Source of the DNA: an uncultured Bacilli bacterium | GTDB taxonomy: Bacteria > Bacillota_I > Bacilli_A > RF39 > UBA660 | Reading direction: 5' to 3' | Assembly (NCBI GenBank): GCA_947589105.1 | Contig: CANQBL010000001.1 | Span: forward strand, 71,146-103,145 | Length of the DNA stretch: 32,000 bases | Part shown: piece by piece, positions 1 through 32,000 of the stretch | How positions within the stretch are numbered: the stretch's first letter is position 1 | Layout: each line of letters begins with the position of its first letter | Notes under the pieces: generated by a model | The model's input: only the letters and a program-made list of their open reading frames with translations | The model's database searches: none | What the model was told of the DNA's origin: nothing | Made by a program: the position numbers and the translations under genes

Positions 1-824
1 AATACATCTCCACACGCATACACATTATCCAAGCTTGTTTTCATATTATTATTAACCAATATTCCTTTATTATCTGTTTTAAGCATTAATTTTTCGTAAT
101 ATGCATCATTTTTTTCTTGTCCTATGCAAACAAATACTGCGTCTATATCTAACGTGGTTCCACTATCTAATTTTATTTTAGATACTCTTTTACCTGTTCC
201 TATTACTTCTAATACTTTACTGTTATAAATTATTTGTACATTTGTTTTTTTAACAATATCTCGTTGTTCTTTTTCATCTGCCCTTAAAACAGAAGAACGA
301 TTAATAACATATACTTTACTTGCTAAATCACTCATATACAAGGCCGATTCCATAGCAGAATTACCACCGCCAATTATAGCAACCACTTTATTTTTATACA
401 AAGTGCCATCACAAATGGTGCAATACGAGATTCCTTTACCTTCATATTTTTCAGCATTTAGGGCACTTAATTTTCTTGGTATTTTACCACTTGCTAATAT
501 TATATATTCCGCACTATATATATTACTTTCTGTAATTACACTATAATTTTTATCTTCCCTTTTAATACTTACTACTTTTTCTGTTTTAAAAGGAACGTCA
601 AGCTCTTCTACTTGAGAATACATTCTAAAAGCAAGTGTAGTTCCATCTTGATCAACATAACCTGGATAATTTTCTATTTTATGAGTTTTATTTAAATTCC
701 CCCCTGGAGAATTAGATTCTAAGATTAGTGGAGTGATTCCTGCTCGTTTTAAATATATAGCTGCTGAAAGCCCACCTGGACCTGCACCTATTATAATAAC
801 TTGATAATTAGACTCCAATTTCAT
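1..824 (-). CDS. trxB: thioredoxin-disulfide reductase; the C-terminal end runs off the window start
   Basis: Absent from the ORF track because it leaves the window. The minus-strand ATG at 824-822 gives MKLESNYQVIIIGAGPGGLSAAIYLKRAG (FAD GxGxxG). In frame follow a CTIC redox dithiol (first Cys codon 422-420), GGGNSAMESA and ...NVYACGDV near position 1. The start overlaps the lgt stop by 17 nt. Confidence 0.85.
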   Translation of the reverse strand, partial: MKLESNYQVIIIGAGPGGLSAAIYLKRAGITPLILESNSPGGNLNKTHKIENYPGYVDQDGTTLAFRMYSQVEELDVPFKTEKVVSIKREDKNYSVITESNIYSAEYIILASGKIPRKLSALNAEKYEGKGISYCTICDGTLYKNKVVAIIGGGNSAMESALYMSDLASKVYVINRSSVLRADEKEQRDIVKKTNVQIIYNSKVLEVIGTGKRVSKIKLDSGTTLDIDAVFVCIGQEKNDAYYEKLMLKTDNKGILVNNNMKTSLDNVYACGDV

Positions 825-1617
825 TTTCACTCGCCACCTCATCAGCATAGTTTTTACACTTTGTTTTTGTTATTATAAACATTACTATTCCAATTATAAT
901 CATTAATATAGAAACTAATTGGGCCACTTTTATATTACCTAACATTAAACTATCTGTTCTAAGAGACTCTATAAAAAATCTTATTACTCCATACCATATA
1001 AGATATATAGCAGTAGTATTACCTAATTTAGTATTTTTAAGACTTCTAAAACCAATTAAAACAAAGAATCCTATTAAACATAAAATTGATTCGTATAAAA
1101 ACGTTGGATGATAGTAATTACCACCAATATGCATACCATCAATAATAAAATTAGGTAAATGAAGCTGCTCTAAAAAGGTCTTTGAAACAACACTTCCGTG
1201 TGCCTCAGCATTGAAAAAATTCCCCCATCTTCCTATTGCTTGTGCCAAAATAACAGCAGGAGCAACTATATCAAGTATCTTCAACACTTTTACCCCATAC
1301 TTTTTACAATAAATTATTAGAGTTATTAATCCTAATATTATACCCCCATGAATAGCAAGACCTCCATTCCATATTTTTATTATTTCTAACGGATATACAC
1401 TATAATAATCTAAATTAAATATAACGTAATATGCTCTTGCTCCTAGTATTCCAAACACAACACACCAAAAAACAAGGTTCGTTACAAACAAAGTTGAAAT
1501 ATTGTTTTTTTTAGCCTCTTTATTTATTAATATACTAGCAATAATTATTCCTAATAAAATACAAATTGAATACCAAGTTACAGTAATTGGCCCCACGCTA
1601 ATAGCTATTTTACTCAT
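808..1617 (-). CDS. lgt: prolipoprotein diacylglyceryl transferase
   Basis: 269-aa polytopic membrane protein with Lgt-type motifs GGLAIHGG, GRWGNFFNAEAHG and ESLRTD. ATG at 1617. Confidence 0.9.
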   Translation of the reverse strand: MSKIAISVGPITVTWYSICILLGIIIASILINKEAKKNNISTLFVTNLVFWCVVFGILGARAYYVIFNLDYYSVYPLEIIKIWNGGLAIHGGIILGLITLIIYCKKYGVKVLKILDIVAPAVILAQAIGRWGNFFNAEAHGSVVSKTFLEQLHLPNFIIDGMHIGGNYYHPTFLYESILCLIGFFVLIGFRSLKNTKLGNTTAIYLIWYGVIRFFIESLRTDSLMLGNIKVAQLVSILMIIIGIVMFIITKTKCKNYADEVASENEIGV

Positions 1618-1618
1618 T

Positions 1619-2065
1619 TTATTTTTTGCACCTTTCTATAAGTGGTTTTATTATAAGACTTTCCATAAGAACATTCATTAAACTTATAAATATTGAAACA
1701 ACAAAAGGTGATAAAAAACCAGTCATATAAAAATGTTTTCCTAAAATTAAATTTACTAATAATAAAATAAAAACATTTATAACAAAATAAAACAAACCAA
1801 GAGACATTCCAATAAGTGGTAAAGTAATTGTTACTAAAACTGGTTTTACTGTCTTATTAAGAACAAAAATTATAATAGCTGCTAAAAATCCATACCAAAA
1901 ATTTTCTACGTACAACGATCTAAATAAATTAGAGGTAATTATTAAGACTAAAGCATAGCCAAACATATATATAAGCCATTCCAAAAACAAATTAAGCCTA
2001 TATTCAATTTCTGAATTTTTATTTTTCTTACTTTTTTTATTATCCTCTACTACTATCACTTTCAT
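1619..2065 (-). CDS. phage-holin-family-4 / DUF360 (YvlD-type) small membrane protein
   Basis: 148 aa with a lysine-rich N-terminus followed by 4 TM helices. The VKPVLVTITLPLIGMSLGLFYFVINVFILLLV pattern is typical of this family. Its stop abuts the lgt start. Confidence 0.5.
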   Translation of the reverse strand: MKVIVVEDNKKSKKNKNSEIEYRLNLFLEWLIYMFGYALVLIITSNLFRSLYVENFWYGFLAAIIIFVLNKTVKPVLVTITLPLIGMSLGLFYFVINVFILLLVNLILGKHFYMTGFLSPFVVSIFISLMNVLMESLIIKPLIERCKK

Positions 2066-2117
2066 ATTATCACCAATTTAATTATATCATAACAGCATTA
2101 ATTTATATTAATGTTTT

Positions 2118-3077
2118 TTATTTATTTTTAGTAAGTTTATAGAACTGCTTTGCGTTTTGGGATAATATTTTTTCGCAATCACTATAAGTCCATGTATTTC
2201 TTATTCTATCTAAAGAGTTATAATCAATATTTCCACAACAATCTACATTCCAATTATAATCTAAATCAAATAATAATTTATCTGCAGACACAAGTTTTTT
2301 TAAAATGTTAAGATAACCTAAAGAAAAATATTTATTTTTTGGAACACAAACTTTATATGGATCAAGCGAAATATCAAGATCAGGTCCCAAACCAATCATT
2401 ATGTTTTCACTATTGTTTACTATTTTTATAACTTCTTTATCTAAGCAAGCACCATGGTTTAAAGTGCCTCTTAAATTGTTATCAATTAAAAATCTAACCC
2501 ATGAATTAGGACAACATTTATTTCTCCAAAACTTGGTTTCTAGTCCATACCCGTCATCATAATTATAAACTGATGTATGAAGGATTATTGGAACGTTATA
2601 AAATTTAAAAATTTCTATTAATTCCGGTTTAACATCTTCTTTAAAAAAGCCACCACTAAAGCCATGAAATTTAATTGCTTTAGGCTTTGTTTCTTTTATT
2701 AAATTATCAACATAATATGGATCATCTAGTACGCCATGAATCATTGGAACAAAATATATTTTTGTTTTTGTATTTGATTTAGATATCAAATCAAAGTAAT
2801 ATTTATTTACCTTTTCATACGGATTACACAATATTTTTTCCTTTAATATTTTCCCCAAATGATTAACTTGCTTATAATAATGAATTTTTTCATAATTAGT
2901 ATGCTCCCAAATCAAAGCACACGTACTATTATTTTTATCTTTTAAAACAGGCCAAGGCATCGGCATTAAAAGTCCAATATTAATATTATTAAGTAGACAA
3001 AAATTATCATAATCAAATAGTGATGATTCTCCAAAATAATAATCTTTACCAATATGACTATGAGCATCAATTATCAT
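2118..3077 (-). CDS. amidohydrolase-superfamily metal-dependent hydrolase (TIM barrel)
   Basis: The N-terminal IIDAHSHIG motif matches amidohydrolases. The likely start is ATG 3077, preceded by a GGGGGA SD; the track ORF extends to 3110. It lies 42 nt downstream of the Cys-rich peptide gene on the same strand. Confidence 0.55.
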   Translation of the reverse strand: MIIDAHSHIGKDYYFGESSLFDYDNFCLLNNINIGLLMPMPWPVLKDKNNSTCALIWEHTNYEKIHYYKQVNHLGKILKEKILCNPYEKVNKYYFDLISKSNTKTKIYFVPMIHGVLDDPYYVDNLIKETKPKAIKFHGFSGGFFKEDVKPELIEIFKFYNVPIILHTSVYNYDDGYGLETKFWRNKCCPNSWVRFLIDNNLRGTLNHGACLDKEVIKIVNNSENIMIGLGPDLDISLDPYKVCVPKNKYFSLGYLNILKKLVSADKLLFDLDYNWNVDCCGNIDYNSLDRIRNTWTYSDCEKILSQNAKQFYKLTKNK

Positions 3078-3119
3078 ATTATCCCCCCTATTAGATAAAA
3101 ATAAGGACATAACAAGTCC

Positions 3120-3302
3120 TTATTTAATATAAATTTTTCTAACTTCTTTAATATTTTCGTTTTTATCTTTGCATCCTTTACAAGTAGTATTGCAAGATCC
3201 AACACCACCACCACATGCACAACTACTACATACTGAGGCATAAATTTCTGTTAGATTGCTTAAGATTTTACTTTTTGCCTCATTTTTATCAAAAAATTTC
3301 AT
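3120..3302 (-). CDS. 60-aa six-cysteine peptide, candidate RiPP precursor
   Basis: Sequence MKFFDKNEAKSKILSNLTEIYASVCSSCACGGGVGSCNTTCKGCKDKNENIKEVRKIYIK. A strong SD AGGAGGTG (3315-3308) sits 5 nt before the ATG. The ATG (3302-3300) overlaps the TGA (3301-3299) of the radical-SAM gene in an ATGA junction. Confidence 0.65.
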   Translation of the reverse strand: MKFFDKNEAKSKILSNLTEIYASVCSSCACGGGVGSCNTTCKGCKDKNENIKEVRKIYIK

Positions 3303-4645
3303 TGTCTCACCTCCTTTACTTTTTTAACACTATCTTTACTCATTAAATAACCACTTTTTAACAACCACCTTAATGTTTGTTTTGTGTGCATACAAAATGG
3401 CTTGTCTAGTGCCTGTCTACTACCAAATAACGCTTCAGCTTGAATAGCACAACCTCCGCCACAAATAAATAACGCTTTACAATTTAAACATTTTTTATTA
3501 TTTAAAGTACATCTTTGTTTCCAAAATTTAATTTCATCAGAACATAATATTTTTTGTATAGAATCTTTATTAATATTTCCTATTATATATTTATCCGTTT
3601 TTAAGTATCCATGACAAATACATACATCCCCATTCGGTTTTATCGCTAATTGATTAGCACCAATTGCTCCACAATCAGAAAATTTAAATTCATTATTATA
3701 AAAACTATCTATTTTTCTAATAATCCTTCCATCATATATATTGTTTTTAATTAAAATATTATGTGACTTAATAATAAACTTGCAAGCTCTTTTATAATAT
3801 TTTTCCCAATTACAATCATAATTGGTATAGTGGTATAAATTATAAAATATACTTTTTACACCTAATTGTTTTAACCAATTAAGAACTTCATCCTGATTAT
3901 CTAATAAATCCTCAGAAACCGTTATTGATAAACCATACTTACACTTTTGAACATCAAGCATTGGGAATTTTTTTATTACCTCATCATAAACACTTTTGTT
4001 ACTAGTCCTATAAATTCTGTTTTTATCATTTAATTTTTTTGGTCCATCTATGGATATTCCTATTTCTACTTTATGATTAGATAAAAATTTAATTTTTTCT
4101 TCATCTAGTAAAGTAGCATTAGTAACCATTGAAAAATCAATTGGTGAATTTAATTCTACCGATTTATTTAAAATATATTTAATTGTTTCCCAATTTACTA
4201 GAGGTTCACCACCATAAAAAATAACAGACCCTCTTAATTTATTTTCGTTTAAATAATTAGTATATTTAATTAAAGCACTTAGCGCTGTTTTTTTAGACAT
4301 ATTTACTTCTTTTTTGTTATTGAACTGACAATTTTCTATAAAACAATATTTGCAGCCTAAGTTACATGCTGAACTTAAAATAAAATACATAATATTTATT
4401 TTTCCAGTTACTTTTTCATATCTATTTTTTACTATTTCTAAAGCTTTTTTATCTTTATGATAATCATCAACATAAATACCAATTTCTTTTAATTTTAATA
4501 TTTCTTCTTGTGATAGATTAATATTTAATACATCTTCATATTTTTTCTTATTTAAATAAACCACATCCATTATTAAAGAGTTATAAATTGCATATAAATC
4601 TTCTTCTAATTTTACGTGATGAAAAAATTTAGATAACATCATCAT
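3299..4645 (-). CDS. radical SAM / SPASM-domain peptide-modifying enzyme
   Basis: Carries a CNLGCKYC (CxxxCxxC) radical-SAM cluster motif after an ~85-aa N-terminal extension, which may be an RRE-like domain. The C-terminal SPASM signature is CGAIG...GDVCICHG and CLNCKALFICGGGC. The track start at 4651 is GTG; the ATGs at 4645, 4642 and 4639 are more likely. The gene overlaps the upstream GNAT stop. Confidence 0.8.
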   Translation of the reverse strand: MMMLSKFFHHVKLEEDLYAIYNSLIMDVVYLNKKKYEDVLNINLSQEEILKLKEIGIYVDDYHKDKKALEIVKNRYEKVTGKINIMYFILSSACNLGCKYCFIENCQFNNKKEVNMSKKTALSALIKYTNYLNENKLRGSVIFYGGEPLVNWETIKYILNKSVELNSPIDFSMVTNATLLDEEKIKFLSNHKVEIGISIDGPKKLNDKNRIYRTSNKSVYDEVIKKFPMLDVQKCKYGLSITVSEDLLDNQDEVLNWLKQLGVKSIFYNLYHYTNYDCNWEKYYKRACKFIIKSHNILIKNNIYDGRIIRKIDSFYNNEFKFSDCGAIGANQLAIKPNGDVCICHGYLKTDKYIIGNINKDSIQKILCSDEIKFWKQRCTLNNKKCLNCKALFICGGGCAIQAEALFGSRQALDKPFCMHTKQTLRWLLKSGYLMSKDSVKKVKEVRQ

Positions 4646-5105
4646 AATCACCCAATTTTTCTTCCATAATGATTTTACTCATCTTAAAGCCCATTTTCTC
4701 ATAAAGTTTAATCGCCTTTAAGTTATCTTTACATACCTTTAATTCTAAGTAACTTAACTTTTTATCTTCTGCCCACTTTTTAAAGCCATCTATAAGAGAT
4801 TGAGCAATACCATTATTTCTAAATTCTTCTTCCACATACAAAGCATCTAATACCCCTACTTTTTTTAGTTTAGAATCGCCATTATTTTGTATGTATCCAT
4901 AAATATAGCCTACTAACTTTTTACTTTTTTTTGCAATTAAAAGACATACGTCTTCATTATCAAAAAAATTTTCATAAAGAGATTTTACAATACAGTTTTC
5001 ATTTATGTTCTCATCGTATTTTTTCTCATCAACAATTAATTTCGTTAATAAACCATTTACCGCTAAAGCTGATTTATAATCTGCCTTAATTATATCTATG
5101 TTCAT
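4629..5105 (-). CDS. GNAT-family N-acetyltransferase
   Basis: LYVEEEFRNNGIAQSLI matches the acetyl-CoA-binding motif (R/Q-x-x-G-x-G/A). The likely start is ATG 5105, with a GGAGG SD (5115-5111) 5 nt upstream; the track ORF extends to 5156. Confidence 0.75.
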   Translation of the reverse strand: MNIDIIKADYKSALAVNGLLTKLIVDEKKYDENINENCIVKSLYENFFDNEDVCLLIAKKSKKLVGYIYGYIQNNGDSKLKKVGVLDALYVEEEFRNNGIAQSLIDGFKKWAEDKKLSYLELKVCKDNLKAIKLYEKMGFKMSKIIMEEKLGDYDDVI

Positions 5106-5186
5106 ATTTACCTCCTCACTCAAATTATATATTTTGATTAGTGAAATATTTGTCACTTATTATCATACAAAAATAGATATATCAAT

Positions 5187-5606
5187 CTACGTCTCAGATG
5201 TTTCTTCTACTCCTAAACAATAAGCAAATCTTATAAGTGTTTCTTTTTTCTTAATATAGTAATAACCTAAAGAAAATCCAAGATTGTTAGCTATAAATCT
5301 ATCATCATAATTATCTTCTTTATCAAGGTATGTCCAATATATGATTTTTCTTTCCTCAGTAGTTAATCTGTTAAAGGAGGATCTTACATAATTAATGAAA
5401 ACAATTCTATTTTTTAGCTCACAATCATCTTTTTGAAAATAAATATTATTATTTTGAGAAGAATTTAATTGTTCTAATAAAAAATCATTATTTACCTTTG
5501 AAGCAGACTCATTATCAACCGATAAATTGTAATAAATATATTTATTTATTAATTCTTTTACATTTTGTTTGGTCTTTGGCCAATTAACATTTATTGTTTT
5601 CATCAT
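5187..5606 (-). CDS. small ArpU-family / sigma-70 region-4-like transcriptional regulator (tentative)
   Basis: 139 aa. The C-terminal LTTEERKIIYWTYL...FIANNLGFSLGYYYIKKKETLIRFAYCLG resembles the HTH of phage-type ArpU late regulators. An AAGGGAGA SD precedes the ATG. It is the first gene of the same-strand cluster. Confidence 0.4.
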   Translation of the reverse strand: MMKTINVNWPKTKQNVKELINKYIYYNLSVDNESASKVNNDFLLEQLNSSQNNNIYFQKDDCELKNRIVFINYVRSSFNRLTTEERKIIYWTYLDKEDNYDDRFIANNLGFSLGYYYIKKKETLIRFAYCLGVEETSET

Positions 5607-5749
5607 TTAACATCTCCCTTCTTAATATATTTTATCATTTGTAAAGTTTAAAAAGTTAATATTAAGCTAACAAAAAAACTATAAAAAAATAAAGTAAAAG
5701 TTATATTAACCTCTACTTTATTATTATTAAGATTTTTTTAAAACACTCA

Positions 5750-8563
5750 TTATTTCAATATTTTTTTTAAATATTTACCAGTATAAGAAGCCGCACAAGT
5801 AGATACTTTTTCAGGAGTTCCTTCACAAACTATCATGCCGCCTCCATCTCCACCTTCAGGACCTAAATCAATTATATGATCAGCTACTTTTATAACATCA
5901 AGATTATGTTCTATTACTATTACCGTATCACCATTATCAACTATTCTATTTAAAATAATTAATAGTTTTTTTATATCATGACTATGAAGACCTGTTGTAG
6001 GTTCATCTAAAATAAATATACTTTTACCGGTTGGCTTTTTTTGTAATTCCTTAGCAAGTTTAACACGAGAAGCTTCTCCTCCTGATAGTGTTGGAGCGCT
6101 TTGACCTAATTTAATATAGCCAAGACCAACATCCATTAATACTTCTAGTTTTCGTTTAATTTTAGGATGGTTTTCGAAAAACTTTAAAGCTTCTTCTACT
6201 CTCATTTGTAAAACATCATATATTGTTTTTTCTTTATATTTAACCTCTAAAGTTTCTTTATTAAACCTAGTTCCCCCACATACCTCACAAGGCACATAAA
6301 CATCAGGTAAGAAATTCATAGATATCCTTTTTACACCATCTCCCCAACATGCTTCACATCTTCCTCCTTTTACGTTAAAAGAAAATCTTCCTTTTTCATA
6401 CCCTCTTATTTTAGCTTCCTTTGTATTTGCAAAAACATCTCTTATGTCATCAAATACACCAACGTAAGTTGCAGGATTACTACGTGGGGTACGTCCTATT
6501 GGATCTTGGGTTATATCTATTACCTTATCAACGTTTTCTAAACCTTTTATACTTTTATATTTACCTGGTACTACCTTTGATGAATAAATATTTAAAGCAA
6601 GAGCTTTATATAAAATTTGATTTACTAAACTACTTTTACCAGAACCAGATACTCCTGTTACTAAAACTAATTTGCCTAATGGAAATTTAACGTTTATATT
6701 TTTTAAGTTATTTTCTTTAGCTCCTTTTATCTCAATAAATTTTCCATTACCCTTTCTTCTTTTTTTAGGTACTTCTATTTGTTTTCTACCACTTAAATAA
6801 TCTCCTGTTAAACTATTTGTGTTTTCCATGACCTCCTTTGGAGTTCCACAAGCAACTATTTCTCCTCCGTGATCACCAGCTCCAGGTCCAACATCAACTA
6901 GATAATCAGCTTGAAGCATTGTATCGGTATCATGTTCTACCACAACTAAAGTATTTCCCAAGTCCCTCATTTTTAAAAGTGAATCAATAAGTCTTTGATT
7001 GTCTCTTTGGTGAAGGCCGATAGAAGGTTCATCTAAAACATATAGCACACCAGTTAATTGAGAGCCGATTTGAGTAGCAAGTCTTATTCTTTGAGCTTCT
7101 CCACCAGATAAAGTGCCTGCACTACGAGATAGTGTCAAATAACCCAAACCAACGTTATGTAAAAACTCTAAACGAGATTTTATTTCTTTTATAAGAAGTC
7201 TTGCTATCTCTTCTTGTTCTTTACTTAATTTTAACTTATCAAAAAAATCATATAACTTATCAATATTCATATCAGTTAAATCAATTATGTTCTTTTTATT
7301 TATCAAAACAGATAATACACTTTCTTTAAGTCTTTTTCCGTGACAAGTAGGACAAGTAAGTTCCACCATATATTTTCCAAGCCATTCTCTTATAAACTCA
7401 CTATTTGTTTCAAAATATCGTCTTTCTAAATTATTTAAAACCCCTTCGTATGGTTCGTAACTATTCATTTGATTACCACTTCTAGTTTTAAATTCAAACT
7501 TAATTGGTTCTTTAGTTCCGTTAAGAATTATATCTAACTCTTTTCTTGTTAAATCCTTCATTTTTTTATTCATATCTATACCATATTTATCGCACACAAT
7601 TTCTAATTTTTTTATATAGATATTTTGATCATCCATTCCCGAAAGAGGTTCTATTCCGCCTCTTACAAGTGTTTTTTCTTTATCAGGTATAATTAAATCT
7701 TCACTTATTTTTTGCTTAAAGCCAAGCCCTTTACAATCCGGACAAGAACCATACGGAGCATTAAAACTAAACATTCTAGGTTCTAATTCCTCTAAAGAAA
7801 AATCACAATGAGGACACGCGAATGACTCACTCATAACTATTTCTTCTTTACCTGGAATTTCAACTACTGCTTTTCCTTTAGAAAGTTTACAAGCAAGTTC
7901 TATTGCTTCATATATTCTGCTTCTTGATTCTTCTTTTTTTATTATTCTATCAATAACAACTAATATGTTATGTTTTTTATTTTTATCTAAATTTATTTTT
8001 TCATTTAAATCCTTAGTTTCTCCATCTACTTTTACTCTAATGTATCCTTCTTTTCTTAAACTTTCCAATAAATCTTTATGAGTTCCTTTTTCACCATAAA
8101 TAACTGGAGACAAAATAATTAACTTATTTCCATCTTCTTCGTTCATTATTTGAGTTGTCATTTCTTCTATCGATTGACTTGATATTGGAATATTATGATT
8201 GGGGCAATAAGGCACTCCGATACGAGCATACAAAAGTCTAAAATAATCATATATTTCCGTTACCGTACCAACGGTTGATCTTGGGTTGTTATTAGTTGTT
8301 TTTTGATCTATTGAAATAGAAGGAGAAAGCCCTTCTATTGAGTCAACATCTGGTTTTGAAGTTCCACCTAAGAATTGTCTAGCATAAGCAGACAAACTTT
8401 CTACGTACCTTCTTTGACCTTCTGCATATATCGTATCAAAAGCAAGACTTGATTTTCCACTACCAGATACACCAGTCATAACAGTTAATTTATTTTTAGG
8501 TATTTCGATGTTAACGTTTTTTAAATTGTTTTCTCTTGCACCTTTTACTATTATTTTATCCAT
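5750..8563 (-). CDS. uvrA: excinuclease ABC subunit A
   Basis: Two ABC modules (GVSGSGKSS twice, LSGGE signatures) and CxxC zinc modules. The canonical N-terminus MDKIIVKGARENNLKNV starts at ATG 8563 after a GGTGG SD; the track ORF extends to 8596. Confidence 0.97.
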   Translation of the reverse strand: MDKIIVKGARENNLKNVNIEIPKNKLTVMTGVSGSGKSSLAFDTIYAEGQRRYVESLSAYARQFLGGTSKPDVDSIEGLSPSISIDQKTTNNNPRSTVGTVTEIYDYFRLLYARIGVPYCPNHNIPISSQSIEEMTTQIMNEEDGNKLIILSPVIYGEKGTHKDLLESLRKEGYIRVKVDGETKDLNEKINLDKNKKHNILVVIDRIIKKEESRSRIYEAIELACKLSKGKAVVEIPGKEEIVMSESFACPHCDFSLEELEPRMFSFNAPYGSCPDCKGLGFKQKISEDLIIPDKEKTLVRGGIEPLSGMDDQNIYIKKLEIVCDKYGIDMNKKMKDLTRKELDIILNGTKEPIKFEFKTRSGNQMNSYEPYEGVLNNLERRYFETNSEFIREWLGKYMVELTCPTCHGKRLKESVLSVLINKKNIIDLTDMNIDKLYDFFDKLKLSKEQEEIARLLIKEIKSRLEFLHNVGLGYLTLSRSAGTLSGGEAQRIRLATQIGSQLTGVLYVLDEPSIGLHQRDNQRLIDSLLKMRDLGNTLVVVEHDTDTMLQADYLVDVGPGAGDHGGEIVACGTPKEVMENTNSLTGDYLSGRKQIEVPKKRRKGNGKFIEIKGAKENNLKNINVKFPLGKLVLVTGVSGSGKSSLVNQILYKALALNIYSSKVVPGKYKSIKGLENVDKVIDITQDPIGRTPRSNPATYVGVFDDIRDVFANTKEAKIRGYEKGRFSFNVKGGRCEACWGDGVKRISMNFLPDVYVPCEVCGGTRFNKETLEVKYKEKTIYDVLQMRVEEALKFFENHPKIKRKLEVLMDVGLGYIKLGQSAPTLSGGEASRVKLAKELQKKPTGKSIFILDEPTTGLHSHDIKKLLIILNRIVDNGDTVIVIEHNLDVIKVADHIIDLGPEGGDGGGMIVCEGTPEKVSTCAASYTGKYLKKILK

Positions 8564-8667
8564 TACTACCACCTTTTCTAATACTAATTTTAACATAAAA
8601 GATTATTTTTATTTCAAAAAAAGAAACATTAATCTATGCTATTATTAGTTCTTTTTTCTAGTTATAT

Positions 8668-8676
8668 ATTCTAACA
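8668..8676 (-). promoter_or_regulatory. candidate extended -10 element (TGTTAGAAT) for uvrA
   Basis: Minus strand reads TGTTAGAAT about 105 nt upstream of the uvrA ATG. The same TGNTAGAAT form recurs upstream of uvrB. The -35 is poor. Confidence 0.35.
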
Positions 8677-8712
8677 TACAAATTAAAAAATGATTATTAA
8701 AACATAACCATT

Positions 8713-9618
8713 TTACTTTTTGCTATAAAAAGTTATTCTCATACCATGAGACTTTGTTTCAAACAAATAATTTTTATGTTCATCCACAAATTTAGGTATT
8801 ATTCCATTTTTTCCTATATCTATACAATTTTCATATTTTATAGTACCATATCCTGCCTGCACTAGACCATCACTTGTTAGATTACTATTTAATGATTTTA
8901 ATAATTTTAAAAATTCTTTTAATTCTTCTTTATTGAAATAACTACTAATATTAGAAAATACCATTGCTGAATAACTTTCGTTATCCAAATGTTTTTTTAA
9001 ATCAAATATACTACAATCAACAAAATCAATATTTTTTATCTCTTTTAGTTTTTGCTTTAACTCTTCATAATTTTTTCTTGTTAAATATCCCGATAATTTA
9101 GGATTATATTTAATATTAATTAAATTAAATTTTTCATCAACCGATGCGGTTTTCATAAATTCATAAAGTTGTTCAAAAAAGCTAGCACAAGGATAGTTCA
9201 AGTTAGAACATACCTTATTATATAAATTAACATCAGGACTGGCTAAAAATCCACCCGCAATAGAATTTGAAAATGGCACGTTTACCTTATATAACTTTTT
9301 AAATTCTTCATATGATAAACAGCTAATTGCCATAAATTTAAAAATAGTAAAATACTTTGCTAAGCAGTTAATATCAAACATCTTAACATAAGGTGCCCCA
9401 TTTAATATTGCCATTAGAGCTTGGTCTCCAGATGCTGTTACGGTTAAAACTCCTTTGCTAGAATCAAGAAAATTAAATATATCGCTTAAGCGATCATTTG
9501 TAAACGGATAAATATTATCATATTTACAAAAATAAGGAGCGAATTGATCTTTTCCAACTATCGCTAATGCTTCCAATTTAAAAAAGTCTTCATCTGCCAT
9601 TTGTTTTGTTATTTTCAT
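8713..9618 (-). CDS. DUF3419 / BtaA-like SAM-dependent transferase-fold protein
   Basis: 301 aa. GVLTVTASGDQALMAILNGAPYVKMFDINCLAKYFTIFKFMAISCLSYEEFKKLY follows the pattern I recall for DUF3419: SAM-binding loop, acidic residue, then LK..ai..L.yeeF. A GGAGTG SD precedes ATG 9618. Confidence 0.45.
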   Translation of the reverse strand: MKITKQMADEDFFKLEALAIVGKDQFAPYFCKYDNIYPFTNDRLSDIFNFLDSSKGVLTVTASGDQALMAILNGAPYVKMFDINCLAKYFTIFKFMAISCLSYEEFKKLYKVNVPFSNSIAGGFLASPDVNLYNKVCSNLNYPCASFFEQLYEFMKTASVDEKFNLINIKYNPKLSGYLTRKNYEELKQKLKEIKNIDFVDCSIFDLKKHLDNESYSAMVFSNISSYFNKEELKEFLKLLKSLNSNLTSDGLVQAGYGTIKYENCIDIGKNGIIPKFVDEHKNYLFETKSHGMRITFYSKK

Positions 9619-9698
9619 GTTATCACTCCTTTGTAAATGTATATAATATCATACTAAAAATAAAAACACAACTAAAACTAGCTGTGTAAAATTTAACG

Positions 9699-11651
9699 TT
9701 ACTGATTAGTCTTCATTTCGAAAATAATATCACGAAGTTCCATTGCTCGCTCAAAATCTAATTCTTTAGCGGCCTTATTCATTTCTTCTTCTAATTCTCT
9801 AAGAAGCTTATCATTATGTATATCATCTTTAGTGCGTTTTTTCTTTTTGTTATCATCATCTGAAATACTTACTACATCCATTATTTTCTTCTTAATGGTT
9901 TGCGGAATAATTTTATTTAGTTCATTATATTTAATTTGAATATCACGTCTTCTTTTTGTTTCATCAATTGCCATTTTCATTGAATCACTTACTATATCAC
10001 CATACATAATTACCCTGCCTCTTGCATTTCTTGCGCATCTTCCTATCGTTTGGATTAAACTTCTATAACTTCTTAAAAAACCTTGCTTATCAGCATCTAA
10101 AATAGCTACTAAACTTACCTCTGGAATATCAAGACCCTCTCTTAAAAGATTTATACCAACTAAAACATCATATTTTCCTTCTCTTAAATCATGAATTATT
10201 TTAAGCCTTTCTAAAGTTTTTACTTCACTATGTAGATAAGCCACCTTAATGTTTATATTTTTTAAATAAGAAGTAAGTTCTTCTGCCATTCTAATTGTTA
10301 AAGTGGTTACAAGAGTTCTATCACCATTATCAATTTGCTTTTGAATTTCCTCTATTAAATCATCAATTTGATTATTTGATTTTTTTACCTCGATTAAAGG
10401 ATCTAATAAACCGGTTGGTCTTATTATTTGCTCGGTTACTTTGTTATTAACTTTTTCTAGTTCTTCATCTCCTGGTGTTGCAGATAAATATATTACTTGA
10501 TTTATTTTACGTTCAAATTCTTCATACTTAAGAGGCCTATTATCCAAAGCACTAGGAAGTCTAAAACCATAATCAACAAGCATTTGTTTTCTATTTCTAT
10601 CTCCATTATACATAGCCTTTACCTGTGGCAAAGTAACATGAGACTCATCTACTACCAATAAAAAATCCTTTGGAAAAAAGTCAATTAAGCAAGTAGGTGT
10701 TGCTCCAACTGGTTTTAATGCTAAATGTCTTGAATAATTTTCTACACCAGAACAGAAACCAGTTTCTTCAAGCATTTCTATGTCATGCTTGCACCTTTCA
10801 CCCAGGCGTTCAGCTTCTAATAATTTACCTTTTTCATTAAAATATTTTAACCTCTCATCTAATTCTTCCTTAATGTTAACAATTGCTTTTTTTAATTTTT
10901 CTTCACTTGTTACAAAGTGTGATGCAGGCATTATTGATATGAATTTTCGATCACTTATAACAGCACCAGTTAAAACGTCGAATTCGCAAATTTTTTCTAT
11001 TTCATCACCAAATAATTCAATTCTAATTCCATGAGCTTTTTCATAAGACGGAATTACTTCTATAACATCTCCTTTGGCCCTAAATGTTCCTCTTACTAAA
11101 TCCACATTGTTTCTTTCGTACATCATATCAACTAGTTTTGATAACACATCATTTCTTTTTATTTCTTCTCCAACTGATAATGTAAGCATATGGTTTTCAT
11201 ATTCTTCTTTATCTCCAATACCATATATACAAGAGACTGATGCAACAACAATTACGTCTTTATAGTTAATTAAAGAAGAGGTTGCAAAGTGTCTTAACTC
11301 ATCTATTTCATCATTTATTGAAGAATCTTTTTCTATGTATGTATCAGAAGAAGGAACATAAGCTTCTGGCTGATAATAATCATAATAAGAAACAAAGTAG
11401 CATACATGATTGTTAGGAAAAAGTTCTTTTAACTCTGAATAAAGTTGACCTGCAAGTGTTTTGTTATGAGCAAGTACAAGGGTAGGTTTATTAACTTCTT
11501 TAATTACGTTTGCAATTGTAAAAGTTTTACCAGTTCCCGTTGCACCTAGTAAAACTTGGTATTTTTTTCCATTTTTTATTCCATCTGAAAGCTCTTTTAT
11601 TGCTTTTGGTTGATCTCCTGATGGTTTATATTTAGATACTAAGTCAAACAT
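9699..11651 (-). CDS. uvrB: excinuclease ABC subunit B
   Basis: The canonical N-terminus [18 protein letters not shown] starts at ATG 11651 after an AGGAGA SD. Also present are Walker [13 protein letters not shown] and the C-terminal UVR domain. The track start at 11702 is a TTG further upstream. Confidence 0.97.
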
Positions 11652-11673
11652 AAATATTCTCCTTTGTAAATAT

Positions 11674-11702
11674 ATTCTAGCATTTATTATGTTTAAAAAC
11701 AA
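11674..11702 (-). promoter_or_regulatory. candidate sigma-A promoter of uvrB
   Basis: Minus strand: -35 TTGTTT (11702-11697), a 17-nt spacer including TGC, then -10 TAGAAT (11679-11674). It lies about 25 nt upstream of the uvrB ATG. Confidence 0.4.
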
Positions 11703-11708
11703 GAAAAC

Positions 11709-11737
11709 AAAAAAAGAAAATACCTAGTGGTATCTTC
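11709..11737 (-). terminator. intrinsic terminator after the M23 peptidase gene
   Basis: Minus strand: GAAGATACC-ACTA-GGTATTTTC, a 9-bp stem with one mismatch, followed by TTTTTTTG. Confidence 0.5.
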
Positions 11738-11740
11738 TTA

Positions 11741-12937
11741 TTACCTGTTATTATAACTTTGATTTAGTGGCGGAAATATTATTACGTCCCTTGGATTAAA
11801 CGTATGTTCTTCTAAACTGTCCCCTTTACCAGAAGAATAATATCTGGAATATCCTCTGTCTATATCTTTATACCTTCCAGTCGCAAGTCCTAAATGTAAA
11901 TGTGCTCCAAAGCATTTACCCGTACATCCAGATTTTGCAATTACAGTATCTGATGTTACAACTTGATATTTTTTAACTAATTGCTTTGATAAGTGGCAAT
12001 AAATTGAAGAATATTCCCGCCCATTTATATTATGCCAAACTACCAGTGATATTCCACATATTTCACCCGTATATCCTACTATTCCTGGTGCTACTGCATA
12101 TACTGAAGTTCCTGTTGGCATTGCTATATCTATAGCGAAGTGTTTATTAAATGAACCATTTAAAGTTCTATTTCCAAATTCACTAGATATCCTACCTGAC
12201 ACAGTTGGTCTTCTAAACGTTGTGCCTGGTGGCAGACTGTTACTACCAAATACCCTACTTGTACAAGCACTTATGGTATCAGATTCCTTACATCCTAAAG
12301 ATTTGTAATATTTAAGTTGCTCTTGCATTCCTTTAAGAACTTGTTCTTCGGATTCTCCTTCGGCATCAAGTTCACTACGTTTTTTACTAAGTACTATAAC
12401 CTGGGTTTCTTGTTCTTGTTTAAGTTTAACAAGTTCTTCTTTTTTAACAGCCATGTCTTTTTTAATTTTCTCATTTTCTGCAATCATATCATTCATTTTT
12501 TTAATTGTTTTTTTATTATATGAAGAAATTTGCTCAGTTATTGACAAACGATATATTAAATCAGTCATACTTTCTGCCCCCATTATGTACTCTAACATTG
12601 TTGATCCAGATGATGACACCTCATAATATTTCATTAAGTCCTTTATTTCTTCGTTTTTCTTTTGAATATCTTTTTCAAGCTGCTCGCTTTCTTTAGTTTT
12701 AGCCTCTATGGCTTCCTCAGTTTTTATTATATTTTGCTTTATTTCGGATATCTTCTTTTGAGTTTCGGCTAAATTTTGATTATTTATTGCTTTTTTTGTG
12801 TTTGTATCATTTAATTTTTTTTGTGCCGCATCAATTTCTTTTTGAATGTCACCTATTGTTTTTGCTTGTATCGTTATAATTGGAATGAACAAAGTTATTA
12901 TAAAAACTAATAAAACTTTTAATGTTTTTTTCATCAT
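11741..12937 (-). CDS. secreted coiled-coil M23 (LytM) peptidoglycan endopeptidase, probable FtsEX partner
   Basis: Signal peptide, a ~200-aa K/E-rich coiled coil, and intact M23 motifs HFAIDIA (HxxxD), YCHL and HLHLG. Its start overlaps the ftsX stop (ATGA at 12937-12934). Confidence 0.8.
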   Translation of the reverse strand: MMKKTLKVLLVFIITLFIPIITIQAKTIGDIQKEIDAAQKKLNDTNTKKAINNQNLAETQKKISEIKQNIIKTEEAIEAKTKESEQLEKDIQKKNEEIKDLMKYYEVSSSGSTMLEYIMGAESMTDLIYRLSITEQISSYNKKTIKKMNDMIAENEKIKKDMAVKKEELVKLKQEQETQVIVLSKKRSELDAEGESEEQVLKGMQEQLKYYKSLGCKESDTISACTSRVFGSNSLPPGTTFRRPTVSGRISSEFGNRTLNGSFNKHFAIDIAMPTGTSVYAVAPGIVGYTGEICGISLVVWHNINGREYSSIYCHLSKQLVKKYQVVTSDTVIAKSGCTGKCFGAHLHLGLATGRYKDIDRGYSRYYSSGKGDSLEEHTFNPRDVIIFPPLNQSYNNR

Positions 12938-13857
12938 ATTTTTAAATACTTCCTTACTGCATTATAACTACCAAACATACCAACAACAACACCTAATACT
13001 AACAAAGCTAATGATACAATATAAACAAACGGTTCTGCGGAAACTAGTTTTATAAATGGAGAAAATAACTGACCATTAAAATGACCATATAACACAGAGT
13101 ACCCATAAATGGTTAAACACATCGGTATTATAGCTCCTAAAAAGCCTAAGACAAAACCTTCTATAACAAATGGCTGTTTAATAGAGAAGTTTGATGCTCC
13201 AACTAATCTCATGATTTCTATTTCTCTTTTTCTTGAAAAAATTGTTATTTTTATGGTGTTAGTAATTAAGAATAAAGTTACTAATACTAATGCCACCATA
13301 GTTATTAGTATTCCTTTTTCTACGACACTAAAAACAGAAAGTAAACTTTCTACCATTCCCTGGCCATATTTAACATCTTTAACCAAGTTTAGTTTTCGAA
13401 TTTCTTTGGCAGTGTTAGATATTTTTTGAGTATCTTTTACTTTAACTAATAAAGTATCATATAGCGGATTCGTTTCGTCTGTCCAAGTATCAATTATGGC
13501 AGATAAAGAATCAGAAGTATCTTTCATCTCACTTGCTATTTCTTTTTTAGTTTGATGTGTTATGTTATCAATGTTATCTAATTTTTTAATCCTTTCGGTT
13601 AAATTATCTATTTGTTCTTTACTTGCAGCATTATCAATAAAGGTAACTATGGTAAAGTCTTGTTTAACCCTTTTAGTAACACTTTCCACATTATATGATA
13701 CGATAAGAGCAATTGCAACAATCAAAAGAGTTATAGTTATGCAAGATATTGAAGCAAGTGATAAACTAAGATTTCTTCCAACGCTTTTAAATCCATCTCT
13801 TATATTTCTAAAAATTATTCTAAGCCCCTTCATAATTACTATAACTTCCCTTCTCAT
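12934..13857 (-). CDS. ftsX: cell-division ABC transporter permease FtsX
   Basis: Four TM helices with a large first extracytoplasmic loop, directly downstream of ftsE and overlapping it. An alternative start is ATG 13833 (MKGLRIIFRN). Confidence 0.85.
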   Translation of the reverse strand: MRREVIVIMKGLRIIFRNIRDGFKSVGRNLSLSLASISCITITLLIVAIALIVSYNVESVTKRVKQDFTIVTFIDNAASKEQIDNLTERIKKLDNIDNITHQTKKEIASEMKDTSDSLSAIIDTWTDETNPLYDTLLVKVKDTQKISNTAKEIRKLNLVKDVKYGQGMVESLLSVFSVVEKGILITMVALVLVTLFLITNTIKITIFSRKREIEIMRLVGASNFSIKQPFVIEGFVLGFLGAIIPMCLTIYGYSVLYGHFNGQLFSPFIKLVSAEPFVYIVSLALLVLGVVVGMFGSYNAVRKYLKI

Positions 13858-14518
13858 AGTCTTTAACTAATTTTCCATTATCTAATAAAACAACTCTTTT
13901 TTTCATTTTATCAACCATTTCTCTATCATGTGTTGCCATAACAACTGTAGTACCTAAATCATTTATTTTTTCAATTACTTTCATAACTTCTAAACTTGTA
14001 TCTGGATCTAAGTTACCAGTTGGTTCATCACAAATAAGTAACTTAGGAGAGTTAACTATTGCCCTTGCTATTGCAACACGCTGTTGTTCTCCGCCTGATA
14101 ATTGATCGGGATAGCTTTTACTTCTTGCTTTTAAACCAACTAAATCTAAGGCTTTTAATACTTTTCTTTTTACCTCTTCTGTTGGTAACCCATATATTTC
14201 AAGTGCAAAAGCTACGTTTTCATAAACTGTTAACTTTGGTAATAATTTATAATCCTGAAAGACTATTCCTATTTTTCTTCTTAATTTATATACCTTACTA
14301 TTTTTTACTTTTGCAACATTAACACCACCAACATAAATTTCGCCACTAGTTGGTTTTTCTTCACGATATAGCATTTTAATTAAAGTTGATTTACCACTAC
14401 CAGATGCACCAATTACAAATACAAACTCTCCTTTTTTAATATCCAAATTCATATTATAAATAGCATTAACACCATTTTTGTAAGTTTTATCAACATTTCT
14501 AAATTTAATAAACTCCAT
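13820..14518 (-). CDS. ftsE: cell-division ATP-binding protein FtsE
   Basis: ABC ATPase with GASGSGKST, LSGGEQQRVAIARA and LLICDEPTGNLD. An AAGGAAGGG SD precedes ATG 14518. Confidence 0.92.
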   Translation of the reverse strand: MEFIKFRNVDKTYKNGVNAIYNMNLDIKKGEFVFVIGASGSGKSTLIKMLYREEKPTSGEIYVGGVNVAKVKNSKVYKLRRKIGIVFQDYKLLPKLTVYENVAFALEIYGLPTEEVKRKVLKALDLVGLKARSKSYPDQLSGGEQQRVAIARAIVNSPKLLICDEPTGNLDPDTSLEVMKVIEKINDLGTTVVMATHDREMVDKMKKRVVLLDNGKLVKDYEKGSYSNYEGA

Positions 14519-14550
14519 TTTAAACCCTTCCTTTACTTCTTCTTTTTTTC

Positions 14551-15459
14551 CTAAGCTATAATATTAGAATTACCAGTATATGTTCCACTTGTCTGGTAGG
14601 CATCTGTTACTAAAACAACTGCCTTAGAATCAATTTGTTCAACTCCCTCACTCACCTTAAAATATTCGCTTGTTGGAACTACACACATAATTATTTGATC
14701 TTTTTTATTTGTATATCCTCCTCTTGTTTCAATTAAAGTAATACCTAATTTTAATTCTTTTAATAAATAATCTATAACCTCTTCATCTTTATCAGTTGTA
14801 ATATAAACAGCCTTATTTTTAGATATACCTAAAACCACTTTATCAACTAGTATATTTATTATGTATAATACTATAATAGCATACAATACCCTTGTCCATC
14901 CAAAGAAAAAACCTCCAATTAAAACAATTATACCATCTATTAATAACATCGAAGATCCAATAGATATTTTAAAATATTTTGATACAATTTGATTTAATAT
15001 ATCTGTTCCTCCCGTTGTAAATCCACTTTTAAATACAATTCCCGAAGCAACCCCAACGCATACTCCGCCTATTATTGTAATTAATAATAAATCAGAATTA
15101 TCAATTATAATATAATTTCCTATATCCGCCGTAAGTTTTACAAATAAAGGAAACAAAATAGAACCAACTACCGAATCTATGGTTTTTCTTTTACCTAACA
15201 AGAAAAAGCTTAAAATAAGGAAAAATATATTTAAAATTAATATCGTTAAAGAAGGATCTATTAAATTTTGTAAAATTATCGATATACCACTTGCACCACC
15301 ATAAACTATATTATTTTTAAAAAAGAATAAATTATATGCTATGGCATATACCAAAGTGCCTAATAATAAGAAGATATATCTTTTAAATAAATGAGCTTTT
15401 TCTACTAATTGTAAAACATTCTTTTTATGTTTTTCTCTTAACTTTCTAAATAATTTCAT
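14551..15459 (-). CDS. YitT-family membrane protein with C-terminal DUF2179 domain (yvjA-like position)
   Basis: Five or six TM helices plus a soluble C-terminal domain; GGTDIL motif. It sits immediately after prfB, as yvjA does in Bacillus. Confidence 0.75.
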   Translation of the reverse strand: MKLFRKLREKHKKNVLQLVEKAHLFKRYIFLLLGTLVYAIAYNLFFFKNNIVYGGASGISIILQNLIDPSLTILILNIFFLILSFFLLGKRKTIDSVVGSILFPLFVKLTADIGNYIIIDNSDLLLITIIGGVCVGVASGIVFKSGFTTGGTDILNQIVSKYFKISIGSSMLLIDGIIVLIGGFFFGWTRVLYAIIVLYIINILVDKVVLGISKNKAVYITTDKDEEVIDYLLKELKLGITLIETRGGYTNKKDQIIMCVVPTSEYFKVSEGVEQIDSKAVVLVTDAYQTSGTYTGNSNIIA

Positions 15460-15460
15460 A

Positions 15461-16544
15461 TTAGTTTACCTTTCTTAGATAATTATATATAAATTCATCA
15501 ATATCACCGTCAAGTACCTTACTAACATTTGATGTTTCATAATTTGTTCTATGATCTTTTACCATTGAATAAGGATGCATTACATAACTTCTTATTTGCG
15601 ATCCAAACTCTATACCAGAATTATTTGCTTTTTGCTTACTTATTAATTCTTTTTGCTTTTTTTGCTCTATTTCATATAATTTACTTTTTAGTACCTTTAG
15701 CGCTGTTTCTTTATTTTTAATCTGACTTCTTCCATTTTGACATGTAACTACTATTCCTGTTTTTATATGAGTTATTCTAACTGCACTATCTGTAGTATTT
15801 ACACCCTGACCCCCCGGTCCACTACTTCTATATACATCTACTTTTATATCAGAATCTTTTAACTCTATATCTATATTATCATCAAATTCTGGAATAACAT
15901 CTACTGCTGCAAAAGAAGTATGTCTACGATTATTAGAATCAAAAGGTGATAATCTTACTAAGCGATGTACCCCTTTTTCACTTTTTAAATACCCATAAGC
16001 ATAATTTCCTTTTACTATACATGTAACACTTTTTATTCCAGCATCTTCACCTATTTGTTCATCTACAATTTCATATTTAAAATTCTTTTTATTAAAGTAT
16101 TTTAAATACATTCTAAGTAGCATCTGAGCCCAATCTTGACTTTCGGTCCCCCCTGCACCTGCATGAATCTCAAAAATGGCATCTTTAGAATCGTATTCTT
16201 TGCCTAAGAAAATTGTTACCTCATGATCTTTTATGGCTTTTATTGATTCGTTATAAATCAATTCACACTCTTCTAATTCTTTTTCGGTAAGTTTTGATAA
16301 ATCATACATATTTAGTAAATCTATATTTTCTTTTATTTTTAGAACAGGTTCTATAATTTCTTTTAAAAGATTCATTTGTTTTATAGTTTTTTCTGCCCTC
16401 TTAGTATCATTCCAAAATGAAGGACTATCATACTCTTTTTCTAATAACTTTATTTGACTAATTTTTTTATCTAAGTCAAAGAGCCCTCCACATATTATCT
16501 AATAACTCATTTAAAAGTTCTACATCTTTACGTGTTATTTCCAT
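15461..16544 (-). CDS. prfB: peptide chain release factor 2, requiring a programmed +1 frameshift
   Basis: Frame 0 from ATG 16544 reads MEITRKDVELLNELLDNMWRAL and then TGA (16478-16476). The +1 frame continues DLDKKISQIKLLEKEYDSPSFWND... into the track ORF 15461..16375, which carries SPF and GGQ (SGPGGQGVNTTDSAVR). Confidence 0.93.
16475..16489 (-). promoter_or_regulatory. prfB autoregulatory +1 frameshift site
   Basis: Minus strand reads GGAGGG CTC TTT GAC. This is an SD-like GGAGGG 3 nt upstream of the slippery CUU UGA C, the classic RF2 recoding signal. Confidence 0.9.
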
Positions 16545-16561
16545 ATAATCACCTATTTAAA

Positions 16562-16570
16562 ATTATAGCA
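16562..16570 (-). promoter_or_regulatory. candidate extended -10 (TGCTATAAT) giving prfB its own promoter
   Basis: Minus strand reads TGCTATAAT about 18 nt upstream of the prfB ATG, followed by an AGGTGA SD. Confidence 0.4.
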
Positions 16571-16725
16571 TAATTTTATAATTAAATAAATGGAAGTATG
16601 CTAAAAAAATATTGGAATTATTTTCCTTTATTTTAAATAATTCAAATAACATAAATAGTTTATTATATATAACAATAATAGTAGCAACTGATAAACCCAA
16701 AAAATAGATTATCAACTATAAAAAT

Positions 16726-16747
16726 AAAGTTCCTGAGTAGGAACTTT
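16726..16747. terminator. bidirectional hairpin terminator downstream of the C39-like gene
   Basis: AAAGTTCC-TGAGTA-GGAACTTT (8-bp stem) with T-rich runs on both strands. Confidence 0.45.
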
Positions 16748-16968
16748 TTATTTGTATTAAAACTATATTTTTAAATATAATTGTTCTTTTGCCTATCATA
16801 ATATTTTTATGACAAGAATTTAAAAATTTTATTTTAAAGTACTTATATTTGAAATATCCAAATAACTATTCTATTAAAACTGTTTTAATATGATTAAAAA
16901 ATTTAATTTTTACATATATAATTTTTAATTTCAAAATAAGAAAAAAAGAGGAAGATCTACAACACTAT

Positions 16969-17574
16969 TTAATTTACTTTTTTTATAAATAAAAAATTAA
17001 AAGATTCCTTTCTTCCATAAATTTCTCTAATTAAACTTTCATAGGAAAATGCAACGCCAATTTGATCATCACCTATTTTATTTGGATTAATAACATAAAA
17101 ATTATTGTTTTCATCTATATCACTAACTACTAGGTAATGACCATAATGGGAAAAAGTACCTTCATAGTTTTCATAATTATCTGCTGGTCCAACATGAATA
17201 ATAGCCATATTGCCATTTCTAATATTATCAATAATTCTCTTTTTTTGTTCTTCAGGATTATTAAAATTAATTTTTATTATCTCATATTCAATTTTTATTT
17301 TATCTTCTTTAATAAGTCTATCTAAGCAATATATTAAACCTTTAGAGCTTATACCTTTTGATTTTAAATAGATATTATCAAAATTTCCATTTTTATCAAC
17401 AATTATCTTTTTTACTATTTCAATGGGATTATACTTTATCCCATAATTTGAAAGTATAATAGCTATAGAAGTCGGTCCACAACCCCTATGCGGAATATCC
17501 CAATCTCCTAATTTATCCCTAAATTCATTTATAGTATAATCTAATTGCCTATACCTAATTCTATTTTGATTCAT
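16969..17574 (-). CDS. C39-like (papain-fold) cysteine peptidase domain protein, cytoplasmic
   Basis: 201 aa. HRGCGPTSIAIILSNYG matches the C39_2-type catalytic Cys motif, and GHYLVVSDID supplies the downstream His. There is no signal peptide or TM helix. An AGGAGA SD precedes the start. Confidence 0.5.
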   Translation of the reverse strand: MNQNRIRYRQLDYTINEFRDKLGDWDIPHRGCGPTSIAIILSNYGIKYNPIEIVKKIIVDKNGNFDNIYLKSKGISSKGLIYCLDRLIKEDKIKIEYEIIKINFNNPEEQKKRIIDNIRNGNMAIIHVGPADNYENYEGTFSHYGHYLVVSDIDENNNFYVINPNKIGDDQIGVAFSYESLIREIYGRKESFNFLFIKKVN

Positions 17575-17604
17575 TTTCTATCTCCTAAATAAAATTATGG
17601 AAAT

Positions 17605-17678
17605 ATGTTGAAAATATTTTTTTCGTAAAGTTTCATCATTTTCCAAAAAATGATGAAAAATGAGGAAATTTTCAACAT
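17605..17678. repeat. nested imperfect palindrome in a cassette spacer
   Basis: Outer 11-bp arms are ATGTTGAAAAT (17605-17615) and ATTTTCAACAT (17668-17678). Inner perfect 12-bp arms are TTTCATCATTTT (17631-17642) and AAAATGATGAAA (17647-17658), with a 4-nt loop. Word pair TGATGAA/TGAGGAA starts at 17651 and 17661. Confidence 0.8.
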
Positions 17679-17803
17679 TTGTTTACCAACTTTAATTTTT
17701 TTAATCTTATTCATATTTATGAACACAATACCTTATCAAAAATAAATATTATTTTGATAATCGTTTAAATCTTTCTTTTAATATTTCTCCTTCAGCCTAT
17801 ATT

Positions 17804-17813
17804 TTATAAAACC
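17804..17813 (-). repeat. TTATAAAACC core decamer, possibly a third and heavily degraded junction
   Basis: The same 10-mer follows the secA stop (22156-22165) and the SEC-C remnant at 20079-20088. Here the flanking tail-coding sequence is only weakly recognisable. Confidence 0.3.
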
Positions 17814-17920
17814 ATATAAATTATAAGCATTTCTAAAAGATTCTTAAATATGATTTTATATATTTTTTAATTATTGTTGAATATGTATCTTTATATAATT
17901 CTCGCATTTGTTATATAAAA

Positions 17921-18499
17921 TTACATATTTTCTTCTATGTCTTTTATAATATTATTTAAACTTTTAATTCTATCTTTAGAAGTATCATAATACTTAATTT
18001 TGTATTTAGGGCATTCTCTTTTTAGCATCTCGTTTGCAGAATACCAATCAATAGCATGTTTTTTTAAATATTTCTTAGAAAGACCAAAAGTCCAATCCTT
18101 TTCTGTATCGTGATTAATACAAAGTTCTACCATTTCATCAACATTTAGATTCCCTAATCCAAGACACACAACAATAGTCTCTTTTAAGTTTATCATCTTA
18201 CTAACTATTTTAGGATGTAATTGCCCACTTTCTAATATATATCCATAGTTTTTTTTATCTTTTTTAATAGAAGAGTCAAAAAATTCTAATAGAGTTCTTT
18301 GAAAAAACTCTCCGTGCTCAAACTCCTTTTGTTTTTCTACATTATTTCTGTAATATTCTTCTTTATTATTTGCTCTTATCATAGCCCATTTTAAAGAATC
18401 ACTGTGTATTAAGTTATAATTATTATATTTGTCTTTTAGCATTTCACTTAACGTTGTTTTTCCTGCTCTGCCTATTCCCATTATTAATATATTTTTCAT
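17921..18499 (-). CDS. P-loop NTPase / small-molecule or nucleotide kinase-like protein
   Basis: 192 aa with N-terminal Walker A GIGRAGKTT. Size and layout resemble the adenylate-kinase/AAA_18 fold. No closer assignment is possible. Confidence 0.5.
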   Translation of the reverse strand: MKNILIMGIGRAGKTTLSEMLKDKYNNYNLIHSDSLKWAMIRANNKEEYYRNNVEKQKEFEHGEFFQRTLLEFFDSSIKKDKKNYGYILESGQLHPKIVSKMINLKETIVVCLGLGNLNVDEMVELCINHDTEKDWTFGLSKKYLKKHAIDWYSANEMLKRECPKYKIKYYDTSKDRIKSLNNIIKDIEENM

Positions 18500-18597
18500 A
18501 ATTATCTTACCCTTCTATTTATTTTGACACAAATTTATAAAACTTTCAAAAATACAATTCCTATTATTACTTTCTTTAGTTTTTATCTCCAATTCTT

Positions 18598-19806
18598 TTA
18601 AACAGATTTATATAATCTAATACTTATTATTATTTCTATAATTGATAATACAAATAATATTACTACTACAGTAATCATTGGATTATTTAATAAAATAATT
18701 GTAAAACCTAAGCTCATTGTTGCTCTTACAATTTTTCTTGATAATTCCATTGTTGTCAATAAAGATTGTTGTCCTTCTTTTCCGACATTTCTTAACGCTA
18801 AATCTTGCATATATACTTTAAATGGATCTCTAATAAATAATATAATTATATACCCAAAACTCATAATACTAAATTTTAGTATTATAGAGTTTCTAATAAA
18901 ATATCCTAATATCATAAATATAATAGATGCACAAAGCAATGCCGGTAAAATAACCCCGACCTTTTCCTTATATTTATTGTGTATTTTATTAAAAGCTATA
19001 TTAGAAATAACTCTTACAATTCGAGAAATAGATAATATACCACCAATTACTAAAGCGGTTTTTTCTACGTTAAAGTTTAAAAGCAATTCCTGTTGTATAA
19101 ATAATTTTCCATTAAATTGGCCAGAATTTACAATAGGATAAAATAGACCATAAGAAATGATTAATAATATTATTAATCTATTATATCTTATCTTTTTACT
19201 TGTTTTAAGTTTTATTTCTTCTATTTTAATTTTGTCATAATTAGAAAAATCAATTATATAAAATGACAATATAAAACATATTAAACAAAAGGCAATACAA
19301 CACAACATTGGTAAATAATTATTAAAATTAAACATTATACTTACAATAAATGATATAATCATTGTTACTGTTGCATATATAGTATTAGATTTTGTTTTTA
19401 TTTTTATATATTCATTATTTCTATTTTGCAATTCAAGATTATTTTTTAATATAGCATTTGACATATTTTGAAATGTAAGTGCAATTTCATAAATAATCTT
19501 TCCCAAAGCAATAACTAGATAGTTTTGGCCAAATGTTAATAATATACTTGATATTAATAATGTTAAAGAACCTAACCTAACTGATTTTGTATTTCCTATT
19601 TTTTTAATTATTTTTAATAGTGGAACTTGCAATAATATACAAGCTATTAATGAAACAGTAGTCAAAGAAACTATCTGTGATGAATTAAAATTTTTTACAA
19701 CAGTTAAAAACAATGTATCTATTGCTACCCAAAATAATAAATCACTCGATAAACCTGTATATAGAGGAAATATTTTATTAAACTTCTTCATTCCATCTTG
19801 CTTCAT
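18598..19806 (-). CDS. MFS-type transporter
   Basis: 402 aa with about 12 predicted TM helices in two halves. It lies 98 nt upstream of the P-loop gene with no intervening hairpin, so the two are probably an operon. Confidence 0.7.
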   Translation of the reverse strand: MKQDGMKKFNKIFPLYTGLSSDLLFWVAIDTLFLTVVKNFNSSQIVSLTTVSLIACILLQVPLLKIIKKIGNTKSVRLGSLTLLISSILLTFGQNYLVIALGKIIYEIALTFQNMSNAILKNNLELQNRNNEYIKIKTKSNTIYATVTMIISFIVSIMFNFNNYLPMLCCIAFCLICFILSFYIIDFSNYDKIKIEEIKLKTSKKIRYNRLIILLIISYGLFYPIVNSGQFNGKLFIQQELLLNFNVEKTALVIGGILSISRIVRVISNIAFNKIHNKYKEKVGVILPALLCASIIFMILGYFIRNSIILKFSIMSFGYIIILFIRDPFKVYMQDLALRNVGKEGQQSLLTTMELSRKIVRATMSLGFTIILLNNPMITVVVILFVLSIIEIIISIRLYKSV

Positions 19807-19967
19807 TTATTTTTATCTTCCTTACTTTTTTTCTTATTTTTTTAAATTCATTGCTTTATCTATTATTACCCTTCTTGTTCTTTATTTTTTTAGCATTGTT
19901 TATAATTTTAATTGCTTTAATTGTATCTTCAAATGTTATTTCTTGAAAATATAGTTAATGGAACATC

Positions 19968-20003
19968 AGTATGTATAGTATTATAGGTATTATCCGTATT
20001 ATC
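19968..20003 (-). repeat. degenerate 9-bp tandem repeat block (GATAATACS / TATAATACT type)
   Basis: Minus strand reads GATAATACGGATAATACCTATAATACTATACATACT. It is related to the ATAAATACY blocks at 20147-20183, 20954-20996 and 21022-21050. Confidence 0.6.
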
Positions 20004-20010
20004 TTTATTT

Positions 20011-20061
20011 CCAAAATGAGGAAAAAAGAGGAAAAATTTAGACTTTTATGTCCCCTTTTTT
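20011..20061. repeat. phased A-tract word repeat and imperfect palindrome in a cassette spacer
   Basis: TGAGGAAAAA (20017) and AGAGGAAAAA (20027) are 10 bp apart. AAAAAAGAGGAAAAA faces TTTTATGTCCCCTTTTTT as an imperfect inverted repeat. TTCCAAAATGAGGAAA resembles 17641-17667. Confidence 0.6.
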
Positions 20062-20089
20062 TAGAATTTGCAATCTCTTATAAAACCTG

Positions 20090-20199
20090 CTATTTACCAT
20101 AGCAATTTTTATACTTTTTACCACTGACACAAGTTGAGCCTACTCCAGTATTTATAGTATTTATGGTATTTGTATTATTATTGTTACTATAAATATTTT
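20090..20199 (-). repeat. junction module copy b: decayed SEC-C tail copy preceded by a 9-bp tandem block and AAAATATTTATAGTAA
   Basis: Minus strand translates ENIYSNNNNTNTINTINTGVGSTCVSGKKYKNCYGK then TAG (20092-20090). Of the 42 nt ending at the stop, 35 are identical to the secA tail (22167-22208). No start codon. Confidence 0.8.
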
Positions 20200-20215
20200 C
20201 TCATCTGCAAACAAT

Positions 20216-20689
20216 TTACAAACATTGTTTGCATCCGTTTACTAATTTAATTATATCATCTATCATTATATCAATATCATTTTCTAGGCATATTTTTGCT
20301 TTTTCTAAAGAATTATAAGCATTGGTAAGTATAACTTTATCATATACTATGTTATATTTATTTAACCAATCAAATGTCATTTTATAAGGATCAGAATATT
20401 CGCCATTATCTCTACCACTTATAATATATATTTCATTTCCTTCTTCTTTTAATTTTCTTATATATTCTGGTGCATTTTCTAAAACATTAAGACTTTTAGC
20501 AATTCTTTCAATATTATCATGATAATATTGCTGTTCTTCATCTTTTGGCCAGTTGAACATATCTCTTATATAAACATTATTTTTGATTATACCATTATTT
20601 CCTAATTCTTTATCATGATTAATATAATCATTTAATAATACTTCATTAAAATTTGATAAAACATTATCAATATCAATACCTATACGCAT
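20216..20689 (-). CDS. HAD-superfamily 5'(3')-deoxyribonucleotidase-like protein, C-terminus apparently replaced
   Basis: HAD motif I is DIDNVL, followed by ISGR and motif IV MIDD. The ORF ends only 12 codons after motif IV, inside the TGCAAAC word repeat. An AGAGGTGAG SD precedes the start. Confidence 0.6.
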   Translation of the reverse strand: MRIGIDIDNVLSNFNEVLLNDYINHDKELGNNGIIKNNVYIRDMFNWPKDEEQQYYHDNIERIAKSLNVLENAPEYIRKLKEEGNEIYIISGRDNGEYSDPYKMTFDWLNKYNIVYDKVILTNAYNSLEKAKICLENDIDIMIDDIIKLVNGCKQCL

Positions 20690-20726
20690 ATCTCACCTCT
20701 TTAGAAATATTAAGATATTTAAATAA

Positions 20727-20814
20727 AAATGTTTGCATTAGAATATTCCTTAATTTATAAGGTATTATTCTCATTTTTGCAAACATTTAACTTTTTTGCA
20801 AACAAATTGCAAAC
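20727..20814. repeat. imperfect palindrome plus phased TGCAAAC word repeats in a cassette spacer
   Basis: Perfect 11-bp arms are AAATGTTTGCA (20727-20737) and TGCAAACATTT (20778-20788), with inner arms GAATATTCCTTA / TAAGGTATTATTC around TTATAA. TGCAAAC also starts at 20797 and 20808. Confidence 0.8.
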
Positions 20815-20896
20815 AAAATGCATTATTTTTCAACTTTTATAGTAATTCTTACTTCTTGTATTGTCTTTTGAATCCTTTATTTATAAGGGATAGATG

Positions 20897-21067
20897 TTAT
20901 TTACCACAACAGTTCTTGTATTTCTTACCACTTCCACAAGTTCCCCACTTTTGAGTATATATAGTATTTATAGTATTACCATTATTATCGGTATTTCAAG
21001 GAATTTTAGGTCTGGTAACAAATAGTATTTATGGTATTTATAGTATTATGTTTACTATAAATATTTT
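20897..21067 (-). repeat. junction module copy a: SEC-C tail copy preceded by two 9-bp tandem blocks and AAAATATTTATAGTAA
   Basis: Minus strand translates NTDNNGNTINTIYTQKWGTCGSGKKYKNCCGK then TAA (20899-20897). Of the last 42 nt, 33 are identical to the secA tail, and all 9 differences fall at third codon positions. No start codon; a frame break separates the two tandem blocks. Confidence 0.85.
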
Positions 21068-21200
21068 ATAAAATGGGAACAAATTGGGAACATTGTTATC
21101 ATTCGCCTATAAGTATATTTTAGCACAAATAATTAGTTAATAACAACTTTTTTATTTAGCTTATTACACAATTGTAGTTTTGTATTATAAAGTAGTTAAT

Positions 21201-21803
21201 TTAAAATTTTTTTTCGTATATAAATGCTAGTTCTTTATTAACTTTTCCTAATTTTCCATATTCTTTATTTTCAATAATAGTTTGATAAACCTTTTTGCAT
21301 CCAACGCTTTCATATACTCCATAACTACATGATTCATCAGTTAATATTTGAAGATTTTTCATATTGTCTTTTTTTGCTAAATCAAATACATCTAACAATA
21401 ATTTTTTGCCTATACCTCTTCCCCTATATTGTTTATCCAAAATCAACATTGATAATTCACCATCAAAATAATCTCTCATATTATCAGGAACATAATCATA
21501 ATTTTTTTCATATTCCTTTAAAGCATTAACATCTTTTATTTCTTTACTTTTATATAATAGCTTTTTAACAAAAGCATAAAATTTTTTCTTTAATATATGC
21601 TTTTTTGAGTTCCATTTTGAATATCCTGCAAACCCCAACAATTTATTATTTTCCTTATAATAAACAAATTGTTCTGATTCTTCTAATATTTCTAATAGAT
21701 AAATCCATGCACATAATCTTCGACTGGCACCACTTTCAACTTCGCCTAAATCCCACTCATTTTCTAATAATTCTACTGCTCTCTTCATATCATTAAGTTT
21801 CAT
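21201..21803 (-). CDS. GNAT-family N-acetyltransferase
   Basis: ILDKQYRGRGIGKKLLLDVFDLAKK matches the acetyl-CoA motif. The likely start is ATG 21803 (MKLNDMKRAVELL) after a GGTGA SD; the track start at 21815 is TTG. Confidence 0.75.
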   Translation of the reverse strand: MKLNDMKRAVELLENEWDLGEVESGASRRLCAWIYLLEILEESEQFVYYKENNKLLGFAGYSKWNSKKHILKKKFYAFVKKLLYKSKEIKDVNALKEYEKNYDYVPDNMRDYFDGELSMLILDKQYRGRGIGKKLLLDVFDLAKKDNMKNLQILTDESCSYGVYESVGCKKVYQTIIENKEYGKLGKVNKELAFIYEKKF

Positions 21804-21969
21804 TTTTATCACCAATTTTAATATTTACTTTTTTAATATTATATCATGAAAAAACAATGCTATAAATTTTTTTGTTAAATTTTATTGTCTTTTATAACTT
21901 TATTTCTTATTTATACTTAATAAATCAAAAAACTTTACGGTAACACAAAAATATACTTAATTACATAAA

Positions 21970-21990
21970 AAATCAGCACAATGCTGATTT
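21970..21990 (-). terminator. intrinsic terminator downstream of secA
   Basis: AAATCAGCA-CAA-TGCTGATTT, a 9-bp perfect stem, followed by a T-run on the minus strand. Confidence 0.65.
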
Positions 21991-22003
21991 ACAATGTTAT
22001 CAT

Positions 22004-22100
22004 AAAATGTTCCCATTGGGAAACCCTTGATTTTGCGGGGCTTTTTGGGCATTTTTGGGAACAAAATGAATTTTTTGTGCACATTTTGAGCACATTTTTA
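22004..22100. repeat. phased A/T-tract word repeats immediately 3' of secA
   Basis: Minus strand reads AAAATGTGCTC AAAATGTGCAC AAAAAATTCATTTTGTTCCC AAAAATGCCC AAAAAGCCCCGC AAAATCAAGGGTTTCCCAATGGGAAC. On the plus strand, T-tract starts at 22042, 22052, 22071, 22084 and 22095. GTTCCCA/TGGGAAC words start at 22009, 22017 and 22056. Confidence 0.75.
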
Positions 22101-22166
22101 TAGTTTTAGGGGTTTTCTTTATGATTTTTTCAAAACCAAATACCTCGTAAACCCTTATAAAACCTA

Positions 22167-24677
22167 CTACTTTCCACAACAATTTTTATACTTTTTCCCA
22201 CTTCCACATGGACATGGATCATTACGACCTATCTTTTTTTCTTTTTTAATAGTTCTATTTTTAGACACTTTTTCTAATCCAGTATTAGCATTTCCTTTAA
22301 CTTGTTTTACTTCAAGGTTTTGCCTTATTTCTGCCTTTAAAAGATACAAAGTTATATCTTTATTTATTTTATCAAGCATATTATCAAATAGTTCAAAGCC
22401 TTCTCTAATATAAGCCTGCAAAGGATCTTCATTTGCATACCCTCTTAAAGAAACACTTTCTCTTAAATGATCCATTGTATTTATATGCTCCATCCAATGA
22501 TTATCAATAACTCTAAGCGTTATTGCTTTTTCAAAATCATTTCTTATTTCTAAAGGAAGTTTATCTATTTTATTTTGATATTCTTTAATAGCTTTTTCCT
22601 CTATTAACTCAATTATTTCATTTGTTTCTTTATTTAAAATTTCAGATAATTTTAAATTTGAAGTCCTTAACAATTTTTCATTAACATATTCAACAATCTC
22701 ATTACATTCACTTTCTAATATTATACCATGTTCATTCATGTGATTATGTACAACACTAGAAATATGTTCCTTTATTGTATTTATAACCATTTCATGAATG
22801 TCATCATTATCCAATATTTCATTTCTTTTTGAATACATTATTTCACGATGTTTTCCCATTACATCATCATATTGAAGTAAATGTTTACGAGCATCAAAAT
22901 TATTACCTTCTACTCTTTTTTGGGCCGTTTCAACGGAATGAGTAATAGTTTTGCTCCTCATATTTCTTTGACTATCTAAACCAGCCATTTCTAAAATACT
23001 TTTAAATCTATCTGTTCCAAATCTAACCATTAAGTCATCTTCAAACGACACAAAAAATTGACTATATCCTGGATCCCCTTGTCGACCAGAACGACCTCTT
23101 AATTGGTTATCAATACGTCTTGATTCATGTCTTTCAGTTCCTATTACGCAAAGACCACCAAGTTCTTTAACTCCTTGTCCAAGTTTAATATCAGTACCAC
23201 GTCCTGCCATATTAGTTGCAATAGTAACAGCGCCTTTTTCTCCTGCATGAGCGATAATTTCAGCTTCTCTTGCATGGTTCTTGGCATTTAATGTTTCATG
23301 TTTAATATGAGCTTTTTTAAGTAAACTACTTATCAATTCGTTTGTTTCAATTGCTATAGTACCTACTAAAACGGGTTGTCCTTTTTCATGCCTTCTTTTT
23401 ATTTCTGCAACTATAGCTTTATATTTTTCTTCTTTTGTTGAGTAAATCAAATCAGCCTCATCTTGCCTAATTACCGGCTTATTAGTTGGAATTTCAATAA
23501 CAAACATATTATATATGCTTCTAAATTCTTCTTCTTCTGTTTTAGCTGTACCAGTCATACCAGATAATTTTTCATACATTCTAAAGTAATTTTGAAAAGT
23601 AATTGTAGCAAGAGTCTTTGTTTCTTCTTGTATCTCTACGTTCTCTTTAGCCTCTATAGCTTGATGTAATCCATCTGAAAAAGCTCTGCCAGGCATAAGC
23701 CTACCAGTAAATTGATCAACTATTATTATTTTACCTTCTTGTACAACATAATCAACATCATTATGCATAGTATAATTTGCCTTTAAAGCCTGATTTATGT
23801 GATGAACTAAAGCCGAATGTTCTATATCATAAAGATTATTAAGTCTAAAATAATGTTCTGCTTTTTCTGTTCCTTGATCAGTTAAGGTTATATCTCTTGT
23901 TTTTTCATCTATAATATAATCTTCATTTTCTTTTAAAGTTTTTACATATTTATCCGCATCTTTATAAAGATTTGCAGATTTCATTACTCCTCCAGAAATA
24001 ATTAAAGGGGTTCTTGCCTCATCTATCAATACCGAATCAACTTCATCTATTATTGCAAAATTAAGAGGTCTTTGTACTCTATCTTCTTTTCTTACTACCA
24101 TATTATCTCTTAAGTAATCAAATCCTAACTCATTATTGGTAGAATACAAAATATCAGCTTTATAAGCTTCTTGTTTTTCACTTGGAGACATCTCCCTTAA
24201 ATTAACCGCTACACTTAATCCTAAATAATTATAAATTTGTCCCATCCATTTAGCATCACGACTCGCTAAATATTCATTTACCGTTACTACATGAACTCCT
24301 TTACCTGTTAAAGCGTTTAAGTATGCTGGCATTACGCAAGTTAAAGTTTTACCTTCTCCAGTTTTCATTTCTGAAATATTACCAAAATGAATAGCTAAAG
24401 CACCCAAAACCTGAACATAAAACGGTTTTTCACCAATAACACGATATGCAGCTTCCCTTACTGTGGCAAAAGCATCTGGTATTATTTGATCTAAACTTTC
24501 TCCATCAGCTAATCGTTTTTTTAATTTTTCACTCATTGCCTGAAGAGTTTTATCAGACATTTTAGAATATTTATCTTCTAGTTCGAAAATTTCGTTTGCT
24601 ATTAATTTAAATTTTTCTAATTCCTTATATTCATGATCAAAAATCTTTTTTAACATTTTCAACATAATTTCAATCAT
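22167..24677 (-). CDS. secA: preprotein translocase ATPase SecA
   Basis: 836-aa ORF with the DEAD-like motor (MKTGEGKT, DEVDSVLIDEARTPLIIS) and a C-terminal SEC-C zinc motif CPCGSGKKYKNCCGK. The real start is probably ATG 24665 or 24656 (MLKKIFD), because the GGAG SD abuts the first ATG. Confidence 0.97.
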   Translation of the reverse strand: MIEIMLKMLKKIFDHEYKELEKFKLIANEIFELEDKYSKMSDKTLQAMSEKLKKRLADGESLDQIIPDAFATVREAAYRVIGEKPFYVQVLGALAIHFGNISEMKTGEGKTLTCVMPAYLNALTGKGVHVVTVNEYLASRDAKWMGQIYNYLGLSVAVNLREMSPSEKQEAYKADILYSTNNELGFDYLRDNMVVRKEDRVQRPLNFAIIDEVDSVLIDEARTPLIISGGVMKSANLYKDADKYVKTLKENEDYIIDEKTRDITLTDQGTEKAEHYFRLNNLYDIEHSALVHHINQALKANYTMHNDVDYVVQEGKIIIVDQFTGRLMPGRAFSDGLHQAIEAKENVEIQEETKTLATITFQNYFRMYEKLSGMTGTAKTEEEEFRSIYNMFVIEIPTNKPVIRQDEADLIYSTKEEKYKAIVAEIKRRHEKGQPVLVGTIAIETNELISSLLKKAHIKHETLNAKNHAREAEIIAHAGEKGAVTIATNMAGRGTDIKLGQGVKELGGLCVIGTERHESRRIDNQLRGRSGRQGDPGYSQFFVSFEDDLMVRFGTDRFKSILEMAGLDSQRNMRSKTITHSVETAQKRVEGNNFDARKHLLQYDDVMGKHREIMYSKRNEILDNDDIHEMVINTIKEHISSVVHNHMNEHGIILESECNEIVEYVNEKLLRTSNLKLSEILNKETNEIIELIEEKAIKEYQNKIDKLPLEIRNDFEKAITLRVIDNHWMEHINTMDHLRESVSLRGYANEDPLQAYIREGFELFDNMLDKINKDITLYLLKAEIRQNLEVKQVKGNANTGLEKVSKNRTIKKEKKIGRNDPCPCGSGKKYKNCCGK

Positions 24678-24706
24678 CTCCTATAAAAGATATTGTAACA
24701 AAAAAA

Positions 24707-24739
24707 AGAAAATAATTAAAGGTTTATTAATTATTTTCT
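24707..24739 (-). terminator. strong hairpin after hpf
   Basis: Perfect 13-bp arms are AGAAAATAATTAA (24707-24719) and TTAATTATTTTCT (24727-24739). On the minus strand a T8 run follows. The structure ends about 25 nt before the secA SD. Confidence 0.7.
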
Positions 24740-24752
24740 TTTAAGTTTATTA

Positions 24753-25283
24753 CTATATTGTTTCAATAATTCCATAATTTCCATCTTTTCTTAAATAAAG
24801 AACGCAAACCGAATTAGTATCTACATTCTTAAACACAAAAAACGAGTGTCCCAACATGTTCATTTGTAAAATTGCTTCCTCTTCGTCCATCGGTTTCATA
24901 TCTATTTTTTTTCTTTTAAGAATAGATGAATTATCTTCTTGAAAACTATCTTCTAAATCCATTTCAAAATTTTTAATAATATTTTTCTTTATTCTAGAAT
25001 TGATTTTTGTTTTATTTTTTCTGATTTGTCTTTCTAACTTATCAACCGTAAGATCAATTGCAGCATATAAATCATTGTGAGATTCTTCACTTCTTAATGT
25101 ATAATGCATTGCTGGTATAGTAATTTCAATCTTTTGGCTTTTCCCACGAACTTTTATTACAACATTTGCATCAAGACTATCTGAATTTTCGAAATACTTA
25201 TCTAATTTTCCAATTTTATCTTCTATATAAGATCTTATAGCAGAAGTAATTTCTACTTTTTCACCATGAATATTATATCTCAT
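24753..25283 (-). CDS. hpf: ribosome hibernation-promoting factor, long form
   Basis: 176 aa. The N-terminal S30AE/YfiA fold begins MRYNIHGEKVEITSAIRSYIEDKIGKLDKYF. The C-terminal dimerisation domain reads KPMDEEEAILQMNMLGHSFFVF. It occupies the conserved position upstream of secA. Confidence 0.9.
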   Translation of the reverse strand: MRYNIHGEKVEITSAIRSYIEDKIGKLDKYFENSDSLDANVVIKVRGKSQKIEITIPAMHYTLRSEESHNDLYAAIDLTVDKLERQIRKNKTKINSRIKKNIIKNFEMDLEDSFQEDNSSILKRKKIDMKPMDEEEAILQMNMLGHSFFVFKNVDTNSVCVLYLRKDGNYGIIETI

Positions 25284-25320
25284 AATATCAATCCTCCTAT
25301 AATTAAATTATATCATAAAA

Positions 25321-25354
25321 CAAAAACAAATGCTACTGTTTAACAGTAGCATTT
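25321..25354 (-). terminator. intrinsic terminator of csp
   Basis: AAATGCTACTG-TTTAA-CAGTAGCATTT, an 11-bp stem that includes the stop codon. On the minus strand GTTTTTG follows. Confidence 0.7.
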
Positions 25355-25557
25355 GATACTTCTTTTACATTGATAGCTTGTAATCCTTTTTCTGTTTCTA
25401 ATAATTCATATTCAACTATTTGACCTTCAGAAAGACTTTTATAACCATCTTGTTTAATGGCAGAATAATGAACGAATATGTCTTCATCATTTTCGCCTTC
25501 GATAAAGCCATAACCTTTTTCATTATTAAACCATTTTATCTTACCCACTTTAATCAT
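25333..25557 (-). CDS. csp: cold-shock protein (CspA family)
   Basis: 74 aa. [15 protein letters not shown] and DIFVHYSAI match the RNP1 and RNP2 motifs. Confidence 0.93.
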
Positions 25558-25871
25558 CGCACTTGCACCTCACTTCCCTTATTGCTTACAACACTACTAT
25601 AACGCTGCAAACATATATTTTCAATCCCGTATCGTTCATCAAATTTCGACAAATTTTGCAGTGAACTATTTTATGATACTAAAATGTGAAAAAATTTTAT
25701 CATAAAAATATTAAAACGACTTTTTTTATTATTAAAAGGACAAATTTTAAAAGAGTATATTGTATTTTTATTATTTTTGGATGACTTTTATAACATTTTA
25801 AAAGTATTTTAATTTAATTAATATTAAATAATGTAAAATGTTCCAAGAAATATTAGATAACGAGGTGCAGT

Positions 25872-26483
25872 ATGAAAAAACGTTTTCTAAATTCAATTAG
25901 AAATTCTATTAAAAAGCAATACCCTAATTATTCAAAAGATAAAATTGATGAAATAATGTACGGTGTCGAAGGAATATACTTAATGATAACAAAAACTATA
26001 ATAATATTTTTATTAGCTTTTATATTAGGTATATTTAAAGAACTTTTATATTTACTTATTGCTTTTAATTTTATTAGGCTTTTTGCATTTGGTATGCATG
26101 CCAACAAAAGTATTATATGTCTTGTTTTTTCAACTTTATTATTTATAGGCGGTGCATTTTTATGTAAATATGTAACACTAAATAAATTAGTTTTATACAT
26201 ATTTTACTTATTAGCTTTTATAATTATTACTATTTTTTCTCCTGCAGATACGGTAAAAAGACCCCTAATAAATAAGAAAAAAAGAAATAAATTTAAATTT
26301 TTATCAATTATAACAACATTAATTTATTTTATATTAACTCTATTTATTAAAAACAACTTAATTATTAATAGTCTTATATTTGGTCTTATCATAGAATGCA
26401 TTTTAATATCACCTTTGACTTATAAAATTTTTAAAATGCCATATAAAAACTATGTTAATTATGGTTTAAACACTTTTAATTAA
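25872..26483 (+). CDS. agrB: AgrB-family autoinducing-peptide processing endopeptidase
   Basis: 203-aa polytopic membrane protein. FIRLFAFGMHANKSIIC has His and Cys spaced 7 residues apart, as in the S. aureus AgrB catalytic pair H77/C84. A basic loop KRPLINKKKRNK is also present. Confidence 0.85.
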   Translation: MKKRFLNSIRNSIKKQYPNYSKDKIDEIMYGVEGIYLMITKTIIIFLLAFILGIFKELLYLLIAFNFIRLFAFGMHANKSIICLVFSTLLFIGGAFLCKYVTLNKLVLYIFYLLAFIIITIFSPADTVKRPLINKKKRNKFKFLSIITTLIYFILTLFIKNNLIINSLIFGLIIECILISPLTYKIFKMPYKNYVNYGLNTFN

Positions 26484-26519
26484 GTGATTAAATAAATTTT
26501 AATAAGGAGGAATAATAAA

Positions 26520-26645
26520 ATGAAAGCAATGTTAATTTCTATTGTTTCAGCATTAGGAGCTTTAGTTGCAGCTTCTGCAACTAGCGGATGTGTTATAGTA
26601 TGGGTTGATGAACCAACAATGCCTAAAGCAATGTTAGAAAAGTAA
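26520..26645 (+). CDS. agrD: AgrD-type autoinducing-peptide precursor (41 aa; below the ORF-track size cut-off)
   Basis: An AAGGAGG SD (26504-26510) precedes the ATG at 26520. Translation is MKAMLISIVSALGALVAASATSGCVIVWVDEPTMPKAMLEK: an amphipathic leader, a single Cys, and the acidic DExxxPK tail typical of AgrD. It lies 36 nt after agrB. Confidence 0.8.
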   Translation: MKAMLISIVSALGALVAASATSGCVIVWVDEPTMPKAMLEK

Positions 26646-26672
26646 AAGAAAAAGCTTTTATTGCTTTTTCTT
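26646..26672. terminator. bidirectional terminator shared by agrBD and the convergent kinase gene
   Basis: AAGAAAAAGC-TTTTATT-GCTTTTTCTT (10-bp stem) with T-runs on both sides. It overlaps the last codons of the kinase ORF. Confidence 0.6.
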
Positions 26673-27962
26673 TTTTATTTGTATAATTAAATTTGTTATA
26701 AAATAATCGTTGTCCAACTTATTTTCTACGTTCAAGCATTCATTTTCATTTACTATGTCATTAACTAATCTCAGTCCATAACCATGTCCATTTCCTTTTG
26801 TTGAATGACCAGAACCTAATTTAGACATATCTATTTTTCCTTTATATGTATTTGAAATGCTAAAAATAACTTTAGAAGATTCTTTTATTGAAGAAATAGT
26901 AATTTTTTTATTTTTACTTTCTTTACTTGCATCAATTGCATTATCTAATAACACACCTAATATTTTAGTAATATTTTTATACATTATCGTATCTAAAGTC
27001 TTTAATTTTGTTTTTACTCCATATTCAACATTAATTTCATATTTGATATTTTCATCATCCATCATTGATAATTTATAATATAAAAGTCCTTTTATACCTC
27101 CATCAGGAAAATTATTAAGTTGGCTTATTAAATAACTACTATGTGTTTTTTTAGTATCATCTACGATTGAATCTAAATACTCAATTAGTTTAGGTGACTT
27201 CATTTGAGCATAACCACGAATAACCATCAACTGGTTTCTAAACTCATGATTTGCTTTTCCTTGATCCGTAATTATTTTTTCGTATTTAGTAACATAATTA
27301 AGCATCTGTTTATTTTGTTCATTTAACTTATCATATTTTGATTCATTTTTTATTATTACGGTTAATATTGCAACTATACCAATAATAAATAATATATTAA
27401 CATAATAATTTGATTTAAGTATTAATTCTAAACCATTTTTTGATACTATTAAATATACAACAAATATAAATATGTATAAATAATTTATTAATTTTGAATT
27501 TTTATCAAACATATTATTTATTTTATAAATAATCTTAATAAAAAAAGGAATATATATTAAACAAATAGATAATAGTGATATTAAAATATTTGCCAAAAGA
27601 TTATAAAGATTATTATTAACAATATCAACAGAATTAATTCCAAAAAGTACTAAAAATAAAGTTACTATTATTTCACTAATTGACATTATCATCTCTAAAT
27701 TGAAAGAATATAAAATTAATTTTTTATCCTTTATTTTTAAAAAGAAGTATATAATTAAAGAAGTTATTATTATAAATAAAATAAATCTAATTTGGTTTGG
27801 AATAAATAAAAAACATATCGAGCAATAAATACACATTGGAATTAGTAATTTTATTTTTTCTTTTAAAGCTTTAATTTGTATTTGTCTACAAATAATAATT
27901 GTCGCAGCCGTGCCCTGAAATAATGAAACTATTATACTTATAATTATTTTTTCTACACTCAT
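26658..27962 (-). CDS. AgrC/HPK10-type sensor histidine kinase
   Basis: 434 aa. The N-terminal sensor has about 6-7 TM helices. H-box HEFRNQLMVIRGY, N-box LLDNAIDA, G-box GHGYGL. The start overlaps the regulator stop (ATGA at 27962-27959). Confidence 0.85.
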   Translation of the reverse strand: MSVEKIIISIIVSLFQGTAATIIICRQIQIKALKEKIKLLIPMCIYCSICFLFIPNQIRFILFIIITSLIIYFFLKIKDKKLILYSFNLEMIMSISEIIVTLFLVLFGINSVDIVNNNLYNLLANILISLLSICLIYIPFFIKIIYKINNMFDKNSKLINYLYIFIFVVYLIVSKNGLELILKSNYYVNILFIIGIVAILTVIIKNESKYDKLNEQNKQMLNYVTKYEKIITDQGKANHEFRNQLMVIRGYAQMKSPKLIEYLDSIVDDTKKTHSSYLISQLNNFPDGGIKGLLYYKLSMMDDENIKYEINVEYGVKTKLKTLDTIMYKNITKILGVLLDNAIDASKESKNKKITISSIKESSKVIFSISNTYKGKIDMSKLGSGHSTKGNGHGYGLRLVNDIVNENECLNVENKLDNDYFITNLIIQIKKKKQ

Positions 27963-28669
27963 AAAATCTCCCTTAATTTCCTTTTATAATTTTTGGATAA
28001 ATAGTCTATACTTTTATCACAATTAAAATAAATTATACTATTTTTAAAATCAACACTTTCTATTTTATCAATATTAATATAACAAGCCCTATGTGTTTGA
28101 TGAAACCTAGAATCTAATTTTTTTATTATGTTTAATAAAGTGTCATTTACTGGATATTCATCTTCTTCGGTTACTATTGTTGTTTTATTACTTTCGCTAT
28201 CTTTATAAATATATAATATATTATCTAAATTTACGTGATGCAGTTCTTTATTACATCTAAAACTTAAAACTTTTTTTAATTCTATTTTGTTAATTACCAT
28301 TTTTAACGTATCAGATAATCTTTCTTCATAATTATCAAATTTTGAGATGAAATCAAATATTAAAAGTTTTTGTTTTAAAACATTAAGTTCTAATTCATCA
28401 TGAGAAGTTAATATGATTATTATACTATCCCAATCTACTTTTCTAATTTCTCTTGCTATTTCTATTCCGGTTTTGTTAGGTAACTCCAAATCCAAAATAT
28501 AAATTTTTATATCAAGAGGGGTGTTTATTATGTTTTTTAATTTAATGCTATATTTATCAAAAGAATGAATGTTATAGCTAAAATCATATGGCATAGCTAC
28601 TTTTTTAATAATAGCATTATTTAAATCAGTAACATATTTATTATCATCACAAAGTATAAAATTAATCAT
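27959..28669 (-). CDS. LytTR-family response regulator (AgrA-like)
   Basis: The receiver domain begins MINFILCDDN and is followed by a C-terminal LytTR domain (...FHQTHRACYINIDKIESVD). The likely start is ATG 28669 after a GGGTGA SD; the track start at 28681 is GTG. Confidence 0.88.
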   Translation of the reverse strand: MINFILCDDNKYVTDLNNAIIKKVAMPYDFSYNIHSFDKYSIKLKNIINTPLDIKIYILDLELPNKTGIEIAREIRKVDWDSIIIILTSHDELELNVLKQKLLIFDFISKFDNYEERLSDTLKMVINKIELKKVLSFRCNKELHHVNLDNILYIYKDSESNKTTIVTEEDEYPVNDTLLNIIKKLDSRFHQTHRACYINIDKIESVDFKNSIIYFNCDKSIDYLSKNYKRKLREIL

Positions 28670-28696
28670 ACTATCACCCACTTAATTATAACATAA

Positions 28697-28723
28697 AAAA
28701 AAGAATTCATACGAATTCTTTTT
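28697..28723 (-). terminator. intrinsic terminator after mreB
   Basis: AAAAAGAATTC-ATAC-GAATTCTTTTT, an 11-bp stem. On the minus strand it runs into a T-tract. Confidence 0.7.
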
Positions 28724-29699
28724 ATATTAGATTATCCAACATAATTCCTGTTCCTTCTGCTACACAAGTAAGTGGACTTTTTGCAATTTTTACAGGCACT
28801 TTTATTTCTTTTTCTATTAATTTATCTAAACCTTCTAATAAAGCTCCACCACCAGTTAAAACAATTCCTTTATCAATTATATCCGCTGATATTTCTGGCT
28901 CTATTTTTTCGAGAACGGTTTTAGTTGCATGAATTATCATTTCTACACTATCTTTTATTGCTTCTTTTATTTCATTAGAAGAGATACTAATTGTCTTAGG
29001 AAGTCCTGTTAATAAATCCCTTCCTCTTATTTTCATATTTTTAGTTTTAGAATCTTCTAAAACATTTCCTATTTTTATTTTTATTTGCTCTGCAGTAACC
29101 TCTCCAATTAGAAGTTTATACTTATTTTTAACATATTTTATTATATCAACATCTAGTGTATTACCTGCAATCTTTATAGATTCACTATAAACAATACCAT
29201 TAAGAGATAATACAGCGATATCAGTTGTGCCACCGCCTATGTCAATTACCATGTTTCCACTCGGCATTCCTATTTCTAATCCTGCACCTATTGCAGCCAC
29301 TTTAGGTTCTTCTTCAACATATACTTTTTTAGCACCAGTTCTTTCTGCGACTTCTCTTATTGCGTTTTTTTCAACTTGTGTAATGTTAGATGGACAACAA
29401 ATTAAAATTCTAGGCTTACTAAAAAACGTTTTTCCTTTTATTTTTTTTATAAAATAATCTAGCATTATTTCCGTTTTATCAAAATCCGCAATCACTCCAT
29501 CTTTTAATGGTTTAATAGCAATAACACTACCTGGTGTTCTACCTATCATTTCGTGTGCCTTTTGTCCTATTGCAAGAACTTTTCCACTTTCTTTATCAAT
29601 TGCAACAACACTTGGTTCAGAAAGTACTATACCTTCTCCCTTAACAAATATAAGAATGTTAGCTGTACCCAAATCAATTCCAATATCTTTATTTTTCAT
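28722..29699 (-). CDS. mreB: rod-shape-determining actin homologue MreB/Mbl
   Basis: 325 aa with the actin-fold phosphate motifs IGIDLGTANILIF and VIDIGGGTTDIAV. It sits after spoIID and the spoIIQ-like gene, as mbl does in Bacillus. Confidence 0.93.
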   Translation of the reverse strand: MKNKDIGIDLGTANILIFVKGEGIVLSEPSVVAIDKESGKVLAIGQKAHEMIGRTPGSVIAIKPLKDGVIADFDKTEIMLDYFIKKIKGKTFFSKPRILICCPSNITQVEKNAIREVAERTGAKKVYVEEEPKVAAIGAGLEIGMPSGNMVIDIGGGTTDIAVLSLNGIVYSESIKIAGNTLDVDIIKYVKNKYKLLIGEVTAEQIKIKIGNVLEDSKTKNMKIRGRDLLTGLPKTISISSNEIKEAIKDSVEMIIHATKTVLEKIEPEISADIIDKGIVLTGGGALLEGLDKLIEKEIKVPVKIAKSPLTCVAEGTGIMLDNLI

Positions 29700-29767
29700 G
29701 TTTTTCCTTAACTTTTATAAGCGTTGTTAAAACGCTTTTTATATGTTTTATAATTATTAGTTTAATA

Positions 29768-30418
29768 CTAATTATTTACTAAATCTTTTACTGATTTATC
29801 ATAATATTGTTCTGGATTGATTACACTACCATTTTTATACATTTCAAAATGTAAACCTTGTTTTACCTCGCTATTTAAAACGCAAGTTCCGCTTTTAGCT
29901 ATTATCTGTCCCTGGGTTACATTATCACCCTTTTTTACCAATACTTCACCTAAAGATTGGTACATAACAATTACTTCGTTTGAGTTTCTTATTTCTACTG
30001 TTTTACCTAATAGAGTATCATCGGTTATGTTTGTAACCGTTCCTGCTAGTGATGAAACAACATCAAACTGCTCTTCTGATTTATAATCAACACCAGAGTT
30101 TTGCATATATATACCTTCATGATAAATAATTGAATTTTTTTGATCTTCTTCCGAAGCATCTTTATCATAAAAATTTTTATAAATGCTTACAGTATCAGAA
30201 GTATAAGGTCTTATAATTTTTTCCTCCTGATTTACTACTGGATAGTAACTATCAAAAATATAATCATTTACATAAGTAAAATCATCGTTATTTTTTGATA
30301 CGTTACTGGTTTTACCATCAGTTAAAAAGAAAACTGATAATAAACTTACAATTAGGAATGCTCCTACAATTGAAACTTTTACAAATGGTTTTAACTTTCT
30401 TTTTTTCATTTTCTTCAC
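29768..30418 (-). CDS. membrane-anchored degenerate LytM (M23) domain protein, SpoIIQ-like
   Basis: One N-terminal TM helix. The M23 fold has its metal ligands altered: YHEGIY instead of HxxxD, MYQSL instead of YxH, and GLHFE instead of HxH. It lies directly downstream of spoIID. Confidence 0.55.
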   Translation of the reverse strand: MKKMKKRKLKPFVKVSIVGAFLIVSLLSVFFLTDGKTSNVSKNNDDFTYVNDYIFDSYYPVVNQEEKIIRPYTSDTVSIYKNFYDKDASEEDQKNSIIYHEGIYMQNSGVDYKSEEQFDVVSSLAGTVTNITDDTLLGKTVEIRNSNEVIVMYQSLGEVLVKKGDNVTQGQIIAKSGTCVLNSEVKQGLHFEMYKNGSVINPEQYYDKSVKDLVNN

Positions 30419-30462
30419 CTCTCATTTTAAGTTTTGACGAAAGAGAAGAAATTATACATAAA

Positions 30463-31386
30463 TTAATTAATTTTTTTTATTTCACAATTTTGATAATAAT
30501 GTTTTAATATATCTTTATAATTATATCCGTCCTTTGCCATTCCATTTGCACCATACTGACTCATTCCTACACCATGTCCATATCCACTAACATTAAAAAC
30601 AACTTTTTCTTGTAAAACCTCAATATCAAAACTTGTTGATTTTAAATTAAAAATTTTTTTTATCTCGTTAGATTTAAAATTTTTACCATTAATACTTAAA
30701 CTAATTACTCTTCCTGTATTAGTTTTTTTTATATTTTCAATTATTATATTATCTTTTTTTTCAAGACCTAAATTAAATAAAAATTCGGACTTTGAAACTT
30801 CGCTTTTACTATTAAAAACTGGAGACTCAGTTTTATCCCAAGAAGAAGATACACTAACCAAATATGGTTTAGAAGAAGAAAATACATTTTCACTATTTTC
30901 TGTATAACCGTTACTTGTCGAAAAAAACAATGCATCTATTAAATTATTTTGATATAAAACAACTTCTCCTTTTGTGCTTAATACGGCATTTTTTACTTTT
31001 AATAAATTTTTTTCATAATTATCTTTCCATTTTTTTTTCATATCATCATAACTTATATAAACTTGATTTTGGGTACTATCCGTAACATCATAATCATTTT
31101 TACTATTTTTAGCATGATTCAATGCATAAGTTCTAGAAGCAACTGCTTGTGCTTTTAAAGCCTCAATATTAAATGAAGCAGGTACTTCACCTGCTACAAC
31201 TCCAATTACATATTCTTCAATTGGTACATTTATTATTTGACCATCACTACTTTTTTTAACTCTTATTACTTTATTATTATAAATACCATATTTAATTTTA
31301 TTTATTATTTTAGTAGAATTATGTAGACCAATTATAAATAATGGAATTAATATTACTAATAAAGTAAATGATAGAATTTTTTTCAT
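30463..31386 (-). CDS. spoIID: stage II sporulation protein D (SpoIID/LytB lytic transglycosylase)
   Basis: Signal/anchor sequence, EEYVIGVVAGEVPASFNIEALKAQAVASRTYAL, and GHGVGMSQYGANGMA. Confidence 0.88.
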   Translation of the reverse strand: MKKILSFTLLVILIPLFIIGLHNSTKIINKIKYGIYNNKVIRVKKSSDGQIINVPIEEYVIGVVAGEVPASFNIEALKAQAVASRTYALNHAKNSKNDYDVTDSTQNQVYISYDDMKKKWKDNYEKNLLKVKNAVLSTKGEVVLYQNNLIDALFFSTSNGYTENSENVFSSSKPYLVSVSSSWDKTESPVFNSKSEVSKSEFLFNLGLEKKDNIIIENIKKTNTGRVISLSINGKNFKSNEIKKIFNLKSTSFDIEVLQEKVVFNVSGYGHGVGMSQYGANGMAKDGYNYKDILKHYYQNCEIKKIN

Positions 31387-31395
31387 TTTTTCTCC

Positions 31396-31623
31396 TTAAA
31401 GGAGACTAATGGTACCATAAATATCAACTAAAAAATTAACTAACAAATAAGACAAGATAAGCGATAATATAAAGTATAATGAATGTATTTGCATTATACT
31501 ATTTTTTTTAAATAACTTATCTAAATTTGTTGACGTTACTATCCATATACTAAAAGGAATAATAATACAATACAATATAATCTTAATACTCATTAGTTTC
31601 CTCATACTTTTCAACTTGCTCAA
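31396..31623 (-). CDS. DUF1146 (YwzB-like) small membrane protein
   Basis: Two TM helices with NLDKLFKKN....LYFILSLILSYLLVNFLVDIY, the family pattern as I recall it. The real start is probably one of the internal Met codons (31605 or 31593), because the track ORF overlaps the rpiB 3' end. Confidence 0.55.
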   Translation of the reverse strand: MSKLKSMRKLMSIKIILYCIIIPFSIWIVTSTNLDKLFKKNSIMQIHSLYFILSLILSYLLVNFLVDIYGTISLL

Positions 31624-32000
31624 TTCTTATTTTATAACAAGGATCTGAAAGAAATGTCGAATTAATGAATATTTCTATCATTTCTTTTATTTCTTCTGCA
31701 CTATGTGATTGTGCACCAAAAGCAATTATATTTGCATCATTGTGTTCTTTTGCAGATTTTGCTTCATCTTTATTATCTATTTTTGCACATCTTATTCCCT
31801 TTACTTTATTACACGCAATTGAAACCCCTATTCCAGTCCCACACATTACAATTCCTAAATCAACTTCTTTATTTATAACTGCATTACTTAAAATTAATGC
31901 ATATTTAGGATAATCTATCCTTTCGTTTGAATAACAACCATAATCAACTATATCATAATCATCTAATAAATTTTTTAATTCTTCTTTTACATTATAAGCT
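31583..32000 (-). CDS. rpiB: ribose-5-phosphate isomerase B (RpiB/LacAB family); the 5' end is outside the window
   Basis: The open frame continues upstream of the track Met to the window end (...AYNVKEELKNLLDDYDIVDYGCYSNERIDYPKYALILSNAVINKEVDLGIVMCGTGIGVSIACNKVKGIRCA). Confidence 0.8.
   Translation of the reverse strand, partial: AYNVKEELKNLLDDYDIVDYGCYSNERIDYPKYALILSNAVINKEVDLGIVMCGTGIGVSIACNKVKGIRCAKIDNKDEAKSAKEHNDANIIAFGAQSHSAEEIKEMIEIFINSTFLSDPCYKIRIEQVEKYEETNEY

Follow-up and report, generated by a model that had tools for sequence, protein, structure and literature searches.

What is encoded by the interval between uvrA and the holin-like/lgt genes was the question raised by the 32,000-nt window (the whole stretch of DNA analyzed) from an uncultured gut bacterium of the Bacilli. 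This interval harbored five minus-strand ORFs for an ArpU-like protein, a GNAT acetyltransferase, a radical-SAM (rSAM)/SPASM enzyme, a six-Cys peptide, and an amidohydrolase-fold protein. The first-pass annotation had taken them for a five-gene operon and a candidate undescribed system: its coordinates for all five agreed with the ORF listing, and no curated family or publication covering the system was found in profile libraries or by literature search. The cassette was genuine and without prior characterization; the locus was probably a four-gene RiPP cassette composed of GNAT, RRE-containing rSAM/SPASM maturase, precursor, and amidohydrolase-fold enzyme, which would act through the steps proposed below.

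Locus layout and the conserved four-gene unit

The description of all five genes as tightly packed or overlapping held for GNAT/rSAM (14- to 23-nt overlap) and rSAM/peptide (4-nt overlap, ATGA), while the peptide and hydrolase genes were separated by a 42-nt gap containing a hairpin plus T-run, and the ArpU-like gene was set apart by an 81-nt spacer (5106..5186, minus strand). In an alignment of five loci, this spacer displayed a TATAAT resembling a -10 element, together with the ribosome-binding site AGGAGG, and it was regarded as a putative cassette promoter.

The order GNAT–rSAM–peptide–hydrolase was found in the uvrA–lgt context (L002, L082, L083, and L100 to L102) and also in unrelated contexts (L084, L086, L104, and L106). 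At least three unrelated genomic contexts kept this order, down to ~58% enzyme identity. Sixteen enzyme/hydrolase cluster pairs had a longest contig of equal size, as did a peptide cluster for 7 of the 16. Relatives at ~45–52% enzyme identity retained the enzyme and the peptide alone, with neither GNAT nor hydrolase, and thus both would be dispensable for basic modification.

The ArpU-like (sigma-region-4-like) transcriptional activator (5187..5606, minus strand; 139 aa) matched TIGR01637 (45.5 bits; cut-off 43.1) and phrog_248 "transcriptional activator" (5e-12). Its gene was present in every uvrA–lgt-context locus but absent from L084, L086, and L104; it was a neighbor specific to the uvrA–lgt lineage, possibly encoding a local regulator, and it lay outside the conserved core, so that only four genes of the presumed five-gene operon formed the conserved unit.

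No exporter or immunity gene was seen at the locus or in the neighborhoods of the four-gene relatives. The missing peptidase and exporter had been considered unusual, but this was less odd than claimed, since the wider family was a minimal two-gene system, as SCIFF clusters are; likewise, the precursor gene lying downstream of the maturase gene, also listed as unusual, was the rule in this family.

The maturase and its precursor peptide

The rSAM/SPASM peptide maturase (3299..4651, minus strand; 450 aa as listed, with the true start probably 3–4 codons further in) contained PF04055, PF13186, and PF13353. Its radical-SAM cluster motif CxxxCxxC (C96, C100, and C103; 4343..4366, minus strand) was invariant in alignments of 19, 59, and 66 sequences. 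The SPASM region (3392..3673, minus strand; PF13186 at 1.6e-8) had seven conserved Cys, six of them invariant (C327, C346, C388, C391, C401, and C420) and C397 nearly so, which on sequence grounds would be enough for two auxiliary Fe-S clusters. Both motifs had been recognized by the first-pass annotation, and the quoted stretch CLNCKALFICGGGC was found in the translation. The ~85-aa N-terminal extension, proposed there as the site of an RRE, was modeled as a beta-beta-beta-alpha-alpha-alpha RRE-like domain (residues ~5–85; 4397..4639, minus strand) with a predicted peptide-binding role: the AF2 model (pLDDT 92.7) displayed strands 10–16, 19–24, and 31–33 followed by helices 35–42, 48–56, and 64–81. 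The extension could be aligned to CteB and TigE, two structures that contain an RRE, and the profile alignment with TigE 8VPO covered residues 10–433; 5WGG and 8VPO serve as RRE reference structures (PMC12710340).

The NCBIfam profile search placed the maturase over no curated family cut-off. The best match was FibroRumin TIGR04136 (254 bits; cut-off 400), aligned over residues 6–432 with the N-terminal domain included, followed by the PapB family (165 bits; cut-off 340), SCIFF TIGR03974 (123 bits; cut-off 425), and, more weakly, CcpM and CefB, both maturases of Cys-rich peptides. A canonical anaerobic sulfatase maturase, the identity named by the first-pass annotation as one that would speak against its reading, was rejected (TIGR03942 130 bits; cut-off 349). 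The PDB profile matches were CteB (4e-43), TigE (2e-37), and anSME (1e-32), the same three proteins headed the Foldseek matches of the model, and the nearest annotated relative among plasmid records was a FibroRumin-type enzyme (35%) of Campylobacter sp. RM16187. TigE, the second-closest solved structure, makes cyclopropylglycine (C–C bonds) and not thioethers, and thus Cys-richness is no proof of a thioether. Because of its motifs and Pfam domains, its best families being all RiPP maturases, CteB and TigE being its closest structures, and its RRE-like domain, the enzyme was identified as a RiPP maturase with FibroRumin, PapB, SCIFF/CteB, and TigE as nearest families.

The precursor peptide gene (3120..3302, minus strand; 60 aa) had Cys at positions 25, 28, 30, 37, 41, and 44, and a strong ribosome-binding site, AAAGGAGGTG, lay 6 nt upstream of its ATG. 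The peptide matched no known family, TIGR04135 included; it had 37 homologues, and a survey of 1.84 billion proteins yielded 13 representative clusters. Its ORF might have been absent from homologous loci, but a Cys-rich peptide adjoined the enzyme at all of the related loci that were examined (L002, L003, L005, L006, L082 to L094, L100 to L104, and L106). The homologue alignment defined a near-invariant core ASVC[S/N]SCACGGGxx[S/T]CNTTCKGCKDK (residues 22–47; 3162..3239, minus strand), the presumed modification site, with the six Cys as its invariant feature, while the N-terminal ~20 residues varied freely. Over the 26 core codons, each pair differed by 5–13 synonymous versus 1–3 non-synonymous changes (e.g., 11 versus 2), which places the core under purifying selection, with an N-terminus free to vary. 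This mostly synonymous change, together with conservation beside the enzyme at all related loci, indicates a real gene product beyond a chance ORF. The earlier pairing of an rSAM/SPASM maturase with a Cys-rich precursor was therefore genuine, and the maturase very probably cross-links the six-Cys peptide.

The peptide ended in a Cys-free C-terminal tail NENIKEVRKIYIK (3123..3161, minus strand), whose motif N-[IVL]-x-x-V-x-x-[IV]-Y was kept even in distant family members, making it a candidate follower or recognition segment. Overlapping the stop codon was the hairpin followed by a T-run (3099..3125, minus strand; RNA fold -14.4 kcal/mol for a 61-nt stretch). It was not flagged by a simple terminator scan, but a hairpin plus T-run occurred at the matching position in L002, L082, and L084, and in L003 and L088 it took the form of a strong terminator; the hairpin was probably a partial terminator raising the precursor-to-enzyme transcript ratio.

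The acetyltransferase and the amidohydrolase-fold protein

The RimI-like GNAT N-acetyltransferase gene was listed as 5156..4629 (PF00583 at 3.7e-19), but its start was very likely ATG 5105 (4629..5105, minus strand; 158 aa), given the gene call of the source contig and a conserved AGGAGG just upstream. The protein scored 51.6 bits to RimI TIGR01575, under the family cut-off; orthologues (46–64% identity) were present in every four-gene cassette, plus one at 40% in L094.

The last gene, listed as 3110..2118, was assigned the start M12 (position 3077) on the basis of homologues and a GGGGG ribosome-binding site, giving a divergent amidohydrolase-superfamily TIM-barrel protein of 319 aa (2118..3077, minus strand) with a beta-sheet insertion at residues ~43–81. 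Searches of Pfam and NCBIfam with a threshold as loose as E<=10 gave no match, nor did PDB sequences, and thus no sequence library yielded the earlier label "amidohydrolase", while the predicted fold agreed with it: the AF2 model (pLDDT 95) matched 2f6k, ACMSD, DHBD, IDCase, dihydroorotase, and SfbO/AibH in Foldseek (E down to 3e-8; TM 0.5–0.63), and 11 of 26 relatives matched PF04909 weakly. Numbered from M12, residues H6, H8, K136, H138, H167, H208, D271, and D273 were invariant. The closest folds were the Amidohydro_2 (PF04909) enzymes ACMSD, LigW/IDCase, and 2,3-DHBD and the amidohydrolase-fold dinuclear oxygenases SfbO/TruffO/AibH (E 3e-8 to 1e-5), from which the protein differed in its identity of only ~10–14%, its extra beta-sheet insertion, and its invariant strand-4 Lys; an O2-dependent role seems unlikely because of the anaerobe-type radical-SAM context.

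These two enzymes might be unrelated co-travelers for small-molecule detoxification or metabolism, the system proper being maturase plus peptide only. This reading was judged unlikely, although several observations fit it or weigh against the four-gene cassette: (i) the two-gene unit of the wider family; (ii) the terminator-like hairpin and T-run between peptide and hydrolase; (iii) decarboxylases as the closest structural neighbors of the hydrolase; (iv) surroundings of L086 rich in resistance-like genes (APH, Peptidase_S66, Acetyltransf_3, and ABC_tran-domain ABC ATPase genes); and (v) 11 hydrolase relatives (~35% identity) located in an operon with tRNA-synthetase paralogues and CAT-like, NT5C-like, and GNAT genes but with neither rSAM nor peptide, so the fold family was not peptide-specific. 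Against it stood the overlap of the GNAT gene with the rSAM gene and the recurrence of the four-gene order across contexts; moreover, hydrolases of the >=45%-identity clade turned up in no setting other than this cassette, and more distant relatives adjoined further rSAM genes together with small ORFs that contain Cys (L095, L107, L108, L121, and L122/L123). By analogy, the hydrolase could be the processing peptidase of the precursor: the bottromycin follower peptide is removed by the dinuclear (Zn) amidohydrolase PurAH/BotAH (PMC10885120). In both cases an amidohydrolase-superfamily enzyme lies in a RiPP cluster; in the cassette, the peptide has a conserved Cys-free C-terminal tail and the hydrolase an HxH/K/H/H/D-type invariant set. 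The likeness is an analogy only: the 50 best fold matches were Amidohydro_2-type decarboxylases, dihydroorotases, and dinuclear oxygenases, with no PurAH in the list.

Proposed pathway and relation to described systems

In the preferred four-gene reading, the 60-aa peptide is translated in coupling with the maturase, as the overlapping genes show, and would be bound through the RRE-like domain. The probable contacts are conserved segments on either side of the core (the junction at YASV and/or the N-I-x-x-V-x-x-I-Y tail at the C-terminus), since the first ~20 peptide residues were not conserved. Using its radical-SAM and two SPASM clusters, the maturase would then link the six invariant Cys covalently to residues close by. 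The bonds would most likely be thioethers at the side-chain or alpha carbons of Thr, Asn, or Asp, of the kind seen in ranthipeptides/sactipeptides, a chemistry suggested by resemblance to the nearest families. The core contained CNTTC and CKDK, i.e., Thr, Asn, and Asp beside Cys, and these residues are known ranthipeptide acceptors (PMC8326336). GNAT may acetylate a peptide amine (N-terminus or Lys), and the metal-dependent amidohydrolase-fold enzyme may hydrolyze an amide, either trimming a flanking segment like the bottromycin enzyme or deacetylating.

A non-thioether change (TigE-like C–C cross-link/cyclopropanation, epimerization, or anSME-like Cys oxidation), with the Cys serving for metal or disulfides, is a still slimmer prospect than independent accessory enzymes. 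TigE and anSME were nearly as near as CteB by profile and fold, and the maturase met no family cut-off, but the nearest curated families (FibroRumin, PapB, and SCIFF, and more weakly CcpM and CefB) have Cys-rich precursors or form thioethers, and the six core Cys were invariant. TigE and anSME need TVG-type or CxPxR-type substrate motifs, and the peptide sequence had neither. Very improbable is a sacrificial scaffold from which the hydrolase excises a cofactor-like or signaling metabolite by mycofactocin/PQQ logic: the invariant core and [IV]-Y tail motif beside a variable N-terminus, the lack of exporter and immunity genes, and a metal hydrolase beside an rSAM/SPASM enzyme (as MftE adjoins MftC) are countered by a Tyr that is not C-terminal, an unchanged peptide architecture in hydrolase-free family members, and closest enzyme families that produce cross-linked peptides.

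Compared to the cross-linking cassette favored here, the FibroRumin system (TIGR04136 maturase and TIGR04135 precursor) shared Cys-rich precursors with conserved Cys-free ends, but its true maturases scored 794 to TIGR04136 and its true precursors 64–70 bits to TIGR04135. FibroRumin loci L008 to L010 carried one to three precursors upstream and no GNAT or hydrolase; in L009 and L010 the maturase gene was followed downstream by one for a UvrA-like ABC ATPase (the L008 contig stops before that point). SCIFF/ranthipeptide systems (CteA/CteB, Tte1186; PapB/freyrasin; NxxcB) shared with the cassette an RRE–rSAM–SPASM maturase, a short six-Cys peptide, a minimal gene set with no dedicated exporter, and a highly conserved core arguing against a bacteriocin role; they differed in that the cassette precursor was unrelated in sequence, lay downstream of the enzyme, and was variable at its N-terminus and conserved in its C-terminal tail, and in that the cassette added GNAT and the amidohydrolase-fold enzyme.

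The cassette family was probably small and undescribed, residing in uncultured low-GC gut Bacilli with the FibroRumin system as its closest described relative, and the cassette is a new branch of a known type of peptide natural-product system, the principle itself not being new. A core that does not vary, with neither an exporter nor an immunity gene beside it, points to a conserved physiological or signaling molecule, SCIFF-like, rather than a fast-evolving bacteriocin.

Layout and extent of the cassette

The conserved unit was composed of four minus-strand genes in the order GNAT–rSAM–peptide–hydrolase, encoding a GNAT acetyltransferase, a 450-aa radical-SAM/SPASM maturase, a 60-aa six-Cys peptide, and a 319-aa amidohydrolase-fold protein. 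This unit was found in the same uvrA–lgt context at six related loci (L002, L082, L083, and L100 to L102), and the same four-gene order was found in unrelated contexts at L084, L086/L087, L104, and L106, down to ~58% enzyme identity. For 16 pairs of enzyme and hydrolase clusters the longest contigs were identical in size, and the peptide cluster matched too in 7 of these 16. More distant loci L088 to L093 (45–52% enzyme identity) harbored the enzyme and peptide only, and L094 kept an orthologous GNAT (40% identity) without the hydrolase. Relatives came from chicken-, rabbit-, and ruminant-gut assemblies, and one close peptide cluster carried the name of the Bacilli incertae sedis genus Candidatus Aphodocola. 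The scan of a genome collection with the enzyme alignment was swamped by generic SPASM enzymes, and its useful loci were L002 to L013 only.

The window was low in GC (about 22–33%), and the cassette was flanked by uvrA (8596..5750, minus strand) on one side and by a Phage_holin_4_2 membrane protein gene (2065..1619, minus) followed by lgt (1617..808, minus) on the other. The five ORFs reported between these flanks by the first-pass annotation were all recovered, while two of their start codons were wrong and were corrected as follows: (i) the GNAT very likely started at ATG 5105, giving 158 aa with a conserved AGGAGG upstream, and (ii) the hydrolase (2118..3077, minus) began at M12 (position 3077) and was 319 aa long, with the ribosome-binding site GGGGG upstream, and all its homologues had the N-terminus MIID-HSH. 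The GNAT and rSAM genes overlapped; the rSAM stop and the peptide start were joined as ATGA, with AAAGGAGGTG as the peptide ribosome-binding site. RNA folding put the peptide stop codon within a hairpin ahead of a T-run, a structure that a simple terminator scan did not flag; a hairpin with T-run was located at the same place in L002, L082, and L084, with a far weaker fold in L086 (-4.9 kcal/mol), and in the two-gene relatives L003 and L088 the post-peptide hairpin was the operon terminator. An overlapping 55-aa ORF (3074..3241) was set aside as a shadow of the peptide gene, and an Rfam search of the window gave no RNA family.

The GNAT matched PF00583 at 69.6 bits (gathering score 20.7) and reached no specific NCBIfam equivalog cut-off. 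The fifth ORF, ArpU-like (5187..5606, minus), scored 45.5 bits on TIGR01637, just over its cut-off of 43.1, and matched phrog_248 at 5e-12. It was confined to the uvrA–lgt lineage, with a spacer containing a -10-like element before the GNAT; it may be a local regulator, and it lies outside the cassette core. A prophage origin, prompted by the ArpU-like and holin-like neighbors, was rejected: neither the hydrolase nor the ArpU-like protein had relatives in viral contigs, tblastn gave no match in phage records (the ArpU-like protein included), and the Phage_holin_4_2 gene goes with lgt, to which it was coupled, and was missing beside the cassette in other contexts.

Several further loci were recognized in the window. 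Between uvrB and uvrA lay an inserted gene for a 301-aa DUF3419-family protein (8713-9618). The agr-type quorum-sensing locus at 25872-28681 was complete and was composed of AgrB (25872..26483, plus strand; PF04647, 6e-38) and a 41-aa AgrD candidate (26520..26645, plus; MKAMLISIVSALGALVAASATSGCVIVWVDEPTMPKAMLEK), with an AgrC-like histidine kinase (27962..26658) and a LytTR response regulator (28681..27959) convergent to them. The region 16969-21815, located 11–18 kb from the cassette with housekeeping genes between, encoded a stand-alone Peptidase_C39_2-like protein (17574..16969), an MFS transporter (19806..18598), an NT5C-like nucleotidase (20689..20216), a second GNAT (21815..21201), and a 192-aa protein; no evidence was found that these genes serve the peptide.

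The maturase and its precursor peptide

The 450-aa enzyme was a radical-SAM/SPASM RiPP-type peptide maturase. It contained Radical_SAM (PF04055), Fer4_12, and SPASM (PF13186) domains in Pfam; in homologue alignments the CxxxCxxC cysteines C96, C100, and C103 and the SPASM cysteines C327, C346, C388, C391, C401, and C420 were invariant, and C397 was nearly so. Its NCBIfam matches were mostly RiPP maturases, every one under its cut-off: FibroRumin TIGR04136 (254 bits; cut-off 400), PapB NF047865 (165.4; 340), anSME TIGR03942 (130; 349), and SCIFF TIGR03974 (122.9; 425). Membership of the SCIFF maturase or CcpM families, which the first-pass annotation had put forward for checking, was thus not borne out, the scores being below the cut-offs. 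A canonical anaerobic sulfatase maturase, which the same annotation had named as the identity that would count against a RiPP role, was rejected given the low TIGR03942 score, the presence of an RRE-like domain, and a neighborhood without a sulfatase gene.

The nearest solved structures by sequence profile were CteB (4e-43), TigE (2e-37, from residue 10), and anSME. An AlphaFold model built from 59 sequences (pLDDT 92.7) displayed an N-terminal module of three strands then three helices at residues 10-81 (pLDDT 85–97 over residues 1-90), the topology of an RRE (a PqqD-like winged-helix peptide-binding domain). Foldseek with this model ranked CteB and TigE first. The proposal that the N-terminal extension is an RRE was therefore upheld by the modeled topology together with the full-length CteB and TigE matches, while PF05402 (PqqD) was not matched at the sequence level in Pfam. 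The CteB and TigE structures serve as RRE references (PMC12710340), and TigE is a cyclopropylglycine synthase (PMC10878394); fold and family thus identify a peptide maturase and leave its bond type undefined.

The maturase and the peptide were linked, since a conserved precursor beside the enzyme, as anticipated in the first-pass annotation, was found in every readable related locus. It was located 3' of the enzyme in L002, L003, L005, L082 to L093 (two copies in L090), L100 to L102, L104, and L106, and upstream of the enzyme in L006 and L094; in L103, whose short contig begins before the enzyme gene, it was immediately 5' of the hydrolase. Across 37 homologues, the core ASVC[S/N]SCACGGGxx[S/T]CNTTCKGCKDK was essentially invariant and the tail xENIKEVRxxYxK was conserved, while the first ~20 residues were variable. 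Between locus pairs, the 26-codon core had 5–13 synonymous versus 1–3 non-synonymous changes, and the 19 codons preceding it had 13–17 non-synonymous versus 0–1 synonymous changes; the peptide ORF is therefore translated, with its core under strong purifying selection. RiPP precursors usually have a conserved leader and a variable core, and the conservation observed here (variable N-terminus, invariant core plus tail) is the inverse of that pattern, making leader versus follower recognition directly testable.

Searched with a peptide profile, 1.84 billion representative proteins yielded 14 matches; 13 of them were short peptides of the precursor family, all retaining SVC[N/S]SC ... TCKGCxD[K/S] ... 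V-x-x-[IV]-Y. The peptide matched nothing in Pfam or NCBIfam even at E<=10, and neither it nor two distant relatives matched the FibroRumin precursor model TIGR04135 (cut-off 45 bits) at E<=1. The literature search found no paper with the peptide motif and nothing relevant on FibroRumin or TIGR04135/TIGR04136. Two further observations concerned enzyme and peptide together: the peptide CxxCxCGGG was similar to the enzyme's own CxxCx5CGGGC motif, and a database protein, P0216 (85 aa, from a 1.6-kb Logan contig), had the maturase C-terminal SPASM segment (...CLNCEAIYTCGGG) fused to the peptide core (TSSCNTTCKGCKDK...), which has the look of either a deletion or a join made during assembly, at the C-GGG sequence that both share.

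The 319-aa hydrolase and its genomic contexts

The hydrolase had no match in Pfam or NCBIfam, even at E<=10, and its homologues formed only 59 clusters among 5.8 billion; 11 of 26 relatives matched PF04909 (Amidohydro_2) weakly (best 3.8e-6), the window protein itself being unmatched. A PDB search returned nothing with the single sequence and chance-level matches only with the profile, and a fold search was therefore used. The AlphaFold model (26 sequences, pLDDT 95) displayed a TIM barrel carrying an additional beta-sheet (residues ~43-81), and Foldseek matched it with probability 1.0 to many amidohydrolase-fold structures, including Amidohydro_2 proteins (2f6k, ACMSD, DHBD, and IDCase), dihydroorotases, and amidohydrolase-fold dinuclear oxygenases (E down to 3e-8, TM 0.5–0.63, identity 10–14%). 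The modeled structure thus showed a predicted (beta/alpha)8 amidohydrolase-fold barrel. Residues H6, H8, K136, H138, H167, H208, D271, and D273 were invariant; amidohydrolase metal ligands are the HxH of strand 1, Lys of strand 4, His of strands 5 and 6, and Asp of strand 8, and the placement of invariant residues at these sites suggests a mono- or binuclear metal center.

Members with >=45% identity were always in the cassette wherever flanking genes were readable. Members with 31–39% identity adjoined other radical-SAM genes (L095, L107, L108, L121, and L122/L123), and relatives recurred next to at least five different rSAM clusters, for example: (i) hydrolase, a 37-aa peptide ending SIVCDRCM, three SPASM enzymes, and B12-rSAM in L095:199-6798; (ii) a truncated CysRS-like gene, hydrolase, rSAM, double rSAM, a further gene, and full CysRS in L107:4894-12517; and (iii) hydrolase, rSAM, and a 48-aa Cys-rich peptide ending DCNCIDCDEDADCSTPW in L121:2603-4694. 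Thirteen other loci with ~35% hydrolase identity (L097, L099, L109 to L114, L116, L117, L119, L120, and L124) carried, whole or in part, a conserved operon that lacks a peptide gene and is composed of APH-like (554 aa), divergent TrpRS-like (333 aa), CAT-like O-acetyltransferase, NT5C-like, hydrolase, YgjV membrane protein, RimJ-like GNAT, TyrRS, and second TyrRS (~45% identity) genes. This operon is apparently undescribed, and its duplicated synthetases suggest that it makes, or resists, an aminoacyl-type inhibitor. Taken together, these contexts tie the hydrolase family repeatedly, not exclusively, to radical-SAM peptide clusters.

Proposed pathway and relation to known systems

In the best-supported reading, the RRE-bearing maturase would cross-link the invariant six-Cys core, after which tailoring or processing of the product would fall to the GNAT and hydrolase. 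The hydrolase family often travels with acetyltransferases, and a deacetylase opposing the GNAT and an enzyme removing a follower are equally open as its role; the amidohydrolase that takes off the follower peptide in bottromycin is a precedent for the latter (PMC10885120). The main rival to tailoring, that GNAT and hydrolase are unrelated to the maturase–peptide system, would fit the loci with enzyme and peptide only; the four-gene order retained in unrelated contexts argues for a joint function.

The cross-links would most likely be thioethers. Ranthipeptide acceptors include Thr, Asn, and Asp (PMC8326336), and the core offers CNTTC and CKDK. A maturase chemistry other than thioether is the competing view, to which the TigE precedent lends itself. 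The weakest rival would have the peptide act as a sacrificial scaffold.

The cassette appeared to work like SCIFF/ranthipeptide and FibroRumin systems, yet it fell outside each of these families. Among plasmid records, the closest annotated relative was a FibroRumin maturase (35% identity), but a true FibroRumin maturase in L008 scored 794 on TIGR04136, far above the window maturase, and the L008 precursors scored 64–70 bits on TIGR04135, which left the window peptide unmatched. GNAT and hydrolase were missing from the thioether-RiPP (ranthipeptide/sactipeptide) systems compared. In the FibroRumin-type loci L009:3321-5447 and L010:2306-4444, a gene for a 708–712-aa UvrA-like ABC ATPase (TIGR00630, 323 bits, under cut-off) was located directly 3' of the maturase; in the window, the upstream neighbor happens to be housekeeping uvrA.

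A bolder proposal, which we regard as rather unlikely, is that the 319-aa protein founds an unrecognized amidohydrolase-fold family dedicated to radical-SAM-modified peptides and their processing, with recognition and processing through a C-terminal follower instead of an N-terminal leader, and with an acetylated, multiply cross-linked, invariant-core product having a conserved physiological or signaling role in uncultured gut Bacilli.

Unusual peptide chemistry increasingly comes from radical-SAM/SPASM RiPPs, and SCIFF-like peptides are widespread. Many uncharacterized rSAM-RiPP families exist, and the cassette does not overturn current understanding; it has clear limits, lends itself to experiment, and gives heterologous expression a well-defined target. 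It represents a new, unnamed precursor/maturase family of uncultured gut Bacilli, and its hydrolase family may be a new type of RiPP-processing enzyme.

Follow-up and report, generated by a model that had tools for sequence, protein, structure and literature searches.

The window, a 32,000-nt stretch of DNA from an uncultured Bacilli bacterium (GCA_947589105.1 CANQBL010000001.1:71146-103145), carries secA and prfB separated by 5.6 kb, and we confirmed the coordinates that the preliminary description had given for the secA stop (22167) and the prfB start (16544). All cargo genes that Pfam recognized in the gap lie on the minus strand, as does secA; the spacers measure 351, 511, 409, 98, 346 and 424 bp (Table 1). 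The NT5C gene is truncated: its 3' end continues into the sequence that we describe below as the P arm of unit 2, and its product shares 64% amino acid identity with the N-terminal third of a 475-aa NT5C-nucleoside-hydrolase fusion found in other secA arrays (loci L097-L100).

Table 1. Features of the secA-prfB gap and its flanks, numbered from the first letter of the window
Feature	Position	Strand	Remarks
secA ORF	22167-24677	-	stop at 22167
attL-type core, last ~45 nt of secA and stop	22167-22214	-	CPCGSGKKYKNCCGK, stop; nhmmer core profile 47.4 bits; pattern match
Unit 1 P'-arm remnant	21965-22166	-	
Unit 1 P' words	22087-22094; 22076-22083; 22056-22063 and 22008-22015	-	TGTGCTCA; TGTGCACA; TGTTCCCA and inverted copy
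Unit 1 P'-arm terminator hairpin	21970-21990	-	
GNAT acetyltransferase, unit 1 cargo	21201-21815	-	Pfam Acetyltransf_1, E = 2.8e-10
Unit 1 P arm	20943-21116	-	alignment; repeat families D1, D2, D4
Unit 1 P-arm words	21074-21081; 21085-21092	-	TGTTCCCA, then two 9-mer repeat blocks (ATAATACTN)
Relic core 1, attR-type, displaced secA 3' end	20897-20942	-	ends in GTCGSGKKYKNCCGK, stop; nhmmer 46.7 bits; pattern mismatches 0
Unit 2 P' arm	20700-20896	-	
Unit 2 P' words	20808-20815; 20797-20804; 20778-20785; 20730-20737	-	TGTTTGCA; last copy inverted
NT5C/HAD 5'-nucleotidase, truncated, unit 2 cargo	20216-20689	-	Pfam NT5C profile positions 4-127 of 180
Unit 2 shortened P arm	20137-20233	-	TGTTTGCA inverted (20226-20233) and direct (20206-20213), then 9-mers
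Relic core 2, attR-type, more decayed	20090-20136	-	ends in STCVSGKKYKNCYGK, stop; nhmmer 40.7 bits; pattern mismatches 1
Nearly empty unit	19968-20089	-	short P'-like stretch; TTCCTC words 20023-20033 and 20013-20023
Orphan core-proximal P-arm 9-mer block, core lost	19968-20003	-	matches P-arm 9-mer zone of L158, L122, L167, L001
MFS transporter, distal-block cargo	18598-19806	-	Pfam MFS_1, E = 1.9e-10
P-loop/dNMP-kinase-like protein, distal-block cargo	17921-18499	-	weak Pfam AAA/DNMK matches
Tyrosine integrase gene fossil, second ('Int2') type, 97 nt	17799-17895	-	kinase-C39 spacer; stop codons and frame breaks
TTCCTC-type word	17657-17667	-	kinase-C39 spacer
C39-like cysteine peptidase, cargo	16969-17574	-	Pfam Peptidase_C39_2, E = 6.7e-12
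TTCCTC-word module after C39	16917-16953	-	repeat D6 pairs it with 19997-20033
Terminator-like hairpin, end of array	16726-16747	-	
Tentative vestige of ancestral secA stop region	16603-16628	-	AAGGAAAATAATTCCAATA-T7; aligns with L092, L097; weak match
Ancestral secA-prfB intergenic DNA	16545-16602	-	extended -10 motif TGCTATAAT 16562-16570, RBS; conserved in L085, L092, L097
prfB (RF2)	15461-16544	-	ATG at 16544; programmed +1 frameshift site CTTTGAC 16475-16481

No ORF of at least 90 aa anywhere in the window matched an integrase, transposase or relaxase family in Pfam; two such ORFs matched no Pfam family at all. Similarly, a tblastn search with the MobV protein of locus L160 returned nothing significant in the window. 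The earlier statement that the window lacks a recombinase thus holds for intact ORFs, but the kinase-C39 spacer contains a 97-nt fossil of a tyrosine integrase gene, with 72-85% nucleotide identity to Int2 genes (11 matches in nine other loci, E down to 3e-12); for example, the window reads SFRNAYNLYGFIKY where the L160 Int2 gene reads SFRDASNLYGFIKY. Integration, excision and transfer genes have therefore been lost except for this fossil, and we found neither an intact integrase beside an att site nor a relaxase match, as an autonomous IME or ICE would have.

At the prfB side, ~95 nt of upstream DNA, including TGNTATAAT (TGTTATACT in L085), is kept in relatives that carry different arrays. 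The promoter motif TGCTATAAT is present, but the proposal that prfB acquired it does not stand: because the region is conserved across different arrays, it is ancestral intergenic DNA and not a recent acquisition. A putative vestige of the ancestral secA end lies ~60 nt 5' of prfB, and its counterpart in L097 runs without a break into a SEC-C relic that nhmmer detects (E = 2.2e-8).

Displaced copies of the secA 3' end divide the gap

A degenerate pattern of the secA 3' end matched three times in the window, compared with 0.00 matches expected from 100 shuffles, and all three matches were in direct orientation. Two of them are relics, copies of ~45 nt each of the SEC-C zinc-finger codons and stop, whose differences from secA fall largely at synonymous positions. 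In a control set of 80 species-representative secA loci (1.47 Mb), extra cores occurred only in L001, the closest relative; one of the L001 relics is not a gene end, because a stop codon directly precedes the motif. The attL and attR of a single element share only a (C/T)(A/T)TGTGG block and up to ~7 further nt, and the stretch of the secA core after TGTGG is probably element-derived. Consistent with this, in sister strains the nucleotides of the attL-type core vary synonymously according to the adjoining element: the final ~35 nt of secA change with the neighbour while the protein stays constant. The motif TTATAA, previously taken as a universal part of the core, follows only some core copies.

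These att remains alter the division of the gap. The gene content and shared strand of the four cargo units described earlier were borne out, but they are not four equal cassettes: the att remains delimit two clean units, a third that is nearly empty and an eroded distal block. The P and P' arms of the secA core and of both relic cores have homologues among the arms of integrase-bearing elements. The cores of the distal block, from MFS to C39, are eroded, and there the unit boundaries are drawn only from words, orphan 9-mers and the integrase fossil.

The cores are flanked by arm-like sequences

The recurring modules that had been noted in the spacers are real and non-random, as judged from pattern matches against shuffles and from repeat families, and they are the remains of att sites; families D1-D4 and D6 account for the 9-mers and words. 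We found that the P arm of unit 1 shares 67-77% identity with the right ends of at least 12 elements at other loci. The P' arm of unit 2 shares ~68-69% identity over ~190-220 nt with the secA end and P' arm 5' of int in L088, L091, L102 and L103, and its shortened P arm, which could also be aligned, is 85.6% identical to that of L092. Arm homology spans species as well as elements. The terminator hairpin of the unit 1 P' arm occupies the position directly 5' of int in intact elements, and words similar to the TTCCTC type (TTTCCT/AGGAAA) adjoin Int2 modules in L160 and L181.

Repeated 8-mers were common to both arms within 14 of 18 units, as opposed to 22% of cross pairs, and the word type tracks an integrase N-terminal motif, a correlation confounded by phylogeny. 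These observations suggest that the unit-specific 8-mer words may be integrase arm-binding sites. The conserved 9-mer block was present on the P side only. A repeat and hairpin search detected no conserved inverted repeats at the unit boundaries other than the terminator hairpins.

Related loci carry intact integrases at the secA end

The recombinase that the window lacks is present in relatives, where a tyrosine integrase lies directly downstream of secA, with intact copies in L084, L088, L160, L181 and others. The integrase domains at this site are Pfam Phage_integrase, Phage_int_SAM_3 and Arm-DNA-bind_4. In a metagenome scan restricted to Int1-type genes with at least 400 nt of upstream sequence (a set 56-100% identical), all 71 of 71 had a SEC-C core on the same strand, ending 163-273 nt upstream. 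Most Int1-type genes stand behind a full secA, and 13 of 80 Int1 loci contain two to four cores. The SecA proteins nearly identical to that of one Int1 host are named Clostridia or Clostridiaceae bacterium at NCBI.

Complete elements, with the secA end on one side and a relic on the other, span 8.3-11.4 kb. The two that we annotated (~8.7 and 10.6 kb) encode Int, Xis (HTH_17), a second integrase, a MobV relaxase and cargo. Many elements have two tyrosine integrases: Int1 adjoins secA, and Int2, which lies inside the element, shares 40-48% identity with Int1. Genes in the secA-prfB gaps of these genomes include SMODS+SLATT, a ThsB-like TIR protein, type I RM, Dcm+HNH, ToxN, Fic and zeta-like genes. 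A contig listed as viral in IMG/VR, with tail, Erf, endolysin and SSB-like genes, carries a words-core-words arrangement beside int that looks like an intact attP; the closest integrase of an isolated phage is only 36% identical. Autonomous relatives that share this att specificity, whether IME-like, ICE-like or phage, are found at the secA end. We found no earlier report in the literature of the secA 3' end as an integration target.

Strains with identical SecA differ by whole units

The preliminary description had proposed aligning the interval across strains for presence or absence of cassettes with breakpoints at the SEC-C core, and such differences were found in sister lineages. The SecA protein P0118 is identical in 22 contigs of one of these, and the gap differs among the eight places listed for it, with five kinds of content; a tyrosine integrase comes first in three of these, and one of the three integrases is frameshifted. 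L085 and L086 share 98.4% identity from inside the relic core onward, while before the core one has a 1.3-kb and the other a 4.15-kb unit, so that the breakpoints fall exactly at the core. Among contigs of the window's own lineage (5-8, of which several come from the same studies), we found a single invariant array and no polymorphism, excision product or empty site; there the array looks like a fixed fossil without its own recombinase. Differences by whole units between identical-SecA strains, with breakpoints at the core, support the earlier proposal of tandem accretion of recombinase-less elements resembling CIMEs (cis-mobilisable elements).

Discussion

Comparison between loci demonstrated the att-like anatomy of the boundaries, showed that the integrase exists and is strictly linked to secA, and revealed a unit polymorphism that breaks at the core. 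The secA-prfB gap is very probably the fossil of an integration hotspot, in which decayed tyrosine-integrase elements were stacked at the last ~40 nt of secA. We propose that this end of the gene is where such elements recombine, be they IME-like, of a larger ICE-like form or temperate phages; their attP appears to consist of an own SEC-C coding end and stop codon flanked by arm sequences. From sequence sharing, we infer that the exact crossover is at or beside (C/T)(A/T)TGTGG, in the Cys-Gly codons. The host would then retain the first two zinc ligands (CxC) and the element would supply the remaining finger (SGKKYKxCC/H-GK and stop), while the old secA end would be left beyond the P arm, at the opposite end of the element, as a relic that no longer codes. 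Repeated rounds of integration, with integrase and transfer genes deleted afterwards, would leave a stack of at least four units: GNAT; truncated NT5C; an empty unit of ~120 bp; and an eroded block with MFS, the P-loop protein, the integrase fossil and C39. By the preservation of their att sites, the units beside secA look youngest and those beside prfB oldest, and insertion order presumably follows position. With a matching integrase in trans, the array may still be excisable.

This is a familiar kind of genomic island, because related gut bacteria and phages carry intact, integrase-bearing versions. Its nearest known counterpart is the accretion of CIMEs and ICESt1/ICESt3-type elements at the 3' end of fda in Streptococcus thermophilus (PMC5704250). 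The two systems share site-specific insertion, directed by a tyrosine integrase to the 3' end of a housekeeping gene, loss by decay of the genes for integration and transfer but not of the att sites, tandem accretion into att-flanked arrays, and related autonomous elements of the same site specificity. They differ in the target, here secA with its SEC-C zinc-finger codons, and in the hosts, which here are Candidatus Aphodocola-like uncultured Bacilli of the gut and, judging by one source name, Clostridia; moreover, cis-mobilisation of the secA array is putative. Streptococcal IMEs also lie in tandem with decayed elements, e.g., IME_Sag2603_tRNALys (PMC5704250). They resemble the two annotated intact secA relatives in carrying Int, Xis, a MobV relaxase and cargo, and in the tandem arrangement of related and unrelated elements at one att region. 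However, they use another integration gene, and many secA elements have Int1 and Int2, of which the window keeps only the 97-nt Int2 fossil.

Composite SCCmec/pseudo-SCC islands of staphylococci occupy the 3' end of rlmH (orfX) by means of large serine recombinases (Ccr), without arm-type sites. As at secA, successive elements are bounded by direct repeats with the 3' end of the target gene, some members lack a recombinase, and the target gene remains intact, its end restored by the element. We rejected an SCC-like island: there is no Ccr, and what relatives have at the secA site are tyrosine integrases, which contain an arm-binding domain (Arm-DNA-bind_4). The attP sites of lambda and Tn916 have a core between repeated arm motifs and are served by an integrase with an N-terminal arm-binding domain, and the secA elements share both properties. 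In contrast to those systems, the putative arm words here (TGTNNNCA or others) vary by element lineage and track integrase N-terminal strand residues, and the P side has an extra conserved 9-mer block.

The principal rival to accretion in place is assembly elsewhere, with the finished array arriving in a single step as a composite (CIME-CIME-...). Reports of whole-composite transfer of CIME-ICE tandems exist (review PMC5704250), every sampled contig of the lineage has the same array, and no close relative with a sub-set of the units was found. We nevertheless consider a one-step arrival unlikely: att preservation falls from secA to prfB (46.7 bits, 40.7 bits, then cores lost), which fits successive events, possibly in a donor, and unit-to-unit variation in word type (TGTTCCCA, TGTTTGCA, TTCCTC) implies that the parent elements were not the same. 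It would in any case alter the place of accretion and not the mechanism. A non-mobile origin, through local duplications of the secA 3' end or SEC-C pseudogenes with genes inserted by illegitimate recombination, would suit the shortness of the relics, and the SEC-C motif does occur in proteins other than SecA. It is nonetheless highly improbable, as similarity passes the stop codon into ~200-nt arms that integrase-bearing elements also have in other hosts, of which one apparently belongs to a different class. The stop codon right before the motif of one L001 relic, the strictness of the integrase-site linkage (71/71) and the lack of extra copies in the secA loci of 79 other species argue in the same direction.

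An integron-style array, suggested earlier, would have an integron integrase encoded elsewhere capture cassettes via attC. Small unidirectional cargo genes at one chromosomal site, repeated spacers between them and a window without recombinase do recall an integron. However, there is no intI, attI or Pc beside the array and no attC; the site-linked integrases of relatives score 60-66 bits against an integron-integrase cut-off of 265; and the boundaries are direct, same-strand copies of a gene 3' end with lambda-like arms instead of imperfect palindromes, so we reject this reading as next to impossible. The units are decayed autonomous elements and not promoterless cassettes, and spacers of 346-511 bp are longer than expected for attC sites. 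Hardly more credible is movement of the modules by a host-encoded recombinase, as for the Xer-dependent dif modules of Acinetobacter plasmids, even though it would explain the small, recombinase-less modules and the absence of a dedicated enzyme. The cores are secA-end copies, all in direct orientation on one strand, in contrast to the 11-6-11 dif-like site and the typically alternating orientation of dif modules and IMEX, and relatives have a dedicated integrase family at the site, which falls below the NCBIfam cut-offs for XerC, XerD and XerS.

Beyond the integration hotspot at this locus, a large integrase clade, of which we found no published description, may target the SEC-C end of secA, with chimeric zinc fingers, a recognition code, a cargo and defence hotspot and excisable relic arrays; we hold this wider view tentatively, leaning slightly against it. 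If true, phages, IME-like elements and a larger ICE-like form all belong to this clade, whose hosts are uncultured gut Bacilli and at least one bacterium with a Clostridia name, and every integration gives SecA a chimeric zinc finger to which host and element contribute two ligands each. The TGTNNNCA-variant words may then form, with a few residues of the integrase N-terminal beta-strand (the residue after RK and the RKRGxVY-x-Y-x-F motif), a recognition code that separates element lineages. The secA-prfB gap would be a main cargo and defence hotspot in these genomes, and relic arrays would stay excisable by a matching incoming integrase.

Gene content of the secA-prfB interval

The preliminary description had seen a gap between secA and prfB that holds small cargo genes and lacks a recombinase, and the gene content, the spacers and a family search of the ORFs bear this out. 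On the minus strand of the window (G+C ~26%), hpf and secA are followed by five small genes, prfB, a YitT-family gene, ftsE and ftsX; the gap spacers measure 351, 511, 409, 98, 346 and 424 bp. None of the ORFs of at least 90 aa in the whole 32-kb window matched an integrase, transposase or relaxase family. The DNA comes from a gut bacillus near Candidatus Aphodocola, the name attached to a SecA with 87% identity. The 836-aa SecA had no exact match because gene callers start secA four codons later; the 832-aa form, HPF and the C39-like peptidase gave matches. None of the five cargo proteins was matched by PADLOC, which leaves no ground for ascribing a defence role to them. We conclude that the five genes are mobile-element leftovers and should be annotated as such.

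Two other loci in the window deserve mention. An agr-type quorum-sensing locus, conserved across all sister lineages, lies upstream of cspA-hpf-secA, and a radical SAM/SPASM gene between uvrA and the lgt-side genes may mark a candidate peptide-modification cluster.

Features of the window and of comparison loci (L-numbers)
Feature	Position	Strand	Remark
secA	22167-24677	-	
SEC-C relic 1	20897-20942	-	copy of secA end
SEC-C relic 2	20090-20136	-	copy of secA end
Near-empty unit	19968-20089		after relic 2
Int2-type integrase fossil	17799-17895		kinase-C39 spacer
Gap cargo, secA to prfB		-	GNAT acetyltransferase; NT5C/HAD nucleotidase; MFS transporter; weak P-loop/dNMP-kinase-like; C39-like peptidase
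prfB	start 16544	-	frameshift site 16475-16481
agr-type locus	25872-28681		
AgrB	25872-26483	+	
AgrD-like peptide	26520-26645	+	41 aa, ...SGCVIVWVDEP...
GHKL histidine kinase	26658-27962	-	
LytTR response regulator	27959-28681	-	
Candidate peptide-modification cluster	3299-5606		
Radical SAM/SPASM	3299-4651		overlaps GNAT
GNAT	4629-5156		followed by 139-aa ORF, no Pfam match
Empty unit, L001	12497-12700		directly after secA
Int2 region, L160	13518-16848		
Int2 region, L181	13403-16652		
Integrase with frame change, L086	13665-14899		also in L089
Integrase with frame change, L092	13622-14895		

Attachment-site remains between secA and prfB

The last ~45 nt of secA, here called the SEC-C core, encode a SEC-C zinc finger (ending ...CPCGSGKKYKNCCGK and stop). 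Two further copies of this end, the relics, lie on the same strand in the gap; a degenerate secA-end pattern matched three times in the window, against 0.00 matches expected. The relics differ from secA largely by synonymous changes, and the similarity runs past the stop codon. Upstream of each relic is a conserved arm of ~100-200 nt, which begins with an inverted and direct pair of 8-mer "words" and continues with 9-mer repeats (ATAATACTN) in one or two blocks; a second arm, 3' of the relic, bears the same word. The word is TGTTCCCA at the GNAT unit, TGTTTGCA at the NT5C unit and of TTCCTC type around the MFS, P-loop and C39 genes. These recurring modules have the layout of the attL, attR and hybrid sites that result from integration into a gene 3' end.

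Individual pieces of the gap can be matched to elements elsewhere. The upstream (P) arm and relic 1 are 67-77% identical to the right ends of at least 12 elements, and the NT5C unit has a left arm with ~68-69% identity to the stretch of secA end and downstream (P') arm that precedes the integrase gene in L088-type elements. The secA array of another lineage encodes a 475-aa NT5C-nucleoside-hydrolase fusion; the window's NT5C is truncated and corresponds to the N-terminal third of this fusion (64% aa identity), with a P arm in place of its 3' end. After relic 2, a near-empty unit of ~120 bp retains words and orphan 9-mers and has no core. The 97-nt fossil of Int2, a second, internal type of tyrosine integrase, shows 72-85% nucleotide identity to Int2 genes in nine other loci (11 matches), with 12 of 14 residues matching in SFRNAYNLYGFIKY; it was the only match when the gap was searched by tblastn with Int1 (the integrase adjoining secA), Xis, MobV and HTH_36 proteins. 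Finally, AAGGAAAATAATTCCAATA-T7 is probably the ancestral secA end; it lies ~60 nt upstream of prfB and aligns with the tail of a SEC-C relic that can still be recognised in L097. From secA to prfB, core preservation runs from 46.7 bits to 40.7 bits and is then lost, which fits accretion with the newest unit next to secA. Terminator-like hairpins are also enriched (6 sites versus 0.7 expected).

Other readings of these repeats were considered. That the 9-mers and SEC-C relic form small-protein genes was rejected: the relics have no start codons, and in one relic of L001 a stop codon stands in frame immediately ahead of the motif. Neither the Rfam nor the tRNA scan of the region or the window gave a hit; thus, the site is not of the tRNA or tmRNA type. 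The proposal that prfB had acquired its own promoter did not hold, since relatives whose arrays are unrelated have retained the prfB leader, including TGNTATAAT (TGTTATACT in L085), and the motif is therefore ancestral. A promoter scan of this AT-rich DNA (70 sites versus 58 +/- 7 expected) was uninformative, and we base no claim on it.

Variation of the interval among relatives

The species found by a SecA scan of genome contigs were all distant (at most 70% identical), and only L001 was informative. This Hadza gut MAG, the nearest species-representative genome (SecA 69% identical), has the same architecture downstream of secA with other cargo. It also carries a ~200-bp "empty" unit with words, 9-mers and a degenerate core but no cargo, which resembles the near-empty unit of the window. 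In L003 (SecA 63% identical), the order is secA-def-amylase-x-prfB, with no relics. Among 80 species-representative secA loci examined as a control (1.47 Mb), extra cores occurred in L001 only and an Int1-type integrase in none.

Sister lineages were more revealing. One SecA protein, P0118, is identical in 22 contigs and 86% identical to the window's SecA, and at least five different kinds of content occupy the secA-prfB gap among the eight places listed for this lineage: an ICE-like element (436-aa tyrosine integrase, ParA/ParB, sortase/pilin genes, giant helicase); an IME-like element (427-aa integrase, relaxase fragment, beta-lactamase-family gene); a frameshifted integrase with SMODS+SLATT; CutA1 only; and an array of NUDIX, His_Phos, GNAT, deaminase, APH, zeta-like and ToxN genes. 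The preliminary description had proposed looking for the presence or absence of single cassettes among related strains and species, with breakpoints at the SEC-C core, and we found such polymorphism: L085 and L086 share 94% identity as far as the secA end and 98.4% identity again from a point inside the relic core (CATGTGG), and the unit between these stretches is 1.3 kb in one and 4.15 kb in the other. The final ~35 nt of secA vary synonymously with the neighbouring element in P0118 strains while the protein stays identical, which points to a replacement secA end supplied by the element. Two lineages with 90%-identical SecA carry still other arrays, again with relics. The array is invariant in 5-8 contigs of the window's own lineage. 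Two Logan short-read contigs of the window's species (L095, L096) start ~35 nt before relic core 2; repeated cores may break assemblies, and arrays of this kind could then be missed in MAGs.

The gap cargo of relatives (L084-L092, L097-L100, L160, L181) is rich in defence-type and toxin genes, namely SMODS+SLATT, ThsB-like TIR, type I RM, Dcm+HNH, ToxN, Fic and a zeta-like kinase. Nucleotide-metabolism genes also occur (NUDIX, putative ITPase-like, HD, deaminase, NT5C-nucleoside hydrolase).

An integrase family associated with the secA end

A profile built from four aligned sister-lineage integrases and used on metagenome contigs yielded 80 loci. All 71 Int1-type genes (56-100% identical) whose upstream sequence ran to 400 nt or more had a SEC-C core upstream on the same strand, and the core end lay 163-273 nt (median 236) from Int1. 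Most follow a full secA; over the best aligned segment, the product of this secA has 36-73% identity to the SecA of the window. One host (L146) has near-identical SecA proteins that NCBI names Clostridia or Clostridiaceae bacterium; in this abundant host these occur as 917-aa and 919-aa forms, which may reflect different element-supplied C-terminal ends.

Two to four cores were present in 13 of the 80 loci, and complete elements span 8.3-11.4 kb from secA end to relic. Two annotated elements (L160, L181) contain Int1, cargo, HTH, an HTH_17 excisionase, Int2, a MobV relaxase and further cargo; that of L160 is followed by prfB and a YitT-family gene. The attL and attR of one element have only (C/T)(A/T)TGTGG in common, plus up to ~7 further nt, which would place the crossover at the Cys-Gly codons. 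The CxC half of the zinc finger would then come from the host gene and the CC/H half from the element.

Assignment of the integrases as integron or Xer recombinases was rejected, as scores were below the NCBIfam cut-offs. Among INPHARED isolated phage genomes no relative exceeded 36% identity, the value of the nearest integrase, and IMG/VR viral contigs contain integrases 42-50% identical with a SEC-C core alongside. One of these, L182, carries tail, Erf, endolysin and SSB-like genes, and its words-core-words site adjoining int looks as an intact attP should.

Many elements (L160, L181 and at least 15 other loci) carry the second tyrosine integrase, 40-48% identical to Int1, which in L160 and L181 sits within an HTH-Xis-Int2-MobV relaxase module; such elements may be nested IMEs or two-integrase elements. 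Two divergent sister-subfamily integrases in L086 (also L089) and L092 show a -1 frame change at the same point, an A8 run (TTA AAA AAA ACA in L086, GTA AAA AAA ACG in L092), and a -1 slip restores a full-length integrase alignable with intact ones. Programmed slippage or a phase-variable switch, rather than decay, could account for the frame change.

The words, which include TGTTTGCA, TGTCCACA, TGTCGCCA and TGTGCACA, are probably arm-type integrase sites. Repeated 8-mers are common to both arms in 14 of 18 units, versus 22% of mismatched pairs. Across 73 integrase-bearing sites, the type of word varies with the N-terminal arm-binding motif of the integrase next to it, a correlation confounded by shared ancestry: TGTCCACA occurs with ...VYEYRFE...RKW, TGTTTGCA with ...YQYKFE...RKF and TGTCGCCA with ...VYEYNFD...RKR. 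In the P' arms of L102-L181, TGTNNNCA-form words co-vary with residues of this motif (RKRGxVY-[EQ]-Y-[RKQN]-F plus the residue after G-x-RK), which may represent a recognition code for arm-site specificity.

Discussion

Our results indicate that decayed elements targeting secA make up the secA-prfB interval as a CIME-like stack, which has no recombinase of its own. The stack matches a model in three steps (integration, decay, accretion) that has been described for ICEs and IMEs of streptococci (PMC5704250). The literature searched contained no description of secA as an integration site, an absence that is no proof of novelty.

For the window itself the message is modest, and the significance comes mainly from the wider integrase family revealed. 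These findings account for the separation of secA and prfB, usually a tight pair, in this clade of uncultured gut bacteria, and show that the process behind it is recurrent and site-specific, not a rearrangement. Related attP/integrase pairs with different arm words provide material for specificity tests, and extra SEC-C ends downstream of secA offer a simple marker in MAGs for islands, defence genes and prophages. The SecA zinc finger, a strongly conserved coding motif, serves here as an integration target, the role that tRNA genes play elsewhere.

What the first reader, a model, noticed from the sequence alone, without database searches (positions are those of the whole stretch)
17605..22100. 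Each cassette is bracketed by its own heptamer word, repeated at 10-11 bp phasing and forming long imperfect palindromes
Word positions are plus-strand starts.

- GNAT cassette: TGGGAAC at 21074 and 21085 on its 3' side. On its 5' side, GTTCCCA at 22009, TGGGAAAC at 22017 and TGGGAAC at 22056.
- HAD cassette: TGCAAAC at 20206, TACAAAC at 20217 and GTTTGCA at 20227 on the 3' side. On the 5' side, GTTTGCA at 20731 and TGCAAAC at 20778, 20797 and 20808.
- MFS plus kinase unit: TGAGGAA/AGAGGAA at 20017 and 20027 on the 5' side, and TGATGAA/TGAGGAA at 17651 and 17661 on the 3' side.

The two 3'-side arms align base for base except for the words: AACAATGTTCCCAATTTGTTCCCA versus AACAATGTTTGTAAATTGTTTGCA. 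The scaffold is therefore conserved while the word co-varies with the cassette.

The 5'-side spacers fold as 60-75 bp imperfect palindromes. One is at 20727-20788 with 11-bp perfect outer arms. Another is at 17605-17678 with 11-bp outer and 12-bp inner arms. All are embedded in helically phased A/T tracts, which implies bent DNA.

Structure conserved while sequence varies, with GTT.../...AAC words, resembles integron attC sites or element-specific arm or iteron sites. I know of no such organisation described for a Firmicutes secA locus.
Basis: partly seen in the sequence, partly recalled or inferred. Interest (0 to 1): 0.7.

Follow-up and report, generated by a model that had tools for sequence, protein, structure and literature searches.

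The report
Integrase arm sites flanking secA cassettes
The repeated seven-letter words are most likely docking sites for a mobile-element integrase that inserts small gene cassettes into the last codons of the essential secA gene; this is ordinary site-specific integration, but at a hot spot in uncultured human-gut bacteria for which I found no published description.

Summary
The words are real for two of the three units. All 4 TGGGAAC copies in the 32-kb window flank the GNAT gene, and 6 of 11 TGCAAAC copies flank the HAD gene. TGAGGAA is not enriched. Each cassette ends in a copy of the last ~45 nt of secA (SEC-C zinc-finger codons plus stop), at 22167-22211, 20897-20941 and 20090-20134. Related gut contigs carry 37 such cassettes in 24 arrays downstream of secA. 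An occupied/empty pair places the crossover at CCATGTGG inside the SEC-C codons. Each insert gives secA a new tail and pushes the old tail downstream. In every cassette the words lie 60-230 nt on either side of this core, mostly 11 bp apart, in a fixed order and orientation. ICE-like relatives encode, at the position of the HAD gene, a tyrosine integrase with an arm-DNA-binding domain, and the word tracks the integrase clade. The words are therefore best read as arm-type integrase sites of attL/attR. The window cassettes are integrase-less (CIME-like) derivatives stacked by accretion. Integron attC and iteron readings are not supported. The kind is known; the target, and the tiny cassettes shared between species, appear undescribed.

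The parts
22167..24677 (-). secA, the target gene. Its last ~45 nt were probably donated by the most recent insert.
   Evidence: Pfam finds the SecA domains plus SEC-C at residues 818-836. The donation of a new 3' end is shown in a relative.
22167..22211 (-). Core CCATGTGG (22204-22211) plus SEC-C codons and stop: copy 1, the attL core of the GNAT cassette.
   Evidence: Repeat family D3, SEC-C motif scan, and the crossover mapped at the homologous position in L085 versus L086/L103.
21995..22166 (-). P' arm of the GNAT cassette. It holds TGTGCTC/TGTGCAC as an 11-bp tandem (22073-22098), GTTCCCA (22056-22062) and the GTTTCCCA/TGGGAAC inverted pair (22009-22024).
   Evidence: The scaffold is the same as in the L001 and L081 P' arms.
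21970..21990 (-). Terminator-like hairpin after the P' arm.
21201..21815 (-). GNAT acetyltransferase, the only cargo of cassette 1.
   Evidence: Pfam Acetyltransf_1. No homolog in the related loci.
20942..21101 (-). P arm of the GNAT cassette. It has a degenerate inverted word (TGATAACA), then GTTCCCA twice 11 bp apart (21085-21091 and 21074-21080), then 9-bp periodic arrays (21022-21047 and 20954-20977).
20897..20941 (-). SEC-C copy 2 (WGTCGSGKKYKNCCGK*). This is the junction between the P arm of the GNAT cassette and the P' arm of the HAD cassette.
   Evidence: (D3).
20690..20896 (-). P' arm of the HAD cassette. In order: hairpin CCCTTATAAATAAAGG (20874-20889); GTTTGCA three times (20808-20814, 20797-20803, 20778-20784); CCTTATAAATTAAGG; inverted TGCAAAC (20731-20737). 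The 62-nt palindrome at 20727-20788 lies here.
   Evidence: Colinear with the P' arms of integrase-bearing L101/L144/L113/L152/L126 (alignment A2).
20216..20689 (-). HAD/NT5C-like nucleotidase, the only cargo of cassette 2. It sits where relatives carry the integrase gene.
   Evidence: Pfam NT5C, alignment A2.
20135..20233 (-). P arm of the HAD cassette. In order: inverted TGCAAAC (20227-20233), GTTTGTA (20217-20223), GTTTGCA (20206-20212), then a 9-bp array (20147-20179). It overlaps the last codons of the HAD gene.
20090..20134 (-). SEC-C copy 3 (STCVSGKKYKNCYGK*). It is the most decayed copy and therefore probably the oldest displaced secA end.
   Evidence: It carries two non-conservative changes, including the loss of one Cys.
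19960..20089 (-). Arm-like remnant. It has TTTCCTC twice (10-bp tandem, 20013-20036) followed by a 9-bp array (19968-20003), with no core after it.
   Evidence: The heptamer is not enriched.
16969..19806 (-). MFS transporter (18598-19806), P-loop kinase-like protein (17921-18499), 74-nt palindrome (17605-17678) and C39-like peptidase (16969-17574). These are variable genes whose status as a cassette is unresolved.
   Evidence: Pfam. No homologs in related secA loci. The MFS plus kinase-like gene pair occurs in another genomic context with no SEC-C copy in the fetched locus (L162). Palindrome z about -4.7.
16917..16953 (-). 37-nt repeat, 84% identical to 19997-20033. It is a possible distal boundary of the MFS-kinase-C39 block.
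   Evidence: D9. Contig L175 starts at window position 16959. Its significance is uncertain.
15461..16544 (-). prfB with its frameshift site, the conserved downstream neighbour.
   Evidence: In the closest relatives prfB lies about 2.3 kb after secA.

Best explanation
The secA-prfB interval holds a tandem stack of integrated mobile units. They entered by site-specific recombination at a core (CCATGTGG) in the Pro-Cys-Gly codons of the SecA SEC-C zinc finger.

Each incoming unit carries its own copy of the last ~12 secA codons, the stop codon and a hairpin. Integration therefore gives secA a new, functional tail and displaces the old tail to the far end of the unit. Repeated integration next to secA (accretion) produces the series of SEC-C copies.

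The heptamer words lie in the two arms of each unit's attachment site:
- P' arm, 60-230 nt after the core: 2-3 direct copies, mostly 11 bp apart, then a CCTTATAAATAAGG palindrome, then 1-2 inverted copies.
- P arm: one inverted copy plus two direct copies, then about 85-150 nt of AT-rich DNA with 9-bp periodicity, then the next core.

The words are most likely arm-type binding sites for the N-terminal arm-binding domain of a heterobivalent tyrosine integrase of the Tn916/Tn1549 type. Different integrase clades read different words on a shared scaffold, which is why the word co-varies with the cassette.

The GNAT and HAD cassettes of the window have both arms and the core but no integrase. They are non-autonomous, CIME-like units that would depend on an integrase supplied by a related ICE.

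Shown: the cores, the architecture, the crossover position in a relative, the integrase domains, the association between word and integrase clade, and the horizontal spread of integrase-less cassettes.

Inferred: that the integrase binds the words, and that the window's cassettes are still mobilizable.
For: (1) Three SEC-C copies bound the window cassettes.

(2) 24 related loci carry 2-5 copies, defining 37 cassettes of 0.7-9 kb that are almost all co-oriented with secA.

(3) Occupied versus empty site: L085 has a 1348-bp insert that is absent from L086/L103, whose flanks are 95-98% identical to those of L085. The sequences switch at TCCATGTGG, and the old secA tail reappears at the distal end.

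(4) SEC-C copies differ mostly at synonymous positions: 8001 versus 1104 codon differences in secA-attached copies, and 3574 versus 731 in displaced copies. This fits copies that serve as the real SecA tail.

(5) Words are confined to the arms. In L101 all 5 TGTTTGCA copies in 20.9 kb lie 62-151 nt after the secA stop. In L105 there are 5 in the P' arm, 3 in the P arm and none elsewhere.

(6) The same word occurs at least twice on both sides in 18 of 31 cassettes, against 11.6% of mismatched flank pairs.

(7) Spacing between successive direct copies is 11 bp in 52 of 77 cases. Orientation patterns are consistent across arms.

(8) Intact integrases of 423-458 aa (including L113, L090, L097, L135 and L152) start 160-226 nt after the secA stop, just beyond the words. 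In L101 and L144 the longest ORF starts inside the arm, but the integrase alignment begins about 220 nt after the stop. L113, L101 and L090, the three scanned, have Arm-DNA-bind_4 (24-32 bits, cutoff 22.3), a SAM-like domain and a catalytic domain. For L113, the closest solved full-length integrase is Tn1549 Int.

(9) The window's HAD 5' flank is colinear with these P' arms, with the HAD gene in the integrase position. The P arms are colinear too.

(10) The arm-domain sequence differs systematically between integrases of GTCCACA elements and those of GTTTGTA/GTTTGCA elements.

(11) A second, distant integrase lineage (L124/L141) occurs at the same site. In L141 it lies next to TTAGATAC words in the P' arm.

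(12) The integrase-bearing element in L113 is ICE-like: ParA, ParB, a thioester adhesin, sortase, PcfM-like and TnpV.

(13) Integrase-less cassettes move between hosts. The NTPase cassette is 95.5% identical where the adjacent secA is 71% identical. The NUDIX cassette is 99.6% identical where secA is 79%.
Against: - No integrase is present in the 32-kb window.
- No integrase-bearing element with the GTTCCCA word was found.
- All 5 contigs from the window's own lineage carry the same array, so mobility of these particular cassettes is not shown.
- Binding of the integrase to the words is inferred from position and covariation only. An excisionase or another accessory protein could read them instead.
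- Several arrays have mismatched words on their two sides (13 of 31), which requires decay or recombination between elements.
- The third unit (MFS-kinase-C39) has no distal SEC-C copy, and its word is not enriched.
- The SEC-C copies were found with a motif pattern, which biases the synonymous/nonsynonymous count towards intact copies.
Confidence: 0.77

Rival explanations
1. The units are integrated elements as described, but the words are read by an accessory protein rather than by the integrase arm domain. Candidates are a recombination directionality factor (excisionase), an element repressor controlling the int/cargo promoter, or a host architectural protein.
For: Phased direct repeats next to a core are also typical of excisionase sites (established knowledge of lambda Xis). 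In integrase-bearing elements the P' words lie upstream of the int start and could act as operators. A conserved CCTTATAAATAAGG palindrome and 9-bp arrays show that further protein sites are likely present.
Against: The words occur in both arms, including the 3' arm where there is no promoter to control. The word type tracks the integrase clade and the sequence of its arm-binding domain. No small excisionase-like or repressor gene is consistently present, and the 0.7-1.6 kb cassettes encode none.
Confidence: 0.12
2. The palindromes are integron-like attC sites that fold in single-stranded DNA and are recombined by an integron-type integrase, which would make this an integron in a Firmicute.
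For: Arrays of co-oriented, mostly single-gene cassettes without a recombinase. Two spacers form stable hairpins. The words contain GTT.../...AAC.
Against: The crossover maps to CCATGTGG in secA, not to the words. The words violate RYYYAAC/GTTRRRY. The hairpins fold equally on both strands, and their extended pairing is not conserved in homologous arms. The GNAT flanks do not fold better than shuffles. The associated integrases score 70 bits against a 265-bit cutoff for the integron-integrase model, and they carry an arm-binding domain that IntI lacks.
Confidence: 0.02
3. The words are iterons of a replication origin, or operators of cassette-specific transcription factors, with no link to recombination.
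For: Phased direct repeats plus an inverted copy upstream of a gene resemble iterons or operators.
Against: No initiator or regulator gene lies in or next to the cassettes. The words always sit at fixed distances on both sides of a duplicated recombination core. The same arms flank ICE-like elements that carry integrases.
Confidence: 0.05
4. The words are chance repeats in very AT-rich intergenic DNA.
For: TGAGGAA is at chance level in the window. Many weak repeats of 25-40 nt occur in this region.
Against: TGCAAAC exceeds all 100 shuffles, and every TGGGAAC copy is at the GNAT flanks. The pattern recurs in dozens of independent loci with about five times more matched than mismatched flank pairs.
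Confidence: 0.02

Closest known systems
Arm-type sites of heterobivalent tyrosine integrases (lambda attP P1/P2/P'1-3; Tn916/Tn1549 Int; mycobacteriophage L5)
   Same: A short core lies in the target. It is flanked on both sides by 2-3 copies of a different short word at about one helical turn. The integrase has a separate N-terminal arm-binding domain (Pfam Arm-DNA-bind_4; the best PDB match among full-length integrases is Tn1549 Int). The word is specific to the integrase clade.
   Different: Binding was not tested. At least nine word types share one scaffold and one chromosomal target. The window units have the arms but no integrase.
CIMEs and ICE/CIME accretion at the 3' end of fda in Streptococcus thermophilus (concept reviewed in PMC5704250)
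   Same: Units keep attL and attR but lack integration and transfer genes. They are stacked in tandem at the 3' end of a housekeeping gene that is also the target of ICEs (for the definition).
   Different: The units here are as small as 0.7-1.6 kb with one or two genes, and about 350 bp of that is att site. Up to four stand in a row. They are near-identical across hosts whose secA is only 71-79% identical. The target is secA, and each event replaces the SecA zinc-finger tail.
Tandem genomic islands at the ssrA gene of Dehalococcoides (PMC3146451, listed)
   Same: The paper's title and abstract describe site-specific mobilization of a genomic island integrated at one conserved single-copy gene, by a mechanism common in the genus. 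From my own knowledge, not read here, several such islands stand in tandem, separated by direct repeats of the ssrA 3' end.
   Different: The target and host are different. I did not read the paper beyond its abstract, so I do not know whether it describes arm words or mini-cassettes.
Integron gene-cassette arrays
   Same: Co-oriented, recombinase-less, mostly single-gene cassettes accumulate at one site, apparently with the newest next to the entry point.
   Different: The recombination sites, the crossover point and the integrase family all differ. Each cassette carries a two-armed lambda-type site instead of a folded attC.

Membership tests
attL/attR of an element integrated by a heterobivalent tyrosine integrase | Direct repeats of the target core flank each unit | tested here: met
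   SEC-C copies at 22167-22211, 20897-20941 and 20090-20134. The same holds in 24 related loci.
attL/attR of an element integrated by a heterobivalent tyrosine integrase | Occupied and empty sites differ exactly by the unit, with the switch at the core | tested here: met
   Met in a relative: L085 versus L086/L103, with the switch at TCCATGTGG. Not observed in the window's own lineage, where all 5 contigs are alike.
attL/attR of an element integrated by a heterobivalent tyrosine integrase | A tyrosine integrase with an arm-binding domain is encoded next to the att site | tested here: inconclusive
   Present in related elements with colinear arms. Absent from the 32-kb window.
attL/attR of an element integrated by a heterobivalent tyrosine integrase | Arm-type sites: repeated words distinct from the core, in both arms, specific to the integrase | tested here: met
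   Met at the sequence level. Physical binding cannot be tested with these tools.
CIME (cis-mobilizable element) | Retains attL and attR but has no integrase or transfer genes | tested here: met
   The GNAT and HAD cassettes each have both arms, the cores and one cargo gene.
CIME (cis-mobilizable element) | Mobilized through accretion with, or an integrase from, a related ICE | not testable with these tools
   Only indirect evidence: other integrase-less cassettes are 95-99.6% identical across divergent hosts, and ICE-like elements use the same site.
Integron cassette / attC | R''/R' boxes RYYYAAC ... GTTRRRY, with recombination at G/TT | tested here: not met
   TGGGAAC and TGCAAAC fail the R and Y positions (direct reading). 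The crossover is at CCATGTGG in secA.
Integron cassette / attC | Integron integrase (IntI) associated with the array | tested here: not met
   No integrase in the window. The one associated integrase scanned (L113) scores 70 bits against the 265-bit cutoff of TIGR02249, and the three scanned with Pfam carry an arm-binding domain.
Integron cassette / attC | Strand-specific folded site with a conserved structure | tested here: not met
   The hairpins fold equally on both strands. The GNAT flanks do not fold better than shuffles. Pairing outside the words is not conserved in homologous arms. No attC covariance model was available.
Iterons of a replication origin | Adjacent initiator (Rep) gene and an origin context | tested here: not met
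   Only GNAT, HAD, MFS, kinase-like and C39-like genes lie in the interval. The rest of the window is housekeeping.

The most novel reading that the evidence does not exclude
The 3' end of secA in these gut Bacilli may act as an integron-like gene-capture platform built on lambda-type chemistry. Single-gene cassettes, each with a complete two-armed attachment site and a spare SecA tail, would be excised, exchanged between species and re-inserted in trans by integrases of co-resident ICEs. Several orthogonal word/integrase specificities would share one entry site. This would be an active cassette economy, not a graveyard of decayed ICEs.
Probability: 0.25. Interest if true: 0.75.

Novelty: new member of a known kind. 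Interest (0 to 1): 0.5.

Why it matters
This explains a striking sequence pattern with a concrete, testable mechanism. It also exposes an integration hot spot in common but uncultured human-gut Bacilli for which I found no published description.

The hot spot has three unusual traits:
- Every insertion rewrites the zinc-finger tail and the terminator region of an essential gene.
- At least nine arm-word specificities and two integrase lineages share one core.
- About half of the units are tiny integrase-less cassettes, carrying house-cleaning enzymes, acetyltransferases or defence genes. Some are near-identical across hosts of different species.

The set of matched integrase arm domains and words on one scaffold would be a natural resource for studying how arm-site specificity evolves, and for building orthogonal integration tools.

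On the practical side, the repeats break metagenome assemblies at secA.

Tried and rejected
- An Rfam scan of the whole window found nothing.
- tblastn of element integrases against the window found nothing, and Pfam on the remaining window genes found no recombinase.
- I looked for homologs of the window's GNAT, HAD, MFS, kinase-like and C39-like proteins in the 80+ related secA loci. There were none, so the same cassettes could not be compared in other contexts.
- Exact look-ups of HAD, SecA, Hpf and PrfB found only contigs with the same array, or contigs cut at the repeats. No empty or alternative site exists for the window's own lineage. The GNAT look-up with my chosen start codon found nothing.
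- Homologs of the kinase-like protein were traced to test whether MFS plus kinase is a secA cassette elsewhere. They lie in unrelated contexts with no SEC-C copy in the fetched loci.
- PADLOC found no defence assignment for the window's cargo.
- Five literature searches found no paper naming secA as an attachment site (the hit read was unrelated). A sixth search, for the CIME concept, gave the comparison papers.
- I first considered that the SEC-C fragments might be small genes or read-through extensions, because HAD is in frame with copy 3. I dropped this because of the stop codons and because the frames differ in other cassettes.
- I considered MITE/transposon ends and Xer/dif modules. I dropped both because there are no terminal inverted repeats, target duplications or dif-like sites, and because the boundary maps to the secA core.

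Full report
**What is in the window**

All genes in the region lie on the minus strand. The order is hpf (24753-25283), secA (22167-24677), a GNAT acetyltransferase (21201-21815), a HAD/NT5C-like nucleotidase (20216-20689), an MFS transporter (18598-19806), a P-loop kinase-like protein (17921-18499), a C39-like peptidase (16969-17574), and then prfB with its frameshift site (15461-16544). The rest of the window is housekeeping and contains no recombinase. Rfam finds nothing.

**Check of the observation**

- TGGGAAC occurs 4 times in 32 kb, always in the GNAT flanks. 1.4 were expected.
- TGCAAAC occurs 11 times against 3.3 expected, with no shuffle reaching 11. Six copies flank HAD.
- TGAGGAA occurs 5 times against 4.0 expected, so the third word is not enriched.
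- TRF confirms 11-bp tandems at 20796-20822, 21070-21092 and 22073-22098, and 10-bp tandems at 20013-20036 and 17646-17668.
- The palindromes at 20727-20788 and 17605-17678 are far more stable than shuffles on both strands (z from -7.2 to -4.7). The GNAT flanks are not.

The repeat search shows three copies of the 3' end of secA (family D3). Translation shows that they encode the SEC-C zinc-finger tail:
- ...PCPCGSGKKYKNCCGK* in secA itself
- WGTCGSGKKYKNCCGK* at 20897-20941
- STCVSGKKYKNCYGK* at 20090-20134

In both cases the displaced copy is preceded by DNA with 9-bp periodicity (ATAAATACT), and the words lie beyond that. The true units therefore run from one SEC-C copy to the next. The words lie inside the units, near their ends.

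**The pattern is general**

A genome scan found a relative with 69% SecA identity, an uncultured Bacilli MAG from a human gut (L001), with the same layout. A metagenome scan with the SecA C-terminus returned 80 human-gut loci. Together, 24 of these loci carry 2-5 SEC-C copies, which define 37 cassettes of 0.7-9 kb. The genes are almost all co-oriented with secA. About half of the cassettes are 1.6 kb or smaller and carry one or two cargo genes with no integrase. Examples are an inosine/xanthosine NTPase, NUDIX, GNAT, CutA1 and Fic.

After nearly every SEC-C stop codon there is a short hairpin (CCCTTATAAATAAGG, or a GC-rich terminator that encloses it). Then come 2-3 direct copies of a word, and often 1-2 inverted copies. 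Before each displaced copy there are two direct copies, often preceded by an inverted copy. In the TGT-word families about 85-150 nt of 9-bp periodic DNA follows them.

The word types seen are TGTCCACA, TGTTTGTA, TGTTTGCA, TGTGCACA/TGTGCTCA (mixed with TGTTCCCA), TGTGTGCA, TGTCATCC, TTAGATAC, TTAGATAAG and GGAGCCA. Direct copies are 11 bp apart in 52 of 77 cases.

The same word is present at least twice on both sides of 18 of 31 distinct cassettes, against 11.6% of mismatched flank pairs. Within 20-kb loci the words are essentially confined to these arms.

**Where recombination happens**

L085 and L086/L103 are the same species, with flanks 95-98% identical. L085 has an extra 1348-bp cassette (CutA1 plus a YgjV-like gene, no integrase). 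The four-way alignment shows three things:
- secA is identical up to TCCATGTGG.
- In L085 it then continues with a different, synonymous version of the SEC-C codons and a different downstream sequence.
- The original tail and downstream sequence reappear after the cassette, again starting at CCATGT(A/G)G.

The crossover is therefore at or just before the Pro-Cys-Gly codons. The insert brings a replacement SecA tail, a stop codon and a hairpin.

In keeping with this, SEC-C copies differ mainly at synonymous positions, including AGT/TCN serine switches. This count has a caveat, because the copies were found with a protein motif. The SEC-C codon variant also travels with the downstream arm type across loci.

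In the window, copy 3 is the most decayed. It has lost a Cys, as expected for the oldest displaced tail.

**Who does it**

Many loci have a tyrosine integrase gene right after the P' arm. Intact genes of 423-458 aa are present in several of them, including L090, L097, L113, L114, L133, L135 and L152. In L101 and L144 the longest ORF (481 aa) begins inside the arm.
- L113, L101 and L090, the three scanned, have Arm-DNA-bind_4 above its Pfam cutoff, a SAM-like core-binding domain and the catalytic domain.
- For L113, the best solved full-length integrase among its PDB matches is Tn1549 Int.
- L113 scores far below the integron-integrase cutoff.
- The element in L113 continues with ParA, ParB, a thioester-domain adhesin, a sortase, a PcfM-like protein and TnpV. 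It therefore looks like an integrative conjugative element.
- A second, distant integrase lineage (L124, L141) sits on the opposite strand at the same site. In L141 it lies next to TTAGATAC words.

Integrases from GTTTGTA and GTTTGCA elements are 71-76% identical in the arm domain (V[YT]VQKRGxVYQYxF...GKRK[YF]). Those from GTCCACA elements are 45-56% identical to them there, and they carry different residues at the same positions (VSVRKRGKVYEYRFE...GTRKW).

**Link back to the window**

The HAD cassette's 5' flank aligns base-for-base in architecture with the P' arms of the integrase-bearing elements L101, L144, L113, L152 and L126. The shared order is core, SEC-C codons, hairpin, A-rich spacer, two words 11 bp apart, a third word, CCTTATAAATTAAGG, then an inverted word. 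The HAD start codon sits where the integrase gene starts in the relatives.

The pairing outside those elements is not conserved in the relatives. It is therefore an arrangement of binding sites in duplex DNA, not a conserved fold.

The 3' arms of GNAT and HAD align with the P arms of L128, L112, L127, L105, L001 and L156.

The GNAT arms mix TGTTCCCA with TGTGCTC/TGTGCAC. The L001 NTPase cassette has TGGGAACA as its inverted copy next to TGTGCACA. These two cassettes therefore belong to one word family.

**Mechanism proposed**

This is lambda-type integration by a heterobivalent integrase. The catalytic and core-binding domains act at CCATGTGG. The N-terminal domain binds the phased words in both arms and bridges them to the core, with the intervening AT-rich DNA bent. 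Repeated integration at the secA-proximal site stacks the units, so each junction carries the P arm of one unit and the P' arm of the next.

The window's GNAT and HAD units lack an integrase and would need one in trans, or would move in cis together with an ICE, as described for CIMEs (PMC5704250).

Mobility of integrase-less units is shown for others:
- The NTPase cassette is 95.5% identical between hosts whose adjacent secA is 71% identical.
- The NUDIX cassette is 99.6% identical where secA is 79% identical.

It is not shown for the window's own cassettes. They are identical in all five contigs available.

**The third unit**

After copy 3 comes an arm-like stretch, with TTTCCTC twice and then a 9-bp array, but no further core. 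There is no SEC-C copy after the kinase-like or C39 genes. Homologs of the kinase-like protein, in one locus (L162) paired with an MFS gene, sit in unrelated contexts with no SEC-C copy in the fetched loci.

A 37-nt repeat (16917-16953 versus 19997-20033, 84% identical) brackets MFS-kinase-C39, and one contig starts at 16959. The repeat is of low complexity, however, and comparable matches occur by chance in this DNA. This block is variable, since it is absent from relatives, but it is not shown to be a bounded cassette.

**Comparison and novelty**

The kind of system is known: att sites with arm-type sites, and tandem accretion of ICEs and CIMEs at the 3' end of a conserved gene. Site-specific islands at a single conserved gene are also known from the Dehalococcoides ssrA locus (PMC3146451).

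I found no paper naming secA as such a target. I am not aware of descriptions of arrays of 1-kb single-gene units with complete two-armed sites that are exchanged between species. I therefore file this as a new member of a known kind. An integron-like 'cassette economy' remains the more novel reading, and it is not excluded.

Noticed in passing
L105 11144-15600; L127 12149-18960; L104 11111-20592: Integrase N-terminal and C-terminal fragments lie 3.6-9 kb apart with cargo genes between them (for example an ABC transporter). Other integrases are split into two adjacent ORFs at the same position (L092, L118, L130). In L127 the two fragments overlap in residue range and come from different integrase clades, so some 'elements' are fusions of two.
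   Followed up: partly
window 20216-20134 (minus strand): The HAD reading frame continues in frame, through two stop codons, into the 9-bp periodic stretch (ENIYSNNNNTNTINTINT) and SEC-C copy 3. The last HAD codons (GCKQCL*) are encoded by the arm words themselves. I regard this as coincidence plus tight packing.
   Followed up: partly
P' arms, e.g. window 20874-20889 and ~20750-20765; L113 10898-10912 and ~11012-11028: A conserved palindrome CC(C)TTATAAA(T)AAGG occurs twice per P' arm: once right after the secA stop and once between the direct and inverted words. It is present in all word families, so it may be a site for a common factor or part of the secA terminator.
   Followed up: no
window 19968-20003, 20147-20179, 20954-20977, 21022-21047; P arms of L105, L112, L128, L156: Arrays with 9-bp periodicity (ATAAATACT and similar) fill the about 85-150 nt between the P-arm words and the core in the TGT-word families, whatever the word. 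The TTAGATAC families lack them.
   Followed up: no
L097 11480-11635: One displaced SEC-C copy is preceded by a further stretch of the SecA linker (TNDSKDKAKS...). This suggests an element that picked up extra secA sequence through imprecise excision.
   Followed up: no
L083, L125, L145, L150 (contig ends); L176 start = window 20170: Several metagenome contigs end within 7-30 nt after the secA stop, and L176 starts inside the 9-bp array just upstream of SEC-C copy 3. This looks like an assembly artefact of these repeats.
   Followed up: partly
window 17921-18499: The P-loop kinase-like protein has no Pfam family above cutoff. It belongs to a large, tightly conserved family (over 100 clusters at 66-93% identity) in gut Firmicutes, and in one locus examined (L162) its homolog follows an MFS transporter gene. 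Function unknown.
   Followed up: partly
window 3120-4651: A radical SAM/SPASM enzyme gene lies next to a 60-aa ORF, which may be a small RiPP-type maturation pair.
   Followed up: no
window 25872-28681: An agr-like quorum-sensing set lies just upstream of hpf-secA. It comprises AgrB (plus strand), a 41-aa ORF called in L161, a HATPase_c_5 histidine kinase and a LytTR response regulator.
   Followed up: no
L117 17106-18131; L124 7566-10079; L117 15770-16804: Some cassettes at the secA site carry defence-type cargo: a PvuRts1I/SRA methyl-directed restriction enzyme, a PbeA/type IV restriction-like helicase, and a Fic protein.
   Followed up: partly
L081 3540-3700: A P arm and a P' arm of the same word type (TGTGCACA) meet at one core. 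This is an attP-like junction inside the chromosome, and it implies two same-type units in tandem.
   Followed up: partly

Follow-up and report, generated by a model that had tools for sequence, protein, structure and literature searches.

The 3' end of secA in an uncultured gut Bacilli lineage very probably (we put the probability at about 0.85) serves as the attB site for one family of integrative elements that depend on lambda-type tyrosine integrases for their movement, with arrays arising by tandem accretion. The analysis started from the window, a stretch of 32 kb, and was extended to the secA-prfB gap of related genomes. This gap is hypervariable in gut "Candidatus Aphodocola"-like Bacilli and is built of tail-bounded units. 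The window units are CIME-like integrase-less cassettes in tandem accretion.

Copies of the secA tail and the core block

The target gene secA (22167..24677, minus strand, from the ORF list) is a 100% match to P0001 and contains the SecA Pfam domains including SEC-C; its product comprises 836 aa from the first ATG and 832 aa as called in public contigs. The last 42 nt (22167-22208) encode CGSGKKYKNCCGK plus the stop, and two further copies lie on the same strand of the window. Copy a (20897-20938; nhmmer E=9.4e-11), consisting of TGTGG and the tail of cassette 2, matches secA in 33 of 42 nt. As the first-pass annotation had noted, all nine differences fall on third codon positions, leaving peptide and stop unchanged. 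Copy b (20090-20131; nhmmer E=1.6e-9) matches in 35 of 42 nt and carries a G to T change in the core (TGTGT), followed by the decaying tail CVSGKKYKNCYGK and a stop. The three non-synonymous changes formerly ascribed to it amount to two amino-acid changes, G to V and C to Y, the former resulting from two nucleotide changes within one codon. Both repeats are real, since 30 Markov shuffles of the complete window sequence, searched on both strands, gave best matches to the 42-mer of only 24-28 nt. No other tail copy was found in the window by 42-mer matching or nhmmer. Copies a and b lie outside any ORF, with an in-frame stop 32 (a) or 36 (b) codons upstream and no ATG, GTG, or TTG in between. 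The sequence GGTTTTATAAG directly follows the secA stop (22154) as well as copy b (20077), in agreement with the earlier observation of a common downstream sequence, while copy a is followed by CCCTTATAAATAAAGGA. The proposed common origin of a and b apart from secA had to be abandoned, as the two match each other in 32 of 42 nt, less than secA and a (33) or secA and b (35).

The core of these sites is the 7-bp block C-W-TGTGG, which covers the codons for Cys and Gly in the zinc-finger motif of SEC-C. Among 103 unique att sites, including 88 internal ones with non-coding upstream bases, it is near-invariant (C in 101, TGTG in all 103, and the final G in 99). Strain-to-strain homology breakpoints fall inside this block, a candidate overlap or crossover region in or at which cleavage and strand exchange would take place. 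In the window, it is held by junction 1, CCATGTGGA (22202..22210, minus strand), the boundary between secA and the GNAT cassette. The replacement tail of this cassette (22167..22203, minus strand; ..SGKKYKNCCGK*) now forms the SecA C-terminus. Since every unit carries its tail 5'-terminally, the window secA tail, previously regarded as resident, is the one of the GNAT cassette; the same tail with TAGTAGG(T)TTTATAAGGG accompanies this cassette in L109-L112. Copy a was presumably the SecA tail before the arrival of cassette 1, and copy b is the oldest displaced tail of the window array. Across 15 internal tails, 3, 4, and 12 of 13 sites are variable at codon positions 1, 2, and 3, respectively, and pairwise codon differences comprise 608 synonymous and 98 non-synonymous ones. 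This codon-position bias suggests that the tails have been under selection.

Composition of the array in the window

Cassette 1 (20934..22203, minus strand; 1,270 bp, without recombinase) is delimited by nucleotide identity to the locus L109 over exactly this span. Read 5' to 3' on the minus strand, it consists of the replacement secA tail, P' arm, terminator, promoter, GNAT gene, P arm, and the next TGTGG. The P' arm (21967..22166, minus strand) comprises the post-stop motif GGTTTTATAAGGGTTTACGAGG, also kept in other cassettes, the words TGTGCTCA (22087-22094), TGTGCACA (22076-22083), TGTTCCCA (22056-22063), and TGGGAACA (22008-22015), as well as a terminator made up of a hairpin (21970-21990) with a T-run behind it. 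A terminator scan of positions 19700-22300 returned four terminator-like sites compared with 0.4 expected, all four, hairpin included, within this arm. The cassette-borne GNAT promoter (21838..21866, minus strand; TTTATA, 17 nt, TG-extended TATAAT) is the top promoter-like site of the region (10/12 with TG) and is 100% kept in L109. The cargo encodes a GNAT N-acetyltransferase (21201..21803, minus strand; 200 aa from ATG; Pfam Acetyltransf_1, E=2.8e-10), whose homologs are 88-98% identical, many of them sitting on ~1-kb contigs. The P arm (20939..21112, minus strand), with repeats of families D1-D5, runs from the ATGATAACAATGTTCCCAATTTGTTCCCA word block over AAATATTTATAGTAA, two 9-bp-periodic ATAAATAC sets, and CCTTGAAATACC to ...GGAACT and the core, and contains a 61-nt internal duplication. 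The GNAT cassette is intact, with a predicted promoter and terminator of its own.

Cassette 2 (HAD/NT5C; 20127..20933, minus strand; 807 bp, without recombinase), with cores a and b at its ends, is an internal-deletion derivative. At the right end it matches the corresponding end of the integrase-bearing element in L087, and the words TGTTTGCA/TGCAAACA are present in both of its arms. The cargo is a truncated NT5C gene (20216..20689, minus strand; 157 aa; Pfam NT5C profile positions 4-127 of 180) whose product corresponds to the N-terminal ~150 aa of a 475-aa protein combining NT5C and nucleoside hydrolase. It shows 64% identity over 153 aa to L082 (16168-17595), the homology ending at ..MIDD, and its ORF reads on into the P-arm words. 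The P arm itself (20132..20238, minus strand; palindromic words TGCAAACAATGTTTGTAAATTGTTTGCA, AAATATTTATAGTAA, and 9-mers) is devoid of the middle ~60 nt found in other P arms. Beyond copy b follows the remnant of a third unit (19950..20089, minus strand) with the post-stop GGTTTTATAAG, the words GGGGACA/TTCCTC, and the first P-arm 9-mer set (19968-20011), the latter being the reference copy of repeat family D1; its truncated end has no core or tail (nhmmer revealed no further one). The rest of the variable gap (16969..19806, minus strand) comprises three genes assigned by Pfam, encoding an MFS transporter (18598-19806), a P-loop kinase-like protein (17921-18499), and a C39-like peptidase (16969-17574). 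This part hosts no recognisable att sites, and relatives whose SecA is 86-90% identical have none of the three genes in the corresponding gap; they may represent older decayed insertions.

Comparison of arrays between genomes

In distant Firmicutes, prfB is located within about 0.4 kb after secA, compared with a gap of 6-7 kb in this lineage, which points to the short spacing as the probable ancestral state. Relatives with 86-90% identical SecA carry wholly different secA-prfB gene sets, each bounded by tail copies, and even strains with identical SecA differ in cassette content: L088 and L093 agree without a difference between 12,400 and ...CCATGTGG (13766), with divergence setting in at the following base. 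At the core, insertion polymorphism is abundant. A Pkinase-Int-Fic element is identical from CATGTGG on, being placed after secA in L098 and after another element in L101. Between the window and L109, the GNAT cassette shows 83-100% nucleotide identity, whereas identity drops to 49-66% in the adjoining secA sequence and to 31-63% past the second core; on protein level, SecA is 64.8% and GNAT 90% identical. Likewise, a 1,067-bp cassette is 95-99% identical across seven arrays, at position 1 or position 2, with an identity of mostly 37-66% over the 600 nt upstream, reaching 78.5% only in the pair of closest relatives. These comparisons establish the unit boundaries and the horizontal movement of integrase-less cassettes as discrete units. 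Two observations count against the mechanism proposed below: the 7 nt after TGTGG read AAGTGGG in the window and GTCTGGT in L109, with both flanks conserved, which makes any exact placing of the exchange points tentative, and L106 has the GNAT gene without the cassette 1 arms.

The P-arm layout is alike across arrays (alignment of eight P arms from six arrays). GC-containing 8-mers common to P' and P arms average 4.2 within a cassette versus 0.82 between cassettes, a value reached in none of 5000 permutations; these cassette-specific words in both arms could be arm-type integrase sites.

Integrases of related arrays

No integrase or recombinase is encoded in the 32-kb window. In L087, a KilA-N gene, an integrase, and a 1068-aa ORF lie between the secA tail and a tail copy, the integrase matching Arm-DNA-bind_4 and Phage_integrase and bearing one homopolymer frameshift. 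In other lineages, intact homologs of 409-417 aa are encoded one or two genes past the end of secA, and an alignment with tyrosine recombinases of solved structure shows the catalytic motifs R, YxxR, LGH, and Y. An association of related arrays with tyrosine integrases of the arm-binding-domain type is evident, these being intact, frameshifted, or present as remnants. The local units of the window, by comparison, are integrase-less derivatives.

The array cassettes are short, mostly single-gene, and co-oriented. Within the metagenome sample, 35 cassettes bounded by two detected tails have a median size of 1.6 kb, and 29 of them are without integrase homolog. None of the 35 hosts a clean full-length integrase, which counts against the proposed integrase-driven mechanism; intact integrases occur in L098 and in larger elements that extend beyond the DNA examined. 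Inside cassettes we found remnants of integrases, about 50 aa in length, and integrases with internal deletions, which, together with the truncated NT5C gene, suggest a decay path of the elements. The integrase N-terminus is weakly linked to the word type, a link confounded by shared ancestry (n=13).

Proposed mechanism and alternatives

We propose that a lambda-type tyrosine integrase with an N-terminal arm-binding domain would recombine in or at C-W-TGTGG. Integration at the core would sever the last 11 secA codons, so that each element carries its own copy and stop directly 3' of the block. The carried tail would be followed by the P' arm, in the GNAT cassette of the window including a terminator, and the far end of each element would be a P arm of ~100-170 nt ending in C-W-TGTGG. 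A newcomer would join its own tail to secA and shift the earlier one downstream, successive arrivals thereby leading to a tandem array with units separated by displaced tails. In the window, this would account for the GNAT cassette (tail now the SecA C-terminus), the NT5C/HAD cassette (tail being copy a), and a remnant beginning with copy b. The integrases would catalyse the integration events, and cassettes without integrase might be mobilised either in trans or together with a neighbour in cis. The att-like core in the secA 3' end with replacement tails on incoming elements, as suggested by the first-pass annotation, gains support from the breakpoints, the gap variation, the integrases, and the GNAT transfer. 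An excised circle or a restored empty site was seen for none of the cassettes, which counts against this mechanism.

Alternatively, the cassettes might be inert remnants, with arrays differing via homologous recombination or gene conversion after transformation or conjugation, and tails and arms providing the homology. We consider this unlikely, even though arms and tails of different cassettes have tens of nt in common, P-arm blocks are conserved, and cassettes 1 and 3 of L088 share identical tails and near-identical P' arms. The window lacks an integrase, and its array recurs unchanged in all five contigs with identical SecA, so that there is no sign of current activity in this strain; this also counts against the mechanism proposed above. 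However, on the left side of the GNAT cassette, the window and L109 have only about 17 nt of secA coding sequence in common, and the preceding 800 nt with their 49-66% identity are a poor substrate for homologous recombination. Moreover, independent comparisons place the breakpoints at one 7-bp block that is kept even where non-coding, and the 1,067-bp cassette is found behind unrelated left neighbours.

An integron-like platform, in which a host recombinase captures promoterless cassettes via folded single-stranded attC-like sites and the secA tail resembles attI, would suit the size, orientation, and mostly integrase-less state of the cassettes as well as the palindromic words of their arms. 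The junction at copy b indeed folds better than shuffles (z=-4.2), whereas the one at copy a does not (z=-0.98). No recombinase gene adjoins secA in the window, or in L081 within 10 kb on either side, and recombinases, where present, are element-internal and lambda-type with an arm-binding domain. As the sites are also long, asymmetric, two-armed, and attP-like, and the GNAT cassette comes with a promoter and a terminator, we regard such a platform as very improbable. Still less credible is an origin of the copies by local duplication of the end of secA, or by pseudogenisation of other genes ending in a SEC-C motif, without any role in mobility. SEC-C motifs (Pfam PF02810) do end many unrelated small proteins. 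Yet the copies differ from secA synonymously and have flanks without relation to it, their upstream sequence is a conserved non-coding arm common to cassettes of other genomes, and no relative has an intact SEC-C ORF containing them. Their position at the ends of horizontally moving units contradicts this explanation. Integrase-mediated tandem accretion at the secA tail hence remains our preferred reading.

Comparison with known systems

A comparable organization is found in the SCC elements at rlmH (orfX) of staphylococci, including ccr-less pseudo-SCC units and composite arrays, where the 3' end of a conserved or essential gene is attB and direct repeats of that end separate tandem units. 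As in our arrays, some units have no recombinase genes. SCC elements, however, use the large serine recombinases CcrAB/CcrC and short simple sites, in contrast to the arrays described here, with their long two-armed sites and with tyrosine integrases that possess an arm-binding domain. Integrons likewise form arrays of short, co-oriented, recombinase-less cassettes moving as units; the present arrays lack both an intI/attI/Pc platform and an attC hairpin, their cassettes bring promoters along, and the recombinases are element-borne and of another tyrosine-recombinase type.

Tycheposons of Prochlorococcus (bioRxiv 10.1101/2020.12.28.424599) share the repeated tyrosine-recombinase integration at one site, pushing older elements deeper into the island and leaving partial targets and fragmented integrases. 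Their target is a tRNA gene with no protein-coding tail to preserve, their hosts are marine cyanobacteria, and the tail-terminator-promoter-gene-P arm architecture is not described in that paper. The ssrA (tmRNA) islands of Dehalococcoides (PMC3146451) are reported as tandem site-specific islands at a single-copy housekeeping gene with 3'-end direct repeats in between. Their target is an RNA gene, and the islands are larger than our units.

The closest resemblance is to CIMEs, ICEs, and IMEs such as ICESt1/ICESt3 at the fda 3' end in Streptococcus thermophilus (PMC5704250), in which a tyrosine integrase acts at the 3' end of a housekeeping gene and the element restores the gene end. Integrase-less derivatives retain both att sites and newcomers integrate alongside, giving tandem arrays; the path from integration over decay to a CIME to accretion is set out in the same review. 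Therein, secA as a target has no occurrence, nor was it found in literature searches. Compared with these elements, the target here is secA, the hosts are uncultured gut Bacilli, the small units are without conjugation or mobilisation genes, and the integrase-less form is dominant. The units are also miniature (0.7-2 kb), often with one gene, and 95-99% identical in divergent hosts. Their size, dominance, and near-identity give the impression of a population that is actively spreading, not of debris left in place. Docking at the secA tail would add a new target and a new host group to a known kind of site-specific integration.

Two additional copies of the secA tail in the secA-prfB gap

The secA gene (22167-24677, minus strand) ends in the 42 nt TGTGGAAGTGGGAAAAAGTATAAAAATTGTTGTGGAAAGTAG, translated as CGSGKKYKNCCGK followed by the stop. 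Two further copies of this tail are located downstream on the same strand, copy a at 20897-20938 and copy b at 20090-20131. Copy a agrees with secA in 33 of 42 nt, all nine differences being third-position changes that leave the peptide identical, which confirms the synonymous-only divergence described in the first-pass annotation. The 35 of 42 matching nt reported there for copy b were likewise recovered; its translation (CVSGKKYKNCYGK and a stop), however, carries two amino-acid changes and not the stated three non-synonymous ones. A common origin of both copies, also proposed there, is rejected by the pairwise identities, as a and b share 32 of 42 nt with each other, less than either shares with secA. 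At chance level, the best match on either strand of the whole window amounts to 24-28 nt (30 shuffles). Neither copy represents the end of an ORF, with in-frame stops 32 and 36 codons upstream and not a single start codon in between. No fourth copy was detected in the window by a tail-profile search, and a shuffle-checked match search together with the tail profile revealed no further tails within 16376-19950. An inverted repeat spans the stop codon (tail codons ..TATAAAAAT.. and post-stop GTTTTATAAG; 20085-20115 and 22162-22192, minus strand) and forms a stem in the single-stranded DNA fold of junction b; it may act as a core-type binding site or an RNA hairpin, or have no role.

On the 5' side of copies a and b (minus strand), AT-rich non-coding DNA common to both and unrelated to secA was found, composed in this order of a block of short words, AAATATTTATAGTAA and 9-bp-periodic ATAAATAC repeats. 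The 3' side of each tail carries a short post-stop motif and more words. This motif reads GGTTTTATAAGGGTTTACGAGG after the secA tail, a related GGTTTTATAAGAGATTGC after copy b and a variant, CCCTTATAAATAAAGGA, after copy a. The words, short 8-mers, are the same within a unit and different between units: TGTTCCCA/TGGGAACA flank the GNAT gene on both sides, and TGTTTGCA/TGCAAACA do so for the NT5C/HAD gene. An Rfam scan of 19700-22400 returned a sub-threshold isrK match alone (21.3 bits vs a gathering score of 50); the arms do not correspond to any known RNA.

The gap hosts five genes, encoding a GNAT acetyltransferase, a truncated NT5C-type HAD phosphatase, an MFS transporter, a P-loop protein and a C39-like peptidase. 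Beyond it, the main ORF of prfB (15461-16375, minus strand) has a frameshifted start: a canonical programmed +1 site (GGAGGG, then CTT TGA C; 16475-16489, minus strand) divides prfB between two frames, of which the upstream one is short and spans approximately 16480-16550. Neither the ORF list of the window nor the Pfam analysis of the gap genes contained a recombinase. Outside the array, an agr-like quorum-sensing locus (25872-28681) lies just upstream of cspA-hpf-secA, consisting of AgrB (25872-26483, plus strand), a 41-aa AgrD-like peptide gene (...SGCVIVW...; 26520-26645, plus strand), an AgrC-like histidine kinase (26658-27962, minus strand; 429-445 aa among relatives) and a LytTR response regulator (27959-28681, minus strand). 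Furthermore, genes for a radical-SAM/SPASM-type protein (450 aa) overlapping a second GNAT (175 aa) and for a 139-aa protein follow each other at 3299-5606 (minus strand); they could be a peptide-modification cluster and are unrelated to the secA array.

Two cassettes and a remnant in the window

Two units can be delimited, both on the minus strand and both possessing two arms, two cores and no recombinase. Cassette 1 (20934-22203, 1,270 bp) comprises the secA-fused tail, a word-containing P' arm that also has a terminator hairpin at 21970-21990, then an extended -10 promoter (21838-21866), the GNAT gene and a 174-nt P arm. No trace of a former integrase was found in it. Within its P arm, a 61-nt direct duplication (20954-21075, minus strand; family D2, copies from 20954 and 21015) doubles the set of 9-mers, of which the P arm of the NT5C cassette has one set only. 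Cassette 2 (20127-20933, 807 bp) harbors an ORF of 157 aa that corresponds to the first 153 residues of a 475-aa NT5C-nucleoside hydrolase from the relative L082 and then runs into P-arm words. Its P arm is without ~60 nt found in other P arms, and its right end closely resembles that of the integrase-bearing element in another relative, L087. At the sequence level, this shows cassette 2 to be a deletion derivative, decayed from an autonomous element; integrase remnants in other cassettes would likewise indicate such an origin. Copy b is followed by a remnant consisting of the post-stop motif, words and the first P-arm 9-mer set (19968-20011), which then ends and has no core. The MFS, kinase and C39 genes further on may be old cassettes. 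Since the window has no recombinase ORF, its units are considered derivatives and not autonomous members.

The GNAT cassette was also found in four public loci (L109-L112), in which the neighboring SecA protein is 64.8% and the GNAT 90% identical to those of the window. Compared with L109, the final 800 nt of secA are 49-66% identical at the nucleotide level; identity rises to 83-100% within the cassette and falls to 31-63% past the second core, beyond which L109 carries a NUDIX cassette instead. As high identity is confined to the cassette, the seemingly resident secA tail of the window is itself cassette-borne. A GNAT gene 88.5% identical to that of the window occurs in a distant lineage as the second gene after a 914-aa secA (L106, 6560-7780), without type-A arms and without a detectable tail in front; this cargo may also travel in another kind of unit.

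Array variability among relatives

An exact look-up of the 836-aa SecA gave no match, public gene calls beginning four codons later. The 832-aa form is 100% identical to a public protein on five contigs of the same gene order, all five with the same array, thus showing no polymorphism at that level. One close SecA homolog (87%) is labelled "Candidatus Aphodocola sp." by its source. While prfB follows secA after ~0.4 kb in distant Firmicutes, the distance is 6-7 kb in this lineage, and the content of this gap is wholly different between relatives with 86-90% identical SecA. In L082, it encodes a C5 methylase, an HNH endonuclease and YjcQ, then NT5C-nucleoside hydrolase and HD genes; in L087, KilA-N, an integrase and a 1068-aa protein; and in L088, HNH, HD and two HTH proteins, in that order. 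Extra SEC-C tails divide the blocks in each of these gaps, the last tail of L082 being frameshifted and immediately preceding prfB. The same arrangement was observed in a metagenome-assembled genome (MAG) with only 69% identical SecA (L001). A locus with the SecA of L088 (L095) contains a different mobile element inside the array (7786-13227, after an HTH187 gene), with an N6/N4 methylase, a TraG/VirD4-like coupling protein and a 611-aa large serine recombinase. This TraG-carrying insertion indicates that unrelated elements also use or interrupt the hotspot.

Assemblies are frequently broken at these arrays. Two contigs (L096, L097) end inside them, many GNAT genes are situated on ~1-kb contigs, and cassette genes in general are often found on contigs of ~0.7-2 kb (e.g., the GNAT homologs P0241, P0247 and P0253). 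Either the repetition of tails and arms or heterogeneity among strains would be consistent with these breaks, and cassette diversity is probably under-sampled in MAGs.

Unit boundaries and the exchange core

Comparison of loci allowed the location of the breakpoints. L088 and L093, sharing the same SecA, are identical from 12,400 to ...CCATGTGG (13766) and different from the next base, at first by synonymous tail changes and then by unrelated DNA. An element with Pkinase, integrase and Fic genes is located behind secA in L098 and behind another integrase element in L101, both copies being identical from CATGTGG onward. These breakpoints place the exchange point within C-A/T-TGTGG and assign the tail to the downstream unit. 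They support the proposal of the first-pass annotation that an att-like core resides in the secA 3' end, with incoming elements carrying a replacement tail. In a census of 103 unique sites (15 secA-attached, 88 internal), TGTG was present without exception; C at -2 was conserved in 101 sites, A/T at -1 in 102 and the final G in 99, and the four bases after that varied freely. Because the DNA upstream of internal sites is non-coding, conservation of C-W at these sites does not originate from coding constraint. C-W-TGTGG is accordingly a candidate exchange region, and cleavage would take place in or at this block. An alternative overlap formed by the 7 nt after TGTGG (NNNNGGN), matching within an array, holds for the first two sites of the window, L087 and L001 and fails for L088, L098, L082 and L109; it was dropped in favor of C-W-TGTGG.

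Units are accordingly flanked by direct repeats with a common short core, three of them in the window, and the target 3' end is rebuilt by the tail at the 5' end of each unit. Replacement polymorphism at the core was observed for L088/L093, L098/L101, the window/L109 and a 1,067-bp cassette in seven contexts. An integrase element in L104 had no attR tail in the tail-profile search, which returned only a 17-nt trace at E=3.

A population of small, integrase-less cassettes

Metagenome contigs were scanned for the P-arm/core junction, yielding 68 loci, many from human or animal gut. The 35 unique units bounded by two tails have a median size of 1.6 kb (0.72-10.5 kb). An integrase homolog is absent in 29 of them and partial or fragmented in six, including 50-aa stubs and internally deleted genes; intact integrases adjoin one arm of larger elements. 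The 1,067-bp integrase-less cassette has a gene for a 194-aa protein and is 95-99% identical across seven arrays, the 600 nt upstream being only 37-66% identical with one exception (L155 vs L169, 78.5%; SecA of both 85-86% identical to that of the window). It is positioned first after secA in four arrays and behind another unit in at least two. Near-identity in such divergent contexts indicates that integrase-less cassettes move as discrete units. This cassette opens with a ~195-bp cargo-less unit (12497-12693 in L001; also in L143, L144, L145, L153, L155 and L169) made up of the post-stop motif, TGTGCACA words, 9-mers and a decayed tail (FEFGKNYKQRCSK and a stop). It looks like a P' arm joined directly to a P arm and may be a nested "empty" cassette.

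Among 15 internal tails, variable sites at codon positions 1, 2 and 3 number 3/13, 4/13 and 12/13, and pairwise codon differences are synonymous in 608 and non-synonymous in 98 cases. This pattern fits tails that are required to work each time they become the end of secA. One layout is common to the P arms of six arrays. On average, the P' and P arms have 4.2 GC-containing 8-mers in common within a cassette vs 0.82 between cassettes, a value reached in none of 5000 permutations.

Candidate integrases

The L087 integrase, flanked by the secA tail on one side and by a tail copy on the other, contains Arm-DNA-bind_4 and Phage_integrase domains and is broken by one frameshift in a T7/A8 run. Its repaired version has 1,748 homologs (E<=1e-20), the closest being 60-67% identical and including intact proteins of 409-417 aa. 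In two other lineages, intact proteins with PF14657 and PF00589, P0126 (413 aa) and P0123 (417 aa), are encoded downstream of secA at a distance of one or two genes. Alignment of P0126 with solved tyrosine recombinases recovered the box I Arg, YDLRG replacing HxLRH, LGH and the Tyr; Arg, YxxR, LGH and Tyr align to XerA (5hxy). No relatives of P0126 were found in viral contigs of IMG/VR, which give no sign of a phage nature of the elements. Integrases of related arrays would catalyze integration at the secA tail, and integrase-less units would be mobilized in trans or alongside an integrase-bearing neighbor. Elements sharing their top word have more similar integrase N-termini (72.8% vs 62.3%; permutation p=0.003, n=13). 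This hints at the words being arm-type sites, although common descent of integrase and arms could equally account for this similarity.

Interpretation and comparison with known systems

The interpretation of the window is supported: at an attachment site in the secA tail, it contains a tandem array devoid of a recombinase. The secA 3' end, inside the zinc-binding SEC-C motif, is identified as an integration hotspot in widespread uncultured gut bacteria ("Candidatus Aphodocola" and relatives). This accounts for the 6-7 kb of strain-specific genes found there between secA and prfB, which are normally close neighbors. Cargo types in the gap cover restriction-modification, HNH, toxin-antitoxin pairs, nucleotidases, acetyltransferases, Fic and kinases. 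Mobile DNA routinely provides the C-terminal end of an essential protein, and this explains the synonymous-only divergence of the repeats. In practice, the tail repeat provides a simple marker to delimit accessory cassettes in metagenome assemblies, which are often broken there, and the small two-armed sites with their integrases are candidate tools for site-specific integration in low-GC Firmicutes.

A more far-reaching and rather doubtful reading is a true cassette system, as opposed to debris left by decayed islands, in which a large population of miniature units would be actively exchanged among gut Bacilli and Clostridia-like lineages and mobilized in trans by a set of arm-binding tyrosine integrases. 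Around a single cargo gene, each unit would carry a promoter and a terminator, a zinc-finger tail to replace that of SecA, and a P arm of ~170 nt. Specificity might be conferred by 8-mer words (TGNNNNCA; e.g., TGCAAACA, TGTCCACA, TGGCGACA, TGCACACA) in both arms, matched to the integrase N-terminal domain. If true, lambda-type recombination would here underlie a system functionally analogous to integrons. An integron in the strict sense, with intI next to attI and Pc and with promoterless cassettes ending in attC hairpins, is ruled out by the lack of a recombinase beside secA, by the GNAT cassette having its own promoter and terminator and by the lack of consistent attC-like folding: single-stranded DNA of junction a folds no better than shuffles (z=-0.98), and that of junction b folds better than shuffles, but through local palindromes.

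The pattern at the secA tail matches a published three-step model (PMC5704250), in which integration is followed by decay to a cis-mobilizable element (CIME) with attL and attR and then by accretion of a further element. With no integration or transfer genes and with attL and attR kept, both the GNAT and the NT5C cassette correspond to CIMEs. Use of secA as attachment site is not named in that review of integrative and mobilizable elements (IMEs), and the literature searched contained no relevant report. The array is similar to tycheposon islands, to Dehalococcoides ssrA islands and to SCC arrays at rlmH. SCC-type elements differ in using large serine recombinases (Ccr) and rlmH as target, in contrast to tyrosine-type recombinases and secA here; the large serine recombinase in L095 belongs to the separate insertion. 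Notable are the target, the miniaturized and evidently mobile cassettes, and mobile DNA forming the end of an essential protein. The array is tandem accretion as known for other targets, with novelty in the target, the host range and the degree of miniaturization, and not in the principle.
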